The position numbers and the translations under genes are program-made. A DNA stretch of 64,000 nt from an uncultured Candidatus Saccharibacteria bacterium (GTDB lineage Bacteria > Patescibacteriota > Minisyncoccia > Phycocordibacterales > DATDWN01). The notes beneath the pieces were generated by a model that made no database searches, was not told the DNA's origin, and saw nothing but the letters and a program-made list of their open reading frames with translations. Shown piece by piece: positions 1 to 64,000 of this stretch (within the stretch, counting starts at the first letter, position 1; the number at the start of each line of letters is the position of its first letter). Location of the stretch: positions 4,535 through 68,534 of the forward strand of contig CAZKCA010000003.1 of NCBI GenBank assembly GCA_964551495.1, read 5' to 3'.

Positions 1-333
1 TGGAAACAATTAGAGGCAGCAGATGAAATAAATGAGATAGTTTCAGCTTTAGTAGTTCAACTAACAGAAAAAATAATAGGTGGAGCTGTGTCAGGACTTA
101 GAGGTCTAACAAGTGGATCAAGTGAAACAAACAACAGGGCTTTTATAGAACAACTTGCAAACCAGTCTCCTGAAACACTAGAGGAAGATGCTGAGAGAAT
201 AAGAACAATACAAGAAGATGCCAATAGGGTGGTAGATAATGTTGAAAAAGCCACAAATGATGCTGCCAATGATCCTAATGCAAACACACCACTAGGACCT
301 TCTGGAGTATTTCCAACTGAACCACAACCTTAA
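1..333 (+). CDS. 3' part of a gene that starts upstream of the window (hypothetical, Asn/Glu-rich tail)
   Basis: Frame 1 is open from nt 1 to the stop at 331-333. The listed 88..333 ORF is the in-window part. Confidence 0.4.
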   Translation, partial: WKQLEAADEINEIVSALVVQLTEKIIGGAVSGLRGLTSGSSETNNRAFIEQLANQSPETLEEDAERIRTIQEDANRVVDNVEKATNDAANDPNANTPLGPSGVFPTEPQP

Positions 334-2555
334 TGAGAAAAATTGCTTCTTACATTTTAATAATAACTTTGATTTTAGGAATACTTGTTCCTTCATTTAC
401 TTATGGACAAGTAAATCTTCCAAGTGTAAGTGGACCACTTAATCCAGTTGCACAGGCTAGCTCAACCCAAGGTGACTTAATAAGGGGAGCGTCTCAACCT
501 CAGATACAAAGTCAAGACTCTTGTGGTTTTATTTGTTGGGGAATTTTATTCGCAGTTAACAATCTTGCCTCTGTGGTTATGCGCTTAGCTTCTCTTTTGA
601 TGTGGCTTTCTGGAACACTTTTAGATTATATTTTGATATACACGATTGTTAATTTTGCAGAAAATATATCAAAAATGGATGGTATTCAAGTAACCTGGAT
701 TGTGATTAGGGACTTGATGAATCTTGGTTTCGTATTTCTGTTACTTTATCAGGGTATAAGAATGATTTTAGGAAGATCAAACAACGCAAAGCAAGTTATT
801 TTTGGAATCGTCTTGGCTTCTATACTGATAAACTTTAGTTTGTTTTTTACAAAAGTAATGATAGATGGATCCAATGTTTTAACATTAGGATTTTACAATG
901 CTATCGTTGATACAAGCCAACAAGAAAAGATCCAGAAAAATTTGGGAGGATTTTCCCTTGAATCAGTAGGTGGTTCAAACCAAACCGGTATATCTGGAGC
1001 ATATGTAAACTCTTTGGGTGTTCACAGATTTTACGATAAGAATGGTCTTGTAAAGATCATGGACACAAACAAACAAGAATCTTTGCTTATAATAACACTG
1101 TCTGCGATAGTAATTTTTGTAATGGTAGCTGTTATCTTTTTTGCTATAGCTATTATGTTTCTAGTCAGATACGCAGTTCTTATTGTTCTTTTGATGTTTT
1201 CTCCTTTGGCTGTTATGGGTATTGCTATACCCGCAGTTAAAAGCATGCAGGAACAGTGGTGGAAAACCCTTATGGGACAAGTCATTTTTGCTCCTCTATA
1301 CATGGTAATGACTTGGGTTGTATTAACTCTTATAAATAGTCCTGGATTCAATCCCTTGGCAAGCAATGGGGGTGATTGGGCGGGTCTTCTTATAAAAGGA
1401 GAGGTAGACAACATAGGACTTATAATAAACTTTGTGATTGTTATTGTTCTAACAATAATGACACTTAGTGTCTCCAAAAAATATGCAACTCAAGGTTCTA
1501 CCAAAATAAGTGAGTGGACAAACAAGGTAACAACATTTGCTGGTGGAGCAGTCTTAGGTGGAGCAGCGGTTGCCGGAAGAAATACTATTGGCTGGGGAGC
1601 TGATGCTCTTTCAAAAAATGAAAAAATAAAAGACGTAGCTTCTAGAGGTGGTGTAGGAGGATTTTTTGCTAAAAACTTAATAAAAACTGCTGACAGAACA
1701 GCTACAAGCACTTTTGATGTAAGAGCAACAAAACTAGCAGATCAATCAAAGAAAACACTTGGAGTAGACTTTGGAAAAGTTGATAAGAAAAAATCAAACT
1801 ACAGAGCAATACTTGAGCAAAAAGGTAAGGATGAAGAAGCTTTTGCTAAAAAACTAAAACCTAACGACAAGTTATATGATATAGCAAAAGAAACAGATAC
1901 TTATAACAAAGAGCAACTAAAATCTGTGATGGATGAAAACAAAAAATCCAAAGATTTAATAGATGAGAACGTAAAAGACAAGAAAGAGGAAGTAGAAAAA
2001 ATAAATAAGGAAATAAATAAACTTGAAAAAGAAATTGATAAATCTGTTATTAAGGAAACAAAAGACAGATTAATAGCAGAGATGGAAACTTTGAAAAAAG
2101 AATCTGAACTGAAACAAAAAGATCTAGATTCTCTAGTTGAATTATCTAAACAAACAACTAAAGCATACAACGAATCTAAGAAAAATCATGATGAATATAA
2201 ATCAAATGAAGAGAAGGTTTTAAATGATATATATGGAGAACGAGTTAAACAATATGCAGATAAAATAGAATATGAAAGTAATATGTCTGTATTCCTTAAA
2301 GATCTCTTAATTAAAACACCTACACTTGGTTTTATTGGAGGAGCATCTGGAAACACAAAAGAACAAAATAGAATTATTGCTAAAAAAATAAGAGGTGTAA
2401 CTAAATCAAAAACAGCAGAACAAGAAGCAAAAGAGCTTCTAAAAAAGATGAGAAAAGAAGCCAAAGAGAAAGGTGAAAAATTTGATGATGACGAAGAAGA
2501 GGAACCAAAAAATGAAGATAAAGGTGATAAAACAGAAGATAAAAAAACCTCATAA
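333..2555 (+). CDS. VirB6/TrbL-like type IV secretion membrane protein with a long Lys/Glu-rich coiled-coil tail
   Basis: N-terminal signal peptide, about six TM helices in the first ~400 aa, and a C-terminal charged coiled-coil extension typical of Gram-positive-type VirB6 homologues. It sits in a cluster with VirB4 and PrgI-like genes. Confidence 0.5.
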   Translation: MRKIASYILIITLILGILVPSFTYGQVNLPSVSGPLNPVAQASSTQGDLIRGASQPQIQSQDSCGFICWGILFAVNNLASVVMRLASLLMWLSGTLLDYILIYTIVNFAENISKMDGIQVTWIVIRDLMNLGFVFLLLYQGIRMILGRSNNAKQVIFGIVLASILINFSLFFTKVMIDGSNVLTLGFYNAIVDTSQQEKIQKNLGGFSLESVGGSNQTGISGAYVNSLGVHRFYDKNGLVKIMDTNKQESLLIITLSAIVIFVMVAVIFFAIAIMFLVRYAVLIVLLMFSPLAVMGIAIPAVKSMQEQWWKTLMGQVIFAPLYMVMTWVVLTLINSPGFNPLASNGGDWAGLLIKGEVDNIGLIINFVIVIVLTIMTLSVSKKYATQGSTKISEWTNKVTTFAGGAVLGGAAVAGRNTIGWGADALSKNEKIKDVASRGGVGGFFAKNLIKTADRTATSTFDVRATKLADQSKKTLGVDFGKVDKKKSNYRAILEQKGKDEEAFAKKLKPNDKLYDIAKETDTYNKEQLKSVMDENKKSKDLIDENVKDKKEEVEKINKEINKLEKEIDKSVIKETKDRLIAEMETLKKESELKQKDLDSLVELSKQTTKAYNESKKNHDEYKSNEEKVLNDIYGERVKQYADKIEYESNMSVFLKDLLIKTPTLGFIGGASGNTKEQNRIIAKKIRGVTKSKTAEQEAKELLKKMRKEAKEKGEKFDDDEEEEPKNEDKGDKTEDKKTS

Positions 2556-2563
2556 AAAACACT

Positions 2564-3490
2564 ATGGAATACGAAAATTTAAATGAAATGCCAGAATATG
2601 TAAAAAAACTACCTGTTGAGGTACAGGCTTTGATTCTTGAAGGGGTTTGGCAACAAAGAACACATGAAGTTGCTGAAAAATATAGTCTTAACGAAAATCA
2701 AACAGAAAACCTACTAGATCAAACTATTTTAACATTGATAGGATTAGAAAATCCTAGTAATTTTATAAACACACTAGTTACAGATTTAGGAATTTCAAGA
2801 CTTCTAGCAGAACAAATAGTGTTAGATTTGGATAAAAGAGTTTTTAGTTATGCTGTTAAATTTATTGAATCAAACGAAAAAACAGAAGAAAAAACTCTTT
2901 CTTCAGAGGTGTTAGATATATTGAATACACCAGAAGAACCTACCAAATCTGAAATGAAAGATTCTAATGGTCTAAATCACCTAAGATCTATGTCAGGAGA
3001 TATGAAATCTGCTGAGAATGGAAAAATGGAAGCAAAACCAGAACCAAAAACTTGGCTAGAAGAATTAAAGCTAAATAACTCATCCAAAGAAACAAAACCT
3101 GAAGTTTCTCCTTTGGAACAAAAAATTGGATCGGCTCCAGTTAATCTTCCAGGAGTAGATGTCAGTCAAAGTCCTATAAAAACAGAAGAAAGAGAGATGC
3201 AAAAACCAAAAACTCAAACAGAGTTTATTCAAAGACCTATTTCTGTTCCTAGATATACAGCAGATTTAAGCGAAAAAGATGAAGGAGAATACCTTTTAAA
3301 AAAATCTGGTATTTTCCCAGAAAAAGAAGACTCTGAACACAGACCAGTAGGACTTAAGCCAGATATGACCTATCATAAACAATCACCAAAAGATTTCCCT
3401 GAAATTAAGACAGAAAATACAAAAAATAATTCTGCACAAGAAACCCCTAAGAAATACACCTCAGATCCATATAGAGAACCAATAGAATAG
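2564..3490 (+). CDS. hypothetical acidic protein in the T4SS cluster
   Basis: Long ORF co-directional with neighbours and tightly spaced. No recognisable motifs. Confidence 0.4.
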   Translation: MEYENLNEMPEYVKKLPVEVQALILEGVWQQRTHEVAEKYSLNENQTENLLDQTILTLIGLENPSNFINTLVTDLGISRLLAEQIVLDLDKRVFSYAVKFIESNEKTEEKTLSSEVLDILNTPEEPTKSEMKDSNGLNHLRSMSGDMKSAENGKMEAKPEPKTWLEELKLNNSSKETKPEVSPLEQKIGSAPVNLPGVDVSQSPIKTEEREMQKPKTQTEFIQRPISVPRYTADLSEKDEGEYLLKKSGIFPEKEDSEHRPVGLKPDMTYHKQSPKDFPEIKTENTKNNSAQETPKKYTSDPYREPIE

Positions 3491-3525
3491 TTTTTGTATA
3501 AACAAAAGTTTTATATAATAAAAAT

Positions 3526-3960
3526 ATGAGATACCAAATACCTCAATTTATTGAAGTAGAAGATAAAATAATAGGACCACTGACTATAAAACAGTTTTTA
3601 TACTTGGCTGGGGGAGCAGGAATGAGTTTTATTGCTTATAGTCTTTTACCTGTAATTATTTCTATTTTCATTATTTTAGGTATAGCAGGGTTATCTTTGG
3701 CTTTAGCTTTTTACAAAGTAAACAACAAAAACTTTGTGGAATTTTTGGAAGCTATGTTTCTTTATTACACCAAAGAAAGACTTTATATTTGGAAAAAAGT
3801 CCCAAAAGAAATTGTTAAAAAACAAGAAAAAGAACCTGACCCTGTTCAAATGTATGTTCCAAGACTTTCAGATAGTAAACTAAAAGACCTAGCTTGGAAT
3901 TTAGATATAAATGAAAATTTAAACCCTCTAACAGGCAAAGATGGAAAGAAAACAAATTAA
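3526..3960 (+). CDS. PrgI/VirB3-like small membrane protein
   Basis: The N-terminus MRYQIPQFIEVEDKIIGPLTIKQFLYLAGG followed by a TM hairpin matches the PrgI-family pattern (EDKIFGPxTxRQFLYL). It lies immediately upstream of VirB4. Confidence 0.5.
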   Translation: MRYQIPQFIEVEDKIIGPLTIKQFLYLAGGAGMSFIAYSLLPVIISIFIILGIAGLSLALAFYKVNNKNFVEFLEAMFLYYTKERLYIWKKVPKEIVKKQEKEPDPVQMYVPRLSDSKLKDLAWNLDINENLNPLTGKDGKKTN

Positions 3961-4012
3961 TAATTAACAATAATTTAACTAATTAAATTATTTTTTGTGA
4001 TACAATTAATCC

Positions 4013-4654
4013 ATGGCTGTTTCTTCAAAAGCAACACAAGAATTTGTCCCAATAAAGGAAGTTAGGGATGGAATAATAATACTTAAAGATGGCTCCATGA
4101 GAGCGATTGTGTTAGCTTCTTCTTTAAACTTTTCTCTAAAATCAGATGATGAAAGAAATGCGATAATTGCTCAATTTCAAGATTTTCTAAACTCACTTGA
4201 TTTCAGTACCCAAATATCTATTCAATCAAGGAGGCTTGATATAAGGCCTTATATAGCTCTTTTAGAGGAAAGATACAAAGAACAAATAAACGAATTGATG
4301 AAGATACAAACAAGAGAATATATAGAGTTTGTTCAAAAATTTACAGAAAGCACAAACATAATGACAAAAAGTTTCTTTATTGTAGTCCCTTATGATCCAG
4401 TTATGATAGACGTTAAAGGTGGAATAAGTCCTGAAATATTTAAAAAGAAATCAGAGGAAGAAAAAACAAGAATAAAAATGGCCTCTTTTGAAGAAAACAG
4501 AACACAAATAGAACAAAGAGTGGCTGTGATAGAACAAGGACTTGTTAGATGTGGAATAAGGGTAATAAGATTAGGAACAGAAGAGGTTATAGAGTTGTTC
4601 TATAAAGCATTTAACCCTGGGGACACAGAAAAACCTATAAAATTAGAAAATTAA
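4013..4654 (+). CDS. VirB4-type conjugative ATPase, N-terminal segment (split gene)
   Basis: The N-terminus (QEFVPIKEVRDGIIILKDGSMRAIVLASSLNFSLKSDDE) is the conserved start of Gram-positive VirB4/PrgJ/TcpF proteins. Its stop codon at 4652-4654 is 1 nt before the start of the ATPase ORF, which is in a different frame. Confidence 0.6.
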   Translation: MAVSSKATQEFVPIKEVRDGIIILKDGSMRAIVLASSLNFSLKSDDERNAIIAQFQDFLNSLDFSTQISIQSRRLDIRPYIALLEERYKEQINELMKIQTREYIEFVQKFTESTNIMTKSFFIVVPYDPVMIDVKGGISPEIFKKKSEEEKTRIKMASFEENRTQIEQRVAVIEQGLVRCGIRVIRLGTEEVIELFYKAFNPGDTEKPIKLEN

Positions 4655-4655
4655 T

Positions 4656-6467
4656 ATGGGATTATTTGATTTTTTCAAAAATAATAATAAAGAACCAGAA
4701 ATAACTTCTATACTTCCACATGAAGTCTACGAAGCTGGGGCTTTGGAATTAAAAGACATTATAGCTCCAAGCGCCCTAAAAATAACACCAAAAGAAATAA
4801 ATTTGGGAGAGAAAATTGTTAGAAGCTTCTTTGTTATATCTTATCCAAGATACCTTTCAGAAGGATGGTTTGCTCCTATAATAAACCTCGATAAAATATT
4901 TGATGTTTCTATTTTCATACAACCTTTGGAAACTGGCGCCGTCCTTAGAAGTTTTCAGAAAAAAGTAGCTGAAGTTCAAAGTCAAATTAGCATAAGAGAA
5001 CAAAAAGGTTTAGTTAGAAACCCAATGCTTGATACTGCTTATCAAGACCTAGAAAACCTACGGGATCAGCTACAACAAGCCCAGGAAAAACTTTTTGATG
5101 TTGGACTTTATATAACAATATACGGAGATTCTGAATCAGAAATAGATAAAACAGAGTCAGAAATAAAATCTATACTTGAATCAAAACTTGTTTATGTAAA
5201 ACCAGCACTTTTCCAACAAGAGCAAGGTTTTAAAACAAATATTCCTTTGGCTACAGATGAATTGAATATTTACAGCAAACTAAACTCTTCACCTCTTTCA
5301 TCTTTGTTTCCTTTTATTTCTTTTGACCTTACTTCTGATAAAGGTATTTTGTATGGAATAAATAGACACAACTCAAGTCTTATTCTTTTTGATAGGTTTT
5401 CTTTGGAAAACTACAACTCTATTACGTTTGCAAAATCTGGTGCTGGTAAATCTTATGCTACCAAACTAGAAATATTGAGAACTTTAATGTTTGATGTAGA
5501 TGTTATCGTAATCGATCCAGAGAGAGAATATGAGTATTTAGCAGAAACAGTTGGAGGAAGATATTTCAATATCTCTCTTAACTCCGAACACCACATAAAT
5601 CCTTTCGAGCTACCAACGCCAGCAGAAGGGGAGTCTTTTGCTAATGTTTTTAGGTCAAACGTAATTAACTTGGTTGGTCTTTTTAGAATTATGATGGGAG
5701 GACTTACTCCAGAAGAAGATGCTTTGGTTGATAAGGCTATTACAGAAACATACGCCCTAAAAGATATAACCCCTGATTCAGATTTTACAAACATAGAACC
5801 TCCTTTAATGTCTGATTTTGAACTGGTTCTTTCTGGTATGGAAGGAGGAGAATCTTTGGCTCAAAGACTAACAAAATACACAAGAGGAACTTGGGCTGGA
5901 TTTATAAACAAACCAAGCAATATAGATATAAACAAAAAATTAGTTGTTTTCTCTTTGAGAGACATGGAAGATGAATTGAAACCTATTGCTATGTATATAG
6001 TCACTCAATACATCTGGAATGTTATTAGAAAAAATATAAAGAAAAGACTACTTGTTGTAGATGAAGCTTGGTGGATGATGCGCTCAGAAGATACAGCATC
6101 TTTCTTGCTTTCTTTGGCAAAAAGAGGAAGAAAATATTATCTCGGACTAGCCACAATCACTCAAGACGTAGATGATTTCTTAAAATCTCCGTACGGAACA
6201 CCGATTATTACAAACTCTTCTATTCAGATGCTTTTGAAGCAATCTCCAACATCTATAGATAGACTGCAACAAGTATTCAATCTTACAGAGGAAGAAAAAT
6301 ATCTACTTCTGGAGTCCGATGTGGGAGAGGGAATATTCTTTGCTGGTCTTAAACATGTTGCTATAAAAATAATCGCATCTTATACCGAAGACCAGATTAT
6401 TACATCTGACCCTTCTCAAATATTGGCCATAAAGAAAGCCAAACGTGAACTTGAGCAAAATTCGTAG
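4656..6467 (+). CDS. VirB4/TrbE/CagE-family type IV secretion ATPase (C-terminal ATPase part)
   Basis: Walker A FAKSGAGKSYATK and Walker B LLVVDEAWWMM, with a C-terminal region typical of VirB4. Together with 4013..4654 it totals about 816 aa, which is VirB4 length. Confidence 0.75.
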   Translation: MGLFDFFKNNNKEPEITSILPHEVYEAGALELKDIIAPSALKITPKEINLGEKIVRSFFVISYPRYLSEGWFAPIINLDKIFDVSIFIQPLETGAVLRSFQKKVAEVQSQISIREQKGLVRNPMLDTAYQDLENLRDQLQQAQEKLFDVGLYITIYGDSESEIDKTESEIKSILESKLVYVKPALFQQEQGFKTNIPLATDELNIYSKLNSSPLSSLFPFISFDLTSDKGILYGINRHNSSLILFDRFSLENYNSITFAKSGAGKSYATKLEILRTLMFDVDVIVIDPEREYEYLAETVGGRYFNISLNSEHHINPFELPTPAEGESFANVFRSNVINLVGLFRIMMGGLTPEEDALVDKAITETYALKDITPDSDFTNIEPPLMSDFELVLSGMEGGESLAQRLTKYTRGTWAGFINKPSNIDINKKLVVFSLRDMEDELKPIAMYIVTQYIWNVIRKNIKKRLLVVDEAWWMMRSEDTASFLLSLAKRGRKYYLGLATITQDVDDFLKSPYGTPIITNSSIQMLLKQSPTSIDRLQQVFNLTEEEKYLLLESDVGEGIFFAGLKHVAIKIIASYTEDQIITSDPSQILAIKKAKRELEQNS

Positions 6468-6480
6468 TAGAATTTAAACC

Positions 6481-6867
6481 ATGGAAGCAAAAAACAAAAA
6501 AATAGGTATAGTAATGTCTTTTTTGCTAATGTATTTTGCTATATGTGCAGATCTAATACAATTTGCTCTTACTTTTTTACCTGCAGCTGGACAAATAATA
6601 AACACAATAGCAAGTATTGCTATAGGATTTGCTTTTTTTATTTGGTTTAGAATTATAGGAATAAAATTTAGCTTTATTAAAGATCCTAAAAAGATGTTTG
6701 GTGTTGTGGCTGGTCCTATAATAGAAGTTATACCTGTTATACAGGCTCTACCTGGTTGGTCTGTAGCTATATTTCTTATAATATTAAGTGTAAACAAAGG
6801 CATACACCTACCCACTAAACCGACTTCAATAAAAGAAACTATAAAAGTGGTTAAACCAAGCAAATAG
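6481..6867 (+). CDS. small polytopic membrane protein (hypothetical)
   Basis: 3-4 predicted TM helices, within the T4SS cluster. Confidence 0.4.
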   Translation: MEAKNKKIGIVMSFLLMYFAICADLIQFALTFLPAAGQIINTIASIAIGFAFFIWFRIIGIKFSFIKDPKKMFGVVAGPIIEVIPVIQALPGWSVAIFLIILSVNKGIHLPTKPTSIKETIKVVKPSK

Positions 6868-6869
6868 TT

Positions 6870-7946
6870 GTGTATAAAAAAATATTGAAGTTTTTATTGT
6901 GTGATACAATAAAACCAATGAAATATAGATATTTACTAATCTCAATATTTATAATATTTAGTTTTTTTGTTTATTCTAAAGACTCTTTTGGACAAATGTT
7001 TAACCAAGTTCCAGAAGCAAACCTGTCTATATCTTTAACACCAGAAATACCTGGCCCAAATCAAGATGTTTCTGCTGAAATTATAAGTTTTGAAACAAAC
7101 CTAGATAAAGCAAGTGTTGTTTGGAGAATAAATGGAAACATTGTTTCTAGTGGAACAGGGAAAAGAAAAATATTCTTTAAAACAGGTGGTTTAAATACAA
7201 CAACCAACCTTTCCTTAAGTGTCACCACCGCAGAAGGGGTCAACATATCAAGACAATTAACCATACGACCAACATCTGTAGATGTTATTTGGGAAGCAGA
7301 AACATATACACCTCCTTTTTTTAGAGGCAAATCACTTTTTAGCCATGAAAGTTTAATAACTTTTACAGCCATACCAAATATAACAGGACAAAATGGATCA
7401 ACTCCTTCTCCTCAAAACTTAATTTATACATGGAAAAGAAATGGTTCTGCTTTACCAGATTTTTCTGGATATGGAAAAAACACCTATAAATATAAATCTG
7501 GAATAATTTCTAGGCCAATACAAATAGAGGTTGTTGTAACTTCTCCTAACTCAGATTCTTTGGGTAGGGGATTTGCAACCGTTTATCCAATAGATCCTAT
7601 TGTTGTATTTTACGAAAAAAATCCACTTTACGGAATAATGTTTAATAAAAATATTTCAGGAAATATTGATCTTGTAAATCGAGAAGAGATAGAGATAGTG
7701 GCATTACCTTTATTTTTTAGTGGCAAAAATTTATCAAACAACCAAATTGTTTATGATTGGAAAATAAATAACTCCATAATTGATGGGAAAACACTAGAAA
7801 GATCAAAAATTTTCAGACCAATAGAAAATACTTTCGGCTCATCAATTGTTTCTGTTTCAGCACAAAACACAGATGGATTGCTTCAGTTGGCTGAGGAGGC
7901 TTTTAGTATCGAATTTACAACAAGTGATTCTAACCAAGAAATATGA
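6870..7946 (+). CDS. secreted/surface protein (hypothetical)
   Basis: N-terminal hydrophobic signal/anchor (MKYRYLLISIFIIFSFFVYS) and an Asn/Ser/Thr-rich mature region. Confidence 0.4.
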   Translation: MYKKILKFLLCDTIKPMKYRYLLISIFIIFSFFVYSKDSFGQMFNQVPEANLSISLTPEIPGPNQDVSAEIISFETNLDKASVVWRINGNIVSSGTGKRKIFFKTGGLNTTTNLSLSVTTAEGVNISRQLTIRPTSVDVIWEAETYTPPFFRGKSLFSHESLITFTAIPNITGQNGSTPSPQNLIYTWKRNGSALPDFSGYGKNTYKYKSGIISRPIQIEVVVTSPNSDSLGRGFATVYPIDPIVVFYEKNPLYGIMFNKNISGNIDLVNREEIEIVALPLFFSGKNLSNNQIVYDWKINNSIIDGKTLERSKIFRPIENTFGSSIVSVSAQNTDGLLQLAEEAFSIEFTTSDSNQEI

Positions 7947-8878
7947 TTAAGAAAATAATAATTTTAAGCTTTGTTTTATATGTGTTTTTAGGTATTTTTT
8001 CCAATGTTTCTTATGCACAGGACGTTCCTAAAGACTACACACTATTAGCACCTTTGCCAGGGATTACAACACCAGGACAAACAACAACAAATATCCAGAA
8101 ATACTTACCTGGAGCTTTTACTTTCTTATTAGGTTTTGCTGGGTTATTAGCTTTTGTAATGATAAGTTGGTCTGGTTTTCAATATATGACAACAGATGCT
8201 GTTTTTGGTAAAAGCCAAGCAAAAGAAAACCTTACAAATGCTATTTACGGACTTGTCTTGGTTCTAGCTTCTTACGCAATTTTGTATACAATAAACCCAA
8301 AAATATTAGATTTTAACTTAAATCTCCAAAGAGTTCCTGCAAGTCAAAGTAGTACAGTATCAGGATCATCTACAACAGGAACTTCTGCAAATGGAGCTTT
8401 TTCCTATAAAAACAACCGTGGTACCACTGTTTATTATGATGGTTGTGAAGCGCCCTGTGTGACTGTTGCGGGGGACTTAAAACTTTCAACTGGAGATGGT
8501 ATATCTTCTGGTTCTAATATACAACCACAAGTTAATAGTGGTTTGGGAGCAAAATTAATAACAGCCAATTCTACATTGAGTAAGGATGGTTTAAGAATTG
8601 AGGTTACCGAAGCGTGGCCACCAACAGTAAATCATAAACAAGGGTGTCATAAGATTGGAACATGTGTAGATGCTAGACCACCAAAAACAGACCTTACACC
8701 GGAAAAAATAAAAAAATCTTATGAAGCATTGGTGGCAGCTGGTACATATGTTGAATTGGAGACAAATGATGCTAATTTAATAAAAGGACTAAAAGAAATC
8801 GGTTATACTGGGGTTATACTACAACTGCCTTATCCAACCCATTTTTCTGTTTATAAAGATAGGCAAACAAAAAAATAA
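7943..8878 (+). CDS. putative T4SS pilin-like (VirB2/TrbC-like) protein with a C-terminal extension
   Basis: Signal peptide, then two hydrophobic helices (FTFLLGFAGLLAFVMISW ... IYGLVLVLASYAILYTINP) resembling conjugative pilin topology. The start overlaps the upstream gene (ATGA). Confidence 0.35.
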   Translation: MIKKIIILSFVLYVFLGIFSNVSYAQDVPKDYTLLAPLPGITTPGQTTTNIQKYLPGAFTFLLGFAGLLAFVMISWSGFQYMTTDAVFGKSQAKENLTNAIYGLVLVLASYAILYTINPKILDFNLNLQRVPASQSSTVSGSSTTGTSANGAFSYKNNRGTTVYYDGCEAPCVTVAGDLKLSTGDGISSGSNIQPQVNSGLGAKLITANSTLSKDGLRIEVTEAWPPTVNHKQGCHKIGTCVDARPPKTDLTPEKIKKSYEALVAAGTYVELETNDANLIKGLKEIGYTGVILQLPYPTHFSVYKDRQTKK

Positions 8879-8879
8879 C

Positions 8880-10085
8880 ATGTCTAGAAAAATAATAATA
8901 ATATCAACAATAGTTCTGGTAATATTCTTTATATCTTTAGCTGGTTATTACTTTTTGATACAAACAAACGAAGATGCCTCCAGTGGGGAACCTTTTAGTT
9001 TTAGAAGATTCCTACCATTTGGAGGAGAAACAATAACTCCAGAGACACCCGAAGTAGACCCCAATATACCAACCGAAGAACCTCAAATAAACTTTGCTGT
9101 AAAACTTAGAAAAATATGGTCTGAACCAGTAGCTGGTGCTTTTGTTTATGATACTCAAGAAGGCTCTATAATACGTCTAGTTGAAAGATCTACTGGTCAT
9201 GTATATGATGTGGAGCTATTTTCACCAGAAAACAGAAGAATATCAAATACAACAATACCAAAAGTTTACAATGCAGAGTGGATGAATAAAAATTCTTTTG
9301 CTGCTCAATTTTTAGAAGACGATAATGAGACGATGGAAACTTATATGGTTACTGTAAATGAACCAACATCAACCTCAACAGAGGGAAGTAGTGTTGGTAA
9401 AGTTTTAAATGAAGATATAAACTCTTTTGCTGCCGGACAAAATAGATTATTTTATCTTTCTTTAACTAGTAACTTAGGAGAGGGTTTTATTTCCAATCCA
9501 ACAAATACAAACGTTAGAAAAATATGGTCCTCACCATTAAAAGAGTTGAACCTCCAAGATATAGGTGGTAACAATGTTGCTTTATCAACAAAACCGTATC
9601 CAAACATAAATGGATTTCTATATTTAGTAAACACAACAAACGGTGTTTTTAGGAGAGTTTTAGGGAATATACCAGGTTTAACAGCTTTAGTTAGCCCAGA
9701 TGTTTTAAATGTTTTAATATTATCACAATCAAACTCAAATAGATTTTATATATACAACATATCTAATGCACAAGAAATGAATGTTAGTCCGGTAACTTTC
9801 CCAGAAAAATGTGTTTGGAGTAAAAAAGAAGTAAAAACATTCTTTTGTGCTGTGCCCAAAAACTCTATAAACTCATCCTCTTTAATCTCGTGGTATTTAG
9901 GAAGTGTATCTTTTAATGATTCTATTTGGAGATACGACTCAGAAACAGGAGTGGGGGTATCAGTTGATGGTTTAGATAAAGAAAATATAGATGTTATAAA
10001 ACCAATATTTAGCACAAATGAAAGATATCTGGTGTTTATAAATAAACAAGATGGTTCTCTTTGGAGTTTAGATTTGGAAAACTAA
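8880..10085 (+). CDS. membrane-anchored secreted protein (hypothetical)
   Basis: N-terminal TM helix followed by a long extracytoplasmic domain. It is the last gene of the plus-strand cluster. Confidence 0.4.
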   Translation: MSRKIIIISTIVLVIFFISLAGYYFLIQTNEDASSGEPFSFRRFLPFGGETITPETPEVDPNIPTEEPQINFAVKLRKIWSEPVAGAFVYDTQEGSIIRLVERSTGHVYDVELFSPENRRISNTTIPKVYNAEWMNKNSFAAQFLEDDNETMETYMVTVNEPTSTSTEGSSVGKVLNEDINSFAAGQNRLFYLSLTSNLGEGFISNPTNTNVRKIWSSPLKELNLQDIGGNNVALSTKPYPNINGFLYLVNTTNGVFRRVLGNIPGLTALVSPDVLNVLILSQSNSNRFYIYNISNAQEMNVSPVTFPEKCVWSKKEVKTFFCAVPKNSINSSSLISWYLGSVSFNDSIWRYDSETGVGVSVDGLDKENIDVIKPIFSTNERYLVFINKQDGSLWSLDLEN

Positions 10086-10822
10086 ACAACTATTGGTGGA
10101 GTTTTGTGGTATTTGTTTTTAATATAAGCTTCTTGAATTATAGAAAAGATGTTGCTTGTTATCCAATATAAAGATAGAGCAGCTGACATACTATAGGAAA
10201 TAAATATAACTATTATAGGGAAAAAGTATTTCATTTGAACAGACATTGCTTTTGCTATGTCATTTTGTAAACTATTTTTTGAATTTGAGTTTGGTTTATT
10301 ACTATCAGTTGCAAGTTTTACCTGAACAAAAGTTGTCAGACCAGCAACTATAGCCAAAATTATACTTTTATCTGATATATTAACTATATTTAAAAACATC
10401 ATGTTTATATATTCTGGAGCAGAAACAAAAGAATATAATATGTTTGTATTTATCTCTGGTAAACCTGACCTTATAAAAACTTGGTAGAGACCAATAACAA
10501 TAGGTAGCTGGATTAATAATATAAATATACCAACAAAAGGATTTATACCTTTTTCTTTATATAGTTCTATTGTTTTTTGAGCTAAAACCTCTCTATTGTC
10601 TTTATATTTATCTTTTACCAACTCCAAATCCTTCTCTATACTTTTCATTTGTATTTGAGATTTTGATGCTTTTATTGAAAGAGGAAGTAGAATAAATTTT
10701 ATAATAATAGTAAATATAATAACCACTATACCGGCGTCTACAAATGGTAGTGTATCTATAAGAAAAACAAGTCCATTATATAATGGATCAAAAATAACAG
10801 TATTAAAAATTGAAGAAATCAT
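10082..10822 (-). CDS. yidC: membrane protein insertase YidC (short, Gram-positive-like form)
   Basis: Multi-TM protein with the conserved YidC core (INPFVGIFILLIQLPIVIGLYQVF). It shows classical synteny with rnpA and rpmH. Confidence 0.85.
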   Translation of the reverse strand: MISSIFNTVIFDPLYNGLVFLIDTLPFVDAGIVVIIFTIIIKFILLPLSIKASKSQIQMKSIEKDLELVKDKYKDNREVLAQKTIELYKEKGINPFVGIFILLIQLPIVIGLYQVFIRSGLPEINTNILYSFVSAPEYINMMFLNIVNISDKSIILAIVAGLTTFVQVKLATDSNKPNSNSKNSLQNDIAKAMSVQMKYFFPIIVIFISYSMSAALSLYWITSNIFSIIQEAYIKNKYHKTPPIVV

Positions 10823-10828
10823 ATTTTG

Positions 10829-11170
10829 TTATATTAGCACGATAGAGTCTCGTAGTAAATTTATTATCTGTGTCTCTAGGTTAAAGTATGATAATTTATC
10901 AAAACCTTTTTTAAAAACAAAAAAACACATAAAACCTGGTTTTATTTTTTTAATGTTTTTAGATACAACAGAATAAGCCCTTCTTCTAAATTTATTTCTT
11001 ACAACAGCACTTTTACAGTTCTTTTTTGATATAGAAAAAGAAAATAAAGTAGGGGATTGATCTTTTTTATTGTGTAAAAAAAGAGTTAAATGTTCAGAAT
11101 TAAATTTTTTGTTGGAATTTAATAGGGTTTTAAAATAAACCCTTTGAATTCTCCTGTTTTTAGGAAGCAT
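10829..11170 (-). CDS. rnpA: ribonuclease P protein component
   Basis: 113-aa basic protein starting MLPKNRRIQRVYFKTLL (the LPKxxRL RnpA signature), positioned between rpmH and yidC. Confidence 0.8.
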   Translation of the reverse strand: MLPKNRRIQRVYFKTLLNSNKKFNSEHLTLFLHNKKDQSPTLFSFSISKKNCKSAVVRNKFRRRAYSVVSKNIKKIKPGFMCFFVFKKGFDKLSYFNLETQIINLLRDSIVLI

Positions 11171-11179
11171 TTTAAAAAA

Positions 11180-11314
11180 TTAAACAGCTAGGGCTTTTCT
11201 ACCTTTTCTTCTCCTTCTAAGGAGTGTATTTTTTCCTGTTTTTGTTTTACTTCTAACAAGAAAACCATGTGTTTTTGATCTTTTTCTTTTTTTAGGTTTA
11301 TATGTTTGGGACAT
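11180..11314 (-). CDS. rpmH: 50S ribosomal protein L34
   Basis: Not in the ORF track because it is 44 aa. The reverse-strand translation is [44 protein letters not shown], a canonical L34. Confidence 0.9.
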
Positions 11315-11403
11315 AAATTTTATTAACAACTTATGCACATATTATTAACATATTCAGGTTAATTTAACAAGTGTAATATTTTAAGTATTACTTATATAAT
11401 GTA

Positions 11404-12756
11404 GTGCATATGATGGACAACAAAAAACTTTGGGATTCAGTTTTGGTCGAAATGGAACTTAATTTATCTAAACCAAACTTCAATACATGGTTTAAAGATA
11501 CTCATATTGTAAAACAAGAAGACGGTGCTATTTATGTTGGTGTTCCAAATACTTTTGTCCAGGACTGGCTATCAAACAAATTTCATAATCTAATACTAAA
11601 AGCAATAAGAAATATTTCATCTAATATACAGTCATTACATTATGTAATATCTAAAGATGAAAATAAAATAAAACAACATTCTACAAACGAAAAGACTGTA
11701 AATATAACAAGAGAATTACCCATACAGGAGTTTTATATAAACAAAGATGATAATCTTAATCCTAAATACACATTTGAATCTTTTATTGTTGGACCATTTA
11801 ATGAATTCGCTTACGCAGCATCACAAGCTGTTATAAAAAAACCTGGAATTGTTTATAACCCATTGTTTATATACGGAAACACAGGTCACGGAAAAACACA
11901 TCTTATACAAGCTGTTGGTAACAGTATAAAAAATTCTAGTAATAGAAAGGTTTTTTATACTACTTCGGAAAAATTTAGTCAGGAATACATAAACGCATTA
12001 CAATTAAATAAACCAAACTTCTTTAAAGAAAAATATAGAAAATATGATGTTTTAATAATGGATGATATTCAGTTTTTCTCAGGAAAAATGAAAATTCAAG
12101 AAGAATTATTTCATTTATTTAATCATTTATATGAGAACAATAAACAAATAATTTTTTCATCAGATAAACACCCTGGTCTAATACAAGATCTTGAAGAAAG
12201 ATTGAAATCTAGATTTAGTGCTGGAATGATAGTTGATATACCTGCTCCAGATAATGAATCTAGAGCCGCTATTATAAAATCAAAATCAGTAACATTTCCT
12301 TATCCAATATCAAAAGAATGTATAGATTATTTAGCTTTTTCTATTAATGGAAACATAAGAGAATTAGAAGGTGTTTTAAATTCAATTTTATGTCAATGTC
12401 AGTTAAAAGAAAGGGAATTATCTTTAAATGAAATTAAGAATTTAATAAAAAACATAGCAAAACCAAAGAAAATTATATCAACAAAAGAAGTTGTTAAAAC
12501 AGTATCTGAGTTTTACAACATTGAGGAACAACTTATTTATGACAAAACAAGAAAAAAAGAAATAATAAAACCTAGACAAATAATAATGTATATATTAAGA
12601 GAAGATTTTAATATATCTTACCCAGCAATAGGGGAAAAATTAGGTGGTAGAGATCATACTACAGTTATGCATTCATGTGAAAAAATTAAAAATGATATAA
12701 AAATAGATGAATCTTTGAATCAAGAAATTAACCAATTAAGATCTATTCTTGTGTAA
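11404..12756 (+). CDS. dnaA: chromosomal replication initiator DnaA
   Basis: AAA+ Walker A GNTGHGKTHLIQAVGN, box VII, and the C-terminal DNA-binding domain (DHTTVMHSCEKI). It diverges from rpmH-rnpA-yidC and is followed by dnaN. Confidence 0.95.
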   Translation: MHMMDNKKLWDSVLVEMELNLSKPNFNTWFKDTHIVKQEDGAIYVGVPNTFVQDWLSNKFHNLILKAIRNISSNIQSLHYVISKDENKIKQHSTNEKTVNITRELPIQEFYINKDDNLNPKYTFESFIVGPFNEFAYAASQAVIKKPGIVYNPLFIYGNTGHGKTHLIQAVGNSIKNSSNRKVFYTTSEKFSQEYINALQLNKPNFFKEKYRKYDVLIMDDIQFFSGKMKIQEELFHLFNHLYENNKQIIFSSDKHPGLIQDLEERLKSRFSAGMIVDIPAPDNESRAAIIKSKSVTFPYPISKECIDYLAFSINGNIRELEGVLNSILCQCQLKERELSLNEIKNLIKNIAKPKKIISTKEVVKTVSEFYNIEEQLIYDKTRKKEIIKPRQIIMYILREDFNISYPAIGEKLGGRDHTTVMHSCEKIKNDIKIDESLNQEINQLRSILV

Positions 12757-12976
12757 AAGTATGTGTATAAACTGTTATTTATGTGAATATATTTATTTTA
12801 CAAATTGTGTATAAATGTATATAAATAGTGTTATATATATCTTATATATAAATTTATATATAGTTTATACACAGGTCCTATTACAAATTAATGGCTTAAA
12901 ATAAGGATTTTATATACTTATCAAGATATTAACACCCCTAATAGTAATAAGATTTAAAAAAATAAAATTAAATACT
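12757..12976. promoter_or_regulatory. oriC-like AT-rich region between dnaA and dnaN with DnaA-box-like 9-mers
   Basis: TGTGTATAA at 12762-12770 and 12806-12814, TTATACACA at 12865-12873, and TGTGAATAT at 12782-12790. Each is one mismatch from TTATCCACA or its complement, and the region is very AT-rich. Confidence 0.6.
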
Positions 12977-14074
12977 ATGAATATAGAATGTGTAAAAGAT
13001 AAACTAGTAAAAGATCTATCTAAAGCTGAAAAAATAACAGGTAAAAATATAACATTACCTATATTAAACTGTGTTTTACTTGAGGCTAATGATTCTACTT
13101 TAACAATTAAATCAACAAATCTTGATTTAGGAATAGAAATAAAAGTTCCAGTAAAAGTTAATAAACCAGGAAAAACAGCTGTTCCTGGTTCTGTTTTAAA
13201 TAACTTTATAAGTAATCTTAATGATAAAAACTTAAATATAGAGGTTTTAGATAATACATTAAACATATCAAGTAAACACTCTAGTTCTCAAATAAAAACA
13301 TACCCAATAGAAGATTTTCCAAATATACCAAAAGTATCAGATGAAAAGTTTTTTAGTATAAACACTAATGATTTTATAAAAGGTTTAAAATCTGTAATGT
13401 ATAGTGCTTCAGTATCATCTATAAGACCTGTTTTATCTAGTGTTTTGGTTTATTCAGAAGAAGAAAAATTATTTTTTGTTGCAACAGATTCTTTTAGACT
13501 AGCTGAAAAAAATATAAAAATTAAAAAACATATAGACATAGAGCCTATACTTATACCTTTTAAAAATATACCTGAAATAATAAGGGTTTTAGAGGATATA
13601 AAAGGTGATATAACTGTTTTTGTAAATGAAAATCAAATAGCTTTTGTTTATGAAGGTATGTATTTAATTTCAAGAATAATAGATGGTAATTTTCCAGATT
13701 ATAGACAAATTATACCTAAAGAAACAAAAACAGAGGTTACTGTTTTAAAACAAGATTTAATAAATACTTTAAAAATATCAAATATATTTTCAGATAAATT
13801 TAATCAGGTTATTTTTGATATATCAACAAATAATAAAAGTTTTAATATAAGTACAAAAAATTTAGATGTAGGACAAAATACAAACTCAATAGATGCTGTT
13901 ATAAAAGGGAATGACTTATCTATTAGTTTTAATTATAAATACATAATAGACTGTTTTCAGTCTATAGAATCAGATAGTGTTGTTTTACAGTTTTCTGATA
14001 CAAACAAACCTATGATTATAAAAGGAGTTTCAGATAATAGTTTTCTTTATTTGGTAATGCCAATGAATAAATAA
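12977..14074 (+). CDS. dnaN: DNA polymerase III beta sliding clamp
   Basis: 365-aa protein immediately downstream of dnaA with the three-domain length and pattern of a beta-clamp. Confidence 0.9.
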   Translation: MNIECVKDKLVKDLSKAEKITGKNITLPILNCVLLEANDSTLTIKSTNLDLGIEIKVPVKVNKPGKTAVPGSVLNNFISNLNDKNLNIEVLDNTLNISSKHSSSQIKTYPIEDFPNIPKVSDEKFFSINTNDFIKGLKSVMYSASVSSIRPVLSSVLVYSEEEKLFFVATDSFRLAEKNIKIKKHIDIEPILIPFKNIPEIIRVLEDIKGDITVFVNENQIAFVYEGMYLISRIIDGNFPDYRQIIPKETKTEVTVLKQDLINTLKISNIFSDKFNQVIFDISTNNKSFNISTKNLDVGQNTNSIDAVIKGNDLSISFNYKYIIDCFQSIESDSVVLQFSDTNKPMIIKGVSDNSFLYLVMPMNK

Positions 14075-14075
14075 A

Positions 14076-14321
14076 ATGTTTAATATATCTTCTTTTTTAT
14101 CTAAATTTTCAAAAAACATTAAAGATAATTATTTAATAAAAGAAGAAATAATTAAAAATGTTTTAAAAATAACAAATATAGAATTAAAACCAGATGATAT
14201 TGTTATTAAAAACAATATTCTTTATTTAAATATAACCCCTGTTTATAAAAATAAAATTTTTATAAACAAAAAAGATATACTTTTAAATATATCTTCTTTT
14301 AATATTGTTGATATAAGGTAA
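14076..14321 (+). CDS. small hypothetical protein downstream of dnaN
   Basis: 81-aa ORF starting 1 nt after the dnaN stop. Lys/Ile-rich, no motif. Confidence 0.3.
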   Translation: MFNISSFLSKFSKNIKDNYLIKEEIIKNVLKITNIELKPDDIVIKNNILYLNITPVYKNKIFINKKDILLNISSFNIVDIR

Positions 14322-14324
14322 TTT

Positions 14325-16517
14325 TTAATTAAAACCTTGATTTTGGGCCCATATCCTTACAGGATATTCCCACCTTGTAAACTGTGGATCAGACTCTGGA
14401 TTTTGAGGTATAGGACCCCTAGGGTTATCTTTATCAACCCAATATAGTATAGAATGTACACCACCTGTTAAAACCTCTTGTATTGAGTTATATGGAACGT
14501 TTGGATCTATTTGACCTTGAACTATGTTAGACACACCACCTTGCCATTTACCCCTTAATACAGGCTTTAAATCATATGAATCTTCTACTAAAGGTTTTGT
14601 AAAGTTTTCTTGAGGTCTTTCTTTTAACACCTCATTCATAAACTCTCTCCACATAGGAGCAACAATTAAACCAGAAACTTTTCTTTCCATAGGGGTATTA
14701 TCATTATTTCCAGCCCATGTACCAATAACAATATTTGGAGTATAACCAATTATCCAAGCATCCCTATAATCATTTGTTGTTCCAGTTTTTACTGCAACAT
14801 CTCTACCTTGGAAATACAATGGTGAATTTGATCCATATAAAGGTATTCTTGCAACATTATCAGATAATACATCAGATAATTTTCTTGTATATTCTGGTTC
14901 TATTATTTGTATTGGTCTAGGTGTGTATTCCTCATAAATCCTTCCATTTTTATCTTCAATTTTTAATACAGCAAAGTGGTTGTTTTTTATACCTTCATTT
15001 GCAAAAACACCATAAGCAGAGGTCATATCAAGTAAGGTAACCTCTCCACCTCCCAAAACAAGAGTTAAACCATACTGGTTTGCGTTTGATAGTGTTGTTA
15101 TACCTAAATCTCTAGCTAAATTTATAGCATTGTTAACTCCCACCAAATATAATAATTTAACAGCCGGCACGTTTATTGATTGAGCTAAAGCATTTCTTAA
15201 ATTAACAGGACCCCTGTATTTATCATCATAATTATTTGGTGAGTAACAAGGTCCAATACTGGTCATGTTATCTGGTGAACAAGAGGTTGAAAACTGTGTT
15301 TTTAGGTCAAATAGTATTGTTTCTGGGGTATAACCTTTTATAAACGAAGCTATATAAACAAAAGGTTTAAATGTTGATCCTGGTTGTCTTTTGGCTAAGG
15401 TAACATTAAATTGTCCATCTATTTCTTTATCAAAATAGTCTCTTGACCCAACCATGGTAAGTATAGCTCCTGTTTTAGGATCTATAGCCACAAAAGCTGC
15501 ATTTTCTCCATTGAAAGCTTCTTTATTTATAAAACCATATTTTTTTGCTATTTCTTCAGCTTTTATTTGGTAATCATAGTTTAATGTTGTGGTTACTTTT
15601 AATCCTCCTCTTATTAAAACATCTTCACCATATTTTTTTTCTAGATAATCTTTAACATACATCACAAAATGAGGGGCTTTGATTCCTTTGTCAGCTCTTG
15701 GTAGAAAAACAACTTCTTCTTTAATAGCCTCATCGTATTCTGCTTGTGTTATAGAGCCATCTTTTAACATTTCACTAAGTATTAAGTTTTTTCTTTCATC
15801 CAACCTATCTTTATTTTTTCCATAAGGTGAGTAAAAAGAAGGTGCTTGTGGTAAAGCTGCAATATAAGCAGCTTCTGCTAATGTGACATCACTAGCACTT
15901 TTGCCAAAAAAGTTTTGACTAGCTTCTTCTACACCATATAGAGCCCCACCATAAGGTATTTCATTTAGGTAAGTAGAAAATATTTCTTCTTTAGACATAA
16001 CCCTTTCAAGTTTAATAGCTAAAACCCACTCTTTTATTTTTCTAGATACATCTTTATCATCAACCAACATTGTTTTTTTAACAACTTGTTGGGTTATTGT
16101 TGATCCTCCTTGGCTAAAACTTAATGTTGATATATTAATAAGTATTGCTCTCAAAAAAGCTAAAGGTTTTATACCTTTGTGTCTATAAAAATCTTTATCC
16201 TCTATGGCTATAGTTGCTGATTTTATGTAAGGAGATATTTCATCAAATGGTATAACTGTTCTTTTTGAATCTTGGTAAATATCATAAAGTAAAATTTTTC
16301 CTGTATTGTCATATATTTTTGTAGATTGACTAACTCTTCTTGCTTCAAGTGTGTCTATAGCGGGTATTTTAAAGGTAGAAATCCAAACAAAAAAAAGACC
16401 ACCTATAACAATAAAACAAGAAACAAAAAACAGGATTGTGTTCCTTAGTCCGTGTTTTTTGTATTGTTTTTTTGTTCCAACTAGTAAAGAATTTAATCTT
16501 TTTCTCATTATTCTCAT
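14325..16517 (-). CDS. class A penicillin-binding protein (PBP1A, transglycosylase/transpeptidase)
   Basis: N-terminal TM anchor, GT51 motifs (ATIAIEDKDFYRHKGI, GGSTITQQ), and transpeptidase SxxK (STFK) with downstream motifs. Confidence 0.9.
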   Translation of the reverse strand: MRIMRKRLNSLLVGTKKQYKKHGLRNTILFFVSCFIVIGGLFFVWISTFKIPAIDTLEARRVSQSTKIYDNTGKILLYDIYQDSKRTVIPFDEISPYIKSATIAIEDKDFYRHKGIKPLAFLRAILINISTLSFSQGGSTITQQVVKKTMLVDDKDVSRKIKEWVLAIKLERVMSKEEIFSTYLNEIPYGGALYGVEEASQNFFGKSASDVTLAEAAYIAALPQAPSFYSPYGKNKDRLDERKNLILSEMLKDGSITQAEYDEAIKEEVVFLPRADKGIKAPHFVMYVKDYLEKKYGEDVLIRGGLKVTTTLNYDYQIKAEEIAKKYGFINKEAFNGENAAFVAIDPKTGAILTMVGSRDYFDKEIDGQFNVTLAKRQPGSTFKPFVYIASFIKGYTPETILFDLKTQFSTSCSPDNMTSIGPCYSPNNYDDKYRGPVNLRNALAQSINVPAVKLLYLVGVNNAINLARDLGITTLSNANQYGLTLVLGGGEVTLLDMTSAYGVFANEGIKNNHFAVLKIEDKNGRIYEEYTPRPIQIIEPEYTRKLSDVLSDNVARIPLYGSNSPLYFQGRDVAVKTGTTNDYRDAWIIGYTPNIVIGTWAGNNDNTPMERKVSGLIVAPMWREFMNEVLKERPQENFTKPLVEDSYDLKPVLRGKWQGGVSNIVQGQIDPNVPYNSIQEVLTGGVHSILYWVDKDNPRGPIPQNPESDPQFTRWEYPVRIWAQNQGFN

Positions 16518-16546
16518 GTTACCATAAATGTGATAAAATATGTAGT

Positions 16547-17749
16547 ATGTTTGGTTTTTCTAAAAACAAAATAGATACTGATGAAAATAAGATTGAAGAT
16601 ATTCTGAAAAGGAACACAGAAGATGTTTTTGTTTATGAGAGTTTAAAAAATAAACTTTTGTCAGGAAAACAACTAAGAGTTAAGCTTGGTTTTGACCCAA
16701 CAGGATCAAAAATACACATAGGTAGGGCCTCTATTTTAAGAAAATTAAAATCTTTTCAGGATTTGGGACATCAAATTGTCTTTATTGTTGGTGATTTCAC
16801 TGCTCAAATAGGTGATCCTTCTGATAAATTAGAAAAAAGACCTTTTTTATCTAGAGAAGATATTTTAAAAAATTTAAAAGACTATAAACAACAAATTGGT
16901 AAAATAATAGATGTTTCTAAAGCAGAATTTCTTTTTAATAGTAAATGGTTGTCCAAATTAAACCTTGAAGAGGTTGCCAAATTGGCAGAAAGTTTTTCGG
17001 TGGGGCAAATGTTAAACAGAAGAAATTTTAAAGATAGATTTGAAAAAGGCACTGAGATTTCTTTAAGAGAATTTTTATATCCTCTAATGCAAGGGTATGA
17101 TTCTGTTATTGTTTCAGCTGATATTGAGATTGGTGGTTTTGACCAACTTTTCAATCTTAAGGCTGGTAGGGTTATTCAAAAATACTATGGTAAACCAGAA
17201 CAAGACATAATGACCGTTAAAATGTTAGAGGGAACAGATGGTAGGAAAATGTCTACAAGTTGGGGTAATGTTATAAACATAGTAGATGATCCATATGATA
17301 TGTATGGAAAAGTAATGTCTATAAAAGACAGTTTGATCTATAACTATTTTCTTTCTTGCACAGATTTACCTATTTTAGAAATAGAAAATATTGCCAAAGA
17401 ATTAGAACAAAAAGAAAATTATAAAGAAGTAAAATCTAGATTAGCTAAAGAAATTGTTACTCTTTACCACGGGAAAGATTTAGCAGAAAAAGCATATAAA
17501 AATTTTGAAGAAACTTTTTCTAAAGGGGGAATACCAGAGGATATATTAAAAATAAATATTGCAGAAAACACACCACTTGTAGATGTTTTACTTGATCAAA
17601 AAATAGTAGAATCAAAAACAGAGTGGAGAAGACTTGTAGGAGACGGGGCTGTTTCAAAAGATGGTGTTAAAATTGAAGATTCAAATACTAATTCAATTAA
17701 GGGTGTTTATAAAATAGGTAAAAGAAGATTTGTAGAGATTATAAATTAA
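16547..17749 (+). CDS. tyrS: tyrosyl-tRNA synthetase
   Basis: Class I HIGH-like motif (FDPTGSKIHIGR), KMSKS-like KMSTS, and a C-terminal S4-like domain. The start is placed at the ATG at 16547 to avoid overlap with the PBP gene. Confidence 0.8.
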   Translation: MFGFSKNKIDTDENKIEDILKRNTEDVFVYESLKNKLLSGKQLRVKLGFDPTGSKIHIGRASILRKLKSFQDLGHQIVFIVGDFTAQIGDPSDKLEKRPFLSREDILKNLKDYKQQIGKIIDVSKAEFLFNSKWLSKLNLEEVAKLAESFSVGQMLNRRNFKDRFEKGTEISLREFLYPLMQGYDSVIVSADIEIGGFDQLFNLKAGRVIQKYYGKPEQDIMTVKMLEGTDGRKMSTSWGNVINIVDDPYDMYGKVMSIKDSLIYNYFLSCTDLPILEIENIAKELEQKENYKEVKSRLAKEIVTLYHGKDLAEKAYKNFEETFSKGGIPEDILKINIAENTPLVDVLLDQKIVESKTEWRRLVGDGAVSKDGVKIEDSNTNSIKGVYKIGKRRFVEIIN

Positions 17750-17752
17750 AAA

Positions 17753-17778
17753 AACCGGACTAGTCCGGTTTTTTTAAT
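17753..17778. terminator. bidirectional intrinsic terminator between the convergent tyrS and acidic-protein genes
   Basis: The hairpin AAAAACCGGACTAGTCCGGTTTTTTT has a perfect 8-bp GC-containing stem flanked by A and T runs. Confidence 0.7.
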
Positions 17779-17972
17779 TAAATATTGTAATCGTCGTCGT
17801 AAGAGTCACCATCGACATCTTCTTCTTCAGCATCAGCCAAATCTTCTAAAGAATCTTCTTCATCAAAATCCTTTTTTCCTTTTTTAACACCTAATTCGTC
17901 TTCTGCTTCTTCTAAATCAGCATCATCTATAGTTTCCTCATCTAAATCTTTTGGATCCAATTCGTCGTTCAT
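17778..17972 (-). CDS. highly acidic small protein (64 aa, about 50% Asp/Glu)
   Basis: ORF MNDELDPKDLDEETIDDADLEEAEDELG..., with the terminator immediately downstream. Confidence 0.45.
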   Translation of the reverse strand: MNDELDPKDLDEETIDDADLEEAEDELGVKKGKKDFDEEDSLEDLADAEEEDVDGDSYDDDYNI

Positions 17973-18093
17973 ATTTTATTTAAAAATATCTTATAAATTT
18001 TTCTGCAAAATAGAATATTTCACAGGGTTTTCATATTTTTACCAAATTATACTTCTTTTGCAAATATGTTTTTTGGCAAAATGTGTGGATAAG

Positions 18094-18567
18094 TTACCTT
18101 ATTGTGGCTAGATGTGTCAAGCCTATGGCAATAGCATCAAATTCATCATCTGAACTGGTTTCTTTATTTATTTTAATAAGTTTTTTAACCATATTTATAA
18201 TCTGGTTTTTGTCACTCCTACCATAACTTGTTATGGCTATTTTTATATCTATTGGTGTATATTCAAAAATATCTAAACCAAAATTTTTTGCGCAGTAGAG
18301 TATTACTCCTCTTGCTTCTGAAACAAAAAGAGCTGTCTTTGTGTTTTTTGCAAAAAAAAGTTTTTCTGTAGCTAGAGATTCTGGTTTGTGTTTTTTTATA
18401 ACCTCTTCTATTTTATTTCCAATAAGAGTAAGTCTTTCTGGGTGAGAAAGTTTTTTATCTGTTTTAAAACATTCAGAATAAACCAAAATCTCTTTTTCTT
18501 TGCCTTTTTTTTCCAAAATAGCCAAACCAAGTCTTTCATAACCAGGGTCAATTGAGATAATTTTCAT
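18094..18567 (-). CDS. ruvC: crossover junction endodeoxyribonuclease RuvC
   Basis: MKIISIDPGYERLGLAIL is the RuvC N-terminus with the catalytic Asp. The protein is 157 aa. Confidence 0.85.
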   Translation of the reverse strand: MKIISIDPGYERLGLAILEKKGKEKEILVYSECFKTDKKLSHPERLTLIGNKIEEVIKKHKPESLATEKLFFAKNTKTALFVSEARGVILYCAKNFGLDIFEYTPIDIKIAITSYGRSDKNQIINMVKKLIKINKETSSDDEFDAIAIGLTHLATIR

Positions 18568-18617
18568 ACAAAAACTGTAACATAAATTTATAGTTAGTTA
18601 AACAAAACCACGTCGAA

Positions 18618-18708
18618 GGTGTATGTTTTCTGAAACATTGCGAGCGCGACGGCGCGAACACGAGGAAAATTTTAGCAAAAATTTATCCGTTTTCAGAAAA
18701 TATACACC
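18618..18708. repeat. 18-bp imperfect inverted repeat enclosing a 55-nt GC-rich core (long hairpin element)
   Basis: GGTGTATGTTTTCTGAAA (18618-18635) pairs with TTTCAGAAAATATACACC (18691-18708). The enclosed segment gcgagcgcgacggcgcgaacacgagg is unusually GC-rich for this genome. Confidence 0.6.
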
Positions 18709-18763
18709 AAGACAAAGTTTTTGTTAGTTGAGGACGTTTTGAAAAAATGAGCACAACAAACTT

Positions 18764-19294
18764 TTACTCAGCATTAGTATAAACATTCTGAACATCATCA
18801 TTCTCTTCTAATTCATCAACAAGTTCACCAAGTTTTTGACCATCTTCATCTGAGAGGGGAATAGTTGTTTTTGGAATCCATTCCATATCAGCAGTTCTTT
18901 CAAAAGCCCAAGTAGCAGCTCCTATACCAGCCAAACTATAACCATTTTTTGATAGAGCATGTTTTACCTCTTGAGCAGACTTGTTTCTATTGTCTGTTAA
19001 AACATCTATAACGATAGCACATCCACCTGGGCCATATGCTTCATATGTAATAGATTCCATTTCACCACCTGCTTCTGTAGATTTTTTTATAGCTCTTTCT
19101 ATGTTGTCATTTGGTACATTTTCAGCTTTGGCTTTTTCGATAGCCCTTCTCAATCCAGGGGACTCTAAATTACCACCAGCTTTTTTGGCTTCAACTGTTA
19201 TAAGCCTGACCATTTTGCCAAAAATCTTTGATTTTTGAGCATCAGTTTTTTCTTTTTGTCTTTTTATTTTAGACCATTTATTATGTCCTGCCAT
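18764..19294 (-). CDS. yebC: YebC/PmpR-family transcriptional regulatory protein (short form)
   Basis: N-terminus MAGHNKWSKIKRQK...NDNIERAIKK and C-terminus DVQNVYTNAE match the YebC family. At 176 aa it is shorter than the typical ~240 aa. Confidence 0.8.
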   Translation of the reverse strand: MAGHNKWSKIKRQKEKTDAQKSKIFGKMVRLITVEAKKAGGNLESPGLRRAIEKAKAENVPNDNIERAIKKSTEAGGEMESITYEAYGPGGCAIVIDVLTDNRNKSAQEVKHALSKNGYSLAGIGAATWAFERTADMEWIPKTTIPLSDEDGQKLGELVDELEENDDVQNVYTNAE

Positions 19295-19324
19295 ATATTC
19301 GTATTCTACAAAATAAATTTATTT

Positions 19325-20326
19325 TTACAACAAAGAGGGATTGTTTTTACCTAAATGTTTATAACCCAAGTCTGTTATTATTCTTCCTCTAGGTGTTCTC
19401 TCTAAGAAACCAAGTTGGATTAAGTATGGTTCATTAAACTCTTCAATAGTTGCTTGTTCTTCAGACATGGCTGCTGCCAATGTATTTAGTCCTACAGGTC
19501 CACCACCAAATTTGTTTATTATGGTTAGCATTATTTCTCTATCAGAAGGAGAAAGACCACATTCATCTATACCAAGCATAGAAAGAGCGCTAGAAACAGA
19601 TTCTTTATCTAGTTCTTTTTTGTGTACTTGAGCATAGTCTCTACATCTTTTTATAAAATAGTTGGCTGTTCTCGGGGTAAATCTGCTTCTTTTTGCAATT
19701 TCTTCACTGGCTTCAGAAGAAAGTTCTATTCCTAAAATTTTTGCAGACCTTGTAATTATTTTCTGTATCTCTTTGTTTGTATAAAAATCTAACTTGAAAA
19801 CTCCACCAGAAAACCTAGATCTCAGAGGAGAGGAGAGCATAGCTATTCTTGTGGTAGCCCCTATCAATGTAAAAGGAGGAAGTTCTAGTTGGATTGTTCT
19901 GGCACTTGGACCTTTTCCGATAATAATATCCAACGAACCAGATTCCATAGCAGGGTATAAAACTTCTTCAATGGTTTTATTTAATCTGTGTATTTCGTCT
20001 ATAAAAAGTATATCTCCAGAGGAAAGATTTGTAAGAATAGAGGCAAGGTCGCCAACTTTTTCAATGGCTGGTCCAGATGTAACTTTCATTTGAGTTCCAA
20101 TTTCTTTTGAAATAAGGTGGGCTAAGGTTGTTTTACCTAAACCTGGTGGGCCATAAAAAAGTATATGTTCTGGGGGATGCTGCCTTTCTTTTGCTGCTGT
20201 AAGTAGAATATGAAGATTATTTTTTATGTTTTCTTGACCTATATATTCATCCCATCTAGATGGTCTAAGGGTTGTATCTAAAAAAAGAGAGTCTTTTTCA
20301 ATTATATTTTCATCCAGTTTGCTCAT
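19325..20326 (-). CDS. ruvB: Holliday junction branch-migration helicase RuvB
   Basis: LRPSRWDEYIGQE... Walker A GPPGLGKTTLA, and the RuvB C-terminal winged helix. Confidence 0.95.
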   Translation of the reverse strand: MSKLDENIIEKDSLFLDTTLRPSRWDEYIGQENIKNNLHILLTAAKERQHPPEHILFYGPPGLGKTTLAHLISKEIGTQMKVTSGPAIEKVGDLASILTNLSSGDILFIDEIHRLNKTIEEVLYPAMESGSLDIIIGKGPSARTIQLELPPFTLIGATTRIAMLSSPLRSRFSGGVFKLDFYTNKEIQKIITRSAKILGIELSSEASEEIAKRSRFTPRTANYFIKRCRDYAQVHKKELDKESVSSALSMLGIDECGLSPSDREIMLTIINKFGGGPVGLNTLAAAMSEEQATIEEFNEPYLIQLGFLERTPRGRIITDLGYKHLGKNNPSLL

Positions 20327-20421
20327 ATATCGTTAATTATACTAAAAAAACTGTGGTCCTAGTAGTAGATCAAAAAATGACTACAAATTTCAATAGGTTT
20401 CAAGCTTTGCTTTGACACCCA

Positions 20422-20700
20422 TTGACATAAAAAGTTTTTTATGCTAAACTACCGATGCTGTTGAAAAAAGTAGTTTTTTTAGTATTATCATATGGTTCCA
20501 AAATATAAATCTCTAAGCAACTAAGCTTTTGGCTTACGAGTGTTTCTACGAGGACGTTCTGGTTATTACTTTGTGTAATATGCTGGAGCCATCCTTTGTA
20601 AAATACTTAGCTTTTGGTATTGAGTATTGAAAGTGTTGCTTAGAGATTTATGTCTTGGAACAAAAATCTCTCGTCTTTGGATGAGAGATTTTTGTTTCTC
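20422..20700 (+). ncRNA. candidate small structured RNA (unknown class) with a sigma70-like promoter and intrinsic terminator
   Basis: TTGACA (20422-20427), a 17-nt spacer, then TAAACT. A perfect 15-bp long-range stem joins 20507-20521 to 20634-20648. The terminator hairpin at 20661-20694 is followed by a T-run. The region lies between the ruvB start and the pilB stop and has no ORF. Confidence 0.35.
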
Positions 20701-20787
20701 TCATACATACTATTATTCACAACAACTTTTCTTTAGCAAGAGTTTTTTGCATTAGAACCTTAAAAAAAATATATGGCAACATTTATT

Positions 20788-22479
20788 TTATGATTCTAAA
20801 TCTAACACCCTCTCTATTTCTTCTATCGTTGTTACTCCAGATAGTACTTTTAATACTCCATCTTGAGATAATGTAGGAATATTTTGATCCATTGATGCTT
20901 TTTTTATTTCTCTTTCAGAAGGGTTTTCTTTAACAGCCTCTTCAATTTTTTCATCCATTAGTATTGCTTCATAAAGTCCAATCCTACCTTTAAATCCAGT
21001 GAAGTTACATTTTTCACAACCAACTTTTTCCCATTTTTTATTAACATCTAATCCTTCTAGATAAGTTTTATCTTTAAAGGTTCCCAATATTGAATCAACT
21101 ATAACTTTTTCTCTCTCTTCCAAAACAGATTCTTTTTTACAATGAGGACAAAGTTTTCTAACAAGTCTTTGGGCCATAGCCATATTTACAGCAGAAGAAA
21201 TAATTTTTGGATTAACCCCAAGATCAATAAGTCTAGGAAATGTTCCTGCGGCGTTGTTTGTGTGCAAAGTAGAAAACACCAAGTGTCCTGTTAAGGCAGA
21301 GTTTATAGCAATCTCTGCAGTTTCACCGTCTCTTATTTCACCAACCATTATTACATCAGGGTCTTGTCTTAGGGCGCTTCTAAGTCCTTCACTAAAGTTA
21401 TAGTTTTTTGCTTCGTCGGTTTGGGTCTGAACTATTCCAGGTAAATGGTATTCAATAGGATTTTCTATGGTTATTATTTTTACTTCTGTTGTGTGGACTT
21501 TTTTTAGAAATGCATAAAGTGTAGTAGTTTTACCAGAACCAGTAGGTCCTGTGTTTAAAATCATTCCATTGGGCCTTCTTATTTCTTTCATTATAATCTG
21601 AAGCAGTCTAGGATGAATTCCTAAATTTTCTAATTCAACAGAAATAGAATTAGGGTTTAAGACCCTCATAACAACTGATTCGTTGTATGCTCCCGGTATA
21701 GAAGATGTTCTTATTTCAATTTCAGTATCTTTTATTTTTATACTAAATCTCCCATCTTGTGATCCTTTAACATTTATCTTCAAATTTGAAATAAGTTTTA
21801 TACGAGAAAGTAAGAGCTTGTATGTGTTTAAATCAAACTCCAAAATATCAGTTAGGATTCCATCTAATCTATAACGAAGTCTAACGTAATCTTCTTCTGG
21901 TTCTAAATGAATATCGGAAGCGTTTACGGAAATAGCTCCAGCTAGAATAATTTCAAGAATTCTAGATATTCTGTAGCTTTTTTTCATATGCAAAACTTCT
22001 CCTATAAGGTTTTGTACATCAGTAATAGTGTTTACTTGAGATAAAAATTCATTTATTTGATCGTTTGAAATATCTAGGGCACCAGATTTTGTTTCAAATG
22101 AATAAGAAAGGTCTTTGTACCTATCCCAAACTTTGTTTAGGCTAGCATGAGAAACCATGTAAAGTTCTGGTGTATATCCTTTTAATTTAATTTTCTCTAA
22201 AAATTCTTTTGTCTTAGGGTTGTTTGGTGACAATACTCCTATGCTTGCAATTTTATTAATTTCATTAAATACAGCAAGTTGTCCTTCTCTTGATTCTATT
22301 TCGGAGATAATTCTTAACGCATCTATGTTTATAGGTGTAACAGTAAGATCTAAATAGGGGATACCATATTTACTTGCTAATATTTGAGCTAAATCTTCTT
22401 CTTCTTTTTTTCTCAGCTCATCTATTTTTTTCTTTTGCTTGTCTTCATCAAAAGTAATCATAAAAATATTGTAACACAC
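20788..22479 (-). CDS. pilB: type IV pilus assembly ATPase PilB / GspE family
   Basis: GspE N-domain, Walker A GPTGSGKTTTLYA, Asp/His boxes, and a C-terminal tetracysteine motif (CPHC...CEKC). Confidence 0.85.
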   Translation of the reverse strand: MCYNIFMITFDEDKQKKKIDELRKKEEEDLAQILASKYGIPYLDLTVTPINIDALRIISEIESREGQLAVFNEINKIASIGVLSPNNPKTKEFLEKIKLKGYTPELYMVSHASLNKVWDRYKDLSYSFETKSGALDISNDQINEFLSQVNTITDVQNLIGEVLHMKKSYRISRILEIILAGAISVNASDIHLEPEEDYVRLRYRLDGILTDILEFDLNTYKLLLSRIKLISNLKINVKGSQDGRFSIKIKDTEIEIRTSSIPGAYNESVVMRVLNPNSISVELENLGIHPRLLQIIMKEIRRPNGMILNTGPTGSGKTTTLYAFLKKVHTTEVKIITIENPIEYHLPGIVQTQTDEAKNYNFSEGLRSALRQDPDVIMVGEIRDGETAEIAINSALTGHLVFSTLHTNNAAGTFPRLIDLGVNPKIISSAVNMAMAQRLVRKLCPHCKKESVLEEREKVIVDSILGTFKDKTYLEGLDVNKKWEKVGCEKCNFTGFKGRIGLYEAILMDEKIEEAVKENPSEREIKKASMDQNIPTLSQDGVLKVLSGVTTIEEIERVLDLES

Positions 22480-22554
22480 AAAACCAATTCAAAGTTGTTA
22501 AAAACTTTGAAAATAACCCTGTAGTATATTTATGAAATAAATTCACTACATGGG

Positions 22555-22584
22555 TTGACAAAATGACATCAAATATGCTATAAT
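22555..22584 (+). promoter_or_regulatory. canonical sigma70 promoter upstream of the GC-rich secreted-protein gene
   Basis: TTGACA (22555-22560), an 18-nt spacer, and TATAAT (22579-22584). A strong RBS GGTAGGAGGTG precedes the ATG at 22603. Confidence 0.6.
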
Positions 22585-22602
22585 ATAGGTAGGAGGTGCA
22601 AG

Positions 22603-23364
22603 ATGCATCTGTTCATTAAAAACTTGATTGTGGTGCTCTTCTGCGCCACCGCGATTTTTTCCACTTTGGCTCAAGAGAGCCGAGTGGAAGGTTGGACTGT
22701 TCCTGCACAGGCCGAGCCTGTGGCCGAGCTTTCTCAGGAGGCACCGGTTCAGGAAACCAAAAAGGTTTCCGAACCGCCAGATAAAAAAGTTGAAGATCCT
22801 CTTATGGATCTCAAAACTGAAGTTTCAGCCAGAGCTGAAACTCTTAGAGAGATTGAGGAGAAGAAAAAGAAACTCGAGGCTTACAAGAAGTCTCTTTCTC
22901 CTCTTGAAAAGAAAGCTCTCAAGCAAATTAGAGAGCAGGAGGAGAACGAGCAAAAGAGAGAGCAAAGGATTCTGCAGGCTCGTCGTGAGTCCAACCTTTC
23001 TGGGTGTCAAAACCCAGAAGAAGTTTGGGTTAATGATGATTTCGCCGATATGAGAACTTGGCGTGTAAACGCTAGGGTTCTTGTGGCCAATGTCAGTGGT
23101 GTTCCAATTGACATCACTGTTGGTGGGATTCCGGCGGTGCGAAATCTTTGTCCAGGAGGCTCTCTGACCCTTACTAGAAGTCTAAATACTTGGAGAGATG
23201 GGAACAATCCTAGGATTATTTTCTCTGCCCAAGGCACCCTGGATGATGGTAGGGTTGGCACTGCCGAAAAAAGTGTCTTCCTGAATGTCTGGCAGGCTCA
23301 ATGGCAGTTGAGTCGCCAGGAGGCGTGGAACATCTGTTTGCGAGGAAGCAGATGTTCTAACTAA
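22603..23364 (+). CDS. secreted protein of unknown function (compositional outlier, about 48% GC)
   Basis: Signal peptide MHLFIKNLIVVLFCATAIFSTLAQE, a charged coiled-coil middle, and a Cys-containing C-terminal domain. It is flanked by a strong promoter and terminator. Confidence 0.65.
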   Translation: MHLFIKNLIVVLFCATAIFSTLAQESRVEGWTVPAQAEPVAELSQEAPVQETKKVSEPPDKKVEDPLMDLKTEVSARAETLREIEEKKKKLEAYKKSLSPLEKKALKQIREQEENEQKREQRILQARRESNLSGCQNPEEVWVNDDFADMRTWRVNARVLVANVSGVPIDITVGGIPAVRNLCPGGSLTLTRSLNTWRDGNNPRIIFSAQGTLDDGRVGTAEKSVFLNVWQAQWQLSRQEAWNICLRGSRCSN

Positions 23365-23384
23365 ATTTTTTGTTCGGCCCCTCG

Positions 23385-23425
23385 CAAGGCAAACCCCCAG
23401 CGCTACATGCGTTGGGGGTATTTTT
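23385..23425 (+). terminator. intrinsic terminator
   Basis: CCCCCAGCGCTACATGCGTTGGGGG followed by TATTTTTTTG. Confidence 0.7.
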
Positions 23426-23878
23426 TTGTTAGAATTCCAAAGTATGAACTACAAAACATCTAATCCAGAAGAAAATGAAAAGATTGTTTCAGAATTTTTA
23501 GAAAAACTTAGACCAAAGGATGATGGTGCAACAATCCTTGGTCTTTATGGTGATCTTGGTTCTGGTAAAACAACTTTTACTAAAAGTTTGGCAAAAGTTT
23601 TGGGTGTAGAAGCGGTTGTTATAAGCCCAACTTTTGTAATAGAAAAGATTTATTCTCTAGAAAATAAACCATTTAAACATCTTATACACATAGATGCATA
23701 CAGAATAGAAAAATCTGAAGAAATGTTAAGGCTTGGTTGGCAAAAAATAGTTTCCGATAAAGAAAATCTAATTGTTGTAGAGTGGCCAGAGAGGATTTTT
23801 GATATTTTAGGTGATCATATAAAGATAAAATTTGACCATATTGGAGATAATGAGCGAGAAATAGAAATAGACCTTTAG
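23426..23878 (+). CDS. tsaE: tRNA threonylcarbamoyladenosine biosynthesis protein TsaE (YjeE ATPase)
   Basis: P-loop LYGDLGSGKTTFTKSLAKVLGV and a length of about 150 aa are typical of TsaE. Confidence 0.75.
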   Translation: MLEFQSMNYKTSNPEENEKIVSEFLEKLRPKDDGATILGLYGDLGSGKTTFTKSLAKVLGVEAVVISPTFVIEKIYSLENKPFKHLIHIDAYRIEKSEEMLRLGWQKIVSDKENLIVVEWPERIFDILGDHIKIKFDHIGDNEREIEIDL

Positions 23879-23893
23879 TGATATAATTTATAT

Positions 23894-26242
23894 ATGGCAA
23901 AAGAAAAGAATCAAAAAGTAGCCCTACTCGATGTTCACGCTATACTTCACAGGGCATACCATGCTTTACCGGATTTTAAATCTAGTAAAGGAGAACCGAC
24001 AGGAGCTTTGTATGGTCTTTGTACTTTTTTGATAAAACTAATTAAAGATGTGGAGCCAGATTATATTTTGGCTTGTTTTGATCTACCTGAAAAAACAGAA
24101 AGACATGAAATGTATGAAGATTATAAAGCTGGTAGAAAAAAAGCTGATGACGAACTTGTTTTTCAATTAGAAAAATCGAAAGAAGTTTTTGAAGCTCTAA
24201 GTATTCCAATGTTTTCTTCTAAAGGTTTTGAGGCTGATGATATGCTTGGAACAATAGTTGAGCAGATGAAGGATAAAGATTATGACATCATAATTGCTTC
24301 GGGGGACATGGATACAATGCAACTTGTTTCTGGTAAAAAAGTAAGAGTTTATACTTTGAAAAAAGGCATCAAAGATACTGTTATATATGATGAGGATGCT
24401 GTTATTGAAAGGTTTGGTTTTGAACCAAAATATTTGGCTGATTTTAAAGGACTAAGAGGTGATCCTTCTGACAATATTGTTGGTATTTCAGGTATTGGAG
24501 AAAAAACAGCAACAGAGCTTATTGTAAAGTTTGGAAGTCTAGAGGATATTTATAAAAAACTAAAAACAAGTGAAGAAATTTTTATAAAAGCAGGAATTAA
24601 AAAAAGAACAGTAGATCTTTTGAAAGATGGAGAAGAAGAGGCGATGTTTTCAAAGATGTTAGCAACAATAAGACGTGATGCTCCTATTTTTGTTTCCTTA
24701 AATGATCATAGGTGGAGTAAAGATGTTTCTATGGATAAGGTAGAAACCTTGTTTAGAGAGCTAGAGTTCAAAACTCTTGGTCAAAAATTGGCCGAGGTTT
24801 TGTCTATAAAAATAGAGTCAAAAAATAATATAGAAGAAAAAGCTGAAGATATAGAAGAGACCAAACTGCTTCTCTGGATTATAGATTCAAATAAAACCAA
24901 TCCTTCTGTTTCAGATATTTATTCTTATACACATAAAGACAATTTAACAGAGGCTAAAAAAGTTTTAGAGAAGATAATAAAAGATCAAAACCTTGAATTT
25001 GTTTTGGATCAAATAGAAAAACCACTTATGCCAATAACAAAAGAAATGAAAGATATTGGTGTAAAAATAGATACGGTTGGTTTAAAAGATCTATCAAATA
25101 AATATCATAAAAAATTATCTGAGTTAGAGAAGAAAATATGGAAGTTGGCAGGAGAAGAGTTTAATATAAATTCTCCAAAACAGTTAGGGGAAATTTTGTT
25201 TGTTAAATTAGGTTTGAAGGTAAAAAATCAAAAGAAAACAGCTGGAGGTAGTTTTTCCACTAAAGAATCAGAACTTGAAAAACTAAAAGAGGAACATAAA
25301 ATTGCTGAATACATTTTAGAATATAGAGAATTAGCTAAACTTTTAGGTACATATATAGACACCATTCCTACTCAAGTAGATGATAAAGGTAGACTGCATG
25401 CAGATTTTATCCAAACAGGGTCTACTACTGGTAGAATGGCTTCTAGTAATCCAAATTTACAAAATATTCCAAATAAAACAGATTTGGGAAGGGAAATAAG
25501 AAAATCTTTTGTAACAGAAAAAGGATGGAAACTTGTTTCTTTTGATTATTCTCAAATAGAACTTCGTATTGCCGCTTTCCTTTCGGGTGATAAAAAGTTG
25601 ATCGAAATTTTTAATAAAGGAGAAGATATTCATACAGCTGTTGCCTCTGAAGTTTTTGGTGTTAACAAAGAGCAAGTTACAAAAGAAATGAGAAGTCATG
25701 CTAAGGTCATAAATTTTGGGGTTATGTATGGTATGGGTGTTTTGGCTTTGAAACAAAATCTAGGAACCTCTAAAGAGGAAGCTCAAGAATTTTTAGATGG
25801 TTACTTTAATAAATTTAATGGTTTGGCAGAATATTTAGAAAATATAAAAAGAGAAACCGCTCAAAGGGGTTATACCGAAACTTTTTTTGGTCGCAGAAGG
25901 TATTTTCCAGAGATTAGATCAAAACTTCCTTTTATGAAAGCCTCTGCTGAAAGAATGGCTATAAATGCACCAATACAAGGAACAGAAGCAGATATTATAA
26001 AACTAGCTATGGTAAAAGTAGATAATTTTTTGAAGCAAAAAAATTTAAAAAACGAAGTTCGTCTTTTATTGCAAGTTCATGATGAGTTGGTTTATGAGAT
26101 AAAAGATAATATTGTTACAGCTGTTGCTTCTGAGGTTAAGAATATTATGGAATCCATAATAGATCCAAAAAAGACCCACGGTGTTGTTTGTGTTGCAGAG
26201 GCTTCTTTTGGTGATAATTGGGCAGAGATGGAAAAAATATGA
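23894..26242 (+). CDS. polA: DNA polymerase I (5'-3' exonuclease plus polymerase domains)
   Basis: N-terminal FEN-like domain, family A polymerase motif A (region DYSQIELR), motif B (KVINFGVMYGMG) and motif C (LLQVHDELVYE). Confidence 0.9.
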   Translation: MAKEKNQKVALLDVHAILHRAYHALPDFKSSKGEPTGALYGLCTFLIKLIKDVEPDYILACFDLPEKTERHEMYEDYKAGRKKADDELVFQLEKSKEVFEALSIPMFSSKGFEADDMLGTIVEQMKDKDYDIIIASGDMDTMQLVSGKKVRVYTLKKGIKDTVIYDEDAVIERFGFEPKYLADFKGLRGDPSDNIVGISGIGEKTATELIVKFGSLEDIYKKLKTSEEIFIKAGIKKRTVDLLKDGEEEAMFSKMLATIRRDAPIFVSLNDHRWSKDVSMDKVETLFRELEFKTLGQKLAEVLSIKIESKNNIEEKAEDIEETKLLLWIIDSNKTNPSVSDIYSYTHKDNLTEAKKVLEKIIKDQNLEFVLDQIEKPLMPITKEMKDIGVKIDTVGLKDLSNKYHKKLSELEKKIWKLAGEEFNINSPKQLGEILFVKLGLKVKNQKKTAGGSFSTKESELEKLKEEHKIAEYILEYRELAKLLGTYIDTIPTQVDDKGRLHADFIQTGSTTGRMASSNPNLQNIPNKTDLGREIRKSFVTEKGWKLVSFDYSQIELRIAAFLSGDKKLIEIFNKGEDIHTAVASEVFGVNKEQVTKEMRSHAKVINFGVMYGMGVLALKQNLGTSKEEAQEFLDGYFNKFNGLAEYLENIKRETAQRGYTETFFGRRRYFPEIRSKLPFMKASAERMAINAPIQGTEADIIKLAMVKVDNFLKQKNLKNEVRLLLQVHDELVYEIKDNIVTAVASEVKNIMESIIDPKKTHGVVCVAEASFGDNWAEMEKI

Positions 26243-26952
26243 TTTATTTTTTGTATGGTAATGATAAATTTTCTTCCAGAAAAAAGATGCACAGCATCTT
26301 GGATGCTTTGTGTAAAAAAAGACCTGATGCCGAAATATTTAAAATAAATACTGAAAATTTTGATTATTCTAAATTCGAGGAACTCATTTTTTCCCAAGGG
26401 CTTTTTGATTCAAAGTATATAGTAGTAACAGATAATTTGTTTGAAGATAAAAATATAAAAGATTTTTTTATTGAAAAATTACCATTTATCAAAGACTCTG
26501 CCAATGTTTTTGTTTCTTTGGAGAGCAAAGTGGATGTAAAAAGTTTAAAAGATATAGAAAAATATTCAGAAAAAGTCCAGGAATTCTCTACCAAAGAAGA
26601 TGGTAAAAAATTTTTTAATGTGTTTGGGATAACTGATGGTATTTTAGAAAAAGACAAAAAAAGACTTTGGATTGATTATTTGAAAACAATACAAGAAGGT
26701 ATCCCTTCGGAAGAGTTGCATGGTATTATATTTTGGCAAGTAAAAAATATGGCCATTGTTTCAAAAGTTGACAGTCAAAAAGATTGTGATTTGACTCCTT
26801 ATCAATATAAAAATGCTTTATCTGGAAGTAGAAACTATAAAGATCAGGATATAGAAAGGATGATGTCGGATTTGGTTTCTATGACCCACAAAGTCAGGTC
26901 TGGCGAAGGGGATTTAGATATTATGCTAGAGAAGTGGATTTTAGGTTTGTAA
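26239..26952 (+). CDS. holA: DNA polymerase III delta subunit-like (HolA-like)
   Basis: N-terminal MIYFLYGNDKFSSRKK resembles the delta-subunit start (IYLLYGEDEFL). Position after polA. Weak. Confidence 0.4.
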   Translation: MIYFLYGNDKFSSRKKMHSILDALCKKRPDAEIFKINTENFDYSKFEELIFSQGLFDSKYIVVTDNLFEDKNIKDFFIEKLPFIKDSANVFVSLESKVDVKSLKDIEKYSEKVQEFSTKEDGKKFFNVFGITDGILEKDKKRLWIDYLKTIQEGIPSEELHGIIFWQVKNMAIVSKVDSQKDCDLTPYQYKNALSGSRNYKDQDIERMMSDLVSMTHKVRSGEGDLDIMLEKWILGL

Positions 26953-26982
26953 AAGACCCGTGTTAAGCGGGTCTTGTTTCTT
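26951..26982 (+). terminator. intrinsic terminator
   Basis: AAGACCCGTGTTAAGCGGGTCTTGTTTCTTC. Confidence 0.65.
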
Positions 26983-27457
26983 CTCCAACCATGAATTGGA
27001 TTGCCTTTTTGCCAACCGCTTTTACAATAAGCGGTGTGCTGAAGATCATTCCAATCAGGATCAGTCCTGCAAATTTCAGGTATTTTTTGGTCACGAAATC
27101 CTCCAAGTAAATGTTTACATATTTTAGAGAGAGAGTAAAGATAGGGTATGAAAGAAAAAATTGGTAGGATATCTTGTGGTCACAAATAAATTTCTGCTGA
27201 AATTTTTCGCGACCCCGGCTCGGCCCGTCGGCCTGCGCCTCGCACCAGTAAACAAAAACAGCAGGACTTCGACCCTTACAGGGTCAGTACCCCAATTGGA
27301 TATTTTTGTTCAAAATTTGTGTGTCCTGGATAATTTTCTCACCGACGTTCGAAAATTTCCTCGGACCCTGACCTCGCGACCAGTCGTGCCCGACTGGTGC
27401 CCGCTCCGGTCCGCACACGTAAACAAAAACAGCATAATATGCTGTTTTTGAATCGTG

Positions 27458-27530
27458 TGCGCCCGGCAGGAATCGAACCTGCGACCATCTCCTTAAAAGG
27501 GAGCTGCTCTACCGACTGAGCTACGGGCGC
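27458..27530 (-). tRNA. tRNA-Lys (anticodon TTT)
   Basis: Full cloverleaf on the minus strand. Acceptor GCGCCCG/CGGGCGC, anticodon loop CTTTTAA, T-loop GGTTCGATTCC. A downstream hairpin plus T-run terminator sits at about 27425-27450. Confidence 0.9.
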
Positions 27531-27802
27531 AAAATGCTTTAGAAAATCAAACTACTTTAATTTTCTATTACTTCTGCGGGTCACAGCCATGTTTTGCTAC
27601 CAAGCAAAACAGGCGAGGTGAGAAGTGATATTATCACTTCGCAAGACCTTGAACACCTGTAATCAGGTGGGGAAGGTATACCGCACATGTAATTTTGGGT
27701 CGTGGAAATTTTCTTGTGACGACAAGAAAATTATCCCTGACCAAAATTACTATAAATATTAACTCTAAGAAATATACCAAATAAAAACAAATTGTCCAAT
27801 AA

Positions 27803-28144
27803 TTATAGAGGTAAATCAAAAGCTAAAAATCCTGGACCGGTGAAGAGCAGTGAAAATAGGACTGTGATAATCAAAAAATAAATATAGAAGTTTGGCTTTT
27901 CTCCACTTTTTTTATTTATATAGTAATCTACTTTTGCTAAAACTATTGCTACAAGAACAGCCACTTGTGTAAATAGCCCAATAAAAATAAACATACTTGT
28001 TATTATGTAAAATACAGATAACCATTTGTATGGTTTTTTTAATCTCTCTAATCCATATTTTAATCCAACAACAGAAACTGCAATTCTTATTAAAAAAGGC
28101 GATAGTATCCCAAAAGTTAGCAGATCTGGAAATATTGAAAGCAT
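27803..28144 (-). CDS. small integral membrane protein (hypothetical)
   Basis: Three predicted TM helices. Confidence 0.4.
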   Translation of the reverse strand: MLSIFPDLLTFGILSPFLIRIAVSVVGLKYGLERLKKPYKWLSVFYIITSMFIFIGLFTQVAVLVAIVLAKVDYYINKKSGEKPNFYIYFLIITVLFSLLFTGPGFLAFDLPL

Positions 28145-28197
28145 AAAGACATTTTAATTGGTTTTTTATATATAATCAATATGTTATAGTCATTTTT

Positions 28198-28671
28198 ATG
28201 AAAAAAGAGGTATTTGTTTTGCTTCACAACATAAGAAGCATTCATAATGTTGGTTCTATTTTTAGGACAGCAAGCGCTTTGGGTGTGTCTAAAATATACT
28301 TATCTGGTTTTACTCCTACACCAACAGATCGTTTTGGCAAAAAAAGAAGTGATTTTGCTAAAGTTGCTTTAGGGTCTGAAGAGGTGATTGAATGGAAATA
28401 TGAAGATGATCCAATTAAGCTTTTGAAAAATTTAAAAAAAGAAGGAGTTTGTGTTGTTTCTGTAGAACAAGATAAAAAATCTGTTGATTATAAAAAAATA
28501 AAAATTAAATACCCTGTTGTTTTTATGGTAGGTGAGGAAACAAAAGGGATAGATAAAAATATTTTGAAAATTTCAGATTATATAGCTGAAATACCAATGA
28601 AAGGGAACAAAGAGTCTTTAAATGTTTCTGTGGCTTTTGGGGTGGCTTTGTTTAGGATTTTAGGTCTTTAG
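28198..28671 (+). CDS. SpoU-class tRNA/rRNA 2'-O-methyltransferase (TrmL-like)
   Basis: 157 aa. N-terminal LHNIRSIHNVGSIFRTASALG is the SPOUT motif 1, and the C-terminal motifs are consistent with TrmL/TrmH. Confidence 0.6.
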   Translation: MKKEVFVLLHNIRSIHNVGSIFRTASALGVSKIYLSGFTPTPTDRFGKKRSDFAKVALGSEEVIEWKYEDDPIKLLKNLKKEGVCVVSVEQDKKSVDYKKIKIKYPVVFMVGEETKGIDKNILKISDYIAEIPMKGNKESLNVSVAFGVALFRILGL

Positions 28672-29564
28672 TAGGTCAGAGAATCAACAATTTTTCCTTC
28701 GTTGTCATAAAGAACAATGTTTTCTCTTCTTTGTTTCCACAAAATCTCACTTCTTTTTAGGTATATTCTCCACTCTTTTTTATAAAAATCAGGATCATCT
28801 TTGTATATATTTATACAAGAATTGTAGTTTATTTTTTCGTATATAAAATTTTTACACTCATAACTCCAATTTATCGGCAGTGTTTTAGTTTCTATTTTAC
28901 ATGAAGGAAATCTGTCTATGTAGTCAAAACAAGCGTCGTTTATTGTTAAGTTCGGTATGGATGAAAGATCCATGTCTCTTGGTCTCGGGCAACTAGTACT
29001 TAAATAGGGAACAAATGTTTGGAATTGAGATAGAAAACCAGAACATTTGTTTGTTTTAAAACTTGCTCCATTTGGAGAGATACCTGTAACTAAATAAACT
29101 TTATCTCCAGGAGACAAAATGACATTTTCTTCGTAGTTTACTTGTCCTGCAAAAAACAAATAAGAAGCCTTTGGTATTGTTGCGGTGTTTCCTGTGCTAG
29201 CACTTCTTATAACCCAACCGGTTATAGGTACGCTGGTTGTTGCTCTACTACTTACTTCTATTGTTACGTATTCTTTTCCTGGGGTTGTTGCCCGGGTTAC
29301 ATTTCTAAGTGAAACTATATCTTTATATTTTGATTCTGTTTTTCGTCTCTCCAAGGTTTCAATTTCTTTTTGTATTTTGTCTGCCTCTTTTTCTATATTA
29401 TTTAAATCTCTTTCAATTTGTACTAAGCTTTTTGGTTGAGAAGCGTTGTTGCTGTTTGATCCATTATTAAAAAATCCCGGTTGACCAACTTTAGAACCTC
29501 CAAAAACAGCAATTCCTATTATAAGTAGTAGTATGCCAACTCCTAAAAGATCGTCATTTTTCAT
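28668..29564 (-). CDS. membrane-anchored extracytoplasmic protein (hypothetical)
   Basis: N-terminal TM helix, a coiled-coil, and a Cys-containing domain. Confidence 0.4.
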   Translation of the reverse strand: MKNDDLLGVGILLLIIGIAVFGGSKVGQPGFFNNGSNSNNASQPKSLVQIERDLNNIEKEADKIQKEIETLERRKTESKYKDIVSLRNVTRATTPGKEYVTIEVSSRATTSVPITGWVIRSASTGNTATIPKASYLFFAGQVNYEENVILSPGDKVYLVTGISPNGASFKTNKCSGFLSQFQTFVPYLSTSCPRPRDMDLSSIPNLTINDACFDYIDRFPSCKIETKTLPINWSYECKNFIYEKINYNSCINIYKDDPDFYKKEWRIYLKRSEILWKQRRENIVLYDNEGKIVDSLTY

Positions 29565-29573
29565 ACTTATATT

Positions 29574-30476
29574 TTACATCTTTTGGTGTTTATCACAAAA
29601 GTGTGTACTTCTTCCTCCAACAATAATTCTTTTTATTGTTCCTCCACAACCTTTTTTACTACAGATAGTTTTTGTTTTTCTGTATACTTTATGAGCATCT
29701 TGAAAACCTCCTTTTTGTCCATATATATTTCTATAATCCGACATAGAATCTCCTCCCATGGAAATTGATTTGTTTAATATTTTAATCATAGAAGACAGGA
29801 TATTTTTTAAATCTCTGTTGTTCAAATCTGCAACTTTTTTCTCTGGGTGTATCCCAGATTGCCACAACACTTCATCTGAGTATATGTTGCCGATACCTGC
29901 TAAAAGAGACTGATCCATTAAAGCAGTTTTGATTTTTAGTTTTGGTTTCTTAAATAACTGATTTTTTAGTATCTTAAGATCTATATCTTTTAAAGGATCT
30001 GGTCCTATATTTTTTAGATGTATGCTTTGGTGAACACTGTCTGTTTCAAACAGTCTAATTGTGGCAAATTTTCTCATATCGGAAAAAGCCAAGCTTTTTC
30101 CGTTGGAAAGTTTGAATAAAAATCTTACAAATCCATTAAAAGGGTCATTTAAATATTTATCATTACTTTTCCACTGGTTATTTTCAAAAAAATATTTTCC
30201 ATACAAAAAATGTCCAGTCATTTTCATGTGTACTAATATTGTTTTGTTTTGAGATAGGTGTATAAGAATATATTTTCCTTTTCTCTCTATATTTTTAAAT
30301 TTCTTACCAATAACTTCTTTTTTAAATATCTCAAAATATTTTTTGTTTTTAAGGCCTTCTTTTTGTTTAGATGTTGTTCCTATAAAATAATCAGTCCACA
30401 CATCTTTTATGGATAAATTTGGCAGGACTTCATTTAATCCTTTAACAGTTGTTGTTACTTCTGGTAGTTCCGGCAT
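29574..30476 (-). CDS. mutM: formamidopyrimidine-DNA glycosylase (Fpg/Nei family)
   Basis: N-terminal MPELPEV with catalytic Pro2/Glu3, a H2TH domain, and a C-terminal zinc finger CSKKGC...CDKHQ. Confidence 0.85.
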   Translation of the reverse strand: MPELPEVTTTVKGLNEVLPNLSIKDVWTDYFIGTTSKQKEGLKNKKYFEIFKKEVIGKKFKNIERKGKYILIHLSQNKTILVHMKMTGHFLYGKYFFENNQWKSNDKYLNDPFNGFVRFLFKLSNGKSLAFSDMRKFATIRLFETDSVHQSIHLKNIGPDPLKDIDLKILKNQLFKKPKLKIKTALMDQSLLAGIGNIYSDEVLWQSGIHPEKKVADLNNRDLKNILSSMIKILNKSISMGGDSMSDYRNIYGQKGGFQDAHKVYRKTKTICSKKGCGGTIKRIIVGGRSTHFCDKHQKM

Positions 30477-30477
30477 T

Positions 30478-31038
30478 TTATGAAAGTAATTTAATAGCTT
30501 TTTTGATTTTTTCTGTCAAATCTTCAGTTTCTGGTATTTTTTTCAAAACTTCTCTTACTTCTCTTTCTCCATATCCAAGAGAAGTTAGGGCCAATAGTGC
30601 ATCTACATCTTGAGATAGGGAAGAAGAAGTTTCTTGGCCAAAGTTAGAAACTTTATCTTTTAGTTCCACAACTATTTTTTCGGCGCTTTTTTTACCAAGT
30701 CCTGAAACTTTTACCAAGTGACTTATATCTCCTGATGCAATACCGTTGATCAGGTTTTTAAGAGATGCTACAGACATTATGGCCATAGCTGATTTTGGTC
30801 CTATACCTGACACAGACAAAAGAAGCTCAAAAAATTCTATTTCTTCTTTTTGACTGAAACCATAAAGATCTAGGGCGTTTTCTCTTACGGCTAAATAAGT
30901 CCAAAAGGAATAATCTTTTTCTTTTGTTGTTTGTAAATAGGCTGTATTTGTATATATTTTGTATCCAACTCCAGAGACGTCTAGTATTACGTATTTTGGA
31001 TCGGTATGTATTATTTTGCCAGACAAGTGTCCTATCAT
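30478..31038 (-). CDS. ruvA: Holliday junction DNA helicase RuvA
   Basis: MIGHLSGKIIHTDPKYVILDVSGVGYKI is the RuvA N-terminus, with HhH motifs (GIGPKSAMAI, GLGKKSAEKI). Confidence 0.9.
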   Translation of the reverse strand: MIGHLSGKIIHTDPKYVILDVSGVGYKIYTNTAYLQTTKEKDYSFWTYLAVRENALDLYGFSQKEEIEFFELLLSVSGIGPKSAMAIMSVASLKNLINGIASGDISHLVKVSGLGKKSAEKIVVELKDKVSNFGQETSSSLSQDVDALLALTSLGYGEREVREVLKKIPETEDLTEKIKKAIKLLS

Positions 31039-31125
31039 GTTAAGTATTATACATAAAGAAACCTCTTTAATCTATTTGGCTAAAAACTTGCTTTATTTTG
31101 TATTCTGTTATACTCTACTTGGCAT

Positions 31126-31389
31126 ATGCCAATCATTAAATCAGCCAAAAAAGCACTAAGAAGCTCTAAAAGAAAGAGAGTTTTTAATCTTAGAAAAAAA
31201 GAAGCTGTTAGCAAAACAATAAAAGAAGTAAAAAAACTATTATCTGAAAAAAAGGTAAAAGAAGCAGAAGCTCTAATGCCTAAGGTTCAGAAAATTTTAG
31301 ATAAATCTGCTAAAACAGGTCTTCTAAAGAAGAACACAGTTTCTAGAAAAAAAGCAAGAATAGCGAAAATGATAAAAAAAGCTAAATAA
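31126..31389 (+). CDS. rpsT: 30S ribosomal protein S20
   Basis: MPIIKSAKKALRSSKRKR is the S20 N-terminus. The protein is basic and 87 aa, with a terminator hairpin at 31390-31425. Confidence 0.85.
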   Translation: MPIIKSAKKALRSSKRKRVFNLRKKEAVSKTIKEVKKLLSEKKVKEAEALMPKVQKILDKSAKTGLLKKNTVSRKKARIAKMIKKAK

Positions 31390-31422
31390 CAAAAAACCAC
31401 CAGTAGGTGGTTTTTTGTTTTA

Positions 31423-31683
31423 ATGGTTGGTATAATTTTGGTATTAGAAGTTAATTTTAAAAATATGGGATTTTTTGAAGGATTTTTTAGTGGAAATAAA
31501 GAGGAAGAAAAATCAGTTGCTACAGAAGGAGTAGAAGAGGAAACAAATTCTTATAAAGAATTAATGATGCTTGAGGATCAAATAGAAAAAGCGAATAATG
31601 ATCCAGAATTTGCTGAAACAATAGATAGGAAATTCATAGAAGAAAAGATAGCTAATCTTAAAGAAAGACTAAATATACAGTAA
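31423..31683 (+). CDS. small acidic coiled-coil protein (hypothetical)
   Basis: 86-aa ORF followed by a terminator hairpin (AACACCCGAAAGGGTGTTTTT). Confidence 0.35.
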   Translation: MVGIILVLEVNFKNMGFFEGFFSGNKEEEKSVATEGVEEETNSYKELMMLEDQIEKANNDPEFAETIDRKFIEEKIANLKERLNIQ

Positions 31684-31714
31684 TATAAAAACACCCGAAA
31701 GGGTGTTTTTATAA

Positions 31715-31785
31715 GCCTTCTTAGTTCAGTGGTAGAACAGTGGTATCGTAAACCACAAACATCAGTTCGATTCTGATAGGGGGCT
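31715..31785 (+). tRNA. tRNA-Thr (anticodon CGT)
   Basis: Cloverleaf with D-arm GTTCAGTGGTAGAAC, anticodon stem GTGGT/ACCAC around loop ATCGTAA, and T-arm ATCAGTTCGATTCTGAT. The acceptor GCCTTCT/AGGGGGC has two G.U pairs. Confidence 0.7.
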
Positions 31786-32065
31786 CAAATTTGTTGTTTA
31801 GGTAGGTTGTAAATCTAAAGAAAAGCAAATCATTGCTTGGTAGGAAATTCGTCACCAGCTCTCTCTTTGCTGTCCGCCTTGTTGTCGAGACAGGTCGCAA
31901 AATTGATAGGAATCGATCCTTACAGGGGGAGTACCCCAATTGGATATTTTTTTTCGTAAACTCCAAAAATATCGCAATCGGGCTTCGATTCCTAACGAAA
32001 AGCAATAACATTGTTTTTCTCCGAGAGCACAATAATAAAACCCCTGAAAGGGTGTTTTATTATTG

Positions 32066-32137
32066 TGCTCTCGGTAGGAATCGAACCTACATTACAACTT
32101 CCGCAAAGTTGCGTCCTATCCATTGAACGACGAGAGC
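32066..32137 (-). tRNA. tRNA-Arg (anticodon reads GCG)
   Basis: Minus-strand cloverleaf with acceptor GCTCTCG/CGAGAGC, anticodon stem CAACT/AGTTG around loop TTGCGGA, and T-arm GTAGGTTCGATTCCTAC. A bidirectional terminator hairpin at about 32020-32065 lies on its 3' side. Confidence 0.7.
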
Positions 32138-32164
32138 AGATGCCTCAAGACTATCACAAAGAAA

Positions 32165-32620
32165 TTAGAAACCAAAGTAGATTAAAAGTTTTGCAAGAAA
32201 AGGTTCTGTATGAGTTTCTTCTTCCAAAAAGTCTTCCAAAAAGTCTCTTATTTCTTCAGGATCATGTTCTTTGATTAGTATTATTACATAAGAAGACAAC
32301 TTCTTTTTTAATTGAAAGATTATTCTAGGGTATTTGTCTTTATTTTCTACATGAAAAGATTTTATATCTGAGTATGGGTAGTAAATATTACCGTGTATGA
32401 TACCTTTTTGATTTAGTTCAATCTTTATATTTTGAGGTTTACGTGAAGCATAAAGAGTCAGTGTAAACATTGCTACCAGAAGTAATACAGCAAAAATAAC
32501 ATTGTTTAACATTATAGAAATCGTAGCCGCTGAAACTGTAATTATACCTACTATCCAATACCAATCTGATGTTTTTTCTGTATGAATATATTCAGGTGCA
32601 ATCCAATTTATTTTTTCCAT
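32165..32620 (-). CDS. membrane protein (hypothetical, N-terminal TM pair)
   Basis: Two TM helices near the N-terminus. No motif. Confidence 0.4.
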   Translation of the reverse strand: MEKINWIAPEYIHTEKTSDWYWIVGIITVSAATISIMLNNVIFAVLLLVAMFTLTLYASRKPQNIKIELNQKGIIHGNIYYPYSDIKSFHVENKDKYPRIIFQLKKKLSSYVIILIKEHDPEEIRDFLEDFLEEETHTEPFLAKLLIYFGF

Positions 32621-32632
32621 AGTCTAATTATA

Positions 32633-33070
32633 TCATTTTAAAGGTCTCAAGTGAGAAGCTATACCCAAAGCCGCAGCAATAAGAGCTGTGTTCTTAATAA
32701 TGTACTGTCCTTCTAATGTTGGAGACATAAAACCCAACCATGTCACAGGAGTTAAAACAAATAAAGGGAGAACTGTTGTTATCATATGTATAAAAAGTAA
32801 AGGGATAACAACTCTTTCCACTTTTGGGATTATAAATAAAATTCCTATAAGCATTTCAAATAATCCAAACAAAACAATAAAAACTTCAAAAGAAATAAAA
32901 GGGAGAGTTCTTGAAAGTAAGTCATTTACTAAAGGGTTTGCTGGACTCTGATCTAAAACTTTCAGAAAACCAAACCAGAAAAATATTATAAACAAACTAA
33001 TTCTGGCAAAAGGGATAGATATCTTTTTGAAGAAATTTATCAAATGTAAGTCAAATGATTTAATATTCAT
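32633..33070 (-). CDS. DoxX-family membrane protein
   Basis: Four TM helices with a DoxX-like FWFGFLK segment. Confidence 0.45.
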   Translation of the reverse strand: MNIKSFDLHLINFFKKISIPFARISLFIIFFWFGFLKVLDQSPANPLVNDLLSRTLPFISFEVFIVLFGLFEMLIGILFIIPKVERVVIPLLFIHMITTVLPLFVLTPVTWLGFMSPTLEGQYIIKNTALIAAALGIASHLRPLK

Positions 33071-33071
33071 A

Positions 33072-34325
33072 TTATCTTATTTTAGTTATGTCTCTTGGAT
33101 AAAAAATGTCTAGAGTCCATTCAAATGCTATATGAAATCTTTTTTGCCAAGAAAGAAATTTGAATAAATAAACGGTTCTCCATATCCACCATGCAATTTT
33201 TCCACTTATTACCACAGAGAAAACTTCTCCAGTAGCATACCATTGACCCAAAGAAACCAATGTTCCTTTTGATTTGTATATAAAGTTTTTTAGTTTTTTA
33301 TTTTTTATTGTAGCTATTATATTTTTGGCAACAAATTCTGCTTCGGCTACTGCTACTTGAGCAAGCATTGGAGGAGGAGGAACATTTTCTCCTTGGTTTA
33401 CACATGCGGTATCACCTAGAACAAAAACATCAGAAATGCCAATCATCCTGAGAAAAGAATCTGTTTCCATTCTTCCGCCTAAAAGACTTGGTTCATGTTC
33501 TATGTATTTTGGTGGCACAGGTGTTACACCAGTTGCCCAAATTATTGTACTAGCGGATATAGAATTACCATCATCAAAAACTATTTCCTGTGGTTTTACA
33601 GAAGAAACTTTTTTAGACATCATAAGAGTTATTCCCATTTTCTGTAATCTTTGGGTGGCTATTGTTTGAATTTTTTTATTAAAAGGCCTAAGTATTGTGT
33701 CTCCTGTATCTACCAAGCAAACAGAAATGTCTTTTACATGGTATCTTTTCTCACCTTTGTAGTATCGATTTTTTATTTCTCCTGCAAACTCTGCTATTTC
33801 AGAAACAGTTTCTACTCCAGTGGGGCCTCCACCTACCACAACAAAAGTTAAAAGTTTTTTTCTCTCTTCTTCATTTTTAGACAAAGTAGCCTTCTCAAAA
33901 GCATCTATTATTTGGGATCTTATTTTTACAGCGTCATCTAGATTTTTAAGACCAAAGGTGTTTTCTTTGGCACCTTCTATTCCATAATAATTAGTTTCAG
34001 CTCCGGTAGCCAAAACAAGATAGTCGTATTTTATCTCACAATTTTCTGTGGAAATCTTTTTATCTTTTGGGTTAATTGATAAAACAGTGTCTTGATATAT
34101 TGTGATTCCGCTATTTTTAAAAATTTCTCTTATTGGTTCAGAAACAGAAGTTGGTCTCAGTCCTCCAGTAGCCACTTCGTGAAGTAGTGGGGTAAATAGA
34201 AAATAATTTGTTTTATTAATAAGTGTTACATCTATTTTATTTTTCTTAACAAAAGGAGCCAAATGTCTTGCTGTATAAAGCCCTCCAAATCCTGCTCCGA
34301 CTATAACTATATGTGGTTTTGCCAT
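33072..34325 (-). CDS. ndh: type II NADH dehydrogenase (NDH-2) / FAD-dependent pyridine nucleotide-disulfide oxidoreductase
   Basis: Two Rossmann dinucleotide motifs (HIVIVGAGFGGLY and VVVGGGPTGVE) in a 417-aa protein. Confidence 0.75.
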   Translation of the reverse strand: MAKPHIVIVGAGFGGLYTARHLAPFVKKNKIDVTLINKTNYFLFTPLLHEVATGGLRPTSVSEPIREIFKNSGITIYQDTVLSINPKDKKISTENCEIKYDYLVLATGAETNYYGIEGAKENTFGLKNLDDAVKIRSQIIDAFEKATLSKNEEERKKLLTFVVVGGGPTGVETVSEIAEFAGEIKNRYYKGEKRYHVKDISVCLVDTGDTILRPFNKKIQTIATQRLQKMGITLMMSKKVSSVKPQEIVFDDGNSISASTIIWATGVTPVPPKYIEHEPSLLGGRMETDSFLRMIGISDVFVLGDTACVNQGENVPPPPMLAQVAVAEAEFVAKNIIATIKNKKLKNFIYKSKGTLVSLGQWYATGEVFSVVISGKIAWWIWRTVYLFKFLSWQKRFHIAFEWTLDIFYPRDITKIR

Positions 34326-34705
34326 AATCCTAATTATAACTTATGGGGCTATAATCGGAAGGGGAAAAGAAAAAACACCTGAAGGTGTTTTTTGCGGAGG
34401 AGGTGAGATTCTCCCTCGACTCAAATACTCGCCGTCTCTCGTATTTGGTCTGGGCACCGACTCACAACCCATTGCTCTCGATGGGTGCCCGCTCTGTCGT
34501 TCGAATCTCACCTCCTCATTTAGACAAACAAAAAATTCCTAATACCTCAATCGGTATTAGGAATTTCCGTTGCGGTGTACTCGGGTATGGTACCCCACAC
34601 TCCAAGCCTTGTAAGGCTATTTTAGCGCATTTGAGATGAGAAGAAAAAGGTTTGTGGGTCGGGTCTCTTTTCTGAGCATGAGACATCTAAGGGGGTTAGT
34701 GAGCT

Positions 34706-35479
34706 GTGCCCACAAATGCCAACAAATGCCAATTTTTTGATATAATAAAAAACATGACAGTCGGCGAATTGGTATATCAAACAGCAATCAAAGAGGGATA
34801 CAGCCCAACTTTTGCAGAAGGGCTTATTTCACCGTTGAATAATGCGGTAGAGGCGTACCAAAAAGCTTTTGAATATATAAGGGAACCCCTCAAGACGGTC
34901 AGTTCGGTAATCGAATCTGTACGACCTCAAATGGAAGCTATGGCAAAATTGCCTCTTCCTTCAATACCACAGATAACAATGCCGGCACTTCCTGAAACTT
35001 TTGACGAGGAGGATGGTTATTTCATGCCCGTATTAACACGACCGGTTCAGGAGGTTCGGATTGTGAACCCCGAGGACATTGTCGTCGCACCAGCGAGACA
35101 AAACCATAAATATGTAACTGCCTCATATCAACTCCCTGGTAATGCTAAATGGGAATCCCTCGACATCCAGTTCGTCGATGGGCATTTCGTCAGGGTATCG
35201 TATCCAAAAATGGAACCAAAGAAATTCGACTTCAAAGACATGGGATTTCTCAACACGAAGACGAACCGCCCCGACCGCAAGTGGGAGTTACTCAGGGAAA
35301 TGGCCGATAACGGTGGTGCGTTAGCCAACGATAAGTGGGATGGGCGGTATAGTAGGAACATCAAGTACGACCTAAATGTTCAACTCAGAGAGTTCTTCGG
35401 TATGAATGAAAACCCGATCCCTCATTACACTAAGAAGAATGGGTACTGGGCGAAATTTACACTACGAGGAGACAGATAG
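34706..35479 (+). CDS. hypothetical protein (island cargo)
   Basis: 257-aa ORF with island-like codon usage. Confidence 0.45.
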   Translation: MPTNANKCQFFDIIKNMTVGELVYQTAIKEGYSPTFAEGLISPLNNAVEAYQKAFEYIREPLKTVSSVIESVRPQMEAMAKLPLPSIPQITMPALPETFDEEDGYFMPVLTRPVQEVRIVNPEDIVVAPARQNHKYVTASYQLPGNAKWESLDIQFVDGHFVRVSYPKMEPKKFDFKDMGFLNTKTNRPDRKWELLREMADNGGALANDKWDGRYSRNIKYDLNVQLREFFGMNENPIPHYTKKNGYWAKFTLRGDR

Positions 35480-35655
35480 TCATTTCAACTGAGATGACGA
35501 AACAAAGACCCTTAGCTGGAAACAGCAAAGGGTCTTTTGTATTAAGGATATTTTTGGTCACAGTTCCTGAAAGTCAAAAGAAAATTGTCATTTTGTCATT
35601 CAATGACGAATAAGGGTAGAAGAGCTTAATAAAACCCTCTTCTGACATTAACCCT

Positions 35656-36951
35656 ATGGCAAAACAAAAGATCATATGGTCGCCAACCACTCGCAAGCTC
35701 GGCGACTTGATCAAAAACGGGTATAACCCACGCTCGTTAAGCGAGAATGAACGCAGGGACTTGGAGAAGTCCGTGAAAGAGTTCGGAACGGTTGTCCCTA
35801 TCGTCCTCAACATCGGCTCGCGAGCCAACACCATCATCGGCGGCGAACAGCGGGTCAAGGTATACGCCGACCTCGGTATTGAGGAGGTCGAATGTATGAT
35901 ACCTTCCCGAGAGCTAACGCTCAGTGAAGAACGAGAACTTAACCTCCGCCTCAACAAGAATACTGGCTCTTGGAATGAAGAGCTTCTCAAAGATTTCGAC
36001 ATGAACGTACTGCTCGATGTCGGCTTTGGTGACGAGGAGCTTCAGAACCTCTTCGACGACGTCGATGTAGTCGATGACGATTTCAATATAGAGAAAGCAC
36101 TCAAGGATACGATCACGCCAAAAGTGAAGTCGGGAGAAATCTGGGAACTCGGTAAGCATCGTCTTCTTGTCGGCGACTCGACTGACAAGGAATCGGTGGA
36201 GAGACTTATGAACGGAGACTTAGCGGACATCGTGTACTGCGATCCTCCCTACAACATTGGTCTCGACTATTCCAAGGGAGTTGGCAACAAAGAAAAGTAT
36301 CAAGGTTCATATTCCGGTAAGGACGACTCCAAGAAGGACAGTGAGTACATGGAATTCTTGGACAAGAGCATGGAGGTGGCAAAAAGCATAAGCAAGAAAG
36401 ACGCCCATCTATTCTACTGGTGCGATTCTTCATACATTGGGGTGGTGCAGAGCTTGTATGCAAAGCACAAGGTTGATGCGAAGCGTGTCTGCCTGTGGCT
36501 TAAGAATAATCAAAATCCTACGCACAAAATCGCCTTCAATAAAGTGTATGAGCCGTGTGTATACGGAACGACTGGCAAACCGTATCTCAACCAGGGGCTA
36601 AATAACGTAAACGAAATTCTCAACCAGGAAGTAACCACCGGCAATCAGGTGCATGACGAGATATTAGACATGATCGACATCTGGATCGAGAAGCGAGACA
36701 ACGCTCAGTCATACCAGCACCCTACTCAAAAACCTGTAACCCTGAATGAGAAACCGTTCAAACGATGCAGTGCTCCACTTCACATTGTCTATAGCGGATT
36801 TGCCGGAAGCGGCAGTGACCTCATTGCGGCAGAAGAACTGAATCGCGTATGGCGAGGTGTCGAGGTTGATCTCATCTTCGCGACCATCGTTATCGACCGA
36901 TGGGAGAAATTTACCAATCTTAAGGCAAAGAAAATCTATGGAAATAACTAA
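35656..36951 (+). CDS. ParB-like nuclease domain fused to a DNA amino-methyltransferase (N6-adenine or N4-cytosine)
   Basis: N-terminal ParB/Srx-like region (NGYNPRSL...VVPIVLN) and C-terminal MTase motif IV (IVYCDPPYN). This is a phage-typical ParB-MTase fusion. Confidence 0.8.
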   Translation: MAKQKIIWSPTTRKLGDLIKNGYNPRSLSENERRDLEKSVKEFGTVVPIVLNIGSRANTIIGGEQRVKVYADLGIEEVECMIPSRELTLSEERELNLRLNKNTGSWNEELLKDFDMNVLLDVGFGDEELQNLFDDVDVVDDDFNIEKALKDTITPKVKSGEIWELGKHRLLVGDSTDKESVERLMNGDLADIVYCDPPYNIGLDYSKGVGNKEKYQGSYSGKDDSKKDSEYMEFLDKSMEVAKSISKKDAHLFYWCDSSYIGVVQSLYAKHKVDAKRVCLWLKNNQNPTHKIAFNKVYEPCVYGTTGKPYLNQGLNNVNEILNQEVTTGNQVHDEILDMIDIWIEKRDNAQSYQHPTQKPVTLNEKPFKRCSAPLHIVYSGFAGSGSDLIAAEELNRVWRGVEVDLIFATIVIDRWEKFTNLKAKKIYGNN

Positions 36952-37687
36952 AGGAGACATATTCAAGGTCGGCGATCACACTATCGCGTGCGGTGATTCG
37001 CTTGATAGAGCCTTTGTCAGCAGGGTCATCGGGTCAAGTAAAGTACGGGCGGTCATCACCGACCCTCCTTATGGCGTTGCGTATGTTGAGAACAAGAAAG
37101 GCATATCGAAGCTCGGTGTAAAAGACGAAAAAGCAATCGTGGGCGACCATCTCCAAAGTGAAGATGAGTACGAGGAATTTACTCGCAAGTACCTTGGAAT
37201 GGTCGTGCCCTATCTTGAGGAATACAACGCGGTTTACATCTTTAATGCCGACCCAATGTTTCCGAGTCTTCGATCAGGTATGAAGTCTGCAGGCTTCTAC
37301 TATAGCCAAATGATCATCTGGCTCAAAAACCAACCTGTCATGAGTCGAAAGGATTACCTTTCGCTTTATGAACTCATCGCCTACGGCTGGTTCGGCAAGC
37401 ACAAGATGGAACGATCAAAAGCAAAGAACGTGATCTACTATCCACGACCGACACGATCAAGACTGCATCCGACGCAAAAACCCGTGGGACTTTTGCGAAA
37501 GATTATCCCTAACTCAACGAAGGTCGGCGACATTGTCTATGACCCCTTCCTTGGAAGCGGGTCGATCGCTGTTGCGTGTGAACACTTAGGTCGAAAGTGT
37601 ATCGGCATCGAGCTTGATGAGGCGTATGTGGTGGCGTCACTCAAAAGGCTTGAGAAGCTCACCGGCGCAAAGGCGGTGAAAGTATGA
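36938..37687 (+). CDS. DNA amino-methyltransferase (second, adjacent)
   Basis: Motif IV VITDPPYGVAYV and a SAM-binding DPFLGSGS segment. The ATG at 36938 overlaps the upstream MTase by 14 nt. Confidence 0.8.
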   Translation: MEITKGDIFKVGDHTIACGDSLDRAFVSRVIGSSKVRAVITDPPYGVAYVENKKGISKLGVKDEKAIVGDHLQSEDEYEEFTRKYLGMVVPYLEEYNAVYIFNADPMFPSLRSGMKSAGFYYSQMIIWLKNQPVMSRKDYLSLYELIAYGWFGKHKMERSKAKNVIYYPRPTRSRLHPTQKPVGLLRKIIPNSTKVGDIVYDPFLGSGSIAVACEHLGRKCIGIELDEAYVVASLKRLEKLTGAKAVKV

Positions 37688-37691
37688 GTGT

Positions 37692-38066
37692 ATGCAAGAA
37701 GAAGATTTTTCCAAGGATCCGTATAAAAAACAGATCTACGAAACCTACGCTCTTTGGAAGTCTCTTCCCTCATTTCTTAAAGGACAGCCGAGGGTGGCGC
37801 TTGAAAAGTTTGGCATTGAGGAAGAAGCGGTCTTTGAGCTCTTATCAGTAAAGACTCAACTTGATTTTTCCAAGAAGTATGTGGTCGACGTCGGTACGCT
37901 TACTGACTGGAACAAGCGACTTGAGAGGGACGGGATAAGCAAAAACCTAAATGTGTGGGCGCGCAAGCTCACACCGAATGTCATCTTCGCCCTCTACAAA
38001 AACATCATCAAGAGTGGTCGAGCCCACGAGGTACGTGCATGGTTTGAGATCGTAGAAAATCACTAA
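37692..38066 (+). CDS. hypothetical protein (island cargo)
   Basis: 124-aa ORF co-directional with and tightly linked to the MTases. Confidence 0.4.
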   Translation: MQEEDFSKDPYKKQIYETYALWKSLPSFLKGQPRVALEKFGIEEEAVFELLSVKTQLDFSKKYVVDVGTLTDWNKRLERDGISKNLNVWARKLTPNVIFALYKNIIKSGRAHEVRAWFEIVENH

Positions 38067-38068
38067 AT

Positions 38069-38263
38069 ATGGAACCTATAAATTTAGCAGAAATAAATCA
38101 CATTCTTTCGGACACCCTCCGCAAGGTGTTGAACAAAGAGATATCGCACAAGCAGGCATCTATGATTGCCAGACTTGCTTCTACTCTTTCCAAAAACATC
38201 GTGAATACAGAATTGAAGGAACGGGTCGAATTCCTTGAAAACGCACTACGAAGAAACAAGTAA
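38069..38263 (+). CDS. small hypothetical protein
   Basis: 64-aa ORF that overlaps the next gene. Confidence 0.3.
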   Translation: MEPINLAEINHILSDTLRKVLNKEISHKQASMIARLASTLSKNIVNTELKERVEFLENALRRNK

Positions 38264-39761
38264 TATGAAAAATCTCAGTAACATTTTAAGGAGGTCAAAC
38301 ATAACGCCATTTGAGCGAGTGATGACGCTTGTTCGTAACGATGCTCACAAAGAAAAAACTGGCAAAGGCCTGCTGTCAGAATCCGATGTGTATACACTAA
38401 CTCAAGGATGGAATGGGGATACTTCGGAAATAAAGGAATACAACAAATACATAAACATCGCTCGGCTAAAAAGCTCCATGTATATGGATGCCCAAATGTT
38501 CCTCTACAGAGCAGAATTGTCACTTCTACGAAACCAAAGGGTACTGGATACCTTCCTCCCTCGTGTAAGGATGATCAATGAGCTGACAGACCACCCATTT
38601 GCAAAAGACATCCCAGTTGAAGAGAGTGTGCGATTTCTTACACAACATACGCATATAAGGTACGAGAAGGTATTACACATATATACCTTTCACAAACTCC
38701 CTAAGGAAATACAGAGCGACCTACTTCTCTTGGACGAAGAAATCGCGAGTGATGAAAAATATTTAGGAGATCAGGTTTTTCTCTATGAGCTATTTGGTGA
38801 CGGTAATTCGCTAAGCAAGCAGAACAAAGATTTAATAATCACCAACATCTACTCTCGTATGTATTACGAAGGCGTTAAGAAAATCAAAAATAGTACATCG
38901 GAAAAAGATGGCTTTCTGCTCCACCCCTTCTTTGCTGAACTGCCAATCAAAGATTTGTTCCAGAAATTGGTGGATGATGAGCATATTGCATCCGACAAAA
39001 CGGATGATGACAGGGAAGAAGGGATCTTGTCTCTTGTTGAAGAATACGCAAGAAACAAAAATATGAGTATTGAAAGAGTTATTAAAGAAAAGTTGTCACA
39101 ATGGATCGATGAAGGATTGTTCGTCAATGCATACACTCCACTTTTTATGAGCGAACAATTCGACACATGGGGTGGCAATACTAAGAAGAGCCACAAAGAG
39201 TTGTTCGCGATTTGGTATGCAGAACTTCAAAAATCTAAGCTGTATTTTGCAGATCTTTTTAGCGCAAAGAAGCTAGAAAAAAGCACCTTTGAGAAAGAGT
39301 TTTTAGGTGTGCCAAAAAAGATAGAAGTGCTGACTGGAACCAGTTTGTATGCTTGTAAAGAAAAAATTGATTTTGTGGAAGAATACAAGAAGCAAATTAA
39401 ATGTCTTTTGCCAATCGCTAATATATTTCTTTTTATAAAGAAATATGCAACGCCAACTAAAAACTTTAAGACGCTGTGCGAGTTTAAAAAATTGGCTCAA
39501 AAAATATCGTCAATGTTTGATATTGATATGACAGAAAAGTATACAGAGTTCATTAATTCATATCAGGAAGAAGTTGCATTTCTCAACCTAAGCTCAAGCA
39601 GACTCGCAGACACGGCAACAGAACATCTGTACACTCAAGAGTCCCTGCAATATGTCATCGATATTGATGAGCGTTGTTTTGCCTTTGATCTCGAGGAAGA
39701 GGGCGAGACAGCAACTATCGCGCAGATGTACTCCGAAGAATTTAAAAAGCTTGGAGCATGA
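38235..39761 (+). CDS. large hypothetical protein (508 aa, island cargo)
   Basis: Long ORF with no recognisable motifs. Confidence 0.5.
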   Translation: MKTHYEETSNMKNLSNILRRSNITPFERVMTLVRNDAHKEKTGKGLLSESDVYTLTQGWNGDTSEIKEYNKYINIARLKSSMYMDAQMFLYRAELSLLRNQRVLDTFLPRVRMINELTDHPFAKDIPVEESVRFLTQHTHIRYEKVLHIYTFHKLPKEIQSDLLLLDEEIASDEKYLGDQVFLYELFGDGNSLSKQNKDLIITNIYSRMYYEGVKKIKNSTSEKDGFLLHPFFAELPIKDLFQKLVDDEHIASDKTDDDREEGILSLVEEYARNKNMSIERVIKEKLSQWIDEGLFVNAYTPLFMSEQFDTWGGNTKKSHKELFAIWYAELQKSKLYFADLFSAKKLEKSTFEKEFLGVPKKIEVLTGTSLYACKEKIDFVEEYKKQIKCLLPIANIFLFIKKYATPTKNFKTLCEFKKLAQKISSMFDIDMTEKYTEFINSYQEEVAFLNLSSSRLADTATEHLYTQESLQYVIDIDERCFAFDLEEEGETATIAQMYSEEFKKLGA

Positions 39762-39983
39762 AAATATTGTTGGCCATAGTAAATAATTCGGGTCACTTTT
39801 TATCCTTGACAAACCAGTAATTTATTGCTATACTACTCAAATAGTTCTTTGTAATGGATCAGTGTAGTTAAGACGAGCTTTTTGAGCCTTATTTTAGGGC
39901 CTAAAAAGCTTGTCTCAACTACGGGACTAGTCGAGCCGAAGCGTTCTTCGGTAAATGCCCATAAGGCAGAAGGAGATAACGTC

Positions 39984-40874
39984 ATGCAGACGATTACTCA
40001 GGCAACTGCCGGTCAGATCAAGCAGATCAACCGGTTCGGAAACGACGCCATCGAGAAGGTTCTCGGTGAGCTCGGACTCGACAACCCTGGCGCCCAGCGC
40101 GTCATCGAACACGGCGACGAATTCGCCGAGGCCATCCGCACGGCCGCCCTCGCCTCGCTCAAGGACCTGTCGGTCTCCGACAAGTTCAAGGACGAGGAGG
40201 TGGAGTCGAGCTACGGCTACCTCTCTGGCTACACGAAGCCCAAGTCGATCACGGAGCAGTGCAATATCCTGCGCCAGATCTTCCCGGGCATCGGGTTCGC
40301 CGACGAGAAGCTCGCCGAGCGCGAAGTGCCGCAGCACGCCGAGGGGTGGTTCGCCATCCCGAAGTGGCAGACGGTCGCTCCGACCTACACCGAAGCGGTC
40401 CAGAAGGTGCTCGACGCGGTGAAGTCGGCTCGTAACGGGAAGTTCTACAACTACCGTGACGGGCAGATCAACAACTCGCGTCTGCGCCAGACGGCCAAGA
40501 CGGCGTCGGTGTTCCAGAAGCTCGGCAACGAGCAGAAGGATCACGACATCCTCGTGGTGGCCGCCCAGTTCGGCATCCGCCATCGGGGACGTTCTGTCCG
40601 CCGTGCTCGTGAGGTCTTCGCGGCCAACGAGTTCGGACTCGGCGCATTCGCCATCGGCATCATGATCCTGACCCACCAGGAACGGCTCATGAACTATAAC
40701 GACCTCTGGATCGACTGCTCGGGTGACGAGTTTGATGATCCGGATGCCGATGTCCGCTTCGATCTCGCCCCGTGCTTCGACTTCAGCGACGGCGGGGTCG
40801 AGTTCGGCGCGTACTGGTTCGGCTATGCCAGCGGCCACTGCGGTTCCGCGTCGGCTTTCGTTCCGCAGAACTGA
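39984..40874 (+). CDS. DGR target (variable) protein, with the variable region at the extreme C-terminus
   Basis: The start at 39984 follows an AAGGAG RBS. The gene is about 62% GC. Its last 131 nt before the stop form the VR. Confidence 0.8.
   Translation: MQTITQATAGQIKQINRFGNDAIEKVLGELGLDNPGAQRVIEHGDEFAEAIRTAALASLKDLSVSDKFKDEEVESSYGYLSGYTKPKSITEQCNILRQIFPGIGFADEKLAEREVPQHAEGWFAIPKWQTVAPTYTEAVQKVLDAVKSARNGKFYNYRDGQINNSRLRQTAKTASVFQKLGNEQKDHDILVVAAQFGIRHRGRSVRRAREVFAANEFGLGAFAIGIMILTHQERLMNYNDLWIDCSGDEFDDPDADVRFDLAPCFDFSDGGVEFGAYWFGYASGHCGSASAFVPQN
40738..40868 (+). repeat. DGR variable region (VR)
   Basis: 131-nt ungapped match to 41282-41412 with 17 mismatches, every one at an adenine of the TR copy. 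Confidence 0.9.
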
Positions 40875-40942
40875 TCCTTGATGCTCGAACTCTTGAGTCT
40901 TTTGAATCCTTTCTTTTGATTCTTGAGTTCGCGGCAAATTTT

Positions 40943-40972
40943 CGGGGTTATCCACACGTGTGGGTAACCCCG
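40943..40972 (+). other. GC-rich stem-loop downstream of the VR (candidate DGR homing hairpin or target-gene terminator)
   Basis: CGGGGTTATCCACACGTGTGGGTAACCCCG forms a roughly 14-bp stem with one mismatch, followed by a T-run. Confidence 0.5.
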
Positions 40973-41281
40973 ATTTCTTTTTATACAGAAAATATTTTTG
41001 ATATACTTATACATGAGTCTAGGCTCATGCACGGTCGTTCAAGGATTGCCGTCGCCGAACTCTTTCTCTTTGTTCTCATTAAGAGAAAACGACCAGGGTC
41101 TTCCCGATTACGATTTGGAAGAGAGCGTCGCGATGAGGAGATACTGCTTGTCTTTGTTTAAGACAGACCATTAAGCCTATATGGCGGGTGCTGTCAGATA
41201 AAATTCAGGAGCGAGATCGCACCTTGTTTCCAACAAGGAATACTTTCAAGCTCTGGTGGCTCGGATGAGCAAAGACGAATT

Positions 41282-41412
41282 ATCCGGATGCCGATGTCCG
41301 CTTCGATCACGCCCCGTACTTCAACTTCAACGACGGCAAGGTCAAGTTCGACACGAACTGGTTCGACAATGCCAACGACAACTACGGTTCCGCGTCGGCT
41401 TTCGTTCCGAAG
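41282..41412 (+). repeat. DGR template region (TR)
   Basis: Intergenic copy of the VR in which every VR/TR difference is A in this copy. It lies between the target gene and avd/RT. Confidence 0.9.
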
Positions 41413-41455
41413 TCTCTCCACTTCACAAAGAGCATCCATACGGATGCTCTTTGTC

Positions 41456-41809
41456 TTATCGAGAAGTACTAGATGACCTAATCCATCCACCAAGCATGCG
41501 GCCGATTTCATCGATCATTTCTTGGAGTGTGGTGTATTTCTTGTTATCAAGTGACTTTGTTTCTTTCATTAGACGAATAAAAAAACGAAGAGTGTTTAAC
41601 TTGATACTGGCCCTTTCCAAAATTACAGTCTTATTACCACTTTTCGAATATCCTGCCTCGAGAAAATATTCGATGACATCGACAATCAAATTTTCACTTC
41701 GTTCGTAGACAGTGAACCTTTCTGCTTTAGGAATTAACTTACGATGTTCTTGAAATGTTTTATACAGTTCATACGACTTTTTAATAATAGGGATATCAAT
41801 TTCATTCAT
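41456..41809 (-). CDS. avd: Avd-like accessory variability determinant (four-helix-bundle family)
   Basis: 117-aa basic helical protein with four-helix-bundle family features (...ERFTVYERSENLIVDVIEYF...EMIDEIGRMLGGWIRS), adjacent to the TR and RT. Confidence 0.65.
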   Translation of the reverse strand: MNEIDIPIIKKSYELYKTFQEHRKLIPKAERFTVYERSENLIVDVIEYFLEAGYSKSGNKTVILERASIKLNTLRFFIRLMKETKSLDNKKYTTLQEMIDEIGRMLGGWIRSSSTSR

Positions 41810-42854
41810 GCGAGTTTATACAAAGTTATTTGATAAAATAATTAACGCCGAGAATCTCTTTTCGGCGTGGGATGAGTTCAAGCTCGGGAAGAGAAACAAA
41901 TCCGACGTGCTTGTTTTTGAAAAGAATCTTGAGCAGAATATTTTTGCCTTGCATAGAGAATTAGTAAGTAAGGCATATCGGCATGGAGCGTATAGCAACT
42001 TCTATATTTATGATCCGAAACTCCGACATATTCATAAAGCGACGGTTCGAGACAGAGTGTTGCATCATGCAATTTTTCAGATACTCAATCCAATTTTTGA
42101 ACCAACTTTTATATCCCATTCTTTTTCCTGCCGCGTCGGAAAAGGAACTCATAAAGGCGTTCATGTTTTGGACATAATGCTTCGTAAGGTCTCGAAGAAT
42201 TACACTCAAACAGCGTATGCACTTAAATGTGATGTCAGAAAGTTTTTTGATAGTGTTGACCACACTATCTTGATCAAGCTTCTGCAAAGAAAGATGAAAG
42301 ACCTTGGGGCTTTGTGGCTTATGGAGGAAATAATCGAGAGTTTTGCCGGAGAGTTTTCCGATTTGTTTACCCGAAGAGGGCTTCCTATTGGTAATCTGAC
42401 ATCGCAACTGTTCGCCAATGTCTACATGAATGAGTTTGATCAGTTTATGAAAAAAGAACTGAAAATTAAAAATTATGTTCGCTACACTGATGATTTTGTT
42501 GTTGCATCTGATAACGAAAATTTCTTGAAAGACCTTGTCCCTAAAATCCAAGACTTCCTTCACAATCATCTCAACCTTGAGTTGCATCCAAGCAAGGTCA
42601 CCATAGGTACATACCGACGTGGCATTGATTTTCTCGGCTACGTTTCTTTTCCTCACTACCGTACATTGCGCAAACGAACCGAGAAAAGAATGCTTCGCAA
42701 GCTGGATGAGAAAATCGAGTTGTTTAAACAAGGAGAGATCGACGAGGAAAGATTGAAGCAAACACTTCAGTCTTACCTGGGAGTCTTGAGTCATGCTACC
42801 GCTCTCAGATTGAGCCGAGATTTCAGCAATCGAATATTGTTTAGGAGAACATGA
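41808..42854 (+). CDS. DGR-type reverse transcriptase
   Basis: RT motifs 1-7 including the DGR hallmark IGNLTSQ and the catalytic YTDD (RYTDDFVV). The N-terminus LFDKIINAENLFSAWDEFKLGKRNK is typical of DGR RTs. Confidence 0.9.
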   Translation: MRVYTKLFDKIINAENLFSAWDEFKLGKRNKSDVLVFEKNLEQNIFALHRELVSKAYRHGAYSNFYIYDPKLRHIHKATVRDRVLHHAIFQILNPIFEPTFISHSFSCRVGKGTHKGVHVLDIMLRKVSKNYTQTAYALKCDVRKFFDSVDHTILIKLLQRKMKDLGALWLMEEIIESFAGEFSDLFTRRGLPIGNLTSQLFANVYMNEFDQFMKKELKIKNYVRYTDDFVVASDNENFLKDLVPKIQDFLHNHLNLELHPSKVTIGTYRRGIDFLGYVSFPHYRTLRKRTEKRMLRKLDEKIELFKQGEIDEERLKQTLQSYLGVLSHATALRLSRDFSNRILFRRT

Positions 42855-42902
42855 GCGAAAGAAGGTAAACATAGTAACAATAAAAACTGCCTTATTCTGC
42901 GC

Positions 42903-43763
42903 CTAAAACTTGATCGCCTCGTAATAATTATTCCGGTCATCGATCCTACTCTCTGACTTGAGGAGCGTCGGTAGATCACGGTGGTTAAAGTTGCTCAAGT
43001 TTATCTTGTTAAAAAGTGGCCGTGCGATTGAATAGACAATCGCAGTGCCGTCCTTCACATTGCCGTACTGGTCTTTAACCGGGAGCTGGGACCAGATAAT
43101 AATGTCTCCAATCGTTGGATCGAGCGGGAAAAGTGCTTTGGCGATTTTGAAGGCTTCACCATGCATCGTGCCTTTTTGAAGGTTGGTTGTAAGATTTTCA
43201 TCAGCATTTATTTTTATGAGCACTCCAACAACTGGTTCTTCGCTTTTGTACCCATACTCAGTCAACATGGACGGTTTATATGGATCAAGAGTCGTTTCAA
43301 CAACTCTTGGCTTCTTCATATTTGTCTCCGAACCAAGCGAAGTATTAATGGTGTCTCTAATCCTTTCTTCCAAAGTTTTAGGTTTGGTGACCACCTCCTT
43401 TATTGAGTCACTAGTCGTTTGCGCATTTTCCTGCTTTTGAGCCTGAGATTCCAAATCATTAGAAGCAACTTTCTGGGATGATTTGGTATCCATTGTTGTT
43501 CCAGCAATAACAAGGAACAGGATCACAATTCCTATTTTTATTGGTCGACTGATAGGCATTCGAATCTTACTCATCACAAACTGACGTGTAGGTTTGAGAA
43601 TCATCACGGCGGCTAGTAGCAGGAAAAGCCCCGGGATGAAATCCGAGAACAGGGATACAAATCCGGTCACAGCAAGCAGTACTCCTATAACCCAGCTAGT
43701 AATTCCGAAGGATTTCTTTTTGGTCTGACCCTCTAAAGACGCTTCTTTGTTTTCCATAGGCAA
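42903..43763 (-). CDS. membrane-anchored protein (hypothetical)
   Basis: Two N-terminal TM helices followed by a soluble domain. Confidence 0.45.
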   Translation of the reverse strand: MPMENKEASLEGQTKKKSFGITSWVIGVLLAVTGFVSLFSDFIPGLFLLLAAVMILKPTRQFVMSKIRMPISRPIKIGIVILFLVIAGTTMDTKSSQKVASNDLESQAQKQENAQTTSDSIKEVVTKPKTLEERIRDTINTSLGSETNMKKPRVVETTLDPYKPSMLTEYGYKSEEPVVGVLIKINADENLTTNLQKGTMHGEAFKIAKALFPLDPTIGDIIIWSQLPVKDQYGNVKDGTAIVYSIARPLFNKINLSNFNHRDLPTLLKSESRIDDRNNYYEAIKF

Positions 43764-43857
43764 ATAAATTATTTGAATAATGTCTCGTACCTTAGCTTCT
43801 ATTCGAGGCTTTGCGAAGCTCGAGTTACCAACAGCTCTTTTGTGAGGGAAATTGGGT

Positions 43858-44949
43858 TCATTTGTTGTAGGTATAACTCTGGCGAACCAAAGGAATGGCT
43901 TTCTCTAGGTCTGCCTCGCTCTCAATCTTTACCTCATAGTCTCCGTTGCCCCAATGACCTATGGGCTTGGGTTTGGTGAGGTCGCGAGCGATATTTTCTG
44001 GATCATCGAGGTGTCCGCTCGGCACGTTCAAAAAGATTTTTAGTGAATCGCGAAGCACTACCACGTCACAGAAATTAGTGGTGAGCTTGTACGCTATATA
44101 TTTTGCTTTGGCTTCCTCAATAATTGATTCATCTAGAGTGGAGATCTGCTCCTTGAGAGAAGAGAATAATCTTTGTGCGTCTGGACTCGCAGATCTTACA
44201 TGATCATCAACGGTATAGTGGATTTTATCTTTGAATACGCGTTTCTGTTTTTCTCCCTGCTCAAATACCTCCGATGTTGAGATCTTCACTTTACGCTGGA
44301 CTTCCGGTTCAACGAGAAGCAGGTCGTGGTCATATAACTGATATCGAAGCAACTCAATATTCATCGGCAGCAGATCGGCAGTATCCAAATCAAACTTGTT
44401 GTAGCTTTCAGCAACGCAGATCACTCGTGGCGATGCCCAGTCAATCTCGATATCAATTTCCTTTCTTCGTACCAACGCCTCGAAATCCGCCTTATGATCC
44501 AAAAGCCAGCGGAGATATGACAGACCTTGGTTGATAACACTATCGTTTTGACCCTTCTTGTATTCGATGATCACCGGCGACCCATTGTTGTCTATACCTA
44601 GACTATCTATTCTTCCGCCGAAGCTAGTGGAGTATTCGGTAGCCAAAAATTTGATATTCAAAATCTCATCCAAATTTTTCTCGAAGAGTTTTTGTATGTC
44701 TTTTTCTAGTCCCACCTTCGTTGGAGGGACTTTCGTTGCAGTTTGATTGTGAGTAATAAAAATGGCCATGAGGTTCATGGCGCGGGGTTGGTGCATATAC
44801 ACTAAGCCCCACGCTAGCTTTAGGTCTTGCGACCCCATACAAGTTTCCCTGTATGGCCCGATGAAGAGTCGCTGAACGTGGGGTTCAGTATCTTCATCGG
44901 GACTTTGGGCCATGCCCGCCGGAAATCCGGACGAGTTTAGGCCGCTCAT
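43858..44949 (-). CDS. PD-(D/E)xK nuclease-like protein (DUF-type, possible restriction/defence-related)
   Basis: The segment GGRIDSLGIDNNGSPVIIEYKKG fits a D...EYK nuclease core. About 360 aa. Adjacent to the recombinase. Confidence 0.4.
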   Translation of the reverse strand: MSGLNSSGFPAGMAQSPDEDTEPHVQRLFIGPYRETCMGSQDLKLAWGLVYMHQPRAMNLMAIFITHNQTATKVPPTKVGLEKDIQKLFEKNLDEILNIKFLATEYSTSFGGRIDSLGIDNNGSPVIIEYKKGQNDSVINQGLSYLRWLLDHKADFEALVRRKEIDIEIDWASPRVICVAESYNKFDLDTADLLPMNIELLRYQLYDHDLLLVEPEVQRKVKISTSEVFEQGEKQKRVFKDKIHYTVDDHVRSASPDAQRLFSSLKEQISTLDESIIEEAKAKYIAYKLTTNFCDVVVLRDSLKIFLNVPSGHLDDPENIARDLTKPKPIGHWGNGDYEVKIESEADLEKAIPLVRQSYTYNK

Positions 44950-44995
44950 ATTCAGTTGTACTTTCTCAGAATATCAAAAATAGCACCATTAAACA

Positions 44996-46429
44996 ATGGG
45001 CTTAAGTTTGGGAGATTTGCGAGGTCAGGTTATCAACTTCTTATCTACTCGGGACGCTCTGGACTCCTGGGGAGGGTTGCGTCATTCATTTGAATGTATG
45101 AAAAACGCAACAATACAGGCGCCATTAGGGACTGCGGCCAAAGTAGCAACCCCAATAAGGGTCAGGTACTGCCTTTACGCGAGAAAAAGTACCGAATCAG
45201 AGGAACGGCAAGTCCTCTCAATTGATAGCCAAATCAAAGAGATGCTTCAATTAGCAGAGCGAGAAGGTCTGGAGGTCGTGACCATGAAGCGAGAGAGTCA
45301 CTCGGCCAAAGAGACTGGGCAACGGCCGGTCTTCAATGAAATAGTTGATGAATTACGACAAGAAAAATTTAACGGCATTCTCACATGGGCGCCAGATCGT
45401 ATCAGTAGAAATGCGGGTGACCTCGGAAAGATTGTAGACCTCATGGATGAAGGAAAACTCCATGAGATACGAACATATGGACAGAGTTTCAGGAATAATC
45501 CGAATGAGAAATTCCTGCTGATGATTCTTGGATCGCAAGCAAAACTCGAAAATGATAATCGAGGTATCAACGTGAAGCGAGGTCTACGAACGAGAGTGGA
45601 GATGGGACTTTGGCCCGGCATGGCGCCGCTCGGATATCTGAACCAGAAGCTCATGGACAAGAAATGCAGAATTATCATTGATCCGGAACGTGCGCCGGTC
45701 GTAAAGCAAATGTTTGAGAAGGTCGCATACGAAGGATGGAGTGGTCGTAAAGTATACAACTGGCTTCGATTCGACCTCAACTTCCATACACGAGGCAACA
45801 GACCGCTAACACTTAGCGGTGTATATCGAATGCTCCAAATGCCCATCTATTACGGACCATTCGAGTATCCCCGAAACAGCGGTAGTTGGTATCAAGGGAC
45901 GCACGAACCTCTTATCACCGAGGAACTATTTAAGAAAGTGAATGAGCAACTGAAGCGTGACAAGATCGTGCGAGAAAACCGAGAATTCGCCTTCACTAAG
46001 CTGTTCACCTGCGGCATGTGCGGATCGGGTATCACTGCTCAGGAAAAATACAAACTACTCAAGGACGGTACGAATGCCAAATACATTTACTACTCCTGCT
46101 CGAAAGCGAGGGACAGAAATTGCAAGAACAAATACATACGAGAGGAAGAACTTGTCGAGGAATTATTTAAAGTCATCGACAAAGTGAGTATTAACGAATT
46201 AGGTATGAGAATGAAGCTCGAAGAAGAAATCAAGCGGTTCAACCGACTGCAACGACTCGCGGCCAAAGGAAAACCAAAGATGCAGATCGACGAGGATGAC
46301 ATCGCCACACGAGAATACGCTAAGTATGTTCTGCGTGAAGGAACGGCAATCGAGAAACGTGAGCTAATGGGTCACTTGCGAAGCAGGCTGGTGCTGAATG
46401 ATAAAAAGATTACGCTGATTGAAGAATAA
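44996..46429 (+). CDS. large serine recombinase (resolvase/invertase catalytic domain, recombinase domain, zinc ribbon)
   Basis: Catalytic YARKSTESEERQ, a recombinase domain, a Cys cluster CGMCGS...YYSCSK...C, and a C-terminal coiled-coil. The true start may be an internal ATG. Confidence 0.85.
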   Translation: MGLSLGDLRGQVINFLSTRDALDSWGGLRHSFECMKNATIQAPLGTAAKVATPIRVRYCLYARKSTESEERQVLSIDSQIKEMLQLAEREGLEVVTMKRESHSAKETGQRPVFNEIVDELRQEKFNGILTWAPDRISRNAGDLGKIVDLMDEGKLHEIRTYGQSFRNNPNEKFLLMILGSQAKLENDNRGINVKRGLRTRVEMGLWPGMAPLGYLNQKLMDKKCRIIIDPERAPVVKQMFEKVAYEGWSGRKVYNWLRFDLNFHTRGNRPLTLSGVYRMLQMPIYYGPFEYPRNSGSWYQGTHEPLITEELFKKVNEQLKRDKIVRENREFAFTKLFTCGMCGSGITAQEKYKLLKDGTNAKYIYYSCSKARDRNCKNKYIREEELVEELFKVIDKVSINELGMRMKLEEEIKRFNRLQRLAAKGKPKMQIDEDDIATREYAKYVLREGTAIEKRELMGHLRSRLVLNDKKITLIEE

Positions 46430-46480
46430 TAACGATAAATATATATTGACAAACGATATGCGATGAATTAGGATAGAACT

Positions 46481-46984
46481 ATGAAATTATCATCAACAAT
46501 GTTTCTGCAAATAGTGATCTTGCTCATAGGTCTTGGTGCTCTTGCCTTCCTGCTTATGATGCCCCGCCTTGAAGGCGTAAACGCAGGTGTCACCACGCTT
46601 TATCAAATATACTTTGATGACCCATTCTTGATATTCGTATATGCGGGTTCTATTCCATTCTTTGTCGCCCTCTATCAAGCCTTCAAGGTGTTCGGATATG
46701 TCGGACAAAACAAGACGTTCTCCGAGGCGGCGGTAGGAGCGTTGCGAAAGATAAAATACTGCGCGTTCATCACTGCGGGTGCAATCATCGCCGTAGACGC
46801 TTTCCTCATGATACACACGCGTCTGTATCCCGAAGTCGGCGCGGTAGATGGTCCCGAGGGCGCTGTGATGCTCGGACTCATCGCAACATTCATTTCCGTC
46901 GTCATCGGCACTGCGGCGGCAATACTTGAACGGACTCTGCAGAACGCCGTAGAGCTAAAGTCCGAGAACGACCTAACCGTATAA
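46481..46984 (+). CDS. DUF2975-like membrane protein
   Basis: Four-TM protein immediately upstream of a small XRE HTH regulator, which is the known YozG pairing. Confidence 0.5.
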   Translation: MKLSSTMFLQIVILLIGLGALAFLLMMPRLEGVNAGVTTLYQIYFDDPFLIFVYAGSIPFFVALYQAFKVFGYVGQNKTFSEAAVGALRKIKYCAFITAGAIIAVDAFLMIHTRLYPEVGAVDGPEGAVMLGLIATFISVVIGTAAAILERTLQNAVELKSENDLTV

Positions 46985-46989
46985 CCACC

Positions 46990-47193
46990 ATGTCTATCAT
47001 CATCAACATAGATGTCATGCTCGCGAAGCGGAAGATGAGCGTTACTGAACTGGCAGAGAAAGTTGGAATCACCATGGCAAATATTTCCGTGCTAAAAAAT
47101 GGAAAAGCTAGAGCTATCCGATTAGCAACCCTAGAAGCGATTTGCAAAGCCTTGGAATGTCAGCCTGGAGATATTTTGGAGTACAAAAAGTAG
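46990..47193 (+). CDS. XRE-family helix-turn-helix transcriptional regulator (YozG-like)
   Basis: 67-aa protein with the HTH LAEKVGITMANISVLKNGKARAIRLATLEAICKAL. Confidence 0.7.
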   Translation: MSIIINIDVMLAKRKMSVTELAEKVGITMANISVLKNGKARAIRLATLEAICKALECQPGDILEYKK

Positions 47194-47370
47194 AAATTAA
47201 ATGATATGCTTGCCGTACAAACCTGCGCGATATACTACGAGTGTCTCGCGCTTCCCGATACGGCACAGGAATACGACCGACACGCCTGTGGCGCCACAAG
47301 AAAACAGCGTCCTTTACAGGGCGCTGTTTTGCTTATCTATTGAGCCGAATTTTGATAAGATGAAGATGCA

Positions 47371-47592
47371 ATGAGAGAATTTACGACCCCTTTGAAGGAA
47401 TACGGTTCACTTCTCCCGCCGGTCTGGAGCTGGCGCGAGGAAGAGATGACCAAGCAAGAAGCAAAGGAGCACTTTGATTGGTTCTTATCGATTATTCCGG
47501 AGCGCATTGCAATGCTTGAAAAAGTTATTAATGCAAACCCTCCGTCCGTAGGGGCAATTATGGTTCCTATTCAGCAATATGGAAAACTCTGA
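47371..47592 (+). CDS. small hypothetical protein upstream of the sigma factor
   Basis: 73-aa ORF overlapping the sigma factor start by 14 nt. It could be a co-transcribed partner or anti-sigma candidate. Confidence 0.35.
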   Translation: MREFTTPLKEYGSLLPPVWSWREEEMTKQEAKEHFDWFLSIIPERIAMLEKVINANPPSVGAIMVPIQQYGKL

Positions 47593-48190
47593 CGTAGAAA
47601 TCATTAAAAAAGCCAAAGCAAACTCCCAGATATTTGAGGAGCTGTATCGGAAGTATGCCGATAAGGTGTACAACTACTTTTGGTACAGAACCGGTCACCA
47701 GAAAGACGTGGCCGAGGATTTGATGCAGGAAACTTTTTATCGCGCATTCAAGCATCTGTCACGTTTCCAGATACGTGGATACTCGTACCTAACCTATTTG
47801 CTCACGATCGCGCATAATATTCTTGCAAACTACTATCGCTCCAAGAAAATGATTCCTCTTTCAGAGCTCGGGGAGATCGGCGAGGATTTTGATGTTCCAG
47901 CTGAGATTACTGAATCGCTTGAGCGAAAGGACGAAGCACGGGCGCTTTGGCGTGCAATCCAAGACCTCTCCTCCGCGGAGCGTGATGCGCTACTCATGTT
48001 TTATCAAAAAGAAATGCCGATCAAGGATATAAGCCGGGTCATGGCAAGAAGCGAGAACGCGGTAAAGCTCATCCTTTCAAGGGCACGAAAAAAGCTCGCA
48101 CAGCACCCCTATCTGCGGGATATGGTTGGGTTTGCAGATCAGGAGCGAAAGTACACCAAACCTCGATATCTTAAGATGAAAAAAGAATGA
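47579..48190 (+). CDS. sigma-70 family RNA polymerase sigma factor (ECF-like)
   Basis: Region 2 (DLMQETFYRAFKHLSRFQ) and a region 4 HTH (LMFYQKEMPIKDISRVMARSENAVKLILSRARKKL). Confidence 0.7.
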   Translation: MENSDVEIIKKAKANSQIFEELYRKYADKVYNYFWYRTGHQKDVAEDLMQETFYRAFKHLSRFQIRGYSYLTYLLTIAHNILANYYRSKKMIPLSELGEIGEDFDVPAEITESLERKDEARALWRAIQDLSSAERDALLMFYQKEMPIKDISRVMARSENAVKLILSRARKKLAQHPYLRDMVGFADQERKYTKPRYLKMKKE

Positions 48191-48314
48191 CACCTTTTTA
48201 AGATCTGCGTGTTAAATAAGGTGGAAGCAGATAGTGGAGCTTCCATAAAGGTCGAAATTATCAGTCTTAAGGAATAACCCCTAAAGAGTGCGTGGAACTT
48301 AGTCAGGCCTTAAG

Positions 48315-48764
48315 TTGCAGGCACTTGAGAAGGAGGTAAACATACCTATGTCTCGCGAACTCATACCGCGCAACTTCCTAGAGAATATCTGGGATTTCGA
48401 CGATGATCTTCTGTCACTCTTCGATACGCGGTCTACGTCCGGATTATCTTCAGGGCTATCGGTGTCCGAGGATGATAAGCATGTGTATGTAGAAGCATCG
48501 GTTCCCGGCGTTGATCCAGACAAGATCGAAGTATCGTATGACAAGGGTGTTCTCTGGATACGCGGCCAGCAGGAGCAGGAGAAAGGCGGCGATCGCAAGT
48601 ATTACCGCAAAGCTTCGTCTTCGTTCTCCTACCGAATGGCTATTCCAGGGAATGTGGATGAGAACAAAGATCCGGAAGCAACGTACAAGAACGGCATTAT
48701 GAAAGTGACGTTCAACAAAGTTCCGGAACCACAGCCAAGGAAGATTGCAGTGAAAGTCCAGTAA
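48315..48764 (+). CDS. Hsp20/alpha-crystallin small heat-shock protein
   Basis: Alpha-crystallin domain (HVYVEASVPGVDPDKIEVSYDKGVLWIRG...GIMKVTFNKV) preceded by the strong RBS AAGGAGG. Confidence 0.85.
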   Translation: MQALEKEVNIPMSRELIPRNFLENIWDFDDDLLSLFDTRSTSGLSSGLSVSEDDKHVYVEASVPGVDPDKIEVSYDKGVLWIRGQQEQEKGGDRKYYRKASSSFSYRMAIPGNVDENKDPEATYKNGIMKVTFNKVPEPQPRKIAVKVQ

Positions 48765-49194
48765 TCCCTTGCCTTACTAGTTCCGCACCTGTGGGCTTGG
48801 TCGGATATGAAGGCAATCACATTCTTTCCGTCTCTCCTTAAGTGGTTGAAATGGGAAGTGTGGAGACTGAATAAGACTTAGGAAGAGTCGGTGATTTACA
48901 ATTGAATAGTCGGTGTGTTTAGCGCACATAGCGCGAAATAATCCCGGATAACCGGGGTTGAGGCAGAGAGGATCGGGGTTTCTTGTAATCTTCCGCATTA
49001 GGTGTGCAGGTACCGTAGACTTCCTGCAGAAGTTTGGAAGATTCACCCATTCCTCCTGTCCGTCAAAAGAGCCGGGCAAACCAAGAATAATCTTGGGCAC
49101 CCGGATCAGGAGATAACACAATAGCTTACCTCTTGATCCGGATGTATGTCGACATCCGGTCAATTTTCTATTACAATTAATAAAGCAAACGCGT

Positions 49195-51912
49195 ATGGCA
49201 CAGGAACTATGTCAAATCTGCAATGAGCGTCCAGCTACGGTTGAAGTAACTGTCTCTCGCAACGGAAGACAGGAGCTTTTGCGCGTCTGCAATTATGATT
49301 ACCAGAAACTGGTTCGCTCACAACAGTTCCGCTCGCCGATGGAACGCATGTTTGGCGGCGGAAGCCCGTTTGATGATTTCTTCTCCGATTTCGATGACTT
49401 TGGAGGATTCTCTTCACGCATTGGTTACCCGATCCCACGTCATCGGGAAGCTTTGGATATAGATCAGTATCTCTCCTCAAGCACGAAGGAACTCATTCAG
49501 GATGCCGGACAGGCCGCAGTAAAACTCAAGAAAAACGAGGTTGATACCGAACATCTCCTGTATGCGCTTTCCGATAATGATGTCATTAAGGAGATTTTCA
49601 AGCAGTTCAAGATAAACGAAGCTGACATCAAAGGCTATATCGAAAACAATGCGCCGAAAGGTACGCAGGAGTCCAAGAAAGGAGAAACGGTTGAGCTCAC
49701 TATCTCTCCGCGCATCAAGAATGTAATGGAGCTTGCGTTCCGCGCAAGTCAGGAACTCGGCCACGGCTACATCGGACCTGAGCATCTTTTGGCTGGTCTC
49801 GTTGAAGAGGAAGATGGCATGGCCGGTGATCTACTTCGCAAATACGGACTTACCCCCGAAAGTCTCCGTCAGAAAATCGTGAAAGTTGTCGGCAAAGGCG
49901 CGAAGGAAGGCCGGGTGGAGACGCAGTCCACTACTCCAACGCTCGACAAGTATTCACGTGACCTTACAAAGCAAGCTTCTGCTGGCAAACTCGACCCGGT
50001 CATAGGCCGATCTGATGAGATTGAGTCAGCTATCGAAATTCTTTCACGCCGCACTAAGAATAACCCCGTGCTTATTGGTGAACCGGGTGTCGGTAAGACC
50101 GCAATCGTTGAAGGACTTGCACAGCGAATCAACAGCGATGATGTTCCGGAGACGCTTCAAGGCAAGCGTGTCGTCGAACTGAATATAAACTCGCTTGTTG
50201 CCGGTTCTAAGTATCGCGGCGAGTTTGAGGAGCGCATTAAGCAAGTGTTGGATGAGGTTCTGGAAAATAAAGATGAGCTCATCATCTTCATCGACGAGCT
50301 CCACACCATCATGGGAGCCGGTGGTACCGGCGAAGAAGGTGGACTCGATGTGTCACAGGTCATTAAACCGCACCTTGCTCGCGGCGATATGCACCTTATC
50401 GGCGCAACGACGCTCTCTGAGTACCAGAAGCATATCGAAAAGGATGCGGCTCTTGAGCGCAGATTCCAACCGGTGTTTGTTTCTGAACCTACCGTTCCGC
50501 AGACAATTGAGATATTAAGGGGTTTACGAGATCGCTATGAGGCGCATCATAAAGTAAAGATTACGGACGAAGCTATTGTTGCGGCGGCAGAACTTTCCGA
50601 CCGCTACATCACAAACCGCTTCTTGCCGGACAAGGCTATTGATCTTGTCGATCAGGCGGCTTCCCGTGTTCGCATTGGTCTCACGTCCCGGCCGGAAGAA
50701 GTCCGCAAAATGGATCAGGAAATTGATCGCCTCAAGAGAGAGCGAGAATATGCTTCTTCCCACAAACAGCACGATAAGGCTAAGGAGCAGGAGTCCAAGA
50801 TTGAAAAGCTTGAGAAGGAGCGATTCGACAAAGAGTCTGCATGGCGTAAGGAGAAAGGTGTCACGACTGCCGAAGTAACCAAACAGCATATCGCGCAGGT
50901 GATCTCAAAGATTACCGGTGTTCCGGTGCAGGAGCTTACGCAGGAAGAAAAAGAAAAGCTCTTGAAGCTCGAAGAGCGTCTCCATGAGCGCGTCATCGGC
51001 CAAGAAGAAGCTATTACGGCAGTCTCTGATGCAATCCGTCGATCTCGCGCAGGTCTATCAGCACAGAAGCGTCCTATAGCAAACTTGCTGTTCTTGGGCC
51101 CGACTGGTGTTGGTAAGACTGAACTTGCAAAAGCTTTGGCGTGGATCGTGTTTGGCGATGAGGACGCAATGGTTCGCATCGATATGTCCGAGTATATGGA
51201 GCGACACGCCGTCTCCCGATTGATCGGTGCTCCGCCTGGCTATGTTGGCTATGAGGAAGGTGGTCAGCTTACCGAGACTGTTCGCCGTCGCCCGCATCAG
51301 GTGATCCTCCTTGATGAGATTGAGAAGGCTCATCCGGATGTTCATAACATTCTTCTTCAAGTATTCGATGACGGCCGTCTTACAGATGGAAAGGGTCGTG
51401 TTGTTGATTTCACCAATACGGTCATCATTGCTACCTCAAATATCGGATCAAGTATTATCCAAGCCAACTTAACTTCCGAAAAAACAAAATCATACGAGGA
51501 GCTTAAAAAAGAATTGGCTGATGTTCTTCGTGCTCAGTTTAAGCCGGAATTCCTCAATCGCATTGATGAAATTATTGTATTCCATTCCCTTACCAAAGAG
51601 CAGATTCGACTTATTGTTACGTTGCAGCTGGAGCGGGTAAAGCGCACTGCTCGCGGACAAGGCATAGAACTCAATTTCTCGGAAAAAGTAATTAATCATC
51701 TTGCAGATATCGGCTATCAACCTGAGTACGGCGCACGAGAACTCAAACGCAAGATTCAGGGAGAGATTGAAACAGGCCTTGCAAAGGAAATGCTCTCCGG
51801 CCGTATTGTCGAAAGGGATATTGTCTCGGTCGGCTTCGACAAGTCCAAAGTGACGTTCACAAAGGAAGAAACGAAAAAAGAACGTAAGAAAGTACCAACC
51901 CCTAAGAAGTAA
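49195..51912 (+). CDS. ClpB/ClpC-family AAA+ chaperone with an N-terminal Cys-rich extension
   Basis: Two AAA+ modules ([18 protein letters not shown] and [15 protein letters not shown]), a coiled-coil middle region, sensor motifs, and an N-terminal CQICN...VCNYDY stretch. Confidence 0.85.
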
Positions 51913-51918
51913 ACTGCC

Positions 51919-53163
51919 ATGTTCAGAGATCTAACAAAAAAAGAAATGCAGAGGCTCTTGTTCGTCGGCGTTGCGTCGGCTTTGATCGCTGTGCTCATTG
52001 CCGGCTCTGGCTTTACGCTTCTCTTGAAGAATAAGCCGGAGGTGCTTGGCATGGCGCTCACAGCGGCGGCTAACAGCCCCTCTGGAGTCTTGGTTGTGTC
52101 TTCAACAGACGACGCGGTCATCAATGCGGTAAAGAAGGCCGACCCAGCAGTCGTTGCGATAACGATATCAAAAAACGTGCCAGTGTATGAACAGTATCTG
52201 GAACGGGTGCCGAGTCCGTGGAGCGACTTCTTTTGGGATGATTTCTTCGGTGGCTTTACCGTACCGCAATTGCGACAAAAAGGTACTGAACTGCGCGAGG
52301 TCGGTGGTGGCTCTGGATTTCTTGTCTCAGCCGACGGCTACATCGTTACTAACCGGCACGTAGTAGCTGACGAAAACGCCGAGTACACGGTCTTCACCAA
52401 TGACGGTAAGAAATACGACGCGAAAGTCATTGCTCGCGATCCTGCGCTTGATCTGGCGATCATAAAAATTAACGGTTCGGGCTTACATTACCTCACGTTC
52501 GGCGATTCAGATAAGCTCCAAGTCGGCCAAACCGTAGTTGCTATTGGCAATGCGCTTGCGGAGTTCAGGAATACCGTATCAGTCGGTATCGTATCCGGTC
52601 TCTCTCGCTCGATAGTTGCCTCCGATGGTCTCGGTCGCAATGCCGAATCTCTGGATCAGCTTATTCAGACAGACGCTGGTATAAATCAGGGTAACTCCGG
52701 TGGACCTCTCTTGAACCTCACCGGAGAGGTTATCGGAGTCAATGTCGCAATGGCAGATGGTGCAGAAAATATCGGATTTGCTCTCTCTGCAAACAGCGTA
52801 AAGAGTATTGTTGAATCGGTTAAGAAAACCGGCAAGATTGTGCGTCCGTATCTTGGAGTACGCTATGTAGAAATTAACGAGGACATTAAGCAAAAGAATC
52901 ATCTTTCCGTTGACTATGGCGTATTTGTTCAGCGAGGAGCAGAAGCCGGAGACTTAGCGGTCATTCCTGGATCTCCTGCGGACAAGGCTGGAATCGTTGA
53001 AAACGACATTATTCTTGAGATCGACGGCATTAAGCTCACAAATGATCAGAGCCTTGCAAGCATCATTCGTACGAAAAAAGTTGGAGATAATATACGGCTT
53101 AAGATTCTAAGCAAAGGTAAAGAAAAAACAGTGGAGGTGGTATTGGAAGAGATGAAGCAATAG
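51919..53163 (+). CDS. HtrA/DegP-family serine protease with a PDZ domain
   Basis: Catalytic triad context including GNSGGPLLN, N-terminal TM anchor, and a C-terminal PDZ domain. Confidence 0.9.
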   Translation: MFRDLTKKEMQRLLFVGVASALIAVLIAGSGFTLLLKNKPEVLGMALTAAANSPSGVLVVSSTDDAVINAVKKADPAVVAITISKNVPVYEQYLERVPSPWSDFFWDDFFGGFTVPQLRQKGTELREVGGGSGFLVSADGYIVTNRHVVADENAEYTVFTNDGKKYDAKVIARDPALDLAIIKINGSGLHYLTFGDSDKLQVGQTVVAIGNALAEFRNTVSVGIVSGLSRSIVASDGLGRNAESLDQLIQTDAGINQGNSGGPLLNLTGEVIGVNVAMADGAENIGFALSANSVKSIVESVKKTGKIVRPYLGVRYVEINEDIKQKNHLSVDYGVFVQRGAEAGDLAVIPGSPADKAGIVENDIILEIDGIKLTNDQSLASIIRTKKVGDNIRLKILSKGKEKTVEVVLEEMKQ

Positions 53164-53276
53164 TACATTGGTACATACAAAAAGAGCGATTACTTCGCTC
53201 TTTTTGTATACAACACAGCTTTGTGGGTCACAGCTCAACGTCGAGCTTGTGGGTTGCCAAAACTAATAAGTTCTCT

Positions 53277-53366
53277 TGGCGGAGGAGGTGAGATTCGAAC
53301 TCACGGTCCCCGTAAAGAGACTCCTGTTTTCAAGACAGGTGCAATCGACCACTCTGCCACTCCTCC
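53277..53366 (-). tRNA. tRNA-Ser (anticodon TGA), CCA encoded. This is the island's integration target.
   Basis: Minus-strand type II tRNA with acceptor GGAGGAG/CTCCTCC, anticodon loop CTTGAAA, a long variable arm, and T-arm GTGAGTTCGAATCTCAC. Its 3' 18 nt are duplicated at 34394-34411. Confidence 0.9.
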
Positions 53367-53371
53367 ATATT

Positions 53372-53587
53372 TTATTTTTCTATTGTTTCAACTCTATAGT
53401 TCTTTGCAATAAAGAATATATAAACTATATCTAATATTGCCAAGCTGTTTATTACAAGTATAGCGATGAACCATTTGTTGTGAGAAAGTCTAGCGGCTTT
53501 CCATAGAGCCACCCCTTTCCATGGTATTGTCCATAGTGCCATAGCTAGTAAAAACCAAGGGTTTGTTGCAAGCATTTCTATTGACAT
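53372..53587 (-). CDS. small membrane protein (hypothetical)
   Basis: 71 aa with two TM helices. Confidence 0.35.
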   Translation of the reverse strand: MSIEMLATNPWFLLAMALWTIPWKGVALWKAARLSHNKWFIAILVINSLAILDIVYIFFIAKNYRVETIEK

Positions 53588-53650
53588 ACAAGCATAATAC
53601 CAAAATTAGCCTTTAATGCAATATTTAAACATTTAATATACAATCTAGTT

Positions 53651-54040
53651 ATGAGATATTTGGGTATAGATTTTGGTAAAAAGAGGGTAGGCCTTTCTTT
53701 TTCAGATGAAGATGGAAAAATAGCTTTTCCTCTACTTGTTTTAGAAAATTCAGAAAAAATTATAGAAGAAATAAAAAAAATTATTTTAGATAAAAAAATA
53801 GACAAAGTGGTGGTGGGGGAGTCTAAAGACTTTAATATGAATGAAAACCCTATAATGGAAGACATAAAAATGTTTTCTGAAAAATTATTACAAAATAAAA
53901 TTTCGGTAGTTTTTCATCCAGAGTTTTTGACTTCCCAAGAGGCAATACAAATACAAGGTAAAAATGATATGTTGGATGCTTCAGCTGCTACAATTATTTT
54001 ACAAAGTTATTTAGATAAACAAAAAAATGATATCAATTGA
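53651..54040 (+). CDS. ruvX: YqgF/RuvX putative pre-16S rRNA nuclease (Holliday junction resolvase-like)
   Basis: MRYLGIDFGKKRVGLSFSDEDG is the YqgF N-terminus. The protein is 129 aa. Confidence 0.8.
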   Translation: MRYLGIDFGKKRVGLSFSDEDGKIAFPLLVLENSEKIIEEIKKIILDKKIDKVVVGESKDFNMNENPIMEDIKMFSEKLLQNKISVVFHPEFLTSQEAIQIQGKNDMLDASAATIILQSYLDKQKNDIN

Positions 54041-54353
54041 TGATTTTCACAAAGTTGAAATAAAAATAGGAGAGATTTTAGAAGCCGAAAAAGTAGAAGG
54101 ATCAGATAAGCTTCTAAAACTATCTGTTGATTTTGGTGAAGAAAAACCAAGACAAATAGTATCTGGAATTTCTATGTATTTTGAAAATCCACAAGATCTT
54201 GTTGGTAAAAAATGTGCTTTCGCTACTAATTTAGAATATAGAGTAATAAAAGGTTTAGAATCTCAAGGTATGATACTTGCTGTATCTGGGGACAATTTCT
54301 TCTCTCTGCTTGAGGTAAATGAAAAGGTTTTGCCAGGAAGTAGTATAAAATAA
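54027..54353 (+). CDS. tRNA-binding protein (CsaA/Trbp111-like OB-fold domain)
   Basis: FHKVEIKIGEILEAEKVEGSDKLLKLSVDFG... is the tRNA-binding EMAP/MetRS-C-like domain. Confidence 0.7.
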   Translation: MISIDDFHKVEIKIGEILEAEKVEGSDKLLKLSVDFGEEKPRQIVSGISMYFENPQDLVGKKCAFATNLEYRVIKGLESQGMILAVSGDNFFSLLEVNEKVLPGSSIK

Positions 54354-54391
54354 ATATACTTATTTGATTTATTTTATTATAATTAATTCAA

Positions 54392-55357
54392 ATGGTATTT
54401 AAAAAATTTTTTGATTTATTGCCTCCACCAAGAATTTTAGATATTCCAAGTTTTTCTATTGCTGTTTCCGATAGAAACATAAGATGTGTTCTTTTGGGTA
54501 AAAATAATGGTAGTTTAGAGTTGGTTAAATATTCTGAGTATCCTATTCCAGAAGGGGTTGTATCAGGCGGACAAATAGATAATACAGATGAATTTTCTAA
54601 GATCCTTAAGAAAATAAAAATAGAATATAAACTGAATTATGTCAGGGTATCTATTTTGGAAGAAAAAGCATATATATTTAAAACCGAAATACCTTTAGTA
54701 AAAAGAAAAGAAATCTGCGATGCTATTGAATTTATTTTGGAAGAAAATGTTCCTGTTCCAGCAAACGAGTTAGTTTTTGACTACGCTGTCGTGGGACAGA
54801 ATAATGAAAATCTAGACGTAGTAGTTGTTGCTTTACCTACTAAAAATGTAGAAAGTTACCTTCAGACTCTTGAGATGGCGGACTTGAAACTTCTATCTCT
54901 AGAGGTTGAGTCTCAATCAATATCTCAGGCTGTAATTTCTCCAAATGACAAGGAAACAAAGATGGTCATTTATTTTAACAAAGAAAAAATGTCTGTTTAT
55001 GTTGTTAGTAAGTCTGTTGTTCACTTTGTTTCTACAAGTTCCATAAGAGGCGAAATAAAAGAAAATATTCCATATATTTCACAAGAGATTAAAAAAATAA
55101 ATTCCTACTGGAGGTCTTTAGAAGACAACACCAAAGATTCAAAAAGGGAAATCACCACGGTTTTGGTTTGCGGGGATTTTGTTTCCGAGGATGTTTTGTC
55201 TCAAATATCTGTTAATACAAAATTGCCAATTGTATTAGCTAATGTTTGGACCAATGTTTATAATTTAGATAAATTTATTCCAAATATAAACTTTGAAAAT
55301 TCGCTTGCTTATGCTCCAGCCATAGGTCTGTCTATACCAAGAGATATTTTGATATAA
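54392..55357 (+). CDS. pilM: type IV pilus assembly protein PilM-like (actin-fold ATPase)
   Basis: 321 aa with an actin-like fold pattern, followed by PilN/PilO-like bitopic proteins. Confidence 0.55.
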   Translation: MVFKKFFDLLPPPRILDIPSFSIAVSDRNIRCVLLGKNNGSLELVKYSEYPIPEGVVSGGQIDNTDEFSKILKKIKIEYKLNYVRVSILEEKAYIFKTEIPLVKRKEICDAIEFILEENVPVPANELVFDYAVVGQNNENLDVVVVALPTKNVESYLQTLEMADLKLLSLEVESQSISQAVISPNDKETKMVIYFNKEKMSVYVVSKSVVHFVSTSSIRGEIKENIPYISQEIKKINSYWRSLEDNTKDSKREITTVLVCGDFVSEDVLSQISVNTKLPIVLANVWTNVYNLDKFIPNINFENSLAYAPAIGLSIPRDILI

Positions 55358-55361
55358 AAAC

Positions 55362-55901
55362 ATGTTTAATTTATTACCAAATCAATCAAAGAAAATCATT
55401 TCAAAAGATTACTTTTTGAGAAGATACTCTGTTGTTTTAGGTGTTGTTATTTTCGTCGAGATTTGGTTAATAGTTTTTCTTTTTCCATCTCTAGTTACAT
55501 CTTATTTTAAAGAAAAAGATTTGTTATATCAGGTTGATTCGGTAAAAGGATCTAATGTTGCCAAAGATGCAGGACTAATATCGGATGTGATTGTTTCTAC
55601 TAATACAAAACTAGGTTTATATGAAAATGAATTTGATTATCCTCAGATAGTTCCAATTATAAAAGATATTTTATCTTATAAAACCCAATCAATATCTTTT
55701 ACTGATTTTATGTATGAGTTTACTGGAACTTCTACCGCTACAATATCTGTTAGGGGACGAGCTTTAACAAGAGAATCTCTGGTCTCTTTTGTTAGAAACA
55801 TAGAAGATTCAAATATTTTTAAGGAAGTAGATTTGCCGGTAAGCAATTTGGCCAAGGATAGAAATATAGATTTTACTGTCAGTCTTTATTTTGAAAATTA
55901 A
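55362..55901 (+). CDS. PilN-like bitopic membrane protein
   Basis: Short cytoplasmic N-terminus, one TM helix, periplasmic domain. Position after pilM. Confidence 0.4.
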   Translation: MFNLLPNQSKKIISKDYFLRRYSVVLGVVIFVEIWLIVFLFPSLVTSYFKEKDLLYQVDSVKGSNVAKDAGLISDVIVSTNTKLGLYENEFDYPQIVPIIKDILSYKTQSISFTDFMYEFTGTSTATISVRGRALTRESLVSFVRNIEDSNIFKEVDLPVSNLAKDRNIDFTVSLYFEN

Positions 55902-56454
55902 AAACATGAACAAGTCTTTTTCAAAAAAAATAATAATAATTTATCTAACAATCATTTTATTGTTGATTGGTGTTTATGTTTTTATTTTTATAAAAATAAA
56001 AGACTATAATAAAAACATAGCTTATCTTGAAAACGAGGTTTTTCTTCAGCAGGATAAACAACAAAAAATGTCTCTTATGGAGGATATGATAGAAGACAAT
56101 AGAGAGTACATAGATTTGATTGAGAATTCTGTCATACCAAAAGGAGGAGATGTTGCTTTTATAGAAACTATAGAAAATTTGGCTTCACAAAATGAATTAG
56201 TAATGACAATACAATCCTTGTCTTTTGAAGATTCCAATACTTTGGATGAAAAAGGGATGACTTTTTTCAAAGTAAGAGCAACCACAAAAGGATCTTGGAC
56301 TAATACTTATTCTTTCTTGGCTCTTTTAGAAGCCTTGCCTTTGTCTATTAAGATAGAGAATCTTGCGTTGATATATTCTTCTACTGAATCAGGTGGCAAC
56401 ATCAGACCAGAATGGCAAATGAGTATAGATATGAAGGTTTTAAAATATAAATAA
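55891..56454 (+). CDS. PilO-like bitopic membrane protein
   Basis: N-terminal TM helix, coiled-coil, and a periplasmic domain. Overlaps the upstream gene. Confidence 0.4.
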   Translation: MKIKNMNKSFSKKIIIIYLTIILLLIGVYVFIFIKIKDYNKNIAYLENEVFLQQDKQQKMSLMEDMIEDNREYIDLIENSVIPKGGDVAFIETIENLASQNELVMTIQSLSFEDSNTLDEKGMTFFKVRATTKGSWTNTYSFLALLEALPLSIKIENLALIYSSTESGGNIRPEWQMSIDMKVLKYK

Positions 56455-56458
56455 AAAT

Positions 56459-56791
56459 ATGTTTGATTTTTTCAAAAAAATAAAATTTTTAAATATAAAT
56501 AACAAAAGAAAACCTGTTTCTTATGAAAAAACCGGTATCAATCCAAAAAAAGATTGGTCAAAAATAATAGTATTAACTTTTGTAGCTTTGGTTTTAGGTG
56601 GTTTTTTAAGTCTTTATTTTTATATTCAAATAGAAAATGGGGCATTATTTAAAACCGATTATGAGACTCCAAATGTAACTTCTCTCAATAAGCAAGCCTT
56701 AGATAGGGTAATAAGTGAAATGGAGGAGAAACAAATCTTGGCTGATTCAATAAATTCTTCAAAATCTTCTCTGGCCGATCCAGCTAGATAA
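56459..56791 (+). CDS. small membrane protein (PilP-like position, hypothetical)
   Basis: One TM helix. It is the last gene of the pilMNO-like operon. Confidence 0.3.
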   Translation: MFDFFKKIKFLNINNKRKPVSYEKTGINPKKDWSKIIVLTFVALVLGGFLSLYFYIQIENGALFKTDYETPNVTSLNKQALDRVISEMEEKQILADSINSSKSSLADPAR

Positions 56792-56831
56792 CTTTTCTGT
56801 TTTTATAAAGTATGTTAATCTATTTTTGTTT

Positions 56832-56903
56832 GCTCTCGTAGTTCAATGGATAGAACAGAGCTCTTCTAAGGCTTTGATGTAGGTTCGATTCCTGCCGAGA
56901 GCA
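56832..56903 (+). tRNA. tRNA-Arg (anticodon TCT)
   Basis: Cloverleaf with acceptor GCTCTCG/CGAGAGC, D-arm GTTCAATGGATAGAAC, anticodon loop CTTCTAA, and T-arm GTAGGTTCGATTCCTGC. Confidence 0.8.
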
Positions 56904-57330
56904 CAATATATTTTCTTTTTTAATAAATAGTGGCAACCTTCATCAGAAGGAGGTTATATGTATATTGAACTGGTTCATGATGGAGTTCTTATTCCAAAAG
57001 TAAGAGGGTGGGATATTTTGGAAAAAATAAAAGATATTAATATCTTAAACAAGAAAGAATTTGAGTCAGTGTTTATAAATAATAACTTTTTTATTGATGA
57101 CTTAAAAATTTGTTTTTCCGATGAACAAATATAGGTCTTGTTTGTTTTTTCCAAACAATATTTTTATCACTCCTTTTTGTCATGACATAAATGATAAAAG
57201 TTGTAGCTATTGTCATTTGTCGGAAATTATAATCCCAATAAATAACTATTGGAGATTGAATGATACCTGGACAGTTAAGGTTTTTATAATAATAATTTAA
57301 AAGTTTACCGATAACGGTAAACTTTTTTTG

Positions 57331-57404
57331 TGCGCGATGAGGGACTTGAACCCCCGACCCTTCGAGTGTAAATCGAGCGCTCTAGCCAACTGAGCTAATC
57401 GCGC
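57331..57404 (-). tRNA. tRNA-Val (anticodon TAC)
   Basis: Minus-strand cloverleaf with acceptor GCGCGAT/ATCGCGC, D-arm GCTCAGTTGGCTAGAGC, anticodon loop TTTACAC, and T-arm GGGGGTTCAAGTCCCTC. Hairpin terminator at about 57300-57328. Confidence 0.8.
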
Positions 57405-57464
57405 GCATATTGAGTATATACTAAAAGTAAATTAATTCAAGATTAATATGTTATATTACTTTAA

Positions 57465-58184
57465 ATGGAAATCAATATTTTATACGAAAACTCTGATTTT
57501 TTGGTTATAAATAAACCGTCTGGAATTATGGTGCATGGAGATGGTAGAACCAAAGAAAAAACAGTTGTAGATTGGTTTATTTCAAGATATCCAGAAAGTA
57601 AAGGGATTGGTGAACCAGCTAGAGATAACAAAGGTAATCCAATAGAAAGATCTGGTGTTATACATAGATTGGACAAAGAGACTTCAGGTGCTTTAATTTT
57701 GGTAAAAACAAAAGAGGGTTTTGAAAGTATAAAATCACAATTTAAAAATCATCAAGTTAAAAAAGAGTACCATGCTTTTCTTATAGGTGAATTAAAAGAA
57801 GATAAAGGTGTTATAAACAGACCAATCGGAAGAAGTTCGAGTGATTTTAGAAAATGGTCGGCTCAAAGGGGAGCAAGAGGAGAGCTGAGGGAGGCTATTA
57901 CAGAATATGAAGTAATTTTTAAAAAAAGTGGGGTTTCTTTTGTTAAAGTTTTTCCAAAGACCGGGAGGACTCATCAAATAAGAGTACACTTTAAGGCTAT
58001 AAATTATCCTTTAGTTGCTGATAATTTATATGGTCCAAGTAAACAAAATGAATTGGGTTTCCAAAGGACGGCTCTTCATGCCTATTCTATAGGCTTTAAT
58101 AATCTAGATGGTCACGGTGTTGTTGTATCAGCCCCTTATCCAGAAGACTTTATTGTTGCTTTAGATAAGTTGCAAAGTAAATAA
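57465..58184 (+). CDS. RluA-family pseudouridine synthase
   Basis: Catalytic motif HRLDKETSGALIL and the conserved KEYHAFL region. No S4 domain. Confidence 0.8.
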   Translation: MEINILYENSDFLVINKPSGIMVHGDGRTKEKTVVDWFISRYPESKGIGEPARDNKGNPIERSGVIHRLDKETSGALILVKTKEGFESIKSQFKNHQVKKEYHAFLIGELKEDKGVINRPIGRSSSDFRKWSAQRGARGELREAITEYEVIFKKSGVSFVKVFPKTGRTHQIRVHFKAINYPLVADNLYGPSKQNELGFQRTALHAYSIGFNNLDGHGVVVSAPYPEDFIVALDKLQSK

Positions 58185-58208
58185 TCTTGTGTTAGATTTG
58201 TAGTCACT

Positions 58209-58646
58209 ATGGCAAAAACAGTTTTGTCTCCAGTAAATATAGCTCAAAGGAAAGCTCTTGATATAAGGTCTGGAGATACGGTATTAGTTCAACAGAAAAT
58301 TGTTGAAAAAGATAAAAAAACAGGAAAAATGAAGACTAGACTTCAGGCTTTTGAAGGTTTAGTTATTGCTGTAAAACATGGAAAAGAAGCAGGTGGAACA
58401 TTTACAGTAAGAAAAGTTTCTCTTGGTGTAGGAGTAGAAAAGATTTTTCCTATATATTCTCCAATGATTGATTCTATAGAAGTTGTTAAAAGATCTAAGG
58501 TTCGTAGAGCAAAGCTGTATCACATAAGAGATAAGGCATCTAAAGAAATTAGGAGACAAATGAGAAATATAAGAGAACTTCCAGATACTCCAGAAATACA
58601 AGAGGAAATAAAAGAAGAGGTTAAAGAAGTAGAAGAAGTAAAATAA
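58209..58646 (+). CDS. rplS: 50S ribosomal protein L19 with a C-terminal charged extension
   Basis: The core [12 protein letters not shown]...[60 protein letters not shown] is L19. A terminator hairpin lies at 58647-58670. Confidence 0.85.
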
Positions 58647-58721
58647 AAATCCCGAAAGGGATTTTTTTGAATTGTTAATTAGTAGACTATATTGTTTGAG
58701 ATCATGTTATAATTAGTTAAA

Positions 58722-59384
58722 ATGAATAGGGGACCAAAACCTAAAAAAATCATAAACGATAAATGGAGTTCGGAATTATCTTATGCGGTAGGTCTTATTG
58801 TTGCCGATGGTTGTTTATGTAACGATGGTCTACTTATTGACTTTACTTCAAAAGACAAAGATCAAATTATAAATTATTTAAAATGCCTTAATTTAAATAA
58901 AAAAATTGGTTTAAAGAGAAATAACAAATCAGTCTGTTTTAGGGTACAGTTTAAAAATAAAATTTTTTATAATTTTTTGTTATCTATTGGGTTGACATCT
59001 AAAAAATCTTTAACCATTAAAAAAATATTAGTTCCAGATGCTTATTTTTATGATTTTTTAAGAGGATACTTTGATGGGGATGGATGTAGCTATTCTTATA
59101 AAGACAAAAGATGGAAATCTAGTTTTATGTTTTATATATCTTTTTCTTCGGGTTCAATGGATTTTTTAGAGTGGATTCGTCTAAAATTGAATAGTCTTAT
59201 AGGAGTAAAAGGTCATATAAGTATTAATAAAGTTAAAAAAAATAATATACAACTTAAATATTCAAAACATGAAGCAATAAAAATTTTGAGAAAAATTTAT
59301 TACAAGGAAGATGTTATTTGTTTAAAAAGAAAAAAATTGAAAATTATTAATTCTTTAGATATTATAGGTAAAAAATTTATTTAA
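58722..59384 (+). CDS. free-standing LAGLIDADG-family homing endonuclease
   Basis: Two LAGLIDADG-type motifs (AVGLIVADGCL and LRGYFDGDGCS) in a 220-aa protein. It ends 6 nt before tRNA-Leu. Confidence 0.7.
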   Translation: MNRGPKPKKIINDKWSSELSYAVGLIVADGCLCNDGLLIDFTSKDKDQIINYLKCLNLNKKIGLKRNNKSVCFRVQFKNKIFYNFLLSIGLTSKKSLTIKKILVPDAYFYDFLRGYFDGDGCSYSYKDKRWKSSFMFYISFSSGSMDFLEWIRLKLNSLIGVKGHISINKVKKNNIQLKYSKHEAIKILRKIYYKEDVICLKRKKLKIINSLDIIGKKFI

Positions 59385-59390
59385 ATTTAT

Positions 59391-59475
59391 GCGCGAGTGG
59401 CGAAATTAGAAGACGCACTGCCATGAGGTGGCAGCACTCTAGGGTGTGCAGGTGCAAGTCCTGTCTCGCGCACCA
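59391..59475 (+). tRNA. tRNA-Leu (anticodon GAG), type II, CCA encoded
   Basis: Acceptor GCGCGAG/CTCGCGC, anticodon stem CTGCC/GGCAG around loop ATGAGGT, a long variable arm, T-arm GCAGGTGCAAGTCCTGT, and a terminal CCA. Confidence 0.75.
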
Positions 59476-59535
59476 GAATTGAATTAAGTGGTTTTTCTGG
59501 AAAGTTGTTATATTATTTTGCTATAATAGAATCTC

Positions 59536-60198
59536 ATGAATTCTTTCCAGATAAAGGTATTGGCTGTGGCCTCTATGATAGTTGACCATGTTGGATTTGT
59601 TTTCTTTCCGCAGGTTACAATACTTCGAGTTTTTGGAAGACTAGCTTTTCCTTTGTTTGCTCTTCTTATAAGTGAAGGTTTTATAAAAACTAGCAACAGA
59701 AGAAGATATTTTTTTAGACTGACCACTTTTGCTATATATTCACATATCCCTTATATATTTATGATTCGTGCTGGTGGTGGGGTGGGGTATCAGATAAATA
59801 TATTTTTTACACTGAGCGCAGGTCTTTTGTGTTTGATCCTGTTGGATAAATATAAAAATATTTTTATTCGGGTTTTTATTGTAGGATTTGCTCTACTTGT
59901 GGCTATGTATTTCAGATTTGAATATGGTGCATATGGAATACTTCTAATTCTTTCAAGTTATCTATTTATCAAATCACATACAAAAGGTTTAATGGCTATT
60001 TTGCCAATAAGTCTTACAAATGCTTTTTATAGAGCATATTATCTAGGTACTTATCTACAAGTTTATGCTTTAGCTGCCATTCCTTTTATGTATATGTATA
60101 ATGGCCAAAAAGGTCCAGACGGTTATAGAAATTGGTTTTATTATATTTATCCTGTTCATATGCTTGCCATTGCTTTATTAGCTTATTTGATAAAATAA
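59536..60198 (+). CDS. TraX-family membrane protein
   Basis: Polytopic membrane protein whose N-terminus IKVLAVASMIVDHVGFVFFP...RLAFPLFALLISEGF fits the TraX family (PF05857) pattern. Confidence 0.5.
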   Translation: MNSFQIKVLAVASMIVDHVGFVFFPQVTILRVFGRLAFPLFALLISEGFIKTSNRRRYFFRLTTFAIYSHIPYIFMIRAGGGVGYQINIFFTLSAGLLCLILLDKYKNIFIRVFIVGFALLVAMYFRFEYGAYGILLILSSYLFIKSHTKGLMAILPISLTNAFYRAYYLGTYLQVYALAAIPFMYMYNGQKGPDGYRNWFYYIYPVHMLAIALLAYLIK

Positions 60199-60202
60199 AT
60201 TT

Positions 60203-60754
60203 ATGTTATATACAAGAAAAGGGGACGATGGAACAACAAAAACTTTTGAAGCAAAACAAAGAATTTCTAAAAGTTCTTCTGTGGCAGAAGCCCTTGGTTC
60301 ATTAGATGAGATAAATTCTTTTTTAGGTTTATGCAAGGTCAGATCAAAGGAGCTTGGTTTTAAAGTAGGCGACAGAAATTTTGATGAAATTGTCCATCAA
60401 ATACAAAAAAATCTTTTTATTGCCCAAGCAGAGATAGCCGGATCAAAAATGTCTATAACTGAGGACAAGGTTAAAGATGTAGAATCAACAATAGATTACA
60501 TAGAAAAATTACTACCACCCATAACAACATTTTTTATTTCTGGAGGGTCAGAATTAGCAGCCACCTTTGATATTGCAAGAACTATTTCTAGGAGAGCAGA
60601 AAGAAGGGTAGTAGCTGTTTTTGAAGAAGGAGAGGTTTCTGTAGGACAATACACAAAAGCCTATTTAAATCGTTTATCTAGTATACTTTATGCTCTAGCT
60701 AGACTTTCAAACCATTTATCTGGTATAAATGAGGAAGCTCCTGATTATAAATAG
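60203..60754 (+). CDS. PduO-type ATP:cob(I)alamin adenosyltransferase family protein
   Basis: MLYTRKGDDGTTKTF... is the PduO/MMAB N-terminal signature (YTRTGDxGxT). 183 aa. Confidence 0.7.
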   Translation: MLYTRKGDDGTTKTFEAKQRISKSSSVAEALGSLDEINSFLGLCKVRSKELGFKVGDRNFDEIVHQIQKNLFIAQAEIAGSKMSITEDKVKDVESTIDYIEKLLPPITTFFISGGSELAATFDIARTISRRAERRVVAVFEEGEVSVGQYTKAYLNRLSSILYALARLSNHLSGINEEAPDYK

Positions 60755-60763
60755 GAGAATAAT

Positions 60764-60838
60764 GGTGGCTATGGTGTAGCGGTAGCACGCGAGCTTGTGG
60801 AGCTCTCTGTCTGGGTTCAACTCCCAGTAGCCACCCCA
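60764..60838 (+). tRNA. tRNA-His (anticodon GTG) with the characteristic G-1 and encoded CCA
   Basis: The extra 5' G pairs with the C73 discriminator, giving an 8-bp acceptor stem (GGTGGCTA/TAGCCACC). Anticodon loop TTGTGGA, T-arm CTGGGTTCAACTCCCAG, and a terminal CCA. Confidence 0.8.
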
Positions 60839-61228
60839 GTGAATTTATCTAATAAAAATTTTTATAAAACATCTGCAAATTTTGTTTTTGTTTTGCATTT
60901 TGTGCTTGTTTTAATTGTTGTTTTTGGCTGGCTTGCCCCAGGACAGTTTTTCTACGTTTTTCTAACTTTTTTTGCTCTTACTCTTATTTCTGAAATTACT
61001 TTTGGATATTGTGTTTTGACTAAAATAGAGTTTGACTTAAGAAGAAAAATTGACCCAAATCAAAAATTTGATAAATCTTGCATAGCTCATTATGTCCGCA
61101 AATGGAAAGGTCTTCCTCCTAGAGAACCTTTTGTTGGTCAAAAAAACTTTTTTCAAAAAAATTCTTTTATATTTATCATGCTAGGACTGCTGATCATTAG
61201 TTTGTTGTGGAGGGTTTTTGTATATTAA
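60797..61228 (+). CDS. small membrane protein (start unresolved because it overlaps tRNA-His)
   Basis: Two TM helices and an FGYCVLTKIEFDLRRK segment. The listed ATG lies inside tRNA-His, so the true start is probably a downstream or non-ATG codon. Confidence 0.35.
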   Translation: MELSVWVQLPVATPVNLSNKNFYKTSANFVFVLHFVLVLIVVFGWLAPGQFFYVFLTFFALTLISEITFGYCVLTKIEFDLRRKIDPNQKFDKSCIAHYVRKWKGLPPREPFVGQKNFFQKNSFIFIMLGLLIISLLWRVFVY

Positions 61229-61255
61229 AACACAATCTATTGTTATAATATACAT

Positions 61256-61768
61256 ATGAAAAAGTTTTTTGGTCTGTTATTTATTTTAGTTTTAATACTT
61301 TTAGCTTTTTTGCTTGGTGTTAGTTTAAAAAAAGAAAATAAATATATTCCACCTGAGGCTGTTGCTATTATGTTTTTCAGAAATCTTTCAGATGGTAAAT
61401 ACGAAGAAGCTTTAAAATATTATGGAGGTAGTTTTGAAACTTTGCAAAACTGGAATCCGGAAGTTTCTTCATCTGATCAACTTGAATTAATAAAAAGAGG
61501 CTGTGAACAAAATGGTCTTAATTGTCTTCCTTTGAGAACAATAATTATTGACCCTTCAATTTCTGTTCAAGGTTTAAATGAAGAAGGTTTATATGACAGA
61601 ATTACACCTTATACTGTTACTTTTGAAAAAAAAGAAGGGGGTTTGTTTGAAGTAGGTCCTTGTTGTGGAGAAGAAGACACAGGAGAAAGATTTAGTCAGT
61701 TTACTGTTTTTATTGCTGAAAAAGAAGGAAGTTACATTGTTTTAACACTACCACCTTATACTCCTTAA
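61256..61768 (+). CDS. secreted protein (hypothetical)
   Basis: Signal/anchor MKKFFGLLFILVLILLAFLLGV. Confidence 0.4.
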   Translation: MKKFFGLLFILVLILLAFLLGVSLKKENKYIPPEAVAIMFFRNLSDGKYEEALKYYGGSFETLQNWNPEVSSSDQLELIKRGCEQNGLNCLPLRTIIIDPSISVQGLNEEGLYDRITPYTVTFEKKEGGLFEVGPCCGEEDTGERFSQFTVFIAEKEGSYIVLTLPPYTP

Positions 61769-62733
61769 TACTTTATTAAAGTGGTTAGAACAAAAATTAG
61801 ATAGATGGACAAAAGAATTACACTTTCTTTTGTTGTAATTTTTTGTTGGGTTTTTGTTGATATAAAAAAAGCAATAATAGCTAGACTTAGAAATATTCTA
61901 CTTATCGCAAAAGAATCCAAACTTGAGGTACTTATTGGGTTTATTATTGTTACTATTCCTAAAATAAGAGAGGCTGGAATAATAACTGCCCCCATGAGGT
62001 TACCAAGTATCATAAAAGTTTCTCCTCTTTTGGCTGAATAGATTGCAAAATACACTTCAGGTAAGGCGCTTCCAAAACCTATTATAAGAGAGCCAACAAT
62101 AACCAAAGGTAAACCAAAACTGCTTGCTATGAATGTTGAAGAAAGGACAATTCCTTGGGCAGAAATAAAAAGAAGAAAAGCTCCAGAAAATATTTTGAAT
62201 GTGTCTTTTAATCCTTCTCTAACGCTCATTATCATACTGTGCTTAGGTTCAGGGTCTATTGTTTTTGAAAATCTTTCTCTTTTTGAAAATAACCAAAATA
62301 TATAAATAAAGAAAAAAAGTATCAATATAAAACCGTCGGGTCTAGAAAGTGTTCCGTCGAGTATTAGTATTATTGGCAATATTGCAGCCCCAAATGTAAA
62401 AATAGAAGTTGATTGAATTGTTCTGCTTTCAGCAGAGATCTCTTTATTTGGAGAAAATAATACAGCTAAACCAACAGCAAGAGTTAAAGCAATTAGATTG
62501 TTACCCATTATGTCACCAAATGAAAGTTCAGGTATGCCTTGCAGTGCGGAAGTTACTCCAACAAAAAGATTTGGTAATGAAGCCGCAACTGCCATAACAA
62601 AAAAGGCTACAACAAATTCTTTTAATCCAAAAAATCTCGATAATCTAACTAAACCATTAACAATTATTTCTCCGGAAAAGTATAAAAGTCCACAAGAAGA
62701 AAGAAAGATAATTATATTTATAAAAAATTCCAT
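61765..62733 (-). CDS. CaCA-family cation/Ca2+ exchanger (YrbG-like)
   Basis: Ten TM helices with two alpha-repeat motifs (GDIMGNNLIALTLAVGL and GSALPEVYFAIYSAKRGE). Confidence 0.7.
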   Translation of the reverse strand: MEFFINIIIFLSSCGLLYFSGEIIVNGLVRLSRFFGLKEFVVAFFVMAVAASLPNLFVGVTSALQGIPELSFGDIMGNNLIALTLAVGLAVLFSPNKEISAESRTIQSTSIFTFGAAILPIILILDGTLSRPDGFILILFFFIYIFWLFSKRERFSKTIDPEPKHSMIMSVREGLKDTFKIFSGAFLLFISAQGIVLSSTFIASSFGLPLVIVGSLIIGFGSALPEVYFAIYSAKRGETFMILGNLMGAVIIPASLILGIVTIINPISTSSLDSFAISRIFLSLAIIAFFISTKTQQKITTKESVILLSIYLIFVLTTLIKY

Positions 62734-62804
62734 AATAATTAGATTTTAACATTTTTATAAAAAATTGGATGTAAACATTTGTTATATAGGATATAATTAT
62801 TCTT

Positions 62805-63293
62805 ATGAAAAATTCAAAAAATATTATTATTGTTTTAATAGCGGTTTTAATACTAGCTGTTCTTTTTTATGTTTATTTTGCTGCTAGGGTAAATAATCAG
62901 AATATTAATTCTGAGACACCCGAAACACAGGAGACAAATCAAAACACACAAACCCAAAATAACACATCTAATAATAGGGAAGCATCAACAAAAGCAGAGA
63001 GCAAATCATTTATAGGAATAGATGGTATTTATGTTGTTAGATATACAGATGAGGGTTTTGTTCCTTCTAGTATACAAATAGCAAAAGGTAAAAGTATTCG
63101 TTTTGTAAATCAATCTTCAAAAGGTATGAGAATTTTCTTTGAGGAGCAATCACAAACAGGCACAAAAGAATATAATCAACCAGAAACAGTTGGAAATGGT
63201 TCTACATACACAATGTCTTTTGTTAACGGTGGTTTGTGGGTTTATTACAATAGTACCTTTCCAACACACAGGGCTAATATTTTAGTCTATTAA
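62805..63293 (+). CDS. membrane-anchored extracytoplasmic protein (hypothetical)
   Basis: N-terminal TM helix, a Thr/Gln/Asn-rich linker, and a beta-rich C-terminal domain. Confidence 0.4.
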   Translation: MKNSKNIIIVLIAVLILAVLFYVYFAARVNNQNINSETPETQETNQNTQTQNNTSNNREASTKAESKSFIGIDGIYVVRYTDEGFVPSSIQIAKGKSIRFVNQSSKGMRIFFEEQSQTGTKEYNQPETVGNGSTYTMSFVNGGLWVYYNSTFPTHRANILVY

Positions 63294-63299
63294 AAAAAT

Positions 63300-63827
63300 A
63301 TGAGTGATTTTATTTCTTATCTTGAAACTAAAAAGTATCAAACTAAATATAGGGCTCATTTTATAACTATTACTTCTGATATAGAAGAAGTAATAAAAAA
63401 ATCTGGAGTCAAAAGAGGTTCTGTTGTTGTTCAAACACACCACACAACTTGTGGTGTTTGGATAAATGAAGATGAAAAAAACCTAATAGGTCCTTCTGAG
63501 GAATTAGGTTATACCGCTGATTTAAAAAAGATTCTAGATAATTTTGCCAGCCCTACTTTAGAATATGGTCATAATGATGTTTGTGATCCAGCAAATCCAA
63601 ACGGAAAAAGAAATACTCATCTTTGTGAACCAGATGAAGATGGGATAATCCACGAGTGTATAAACGGTCATTCTCATGCGCAAGCTCTATTAATACACCC
63701 GTCCCTCTCTTGCATTGTAGAAGATGGAAAGCTATTAAAAGGCCATTGGCAACAAATAATGCTTGTTGAACTTGACCATGACAGGGAAAGAACTATATCT
63801 TTCCTGGTACAAGGTATAAAAGGTTAA
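63300..63827 (+). CDS. YjbQ/UPF0047-family protein (secondary thiamine-phosphate synthase-like)
   Basis: Conserved Cys/His pattern (HTTCGVWINEDE...HNDVCDPANPNG...INGHSHAQAL) typical of the YjbQ family. Confidence 0.65.
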   Translation: MSDFISYLETKKYQTKYRAHFITITSDIEEVIKKSGVKRGSVVVQTHHTTCGVWINEDEKNLIGPSEELGYTADLKKILDNFASPTLEYGHNDVCDPANPNGKRNTHLCEPDEDGIIHECINGHSHAQALLIHPSLSCIVEDGKLLKGHWQQIMLVELDHDRERTISFLVQGIKG

Positions 63828-63837
63828 ATTAAAAACA

Positions 63838-64000
63838 TGAACATACTAAAGGCTTCCAAAGATTATGAACTCCTAGACAGTGGGGAAGGTTTAAAACTTG
63901 AAAGATATGGTCAATTTAAAATTTCTCGACCAGATCCTCAGGCTATTTGGAACAAGAATAAAAATGAAGCTTGGGATAATTTAGATTTTGTTTTTGAGCA
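63838..64000 (+). CDS. 5' part of an RlmI/RlmK-like rRNA methyltransferase, truncated by the window end
   Basis: ATG at 63838. N-terminus MNILKASKDYELLDSGEGLKLERYGQFKISRPDPQAIW matches the RlmI-like PUA-domain start. The ORF continues past nt 64000. Confidence 0.5.

Follow-up and report, generated by a model that had tools for sequence, protein, structure and literature searches.

A structured small RNA family, absent from Rfam, conserved in the ruvB–pilB spacer of Paceibacteria

Several described classes of bacterial RNA are close enough to the element studied here to serve as yardsticks. Genes for 6S RNA have a housekeeping promoter and a processed leader, and their products, of a size comparable to ours, combine helical arms with regular bulges and a large bubble that mimics an open promoter. 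A long stem with a multi-helix junction is a design typical of protein-bound scaffold RNAs. The P1 stems of ordinary riboswitch aptamers, by comparison, are a few base pairs long. The Patescibacteria (CPR) hold a large share of bacterial diversity in genomes of less than 1 Mb; we know of almost no non-coding RNAs described from them besides the universal ones.

Here we describe a new, well-supported family of structured small RNAs, absent from Rfam and conserved across Paceibacteria/Minisyncoccia (Patescibacteria, CPR). Its member in the window, by which we mean the whole 64-kb stretch of DNA that was analysed, has a core of ~165 nt at 20495–20661 on the + strand. The original prediction offered a 6S-like RNA or a novel regulatory sRNA as candidate identities, and named 6S, SRP, tmRNA, RNase P and riboswitch models as those that might reclassify it. 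A search of the whole window with Rfam 15 (4227 families) gave no match to the spacer element at gathering score. At E ≤ 10, positions 20300–20800 matched no 6S, SRP, RNase P, tmRNA, 5S or Y RNA and no riboswitch, and at E ≤ 5 none of 16 relatives matched any family; these relaxed searches returned only scattered chance matches to hairpin-like or terminator-like models (Yfr10, PyrR, miRNAs). With no family matched, the element was not reclassified. ARAGORN found no tmRNA at the element, and no conserved GNAR loop was seen, the apical loops of P3 being variable among relatives. Full-text literature on CPR/Patescibacteria yielded no description of the RNA, nor any paper on a CPR 6S RNA. Elsewhere in the same 64-kb window, the LOOT RNA (RF03000) is present.

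The spacer element: fold, promoters and terminator

The element lies in a spacer (20327–20787) between two genes of the − strand. Upstream and divergent is ruvB (19325–20326, −; Pfam RuvB_N, AAA_lid_4 and RuvB_C), the first gene of ruvB-yebC-ruvC. Downstream and convergent is a gene for a pilB/gspE-like type II/IV secretion ATPase (20788–22479, −; Pfam T2SSE, 397 bits), called pilB below. It had been predicted that no gene follows on the same strand, and this is so: 3′ of the element, the next gene is the convergent pilB. The element is single-copy within the 64-kb window. The best matches of the window RuvB, at 64–78% identity, come from MAGs labelled Paceibacteria, Minisyncoccia, Nomurabacteria, Zambryskibacteria, Ryanbacteria, Kaiserbacteria and Sungiibacteriota. 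The window also holds ruvA, at 30529–31038 (−).

Folding of the + strand at 20440–20710 gave −98.8 kcal/mol, compared with −52.9 ± 4.0 kcal/mol for 200 dinucleotide shuffles (z = −11.4), none of which folded as well; the − strand folds more weakly (−73.3, z = −8.9). The architecture is a closing stem, P1, of 24–27 bp around three hairpins, P2, P3 and P4. Inverted-repeat search, folding and covariation agree on the arms of P1, both on the + strand: a 5′ arm at 20495–20521 with the core AAAUCUCUAAGCAAC, and a 3′ arm at 20635–20661 that begins GUUGCUUAGAGAUUUAU. The arms are 27 nt long and 93% complementary, and in the fold 20495/7–20521 pairs with 20635–20659/61. A perfect closing stem of 15 bp had been proposed; the stem is there, but its perfect run is 17 bp (20505–20521 with 20635–20651), and the partner of 20507–20521 is 20635–20649, one base away from the 3′ arm first given. 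The 17-mer of the perfect run is unique within the 64-kb window.

Within P1, folding places a small facultative hairpin P2 at 20522–20536 (+; UAAGCU-UUU-GGCUUA), a long irregular hairpin P3 at 20538–20608 (+) and a hairpin P4 at 20610–20634 (+), which has a conserved base, CUUUU / AAAGU, and abuts the 3′ arm of P1. Two pairings stand out in P3. A conserved AGGAC (20551–20555) pairs with AUCCU (20591–20595), and CUGG (20559–20562) pairs with CUGG (20583–20586), giving a tandem U-G/G-U beside an invariant G-C.

Next to P1 is a terminator hairpin with a U-run (20660–20700), readable on both strands, in which 20660–20675 pairs with 20680–20695 over 16–17 bp around a loop of 4. Such a hairpin had been predicted, and it is present with its U-run; its coordinates were adjusted to 20660–20695. 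The 3′ arm runs into TTTTTGTTT, and the terminator pairs have an ensemble probability of 0.999. On the − strand the same sequence reads as a hairpin plus UUUUUGUU, and the terminator is probably bidirectional, ending the pilB transcript too. A simple terminator scan did not flag this hairpin in the window, apparently because the T-run sits inside the maximal stem; it was identified by reading the sequence.

The sigma70-like promoter of the original prediction was found. Its −35 is TTGACA (20422–20427, +) and its −10 is TAAACT (20445–20450, +), with a 17-nt spacer ending in TG and 10 of 12 matches overall; the predicted start is at ~20457. A proximal promoter-like site, TTGAAA-16-TATTAT (20461–20488, +), may also function, with a predicted start at ~20495, where the closing stem begins. 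The two sites are tandem duplicates (direct repeat D1, 20422–20440 and 20461–20479, 79%), and the proximal one in addition repeats the ruvB −10 region in inverted orientation (I3). Sites of the form TTGACA-N14-16-TGNTANNNT number 3 in 64 kb against 0.21 expected, and the distal promoter is one of the three.

The same transcription signals recur in the relatives. The RNA strand carries a promoter of the form TTGACA-N16-18-TAnnnT in 71 of 89 loci, compared with 5 of 89 for the control strand; in the 71 loci it sits 15–117 nt upstream of P1, with a perfect −35 in 67 and an extended TG in 70. The 5′ leader varies in length from ~5 to 105 nt. A U-run of at least four T lies no more than 14 nt past the 3′ end of the model in 46 of 94 loci, and no more than 60 nt past it in 22 further loci, usually behind a separate hairpin as in the window. 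The separate terminator is not conserved; about half of the relatives are without one, and in many of them P1 and its U-run fill the terminator role. The strand of the RNA can be read from its wobble pairs. G-U exceeds A-C by 329 to 66 (~5:1) in the modelled helices, and by 73 to 20 in genomes found through ruvB only; a single P1 pair alternates between G-C (52 sequences) and G-U (35). This excess places the RNA on the + strand of the window. At the level of sequence we can thus show a predicted + strand transcript, driven by a near-consensus sigma70 promoter and ended by its own terminator. A primary transcript of ~205–245 nt is plausible, and its ends and abundance we infer solely from the promoter and terminator motifs. 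Equipped with a promoter and a terminator of its own and matching no known RNA family, the element fits the novel sRNA that had been put forward as one candidate.

Conservation and covariation across genomes and metagenomes

Searches with the window element by nhmmer and blastn gave matches in relatives L001–L020 that lie in the opposite orientation immediately upstream of ruvB, and every one of these matches folds into the same architecture. In a 17-sequence alignment, the RNAalifold structure has compensatory changes in 22 of its 34 pairs. A covariance model built from this alignment (R1) gives the window a score of 140 bits and found 21 genome loci. Using nhmmer and two covariance models, we found family members strongly in 22 GTDB species-level Paceibacteria genomes and weakly in five more. 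A scan of metagenomes with the P1 pattern TCTCTAAGYRA-N90-120-TYRYTTAGAGA returned at least 120 stretches; among the matches listed, the full element is present in ~110 metagenome contigs. Genomes and metagenome contigs together bring the family to more than 130 members at the same pilB/ruvB spot, 133 contigs having the element at this locus.

Covariation in homologous spacers had been suggested as a check on the prediction, and it is extensive. The second covariance model, R2, has 65 pairs (P1, P2, P3a–d and P4) and yielded an 89-sequence alignment. In these sequences 86.4% of cells hold standard pairs, compared with 38–50% when the partners are slid by 1–3 columns. Double-sided changes, 1055 cells in all, occur in 56 of the 65 pairs. 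The alignment reaches a covariation score of 0.47, where slid partners give 0.10 and shuffles 0.18, and none of 500 shuffles attained any of the observed covariation measures.

Each helix is supported independently. P1 has 23 modelled pairs, 96% paired, of which 18 show compensatory changes; over 94 relatives its median length is 25 bp (typically 25–26 bp), and its conserved core is CUCUAAG/CUUAGAG. Metagenome members were retrieved through the P1 pattern, so P1 sequence conservation is inflated in the metagenome set; in genomes found through ruvB, P1 covaries, with AAGGAA/UCCCUU in L014, G-C replacements in L016 and L022, and a wholly different sequence in L013. All five modelled pairs of P2 covary; this helix is 66–72% paired and is missing in L018, L019 and L020. 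P3 (27 pairs) has compensatory changes in 23 of them (helices 4–6), and its tandem motif is held as U-G in 75 of 88 sequences, as G-U in 73 of 88 and as the adjoining G-C in all 88; the motif is retained in the distant relatives L015, L058 and L063. All 10 pairs of P4 have compensatory changes, and this helix is 88% paired. The columns conserved to at least 90% are almost all base-paired, and the junctions and loops vary; this is the opposite of the pattern in riboswitch aptamers and ribozymes. The element is a conserved RNA and not a chance fold or a local accident.

The setting is conserved along with the fold. In 122 of 133 loci the upstream neighbour, on the opposite strand, is ruvB; these are nearly all loci with sufficient upstream flank, and the gap between ruvB and the RNA is 37–490 nt in 121 of the 122. 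pilB is downstream and convergent in 109 of the 133; in many loci its stop is only 12–25 nt from P1, with no separate terminator. The position beside ruvB and pilB is fixed although RuvB has diverged to ~55–60% identity, and both synteny and architecture are kept in the distant relatives L015, L027, L028, L054, L058 and L063 (RuvB 55–68%, PilB 42–55%). The element is absent from the lineages with ruvA immediately before ruvB (L021 and L035).

Some loci have lost one of the usual neighbours and kept the RNA. In L161 a toxin–antitoxin pair and a methyltransferase intervene on its upstream side, and in L107, L115, L141, L191, L193, L199 and others pilB is displaced by unrelated genes on either strand. 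What is inserted between the RNA and pilB is heterogeneous: lipoprotein-like, dapB/dapA, kinase-like and LOG-like genes, among others. Since the RNA persists when its neighbours are displaced, we take it to be a unit of its own and not a leader belonging to some fixed gene downstream. The idea that it is the cis-leader of a downstream gene since lost was ruled out as well, the inserted genes being mutually unrelated and on either strand.

Competing readings of the locus

The original prediction saw riboswitch or attenuator logic in the 3′ part of the element, where the 3′ arm of P1 (UAGAGAUUU) would have two mutually exclusive partners, the 5′ arm of P1 and that of the terminator. Such a device would turn termination on or off, for example to control antisense read-through into pilB. 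The complementary segments do exist in the window, as 20642–20653 with 20660–20671 at 11 of 12 positions (I6), although the terminator arm reads AAATCTCTC and not AAATCTCTA; a P1 3′ strand held in common with an anti-terminator is, moreover, the topology of classical OFF switches. Yet forcing the alternative helix costs 24.5 kcal/mol (−69.5 compared with −94.0 for P1 plus terminator), its pairs have an ensemble probability of ~0 where those of P1 and the terminator have 0.999–1.0, and in a transcript folded only to 20672, P1 is complete before the 5′ arm of the terminator has been transcribed. The relatives do not carry the switch either. Copies of the P1-arm 7-mers are not enriched in the 100-nt flanks of 94 relatives (10 and 12 loci downstream, where shuffles give 8.5 and 9.9, and 2 and 16 loci upstream, where shuffles give 7.9 and 12.2), and the close U-runs in 46 of 94 loci imply many relatives without a separate terminator. 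Leader terminators, a hairpin between promoter and P1 with a U-run, show no enrichment, with 6 of 89 on the RNA strand and 8 of 89 on the control strand; by this control, a leader attenuator, seen in a few relatives only, was ruled out. No conserved unpaired junction nucleotides or ligand pocket were seen among the relatives, and no fixed gene lies downstream, pilB being convergent in 109 loci. We therefore consider a switch highly improbable. Judged from the sequences compared, the riboswitch-like alternative pairing is a peculiarity of one genome, in which chance or a local, partial duplication (D3) probably accounts for the likeness of the terminator arm to P1; the lesson is that a terminator/anti-terminator picture may look convincing at one locus and yet be an accident of a single genome. 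We give just as little credence to the view that the element is no RNA at all but a DNA inverted repeat (a MITE or mobile remnant, a protein-binding palindrome or a cruciform) or an oversized bidirectional terminator. Its inverted arms of 27 nt do have conserved sequence, and the − strand also folds well, at the z of −8.9 given above. A repeat of this kind is hard to reconcile with a single copy at a fixed locus, with no target duplication and none in viral contigs; with arms that covary instead of keeping their sequence in the divergent L013, L014, L016 and L022; and with internal helices whose 5:1 ratio of G-U to A-C is explicable only by an RNA of the + strand.

The main rival, which we rate as unlikely though well above the two just discussed, is a cis element of the pilB/ruvB junction. 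On this account an antisense transcript from a strong promoter, together with its giant hairpin, would insulate both genes: the hairpin would serve pilB as a terminator working in both directions, ruvB-yebC-ruvC would be tuned by competing promoters or by antisense overlap at the 5′ end, and that effect would come from the act of transcribing the RNA and not from the RNA molecule. The near-invariant placing next to ruvB speaks for it (122 loci have an adjacent, divergent ruvB, and 109 a convergent pilB), as does the P1 that stands 12–25 nt from the pilB stop in many loci and has no separate terminator. Promoter geometry adds to this: among 29 loci in which both promoters were detected, 21 have the ruvB −10 between the RNA promoter and P1, so that the promoters face each other; in L006 the ATG of ruvB overlaps the −35 of the RNA, and in one subgroup the RNA promoter and leader overlap the ruvB 5′ UTR. 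That geometry is not conserved, however, the promoters being back-to-back in the other 8 of the 29 loci and in the window, where the ruvB −10, as read from the sequence, is ~80 nt upstream of the RNA −35 (the window spacer showed no extended −10 for ruvB). The window pilB has its own terminator ahead of the element, and the RNA persists where neither partner is fixed (L161; L107, L115, L141, L191 and L199). Above all, insulation or interference needs no P2–P4, yet P2–P4 covary and do so with the G-U pairs of a + strand RNA. Less probable again is a functional analogue of 6S RNA, a largely double-stranded RNA of ~165 nt that would bind the sigma70 holoenzyme, P1 and P3 acting as the helical arms and the junction, with breathable P2 and P4, standing in for the open-promoter bubble. 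In its size, its pair of helical arms of ~25 bp, its strong housekeeping promoter and its processed leader, the element resembles 6S genes, and no Rfam 6S RNA is present in the 64-kb window, nor was a CPR 6S paper found. But neither RF00013 nor any other 6S model matched the window at E ≤ 10 or any of 16 relatives at E ≤ 5, and where 6S has an open bubble our RNA has a tight multi-helix junction, so the 6S-like identity first suggested did not hold up. The junction strands are taken up in covarying helices (P2 72% and P4 88% paired); variants without P2 leave at most 2 unpaired nt on the 5′ side (L019) and hence no template strand; and P1 is near-perfect, without the regular bulges typical of 6S.

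Other candidates were rejected on simpler grounds. A four-way-junction RNA substituting for RuvA was ruled out, ruvA being present and P2 facultative. The only reverse transcriptase of the window, at 41808–42854, lies inside an unrelated GC-rich island; a retron-like ncRNA was ruled out, as no reverse transcriptase is adjacent to the element. A mobile or viral origin was likewise ruled out by the single fixed locus and by a search of viral contigs, in which there were no copies. Recognition of the S15 type through G-U/G-C, a K-turn and the GGA motifs of CsrA are presumably also unsuited to this RNA in geometry or sequence.

We lean towards reading 20495–20661 (+) as the core of a stand-alone sRNA gene whose product is a protein-bound structural RNA acting in trans. 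A near-consensus sigma70 promoter would drive the + strand transcript, whose core would fold into a P1 of ~25 bp, a tight junction, a facultative P2, a long irregular P3, and P4; termination would follow at a U-run straight after P1 or, as in the window, at a separate hairpin and U-run shared with the convergent pilB. The variable leader is probably trimmed, plausibly by RNase III, as its variability together with the long perfect P1 suggests. From the alignments we infer that the RNA conserves helix geometry and a few paired motifs and not single-stranded seed or pocket nucleotides; this, with the survival of the gene when its neighbours are displaced, points to an RNA that is most likely trans-acting, stable, abundant and protein-bound, and that would be neither a base-pairing sRNA nor a riboswitch or ribozyme. 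The argument for protein binding is a negative one, namely that no unpaired nucleotides are conserved.

An RNA of ~165 nt with a strong promoter, kept at one locus and with heavy compensatory evolution through several candidate orders of a genome-reduced lineage, is likely to do something important. We also entertain, as rather unlikely, the further step that it is a lineage-wide component, of essential grade, of a novel RNP, either a structurally new replacement for 6S or another global regulator or a part functionally tied to the recombination and DNA-uptake machinery of ruvB-yebC-ruvC and pilB. If so, it would be a rare case of a housekeeping RNA gained in a radiation otherwise marked by gene loss. 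The family as defined here, with two covariance models, ~130 members and a 65-pair structure, suffices for submission to Rfam, for mapping of metatranscriptomes and for use as bait for partners, and is of relevance to the RNA biology of CPR.

Comparison with known RNA classes

Transcription-terminating riboswitches and attenuators share one trait with the window element, a P1 3′ strand complementary to the terminator 5′ strand as in OFF switches. They differ from it in the rest: P1 here is 24–27 bp, the alternative is energetically inaccessible and not conserved, and the element lacks both conserved pocket nucleotides and a downstream gene in its own orientation. Bidirectional intrinsic terminators are matched by the hairpin at 20660–20695, which has a U-run on both strands and stands between the RNA and the convergent pilB; a terminator, by contrast, leaves unexplained the ~110 nt of covarying internal helices.

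Closer in overall build are two classes of largely helical RNA. Like 6S RNA (RF00013 and RF01685), our RNA is ~165 nt, double-stranded for the most part and built around two long helical arms; its sigma70 promoter is strong, and the variability of its leader implies processing. Unlike 6S RNA, it has no covariance-model match, has a tight 3- or 4-way junction in place of the large single-stranded central bubble, and has a P1 without periodic bulges. With the bacterial Y RNAs, including YrlA, it has in common 5′ and 3′ ends joined in a long stem of conserved sequence with a multi-helix junction on top. It differs from these in having no Rfam match and no conserved hairpin loops of the T-loop or D-loop kind, and in its neighbours, which are ruvB and pilB and not the rsr (Ro) gene.

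The likeness is broadest with the orphan structured sRNA motifs, such as the LOOT RNA, reported by Weinberg et al. 2017 (PMC5737381), the text of which makes no mention of ruvB, pilB or OD1. Like them, the RNA is stand-alone and intergenic, is supported by covariation, has its own promoter and terminator, and belongs to a single lineage known mostly from metagenomes. What sets it apart from these motifs is its unusual lock to the pilB/ruvB spacer and its unusually long, near-perfect closing stem of ~25 bp.

The ruvB promoter and the putative proximal promoter of the RNA

The putative -10 element of ruvB (TAGTATAAT, 20336-20344, minus strand) lies only ∼10 nt upstream of the ATG at 20326, which implies that the ruvB mRNA, as predicted from this spacing, would be nearly leaderless. 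Our repeat search showed that a 17-nt block of this -10 region, AGTTTTTTTAGTAT[A/T]AT, recurs in inverted orientation at 20472-20488 on the plus strand (inverted repeat I3), and this inverted copy falls in the putative proximal promoter of the conserved structured small RNA candidate encoded divergently from ruvB.

The ruvB and RNA promoters are arranged differently in a subgroup of relatives (L002, L003, L006, L089, L096, L118 and similar loci), where the ruvB -10 (TGCTATAAT) is 13–22 nt from P1, the closing stem of the RNA, and sits between the RNA promoter and the RNA body. The two promoters of this subgroup therefore face each other, with overlapping 5′ ends. At L006 the ruvB start codon overlaps the -35 element of the RNA (TTGACAT, the reverse complement of ATGTCAA). 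This facing-promoter arrangement is absent from the window.

Repeats in the ruvB leader and within the RNA

Some relatives (L095, L100, L107, L115, L129, L133, L135 and L154) carry two to three direct repeats of TGTTGATA in the ruvB 5′ leader, downstream of the ruvB -10 and spaced by ∼10–11 nt, which read as TATCAACA on the RNA strand. Such repeats could serve as an operator or as an RNA-binding site. None of them occurs in the window.

A different repeat lies inside the RNA. P2 and P4, two of the hairpins enclosed by P1, have 5′ halves that are near-identical direct copies at 20520-20532 and 20605-20617 (ACTAAGCTTTTGG and ACTTAGCTTTTGG, direct repeat D2 of our repeat search). The D2 repeat is specific to the window; L001 and other relatives showed no such duplication.

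Gene order and database labels

The window has ruvA at 30529-31038 (minus strand), ∼10 kb from ruvB-yebC-ruvC; in lineages without the RNA (L021, L035), ruvA immediately precedes ruvB.

The records of L008, L009, L012, L013, L015, L017, L018, L024 and L028 seem to be labelled wrongly or too generally. The title of L024 reads 'Nanoarchaeia archaeon', yet this record has a bacterial ruvB-yebC-ruvC with 76% identity to the window. A Paceibacteria-type locus with the RNA was found in several MAGs titled 'Candidatus Saccharibacteria' and in one titled 'Bdellovibrionales'.

A GC-rich island with a LOOT RNA

GC content is 0.39–0.51 at 34000-48000, against ∼0.30 elsewhere in the window. Among the products of this island are a ParB-like DNA methylase (35656-36951), a reverse transcriptase (41808-42854), a DUF5655 protein (43858-44949, minus strand) and a large serine recombinase (44996-46429). 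The island resembles a mobile or defence element that has integrated. Placed between the DUF5655 and recombinase genes is a match to the Rfam LOOT RNA (RF03000, 44822-44943, minus strand, 81 bits). In this CPR genome, the orphan LOOT motif is thereby tied to an element with a serine recombinase.

Follow-up and report, generated by a model that had tools for sequence, protein, structure and literature searches.

A GC-rich, hairpin-rich region around a tRNA-Lys gene in the window (the whole stretch of 64,000 nucleotides, or 64 kb, analysed here) appears from its sequence to be a patchwork of partly decayed hairpin-rich modules, which belong to a family widespread behind the tRNA genes of Paceibacterota (CPR bacteria). 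The cores of the two module types, A and B, covary strongly, and the element family is absent from Rfam 15. The explanation that we favour, with moderate confidence, is that these are multi-copy structured RNA modules that ride on Paceibacterota tRNA transcription units and turn over fast; its main rival is a selfish DNA repeat. Rather than one functional RNA of 570 nt, the copies at tRNA-Lys most likely represent relics in decay or by-products of processing.

The region around tRNA-Lys is non-coding and structured

The tRNA-Lys(UUU) gene lies at 27457-27530 on the minus strand (ARAGORN; 74.2 bits with the Rfam tRNA model) and does not encode its CCA. The surrounding interval, 27172-27745, is non-coding and GC-rich. 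A first-pass annotation had described ~570 bp here as rich in GC, devoid of a credible ORF and filled with multiple hairpins, and all three points were borne out. GC content is 0.40-0.58 per 100-nt window over 27150-27750, as against ~0.30 (0.20-0.36 in the coding flanks). Only short ORFs are found across the region, the longest named being 96 aa at 27161-27451; neither this ORF, which runs over the repeats, nor a nearby one of 47 aa has a Pfam match, and a protein-coding reading was rejected. The three hairpins that had been quoted are all present, and both flanks of the tRNA outfold dinucleotide shuffles on both strands (z = -8.8 and -9.2 for 27531-27745; -6.9 and -5.4 for 27176-27456). Across 27473-27800, locus L082 of a second, independent assembly (Logan SRR12989705) agrees with the window at 100% identity, which excludes an assembly artefact for this part.

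The region had also been seen as bracketed by matching segments. Inverted repeats do flank tRNA-Lys (27172-27194 with 27705-27727, 23 nt, 87%; 27323-27363 with 27701-27741, 41 nt, 73%), but they do not form one terminal-repeat pair, and the pair GGATAATTTTCT / AGAAAATTATCC, which had been placed in 27180-27215, actually lies at 27329-27340 and 27725-27736. The apparent bracket arises because copies of a ~90-nt module sit in opposite orientation on either side of the tRNA gene.

Architecture of the family and its tie to tRNA genes

Two models are defined here: R1 for module A, the tRNA-trailing element, and R2 for module B. Besides the window, ~95 metagenome contigs and 11 of 31 syntenic Paceibacterota loci have modules beside tRNA genes. 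A 19-mer from hairpin hp3 of module A has 126 matches in metagenome contigs, and in 68 non-redundant cases a tRNA gene of the same strand lies 75-400 nt upstream; at least 14 isotypes are covered. In the family, the tRNA gene has downstream of it, in many cases beyond a palindromic terminator-type hairpin, an arm S' that is split by hairpin hp1; next comes the core, and last S*, which repeats the tRNA 3' end in direct orientation. Read in reverse complement, S' corresponds to positions ~54-74 of its own tRNA (T loop, T-stem 3' strand, acceptor 3' strand and discriminator; this stretch of the tRNA itself is denoted S), and the GC-rich hp1 interrupts it precisely at the acceptor/T-stem junction. 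The module A core consists of helix P3, the AU-rich hairpin hp2, which has a tandem G·A internal loop in the sequences inspected, and hp3, which reads CUG-stem-UGUAA-stem-CGA with a conserved U·G. Module B is an alternative core of ~90 nt with the pattern GnC-GGAG-hairpin-CGAGnCnGGGUCG-AU hairpin-yGUGACC and a conserved G·U. In the copies inspected, both ends of the core coincide with TCGA.

The arms are specific to the neighbouring tRNA. In 80% of elements, at least 11 of the 12 positions in the complement of T loop plus T stem match the element's own tRNA, compared with 5.7% for other isotypes; for the direct 14-mer, a match at 13 or more of 14 positions is seen in 31% of elements, compared with 0.1%. 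S and S* disagree at 69 positions; at 60 of these S' goes with the tRNA, and at 3 with S*. S* decays freely while S' tracks the tRNA, suggesting that a tRNA-like S':S* closing helix is not strongly maintained. All R1 and R2 matches in the 64 kb, and R2 matches in 350 kb of relatives, adjoin tRNA genes or bear tRNA-derived arms, as do those R1 matches in relatives that were inspected. Elements are borne by a subset of tRNAs only, one that differs between relatives, and in the copies inspected by eye cores from one genome resemble each other more than cores from one isotype do.

The tRNA-Lys unit

Upstream of tRNA-Lys stands a promoter-like site, TGGACA-16-TATATT, whose second hexamer is preceded by TG (27771-27798, minus strand; 10 of 12 positions match); the motif TTGGAC...TATATT is also found upstream of tRNA-Lys in the aligned relatives L001 and L003. 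The 5' leader of ~240 nt carries module B copy 1 (27574-27745, plus strand), with R2 matches at 27672-27742 (43.7 bits, E = 5.7e-9) and 27580-27640 (17.2 bits). Because this copy is inverted between promoter and tRNA, it would be antisense in the predicted leader transcript. It is cut into two by a 78-nt insertion (27619-27696, no strand assigned) that is missing from L003 and L001; the L003 counterpart is uninterrupted (85.1 bits), and L001 has the 3' hairpin only (50.1 bits). The insertion holds the hairpins GAAGTGATAATATCACTTC and CACCTGATTACAGGTG together with a segment that had been likened to RNase P RNA; it has no homologue in the fetched loci besides the identical assembly L082, and no Rfam match. 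Directly 5' of the tRNA lies an AU-rich leader hairpin (27540-27567, minus strand; inverted repeat I8, also seen in the fold), which is partly conserved in L003.

Right after the tRNA come an AU-rich palindromic hairpin and a U tract (27424-27450, minus strand; inverted repeat I4, 13 nt, 100% complementary, also seen in the fold). This hairpin occupies the place of the family's bidirectional terminator, with TTTTTG after the palindrome; it is weak and AU-rich and was not called in the terminator scan. The rest of the 3' trailer is made up of two module B copies and a module A without P3, all on the minus strand. Module B copy 2 (27322-27423; R2 match 27322-27411, 40.8 bits, E = 2.9e-8) starts with GTGTGCGG, the decayed remnant of an arm complementary to the tRNA-Lys acceptor 3' strand, and its first hairpin is the GC-rich ACCAGTCGGGCACGACTGGT. 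The degenerate module A core (27261-27321; R1 match 27266-27360, 33.6 bits, E = 3.8e-8, P3 deleted) retains the hp2 stump, the motif AUAUCCAAUUGGGGUA and an intact hp3, CUGACCCUGUAAGGGUCGA (27269-27287), whereas helix P3 is gone and the place of hp1 has been taken by a module B hairpin. It contains the exact 19-mer and shares a 14-mer with the tRNA-Arg element described below, and its R1 match ends 97 nt 3' of tRNA-Lys on the same strand. AGUCCUGC at 27261-27268 is a remnant direct copy of the T-stem 3' strand, and the arms of this copy survive as decayed remnants only, GTGTGCGGACCGG and AGTCCTGC. Module B copy 3 (27172-27260; R2 match 27178-27239, 54.8 bits, E = 1.1e-11; direct repeat D1) is preceded by a second copy of CUGCUGUUUUUGUUUAC, starts with UGGUGCGAGG and ends with GUGACCACAAG. 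The flanking genes encode PolA, a HolA-like protein, a 113-aa membrane protein, SpoU, a protein with a lamin tail domain (LTD) and Fpg.

Other family members in the window

A near-complete module A stands behind tRNA-Arg(GCG) at 31905-32064 on the minus strand (R1 match 31910-32022, 67.4 bits, E = 1.8e-18; k-mer matches to its own tRNA), the R1 match ending 43 nt 3' of the tRNA on the same strand. Its parts follow in the order terminator hairpin (32031-32064), GUGCUCUCGG, hp1, UAGGAAUCGAA, P3/hp2, hp3 and GAUUCCUA. GUGCUCUCGG is the exact complement of the tRNA-Arg 3' end and UAGGAAUCGAA that of T loop plus T stem; in a check of the arms, GTGCTCTCGG and TAGGAATCGAA proved to be exact complements and GATTCCTA a direct copy. 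This copy is full length in R1, with three pairs broken in hp3. R1 matches nothing else in the 64 kb besides this copy and the degenerate one. Further along, an orphan module B with a terminator (34370-34517, minus strand; R2 match 34412-34498, 36.6 bits, E = 3e-7) has arms that are exact copies of the 3' end of tRNA-Ser(UGA), 19 nt antisense and 17 nt sense; the tRNA-Ser(UGA) gene itself lies 19 kb away, at 53277-53366. By the R2 matches given here, the window thus holds three module B copies around tRNA-Lys and one orphan.

RNA-like features of the cores

In the seed alignment of module A, 89.7% of cells are paired, compared with 67% after shuffling and 30-51% when the structure is slid, and 23 of 28 pairs change on both sides. 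Among 121 distinct model-aligned copies, 94.6% of cells are paired and 845 cells have changed on both sides; the hp3 stem covaries, and compensatory base changes are found in four helices. For module B, 94.7% are paired versus 75%, both sides change in 13 of 20 pairs, and one G·U is invariant (18 of 18). In the variable helices of module A, read on the tRNA strand, G·U outnumbers A·C by 73 to 27, indicating that module A behaves as RNA. The U·G of hp3 is present in 104 of 115 copies, and in 31 of 46 cores the sense strand folds more stably than the antisense (p = 0.004). In a terminator scan, a good terminator-like hairpin separated tRNA and element in 31 of 54 elements, and no terminator-like site lay between them in 23; such a site was found just after S* in 9 of 54 elements versus 9 of 400 control windows.

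On our preferred reading, the modules would be made as RNA from the tRNA promoter, by read-through of the tRNA-proximal hairpin or directly where that hairpin is missing. The activity would reside in the constant core, a small RNA that binds protein or functions in some other way and exists in many redundant copies. The arms, which vary with the local tRNA from which they derive, would supply pairing partners (S with S', or S' with S*), and these pairings would set the fold of the module and probably its excision from the precursor. Because copies would be redundant, single ones could be gained, nested, inverted, orphaned and lost quickly. The arms themselves may be maintained by DNA-level copying instead of RNA pairing, since mismatches between S and S' show no excess of G·U (7, versus 19 A·C). 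In the best thermodynamic fold of the full read-through transcript, the acceptor and T arms of the tRNA are broken in 22 of 22 cases, by a mean of 12.4 kcal/mol, a disruption that looks costly in these predictions.

Among the options that the first-pass annotation had left for the locus, a tRNA-associated element was correct: all structured pieces are tRNA-linked repeat modules or are inserted in them. An unrecognised ncRNA is probably right for the family, as covariation, G·U bias and the conserved U·G wobble suggest, but not as a single 570-nt RNA gene at tRNA-Lys, where the copies are mosaic and partly degenerate. The third, a reduced RNase P RNA, is dealt with below.

Rapid turnover and rival explanations

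The relatives L001, L003, L028 and L002 carry differing module sets at the same tRNA-Lys, and sites are filled in some and empty in others. Two metagenome contigs (L171 and L174) are identical as far as S* and unrelated past it, and tandem arrays of elements occur in L164. Module B is found in both orientations (copy 1 in the window, L001 and L003), and orphan modules are seen at 34412-34498 and in L024 and L021. The differing sets, the breakpoint and the arrays speak for the fast turnover that the favoured reading includes. Two-way orientation and orphans are more typical of mobile DNA.

These observations are what a selfish, non-autonomous DNA repeat, MITE-like or palindromic, would leave if it installed itself at the 3' ends of tRNA genes and its transcription were incidental. 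We hold this to be a serious but doubtful explanation. Such a repeat would duplicate the last ~21 nt of the tRNA (S...S*) and form a long quasi-palindrome, S-hairpin-S', that template switching in replication would homogenise; its hairpins would be recognised by a mobilising enzyme, possibly on single-stranded DNA. Besides the filled and empty sites, it accommodates nested insertions (the 78-nt insert included), the tandem arrays, the orphan with perfect tRNA-Ser arms 19 kb from the gene, the inverted module B, the strain-level breakpoint precisely at S* and the TCGA at both core boundaries of inspected copies. It would also fit the lack of G·U bias among S:S' mismatches and the fact that S' tracks the adjacent S, not the distal S*. 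However, the internal core is conserved and the 'terminal repeats' vary per locus, which is the reverse of MITEs; assignment to the MITEs was rejected, as the arms of module A vary per locus and copy the local tRNA, with no element-specific terminal repeats. The arms, the inverted one too, are specific to the target, and we know of no transposition chemistry that yields such arms. Among the flanking genes in the window, no transposase or integrase stands beside the elements; no short target duplication was found at the copies inspected, and free-standing module B copies have closing stems of 5-6 bp only. In IMG/VR, the hp3 19-mer has 0 matches, and 1 of 42 matches to the module B pattern is genuine, resembling a chromosomal tandem array; the same counts speak against an origin from phages or integrases. 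Finally, the 73:27 excess of G·U over A·C and the strand-specific conserved U·G and G·U wobbles point to RNA.

A more ambitious form of the RNA reading takes the elements for a programmable RNA device on Paceibacterota tRNA genes, in which a constant protein-binding core is joined to an arm complementary to the last ~21 nt of the tRNA. On read-through, the arm would unzip the acceptor and T arms, and the downstream spare copy of the 3' end would re-form them; the product would be a tRNA isoform whose T loop is replaced by a ~170-nt module, or an RNA-guided complex acting on that tRNA. This we think improbable; were it true, bacteria would possess cis-encoded, tRNA-specific guide or isoform RNAs that are without a described counterpart.

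Slightly less probable, and in our judgement unlikely, is that each element encodes, in cis, an antisense or guide RNA directed at its own tRNA, with S' (bipartite, 21 nt, flanking hp1) as the guide, the core as a protein scaffold and S* as an optional cis mask. The RNP would act on tRNA or pre-tRNA by modification, cleavage, sequestration or quality control; alternatively, read-through would give a tRNA isoform with the module in its T loop. A constant scaffold with a locus-specific complementary arm is what such a system would look like, and at 60 of 69 informative positions S' has stayed complementary to the functional tRNA while S* decays. The position of hp1 at the acceptor/T junction means that an S':tRNA duplex would make a three-way junction, the same-strand orientation makes S' antisense to the tRNA, and the full transcript is predicted to fold as a tRNA with the module on its T loop in 22 of 22 cases. 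The tandem G·A loop of hp2 and the conserved UGUAA loop of hp3, in the sequences inspected, would suit protein binding. Against this stand the lack of a G·U bias among S:S' mismatches, the decay of the arms in many copies, those in the window included, and the restriction of elements to a subset of tRNAs that varies between relatives; no candidate protein was found and, to our knowledge, RNA-guided tRNA modification is not known in bacteria.

The elements could, thirdly, be scars of integrative elements (phages, ICEs or their miniature derivatives) that recombined at the T loop and acceptor of tRNAs, S...S* being attL/attR and the core what is left of attP arms. Williams reportedly described, in 2002, T-loop crossover sites for tRNA-targeting integrases. 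Direct repeats of the tRNA 3' end do flank the insert, tandem accretion and a rearrangement breakpoint at S* were both observed, and the order S-hairpin-S'-core-S* is the one that an integrating circle carrying S* would be expected to produce. We nevertheless rate these scars as very unlikely: protein-binding att arms would not be expected to show compensatory changes in four helices or a G·U bias, one core is common to at least 14 tRNA targets (and cores look more alike within genomes than isotypes in the copies inspected), no integrase gene is nearby in the window, the viral collection is essentially negative, and the inverted arm S' is left unexplained.

A reduced RNase P RNA or another housekeeping ncRNA (tmRNA, SRP or 6S) can be set aside with near certainty: GC-richness and hairpin content favour it and nothing more, whereas Rfam 15 is silent besides tRNA, ARAGORN finds no tmRNA, and the segment concerned (27619-27696) is a lineage-specific 78-nt insertion missing from L003. 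The resemblance to P11/P12 of RNase P that had been noted there is unsupported by covariance-model scans. The Rfam scan that had been proposed for these four families gave no match: RNase P (RNaseP_bact_a / RNaseP_bact_b), tmRNA, SRP and 6S reach the gathering threshold nowhere in the whole window, and 26900-28000 has no Rfam 15 match besides tRNA on either strand up to E = 10. Likewise, tRNA alone was matched when Rfam was run over the tRNA-Arg element and four intact metagenome elements.

Several further readings were discarded. A pseudo-tRNA or inverted tRNA duplicate and, on the same grounds, a direct tandem tRNA duplicate with a T-loop cassette were rejected: only positions ~54-74 are represented, and the T-loop part is clearly a reverse complement, its variable positions 59-60 being complemented for five different loop variants. 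A retro-copy of the mature tRNA was rejected, CCA following the distal copy in 3-4 of 33 cases, about as often as by chance. The elements contain CUGA, UGAG...CGAA and a G at the 3' junction (the place of the terminal G of group I introns), motifs that brought hammerhead, box C/D, H/ACA, group I intron and T-box readings to mind; core motifs or spacings of these are missing and Rfam is silent. TIGR-Tas arrays, which consist of 36-nt dual-spacer units in long arrays beside Tas genes, differ in architecture from the tRNA-linked elements (PMC12045711), and that reading was rejected.

Discussion

Although the genomes of CPR bacteria (Patescibacteria) are tiny and leave little DNA to spare, 100-300 nt of conserved, covarying structure trails many of the tRNA genes in them. 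No RNA family database lists this element class, and a full-text search of the published literature found no description of such tRNA-linked elements; at the least, it is a large unannotated class, which inflates 'intergenic' GC and structure signals and marks rearrangement breakpoints at tRNA genes. If the cores are functional, they would constitute a small-RNA family that is new and abundant in a major lineage of uncultivated bacteria, unusual in its expression and in its matching to individual tRNAs. If the elements are mobile, arms templated on the target, inverted and direct, would imply an undescribed mechanism of insertion or copying. Existing metatranscriptomes and population metagenomes would allow both the RNA and the mobile-element readings to be put to the test.

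Small palindromic intergenic repeats of bacteria include REP/BIME, ERIC, Correia/NEMIS, RUP and the Rickettsia palindromic elements. Like these, the elements here are ~90-170 nt long, non-coding, hairpin-forming and multi-copy; they stand after genes and beside terminators, are nested, arrayed and quickly gained or lost, and are presumably co-transcribed with their neighbours. They differ in that tRNA-linked copies are confined to the flanks of tRNA genes, in outer arms that are not specific to the element but reproduce the neighbouring tRNA in inverted and direct form, and in a conserved internal core with strong covariation and strand-specific wobble pairs.

The direct repeats of tRNA 3' ends that tyrosine-integrase elements leave as attL/attR share with the elements the duplication of the segment from T loop to 3' end around an insert, tandem accretion and breakpoints at the distal copy. 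Here, in contrast, the insert is only 100-250 nt long, there is no integrase, an extra inverted copy is present and the interior shows RNA-like covariation and G·U bias. Integron attC and the attP of CTX phage are folded single-strand recombination sites; in these too, inverted repeats rebuild a duplex copy of the target, structure is conserved above sequence and side branches occur. Unlike them, the tRNA elements have no recombinase or cassette context, their one-strand conserved loops and wobbles point to RNA, and nothing links them to single-stranded DNA.

Non-coding RNAs that accompany tRNAs offer a further parallel. Kruszka is said to have described dicistronic tRNA-snoRNA genes of plants in 2003, in a work listed in PMC12045711, and the 3'ETS-leuZ of E. 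coli is an ncRNA that rides on tRNA transcription and processing. MALAT1-mascRNA likewise ties an ncRNA to tRNA-type processing (PMC8457004). As in these cases, the elements would yield a second small RNA from the tRNA unit, on the same strand and immediately downstream; in the known systems, it is split off by tRNA-type or double-strand processing. Unlike the elements here, those systems lack any copy of the tRNA 3' end, antisense or direct; none is a multi-copy family occurring across many isotypes, and they are neither mosaic nor degenerate.

A LOOT RNA is present in the same 64-kb window. LOOT, ROOL and raiA are orphan structured RNA motifs found by comparative genomics, and the elements resemble them in having a conserved, covarying structure, no assigned function and a home mainly in uncultivated bacteria (PMC5737381). 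LOOT, ROOL and raiA, however, are free-standing genes with fixed ends, whereas the elements described here carry locus-specific arms templated on the neighbouring tRNA.

Two families of tRNA-linked modules at the tRNA-Lys locus

The tRNA-Lys(UUU) gene lies on the minus strand at 27457-27530 (ARAGORN and the Rfam tRNA model), in the company of a PolA gene (23894-26242), a holA-like gene (26218-26952), the gene for a 113-aa membrane protein (27803-28144, minus strand) and a SpoU methylase gene (28198-28671). The first-pass annotation had described 27176-27745 as GC-rich, structured and free of credible ORFs, and this description holds. In 100-nt windows, GC content is 0.40-0.58 over 27150-27750 versus 0.20-0.36 in the coding flanks, an ORF and Pfam check finds no credible frame spanning the region, and predicted folds on both sides of the tRNA are far more stable than those of dinucleotide shuffles (upstream z = -8.8 and -9.2, downstream z = -6.9 and -5.4). 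The hairpins quoted are present, as are inverted repeats around the tRNA, with the quoted 12-mer pair located at 27329/27725 instead of 27180-27215. A second, independent assembly has the identical sequence from 27473 to 27800. A promoter-like TGGACA-16-TATATT at 27798-27771 (minus strand) is common to relatives; the ~240 nt from there to tRNA-Lys are thus a 5' leader. On the tRNA strand immediately 3' of the repeat modules, a small hydrophobic ORF of 43-47 aa (26963-27106, minus strand) has GGAGG 5 nt ahead of its GTG start and no Pfam match.

Relatives identified by a PolA-based search of species-representative genomes are Candidatus Paceibacterota/Parcubacteria MAGs with 53-81% PolA identity, and tRNA-Lys is syntenic in most. 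The elements downstream of their tRNA-Lys genes differ yet are recognisably akin, and reading them side by side yielded the canonical layout of what we call module A. The tRNA is followed by a palindromic A-tract/stem/U-tract hairpin; S'a, the reverse complement of the acceptor 3' strand and discriminator; AG; hp1, a GC-rich hairpin of 8-9 bp; CGU; S't, the reverse complement of the T-stem 3' strand and T loop (for example, UAGGAAUCGAA); P3, an 8-bp helix around the AU-rich hairpin hp2, which has a tandem G·A internal loop in the copies read; GUA; hp3 (CUGACCnUGUAAnGGUCGA); 2-4 nt; and S*, which repeats the T-stem 3' strand, acceptor 3' strand and discriminator in direct orientation. Another hairpin often comes next, sometimes a further unit. 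In the window, tRNA-Arg(GCG) is also trailed by this architecture, and its element has a 14-mer in common with that of tRNA-Lys (by eye, ~22 nt).

Module B is a second core that occupies the same slot between T-loop-like boundaries and also occurs free-standing, as a ~100-nt unit with a closing stem of 5-6 bp. Its pattern is GnC-GGAG-hairpin-CGAGnCnGGGUCG-AU hairpin-yGUGACC.

Module A follows the tRNA gene beside it

Metagenome contigs scanned for exact occurrences of the hp3 19-mer yielded at least 120 stretches. Among the 126 matches listed, about 95 have an extended context in common and about 25 lie inside an unrelated GC-rich coding gene. The latter are coincidental occurrences in a conserved protein gene (context gcgtcgatgccgcgctg...gatagcgcagcgcgtg; loci L095, L096, L104, L109, L121 and about 20 others), not related to the elements. 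In at least 68 non-redundant cases, the hp3 motif has a tRNA gene of the same orientation 75-400 nt upstream; these tRNAs are Lys, Arg, Ile, Gly, Glu, Pro, Val, Ser, Trp, Ala, Asn, Gln, Leu and Thr.

Element arms match their own tRNA much more closely than they match other isotypes: the complement of T loop and T stem matches at ≥11/12 positions in 80% versus 5.7%, the acceptor 9-mer complement at ≥8/9 in 47% versus 2.8%, and the direct 14-mer at ≥13/14 in 31% versus 0.1%. The T-loop arm is truly antisense, because variable positions 59-60 are complemented in 5/5 loop variants seen. In both CCA-encoding genes inspected (loci L127 and L002), the arm starts with the complement TGG and is therefore a copy of the gene, not of the mature tRNA.

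Two comparison loci have unusual tRNAs. At L156 (contig Ga0172379_10055532, 2519-2592, minus strand), a tRNA with anticodon UUA, labelled 'tRNA-Stop' by ARAGORN, resembles tRNA-Lys in its acceptor and T arm and is trailed by a module A element of its own; it may be a suppressor or recoding tRNA of an uncultivated bacterium. At L092 (about 2270-2300), a tRNA-like 3' end (GGGGTTCGATTCCCCGTGGGGCCAC) with an element behind is not called as a tRNA by ARAGORN, and may be a disrupted or insertion-bearing gene.

Covariation and wobble pairs suggest an RNA read from the tRNA strand

In the seed alignment of module A (36 sequences), 89.7% of cells are paired, versus 67% in shuffles and 30-51% in slid controls, and both-side changes occur in 23/28 pairs. 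A search with R1, the module A model, gave 121 distinct copies with 94.6% of cells paired and 845 altered on both sides; in this set, four hp3 pairs covary as well. The variable helices contain 73 G·U versus 27 A·C, the basal U·G of hp3 persists in 104/115 copies, and in 31/46 cores the sense fold is stabler than the antisense one (p = 0.004). Together, covariation, G·U excess, the kept U·G and the sense-fold bias point to an RNA read off the tRNA strand. Module B has 94.7% pairing versus 75% in shuffles, both-side changes in 13/20 pairs and one invariant G·U (18/18).

Module copies in the window

R1 matches two sites only. Behind tRNA-Arg(GCG), a full-length module A with three hp3 pairs broken (31910-32022, minus strand, 67.4 bits) and decayed pieces including AGAGAGAGC-TGGTGAC almost entirely occupy the 278-nt spacer (31787-32064) between that gene and the convergent tRNA-Thr(CGU). 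Behind tRNA-Lys, a degenerate copy (27266-27360, minus strand, 33.6 bits) keeps hp3 intact and has lost P3. The corresponding model for module B, R2, matches copy 3 (27178-27239, minus strand, 54.8 bits), copy 2 (27322-27411, minus strand, 40.8 bits) and copy 1 (27672-27742 and 27580-27640, plus strand, 43.7 and 17.2 bits), the last being one inverted copy whose halves are separated by a 78-nt insert. The span flagged at first pass, 27176-27745, extends almost precisely from where copy 3 ends to where copy 1 ends; its three hairpins are the first hairpin of copy 2, one inside the insert and the first of copy 1. The locus is made up of mosaic, partly decayed copies from two module families that covary and are linked to tRNAs.

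The stretch 34370-34640 (minus strand) contains an orphan module B (34412-34498, 36.6 bits) whose arms reproduce exactly the 3' end of tRNA-Ser(UGA). The tRNA-Ser(UGA) gene itself lies 19 kb off (53277-53366). Upstream of the orphan, GGAGTGTGGGGTACC... and then a hairpin do not form a recognisable tRNA. The tRNA-Ser(UGA) trailer (53180-53276, minus strand) has CTGTGACCCACAAAG, akin to the module B 3' end (GUGACCACAAG); this piece may be a decayed copy, and R2 gives the trailer no score at E ≤ 1.

Turnover among relatives

Compared with locus L003, the window bears a 78-nt insertion (27619-27696); compared with L001, all of 27553-27696 is extra. R1 or R2 matches occur in 11/31 syntenic Paceibacterota loci, which were not chosen by motif; all six R2 matches adjoin tRNA-Lys, two of them inverted and in the leader. 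Orphans occur in L021 (three) and in L024, where the element follows a protein gene and its arms resemble tRNA-Arg; tandem arrays occur in L164 and L208. L171 (3700-4520) and L174 (6100-7095) show 100% identity across tRNA-Arg(UCG) and its element as far as S* and share nothing beyond it, which places the rearrangement breakpoint exactly within S*. By look, in the copies inspected, core likeness is greater within a genome than within an isotype.

The tRNA 3' end (S) and S* differ at 69 positions; there, the antisense arm S' is complementary to S in 60 cases and to S* in 3. The pairing that persists is therefore between the tRNA end and S', with S* left to decay. Where S and S' fail to match, 7 mismatches are G·U and 19 A·C. 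Given this lack of a G·U excess, DNA-level copying in the quasi-palindrome S-hairpin-S' could maintain the arm as easily as RNA selection.

Discussion

We consider it about an even chance that the elements are a structured RNA, present in many copies and carried along by tRNA transcription units. In this view, the core would be the RNA itself, each arm would derive from the local tRNA, and copy redundancy would explain the quick gain and loss. Terminator-like sites lie between tRNA and element in 31/54 cases, with none in 23/54, and just 3' of S* in 9/54 elements versus 9/400 control windows.

A selfish palindromic DNA repeat is possible, if rather unlikely: it accounts for the orphans, the arrays, the two orientations and the absent G·U bias in S:S', but leaves unexplained the strand-specific wobble pattern and the combination of conserved interior and variable ends. 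We regard as doubtful a cis-encoded guide or isoform device for the tRNA. In minimum-energy folds of full tRNA-plus-element transcripts, the 5' acceptor strand pairs with the distal S* in 22/22, and a single long helix comprises S, the hairpin and S'; the mean penalty for imposing the tRNA's own acceptor stem is 12.4 kcal/mol. Formally, the predicted read-through product would be a tRNA with the module replacing its T loop. Integrase scars are improbable; in IMG/VR, the hp3 19-mer of module A had no match and 1/42 matches to the module B pattern was genuine. That the locus is a known ncRNA is close to inconceivable, as Rfam 15 had no match for intact elements and, at the locus, returned the tRNA only, at the gathering threshold and also up to E = 10. 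ARAGORN called no tmRNA; the reduced RNase P RNA suggested at first pass, with a covariance scan as the proposed check, is therefore without support, and that reading of the locus is wrong. Elsewhere in the window, 44822-44943 (minus strand) is a LOOT RNA, an orphan motif of structured RNA (Rfam RF03000; 81 bits, where the gathering score is 46.4).

Full-text literature searches turned up no published description of such elements. The elements resemble REP, ERIC and Correia-type repeats in size and dynamics, and att scars in the duplication of a tRNA 3' end. In position, they resemble hitch-hikers of the tRNA-snoRNA type (listed among the references of PMC12045711) and of the mascRNA type (PMC8457004). 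The TIGR arrays of CPR bacteria (PMC12045711) have a different architecture. Unlike the repeats, the hitch-hikers and the scars, the elements described here have target-templated inverted and direct arms that flank a conserved, covarying core.

Follow-up and report, generated by a model that had tools for sequence, protein, structure and literature searches.

A complete, probably functional diversity-generating retroelement of a CPR-specific lineage, with a conserved structured RNA upstream of its template repeat

The diversity-generating retroelements (DGRs) of CPR/Patescibacteria were reportedly first surveyed by Paul et al. in 2017. [quoted passage not shown] 2018 (PMC5758913). CPR DGRs form clade 2 of Roux et al. 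2021, and their targets have no recognisable domains (PMC8144416). The DGR of Bordetella phage BPP-1 is arranged as mtd-avd-TR-brt (PMC6182149), and its RNA runs in the order stop strand A, template repeat (TR), Avd stem-loop, primer, stop strand B, stem-loop, single-stranded ring and RT stem-loop.

The window, that is, the whole 64,000-nt stretch of DNA that was analysed, very likely carries a complete and probably functional DGR of a CPR-specific lineage with architecture B3, located on a mobile island integrated in a tRNA-Ser gene; this reading, with the RNA mechanism inferred below, is the best explanation of the locus. The features of the element and of its surroundings are as follows.

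34394-53296, no strand: 18.9-kb island with an 18-bp direct repeat GCGGAGGAGGTGAGATTC at its bounds
39806-39834, plus strand: promoter-like site 5' of the target gene, TTGACA-17-TATACT with TG, 11 of 12 consensus matches (called by consensus match only)
39984-40874, plus strand: target gene, 296 aa, with a predicted N-terminal three-helix bundle followed by a predicted C-type-lectin-like domain
40738-40868, plus strand: variable repeat (VR), within the 3' end of the target ORF
40841-40865, plus strand: A-free, GC-rich, IMH-like 3' segment of VR, 25 nt
40875-40935, plus strand: conserved 3'UTR of the target gene with YTTGA-type motifs, mostly 8 nt apart
40942-40973, plus strand: conserved GC-rich inverted repeat of 14 bp, followed by a T run
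41282-41412, plus strand: TR, containing 30 adenines
41385-41409, plus strand: A-free 3' segment of TR, 25 nt, the counterpart of 40841-40865
41456-41809, minus strand: avd, 117 aa, antisense, between TR and the RT gene
41808-42854, plus strand: probable DGR reverse transcriptase (RT), 348 aa, intact, with LPIGNLTSQ and RYTDDFVV
44996-46429: large serine recombinase, on the island

The first-pass annotation had described a complete DGR consisting of target-VR, TR, Avd and RT. This holds, as the four components are intact, the substitutions are strictly adenine-specific and the cassette recurs in dozens of Patescibacteria contigs. The same annotation had called the DGR uncharacterised, which was too strong, since the layout is that of B3 (PMC5758913) and CPR clade 2 is known (PMC8144416). 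As in B3, TR and RT are co-oriented and avd is inverted between them. The gene order, the orientations, the Patescibacteria hosts and the AAC/AAY-rich codons of TR are shared with the CPR B3 DGRs (PMC5758913, PMC8144416). So is the type of target, which is short, has a C-terminal VR and possesses no signal peptide, membrane segment or Pfam domain. The cassette itself does not differ between these DGRs and the element described here.

The RT matches Pfam RVT_1 (7e-27). Its best NCBIfam match is a group II intron RT, with 150 bits against a cutoff of 300, NCBIfam having no DGR-RT model. The assignment to the DGR clade is made from the motifs IGNLTSQ and YTDD, both noticed at first pass and found in the intact ORF, and from the context of Avd and TR, which supports it. 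The start codon of avd overlaps the RT start. The presence of an Avd-like gene, also claimed at first pass, was upheld with its strand corrected to minus: the protein passes the cutoffs of NCBIfam NF033474, "diversity-generating retroelement protein Avd" (87.5 bits, cutoff 80), and Pfam bAvd (3.5e-18, 66.5 bits, cutoff 40).

VR and TR align without gaps and differ at 17 positions, and the TR base is A at all 17. The ungapped comparison revealed 12 A>G, 3 A>T and 2 A>C substitutions. Within TR, 17 of the 30 adenines are changed and all 101 non-A positions are identical (hypergeometric P of all 17 mismatches on TR A sites = 1.3e-13), and the re-alignment and tabulation bear out the earlier statement that the differences are confined to TR adenines. 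In the target ORF, every mismatch falls on the first or second base of a codon. The 17th, C at VR 40866 against A at TR 41410, is a fixed difference at the VR/TR boundary. Judging by the aligned relatives, it is a boundary difference common to them and not a product of random mutagenesis, because their TR tails and VR copies are fixed there. Among the TR tails listed for related loci, CGAA stands at the boundary in all but one (L056), most of them reading CCGAAG, and the listed VR copies read CCGCAG, with the same exception (CCGGAG). The target homologues mostly have Gln here. As the boundary site is fixed, the mutagenised span is 40765-40840, with 16 sites.

The 3' end of VR and TR is A-free and GC-rich and carries a VR-specific A/C difference, with an inverted repeat downstream. 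An end of this kind (IMH/IMH*-like) is shared with BPP-1, as are a pattern of adenine-specific TR-to-VR transfer, Avd together with RT, a target of C-type-lectin fold (here a predicted one) and a tetraloop stem-loop just 3' of TR. [quoted passage not shown] Its counterpart here, 40942-40973, is not adjacent but lies ~68 nt from the VR end and, unlike the repeat of BPP-1, doubles as a terminator, acting as that of the target gene. The conservation of the target 3'UTR extends to orphan targets, and a role of this region in target recognition is possible.

Upstream of TR, the following elements of the TR RNA were delineated.

40980-41007, plus strand: promoter-like site for the TR RNA, with the extended -10 TGATATACT at 40999-41007
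41015-41281, plus strand: structured leader of the TR RNA, helices P1-P9, 267 nt
41131-41145, plus strand: primer-like strand CGAUGAGGAGAUACU, which pairs with the TR 3' flank and is followed by the 2-nt linker GC (41146-41147)
41148-41278, plus strand: domain closed by the 12-bp helix P6 (41148-41159 with 41267-41278), stop-duplex-like
41411-41423, plus strand (the partner, downstream): last two TR bases and 3' flank AGUCUCUCCACUU, which pair with leader strand 41131-41145
41427-41452, no strand (downstream): stem-loop of 9-11 bp with tetraloop AUAC, 14 nt after TR, abutting the avd stop codon

The TR RNA is predicted to be ~445 nt long (41015-41460), with a conserved promoter of its own and an end hairpin abutting the convergent avd. 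Both the extended -10 and the leader are conserved in both orientations of the cassette. RNAalifold predicted 93 pairs in the RNA, 58 of them with compensatory changes. The predicted pairs are paired in 95% of cells, and 288 cells are compensatory against 36-65 in slid controls; none of 500 shuffles reached the observed values. Helix P6 ends 3 nt before TR and shows compensatory changes in 8 of its 12 pairs; inside the domain that it closes are hairpin P7, a single strand that is conserved (CAGAUAAAAUUCA, 41195-41207) and the long stem-loop P8-P9. The stem-loop 3' of TR shows such changes in 8 of 9 pairs, resembles the Avd-binding stem-loop of a preprint (10.1101/2023.10.23.563531) and is probably a bidirectional terminator for the TR RNA on the plus strand and avd on the minus strand. 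A coding function of the leader was rejected: the compensatory pair changes, together with indels whose lengths are not divisible by three, point to RNA structure. The leader has no match in Rfam at gathering thresholds or at relaxed E-values.

For the duplex of the leader with the TR flank, the energy averages -13.5 kcal/mol with cognate partners, -9.65 with non-cognate ones and -6.4 with shuffled tails (39 RNAs). The distal part of the duplex visibly covaries. The three proximal pairs (ACU:AGU) are nearly invariant and therefore give no covariation signal; they are broken at a few loci, for example L024, L069 and L074.

The leader was found at all RT-matching loci except L079, where TR could not be detected either, and L050, where the RT is a fragment and avd is missing. 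Loci with orphan targets have no leader, save for five (L022, L023, L025, L058 and L076) with a partial or full-length copy and no RT or avd. RTs that are 57-58% identical and have a target from another protein family likewise have the leader beside them. A search of the viral contigs of IMG/VR gave 120 chance matches with a 14-mer of the leader, none confirmed by nhmmer, and no match with a 19-mer, so the DGR clade is not visibly viral in IMG/VR.

The RNA of the element and the BPP-1 RNP (10.1101/2023.10.23.563531) share, in a match of order and topology only, a duplex with the TR 3' end, 2 nt, a helix of 11-12 bp by the TR 5' end, a hairpin, an A-rich single strand and a long stem-loop. Sp G57 is essential in the BPP-1 RNA, and here a G likewise follows the last paired base. 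Read from its primer, the RNA described here has the order primer, stop B, stem-loop, conserved single strand, long stem-loop, stop A, TR and Avd stem-loop; relative to BPP-1 the order is circularly permuted, and a 5' domain of ~115 nt (P1-P5) is added. The spacer-like RNA comprises 267 nt 5' of TR, and in BPP-1 140 nt 3' of TR. No 3' spacer of the BPP-1 type is present: the 43 nt between TR and the avd stop amount to one hairpin, and the conserved covarying RNA lies 5' of TR. Two further differences from BPP-1 are the inverted avd between TR and RT and a TR RNA that seems to be transcribed separately from the RT mRNA. On balance, it seems somewhat probable that B3 elements use a circularly permuted form of the Bordetella phage DGR RNA for priming and termination, with the primer, the stop strand, the A-rich strand and the long stem-loop in the 267-nt 5' leader and only the Avd-type stem-loop 3' of TR.

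Under this permuted arrangement, RT and Avd would bind the TR RNA, with hairpin 41427-41452 in the role of the Avd-binding stem-loop, and leader strand 41131-41145 would form the template:primer duplex with the TR 3' flank 41411-41423. The cDNA would be primed in cis at or next to U41145/G41146 and would start at about A41410; the nucleotide that primes and the base copied first have both been guessed by analogy. Synthesis would proceed through TR with misincorporation at adenines and would halt at P6, 3 nt upstream of TR. The cDNA would then replace VR, the recipient site being marked by 40841-40865 together with the downstream conserved UTR and inverted repeat, and ~16 codon positions would be varied on the C-terminal C-type-lectin-like domain predicted for the 296-aa target. 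If A41410 were the first templated and transferred base, the corresponding VR position should vary, whereas it is almost always C.

That fixed position is among the points in favour of another reading, possible though rather doubtful, in which the DGR is real but the leader serves as a regulatory 5' leader, a stabiliser or a loading site for RT and Avd, and priming comes from elsewhere (for instance sequence antisense to avd or a nicked target). The placement of the spacer 3' of TR in characterised DGRs also fits it, and the invariant proximal pairs of the primer duplex are outside the reach of covariation. Against this stands the small space available 3' of TR, where only ~43 nt, mostly one hairpin, precede the avd stop, and where the sole conservation beyond the hairpin is that of the avd coding sequence. 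The leader strand, moreover, covaries with the TR 3' flank, and the arrangement in which a helix begins 2 nt after the primer-like strand and ends 3 nt before TR reproduces the core of the Bordetella phage RNA. The leader also travels with TR-avd-RT in both orientations and with two target families.

The arrangement TR(+)-avd(-)-RT(+) is found in ~40 of ~80 loci, in Patescibacteria contigs, where it may follow the target or precede it in inverted orientation. Two of the loci (L003 and L004) adjoin terminase and portal genes. When 39 related loci are counted together, TR and VR disagree at 634 of the 1154 TR-A sites and at 61 of the 3844 non-A sites. In two pairs of loci with identical TRs (L007/L009 and L046/L047), the VRs differ at 20 and 16 positions, all of them TR adenines. 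Decay is also seen in the family: at L001 a DUF2726 gene stands in place of the RT, with 10 A and 5 non-A mismatches between the repeats, leader remnants without RT persist at L022, L023 and L025, and about half of the related loci are orphan targets. These observations lend some weight to the unlikely view that the element in the window is itself decayed or dormant, its VR/TR differences recording past activity with no diversification in the present genome. The independent assembly L088 (Logan, SRR12977061) carries the same VR, which agrees with dormancy; as the sole other assembly, identical to window positions 39600-43500 (3.9 kb), it is uninformative about VR variation between assemblies. 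Dormancy is opposed by the full length and intactness of RT, avd, target, TR, leader, promoter and hairpins relative to relatives, and by the absence of any non-A mismatch between VR and TR in the window, such mismatches being present in decayed copies. An origin of VR and TR by partial duplication of the gene 3' end and ordinary mutation has nothing beyond the existence of the repeat in its favour and is effectively ruled out by the adenine bias, with all mismatches on one base of one copy (P ~1e-13), the same bias in the 39 loci, and an Avd identified by a curated model and an RT adjoining.

The first-pass annotation saw no recognisable family in the target. This stands for the sequence, with no match in Pfam, PHROGs, NCBIfam or a PDB sequence search, but not for the fold. 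The AlphaFold model is confident and was grouped with C-type-lectin folds, and the C-terminus, for which a C-type-lectin-like or an Ig-like fold had been considered, is predicted to be C-type-lectin-like, neither Ig-like nor a new fold. A Foldseek comparison of the model with PDB gave no significant match. On the model, VR falls in the C-type-lectin/FGE-like fold, as in C-type-lectin DGR variable proteins. Treponema denticola TvpA and other DGR variable proteins of this fold have no detectable sequence similarity to the target, which, compared with TvpA-type proteins, is smaller, has the N-terminal three-helix bundle and possesses no lipoprotein or secretion signal. The target family comprises at least 1,676 clusters at 50% identity. 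In the alignment of homologues the body is 72-90% identical among the single-domain ones, and the C-terminal 43 residues are hypervariable on a fixed scaffold.

The target gene has a GC content of 0.60 and a GC3 of 0.85, and the surrounding element 0.40-0.48. Target coding sequences exceed their own RT, avd and host by 15-25 GC points, and the excess is limited to the target coding sequence across hosts of 26-60% GC and two unrelated target families. Adenine mutagenesis spread over the gene was rejected as its source, with three lines against it. A outnumbers T in the body of the gene (positive AT skew), and the skew turns negative only in VR; both T3 and A3 are depleted; and targets are equally GC-rich where TR-RT is inverted upstream, which makes co-transcription of TR-RT and target impossible. 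The GC excess may be a sign of constraint tied to DGR targeting.

The repeat bounding the island corresponds to the 3' end of a tRNA-Ser gene (53277-53366, minus strand), and the GC content of the island is 0.40-0.50 against ~0.31 for the host. Besides the DGR, the island encodes two DNA methyltransferases, a PDC-S18 candidate defence gene, a sigma factor, Hsp20, a Clp ATPase and HtrA. The island is mobile and integrated in the tRNA-Ser gene of a Paceibacterota (Patescibacteria) genome.

As a DGR, the element is nothing new in kind, CPR genomes being known to be rich in exactly this cassette. What appears to be new is the conserved and strongly covarying 267-nt RNA upstream of TR; no description of such a structured RNA, of the fold of the target family or of GC-rich targets was found in the searchable literature. 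The sharply GC-rich islands are confined to target coding sequences, and the predicted C-type-lectin-like fold is now given to a very large unannotated CPR target family. The B3 architecture, that of most CPR DGRs, has had no described mechanism, and the RNA model is testable and locates the primer-like strand, the stop-like helix and the Avd-type hairpin by exact coordinates. The model suggests that the mechanism of the Bordetella phage has been kept through circular permutation of the RNA. If this is true, the permuted RNA would explain why avd can lie inverted directly behind TR, and in the largest natural group of DGRs the functional RNA would escape surveys that reach no further than 40 nt upstream and 100 nt downstream of TR.

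The variable repeat (VR, 40738-40868) at the 3' end of the target gene and the template repeat (TR, 41282-41412) align without gaps and differ at 17 positions, each occupied by A in TR (12 A>G, 3 A>T and 2 A>C). Thus, 17 of the 30 TR adenines and none of the other 101 TR positions are changed in VR, which bears out the adenine-only divergence described in the first-pass annotation; for 17 random mismatches all landing on adenines, P = 1.3e-13. Only codon positions 1 or 2 of the target ORF (39984-40874) are hit. The annotated count of 17 diversified positions was reproduced, but the last of them, VR 40866 C / TR 41410 A, is a fixed difference between the copies. At this site the TR tails listed for related loci (designated L001-L088) read CGAA, mostly CCGAAG, and the VR copies read CCGCAG, except for L056 in both cases (CCGGAG in its VR); the corresponding residue of target homologues is mostly Gln. 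Since it is fixed across the listed copies, the difference is, judging from the alignments, a marker of the VR/TR boundary akin to IMH and IMH* and not a product of mutagenesis. A 25-nt A-free, GC-rich segment lies just upstream of it (41385-41409 in TR, 40841-40865 in VR).

Across 39 loci, TR and VR differ at 634 of 1154 A sites versus 61 of 3844 non-A sites. In two pairs of loci with identical TRs, L007/L009 and L046/L047, VR differs at 20 and 16 positions, every one a TR adenine. Comparisons of this kind show diversification in nature at the level of the DGR lineage rather than the present activity of the window copy. A second assembly of the element, the only other one found, has the same sequence as that copy.

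The genes downstream of TR are as follows.
41456-41809, - strand, avd, 117 aa, recognised by Pfam bAvd and the NCBI Avd model
41808-42854, + strand, RT, 348 aa

The avd product exceeds the cutoffs of both Pfam bAvd (66.5 bits, cutoff 40) and the NCBI curated model 'diversity-generating retroelement protein Avd' (87.5 bits, cutoff 80), confirming the Avd-like gene noticed earlier. Thousands of relatives of the RT have 345-349 aa, so the RT is full length by comparison; it matches RVT_1 (Pfam, 7e-27) and contains LPIGNLTSQ and RYTDDFVV, in which the previously reported IGNLTSQ and YTDD are found. The start codons of avd and RT overlap divergently (CAT/ATG, 41807-41810), the gap in relatives L085-L087 being just 4 nt. 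Because of the overlap, each promoter must lie inside the CDS of the other gene, or else RT must be translated from a read-through TR transcript.

The scan for related loci, limited to one genome per species, returned 80 loci, nearly all in Patescibacteria MAGs, and further loci were added by exact-protein look-ups. TR, avd and RT are present within 6 kb in roughly half of them. Only two layouts were found. One is target(+)-TR(+)-avd(-)-RT(+), that of the window; in the other, the TR-avd-RT block stands upstream of the target in inverted orientation. In both, TR and RT share a direction and avd is antisense between them. This is architecture B3 (target-TR-(avd)-RT) of Wu et al., which accounts for 90% of their CPR set (PMC5758913). 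Roux et al. placed CPR DGRs in a clade of their own, clade 2, with targets lacking recognisable domains (PMC8144416). The cassette type is therefore already known, and the element, whose initial reading as a complete DGR with target-VR, TR, Avd and RT is upheld, is an ordinary, intact member of the CPR B3/clade-2 group. Its description as uncharacterised does not apply to the cassette. For a putative RNA scaffold upstream of TR, no description was found in the searchable literature.

Decaying cassette copies were also observed (L001/L002, 9473-10322; L022; L023; L025). L001 keeps target, leader, TR and avd, has a DUF2726 gene in place of RT and shows 10 A and 5 non-A mismatches; in some other decaying loci, leader fragments alone remain.

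The target protein gave no match in Pfam, PHROGs, NCBIfam or PDB sequences, as anticipated by the annotation, which had recognised no family. Its homologues comprise 2,553 hits in a 90%-clustered database and at least 1,676 clusters at 50% identity; the few with names are all 'hypothetical protein', from Parcubacteria, Zambryskibacteria, Paceibacterota and Patescibacteria. When 25 members are aligned, body identity is 72-90% among single-domain members and 51% for the two proteins with tandem domains. The C-terminal 43 residues, where the diversified codons had been located, combine a fixed scaffold, P.ADVRF..AP.F.F..G.V.F...WF..A...YGSASAFVPQ, with hypervariability at discrete positions. With 61 sequences as input, AlphaFold2 gave a confident model (pLDDT 94.4, pTM 0.84) in which a three-helix bundle at the N-terminus precedes an alpha/beta domain. 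In the tandem homologues P0071 and P0080 (478-482 aa), both the core and the VR-like C-terminal segment occur twice.

The target-avd interval was aligned in 22 loci of both cassette orientations. The 267 nt upstream of TR (the leader, 41015-41281) are highly conserved, begin right after a conserved extended -10 box, TGATATACT (40999-41007), and have no match in Rfam. RNAalifold proposed 93 pairs, 58 of them with compensatory changes. Counted explicitly, 95% of the cells are paired and 288 are changed on both sides, versus 36-65 when the partners are offset by 1-3 columns; the observed values were not reached in any of 500 shuffles. Conservation, covariation and topology of this RNA are thereby shown.

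Predicted elements of the TR RNA
41015-17 / 41062-64, helix P1
41022-24 / 41054-56, helix P2
41029-39 / 41044-53, helix P3
41090-93 / 41127-30, helix P4
41099-108 / 41113-22, helix P5
41131-45 with 41411-23, leader strand pairing with the TR 3' flank
41146-47, two unpaired bases, GC
41148-59 / 41267-78, P6, 12-bp helix ending 3 nt before TR
41163-69 / 41187-94, P7, enclosed by P6
41195-207, conserved single strand CAGAUAAAAUUCA, enclosed by P6
41208-54, long stem-loop P8-P9, enclosed by P6
41427-52, stem of 9-11 bp with a tetraloop, 3' of TR

The stem-loop at 41427-52 directly abuts the avd stop codon and looks like a bidirectional terminator. For the duplex between leader and TR flank, the mean energy over 39 distinct RNAs is -13.5 kcal/mol for cognate strands, -9.65 for non-cognate strands with different cores and -6.4 (sd 2.7) with shuffled tails. 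Its distal extensions plainly co-vary in many loci (e.g., L026, L031, L051, L067, L081 and L086); the three proximal pairs (ACU:AGU) are invariant, hence outside the reach of covariation, and are broken in a few loci.

With an nhmmer profile, the leader was found in every RT-matching locus but two: L079, where TR is undetectable as well, and L050, whose RT is a fragment and which lacks avd. Orphan-target loci have no leader, save five (L022, L023, L025, L058 and L076) with a partial or full-length copy and no RT or avd. The leader also adjoins RTs of 57-58% identity that accompany a different, unrelated target family (L085 and L086).

The 3'UTR of the target gene (40875-40935) carries YTTGA-type motifs mostly 8 nt apart (CCTTGA, CTCGAA, TCTTGAG, TTTGAA, TTTGAT, TCTTGAG), kept in the equivalent 3'UTRs of 78 loci, even those of orphan targets that have no RT nearby. 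Next comes a conserved inverted repeat/terminator of 13-14 bp (40942-40973).

In the Bordetella phage RNA, as described in a cryo-EM preprint (10.1101/2023.10.23.563531), TR 117-129 pairs with Sp 47-56 to form the template:primer duplex, with priming from Sp A56. Two nucleotides follow, of which the first, G57, is essential, and then comes the 11-bp 'cPRT stop' duplex, in which Sp 59-70 pairs with the part of avd that immediately precedes TR. Next in order are a short stem-loop, adenosines, the 'thumb ring', which is single-stranded, and a long stem-loop that binds RT; TR itself is directly followed by an 11-bp Avd-binding stem-loop with a tetraloop. The survey in that preprint was restricted to the 40 nt before and the 100 nt after TR. 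The CPR RNA shares these elements and their local order, but its chain enters at the primer strand and exits past the Avd-type stem-loop. Its order is primer, GC, stop strand B, hairpin, A-rich single strand, long stem-loop, stop strand A, TR, Avd stem-loop, whereas that of the phage is stop strand A, TR, Avd stem-loop, primer, stop strand B, hairpin, ring, RT stem-loop. It seems that the CPR RNA is a circular permutation of the phage RNA with an added 5' domain (P1-P5).

From this likeness we infer the functional roles of the CPR elements. Priming would occur near U41145/G41146, cDNA would start near A41410 and stop at P6, and Avd would bind the stem-loop at 41427-52. The base presumed to be templated first is a fixed C in VR, so transfer to VR would have to leave out the 5' end of the cDNA. 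The permutation of modules to the 5' side would allow avd to sit inverted 43 nt behind TR, and a stop-like helix P6 preceding TR would explain why the TR 5' boundary (41282) lies 3 nt past a stable helix.

The host DNA polymerase I is nearest to Paceibacterota and Zambryskibacteria proteins. The DGR sits in an 18.9-kb island of 40-50% GC inside a genome of ~31% GC; a host stretch of very low GC (12001-14321, 0.13-0.23) includes an 81-aa ORF (14076-14321, GC 0.13).

Features of the island
34394-34411 and 53279-53296, 18-bp direct repeat GCGGAGGAGGTGAGATTC (3' end of tRNA-Ser), bracketing the whole higher-GC island
44996-46429, large serine recombinase, the only recombinase seen on the island
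44822-44943, - strand, LOOT RNA match (Rfam RF03000), 81 bits, gathering threshold 46.4

No tyrosine integrase was detected on the 18.9-kb island. Its other genes include a ParB-methyltransferase, a second methyltransferase and a candidate defence gene, PDC-S18 (PADLOC). The LOOT RNA match is at the 5' end of ORF 43858-44949, where the PDC-S18 match (PADLOC, 1e-99) starts only at residue 54, so the RNA is probably the 5' leader of this gene. The right-hand part (47579-53163) encodes an ECF-type sigma factor, Hsp20, a 905-aa ClpB/ClpC-like ATPase and an HtrA protease, a stress-protein set on a mobile island that recalls transmissible heat-resistance loci.

The block of two methyltransferases, island genes g124, g64 and g508 and the DGR is seen again in L007, L042 and L047, and in L052 with no g508 match detected. 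The recombinase, from a 133-member cluster (90% identity), recurs in L009 and L062 at 86-90% identity. This recurrence indicates, at the sequence level, that the DGR rides on a mobile element circulating among CPR bacteria. One relative adjoins terminase and portal genes; a leader-based search found no trace of the clade in IMG/VR viral contigs. In both L085 (1-1966) and the window (43858-46429), a large serine recombinase and an SduA_C/NucS-like (PDC-S18-type) gene adjoin the DGR; as L085 is a distant relative and has another target family, the linkage appears to be recurrent.

The target CDS has a GC of 0.60 (GC3 0.85, A3 0.04, T3 0.11), compared with 0.40 for RT and avd, 0.40-0.50 for the island and about 0.31 for the host. 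The step is limited to the CDS, the UTRs having 0.33-0.48. Across ~80 loci, targets have 0.47-0.65, flanks 0.26-0.62 and RTs 0.28-0.53, with an excess in nearly all, including orphan targets; the second, unrelated target family is likewise GC-rich (0.60 vs 0.36, and 0.56 vs 0.45; L085 and L086). A by-product of adenine mutagenesis is ruled out: the gene body has a positive AT skew and VR alone a negative one, and loci with the inverted layout are just as GC-rich.

The TR RNA leader is the new part of this analysis. Added interest comes from the GC anomaly of the targets, a predicted fold for a very large orphan family and a DGR RNA that is apparently permuted.
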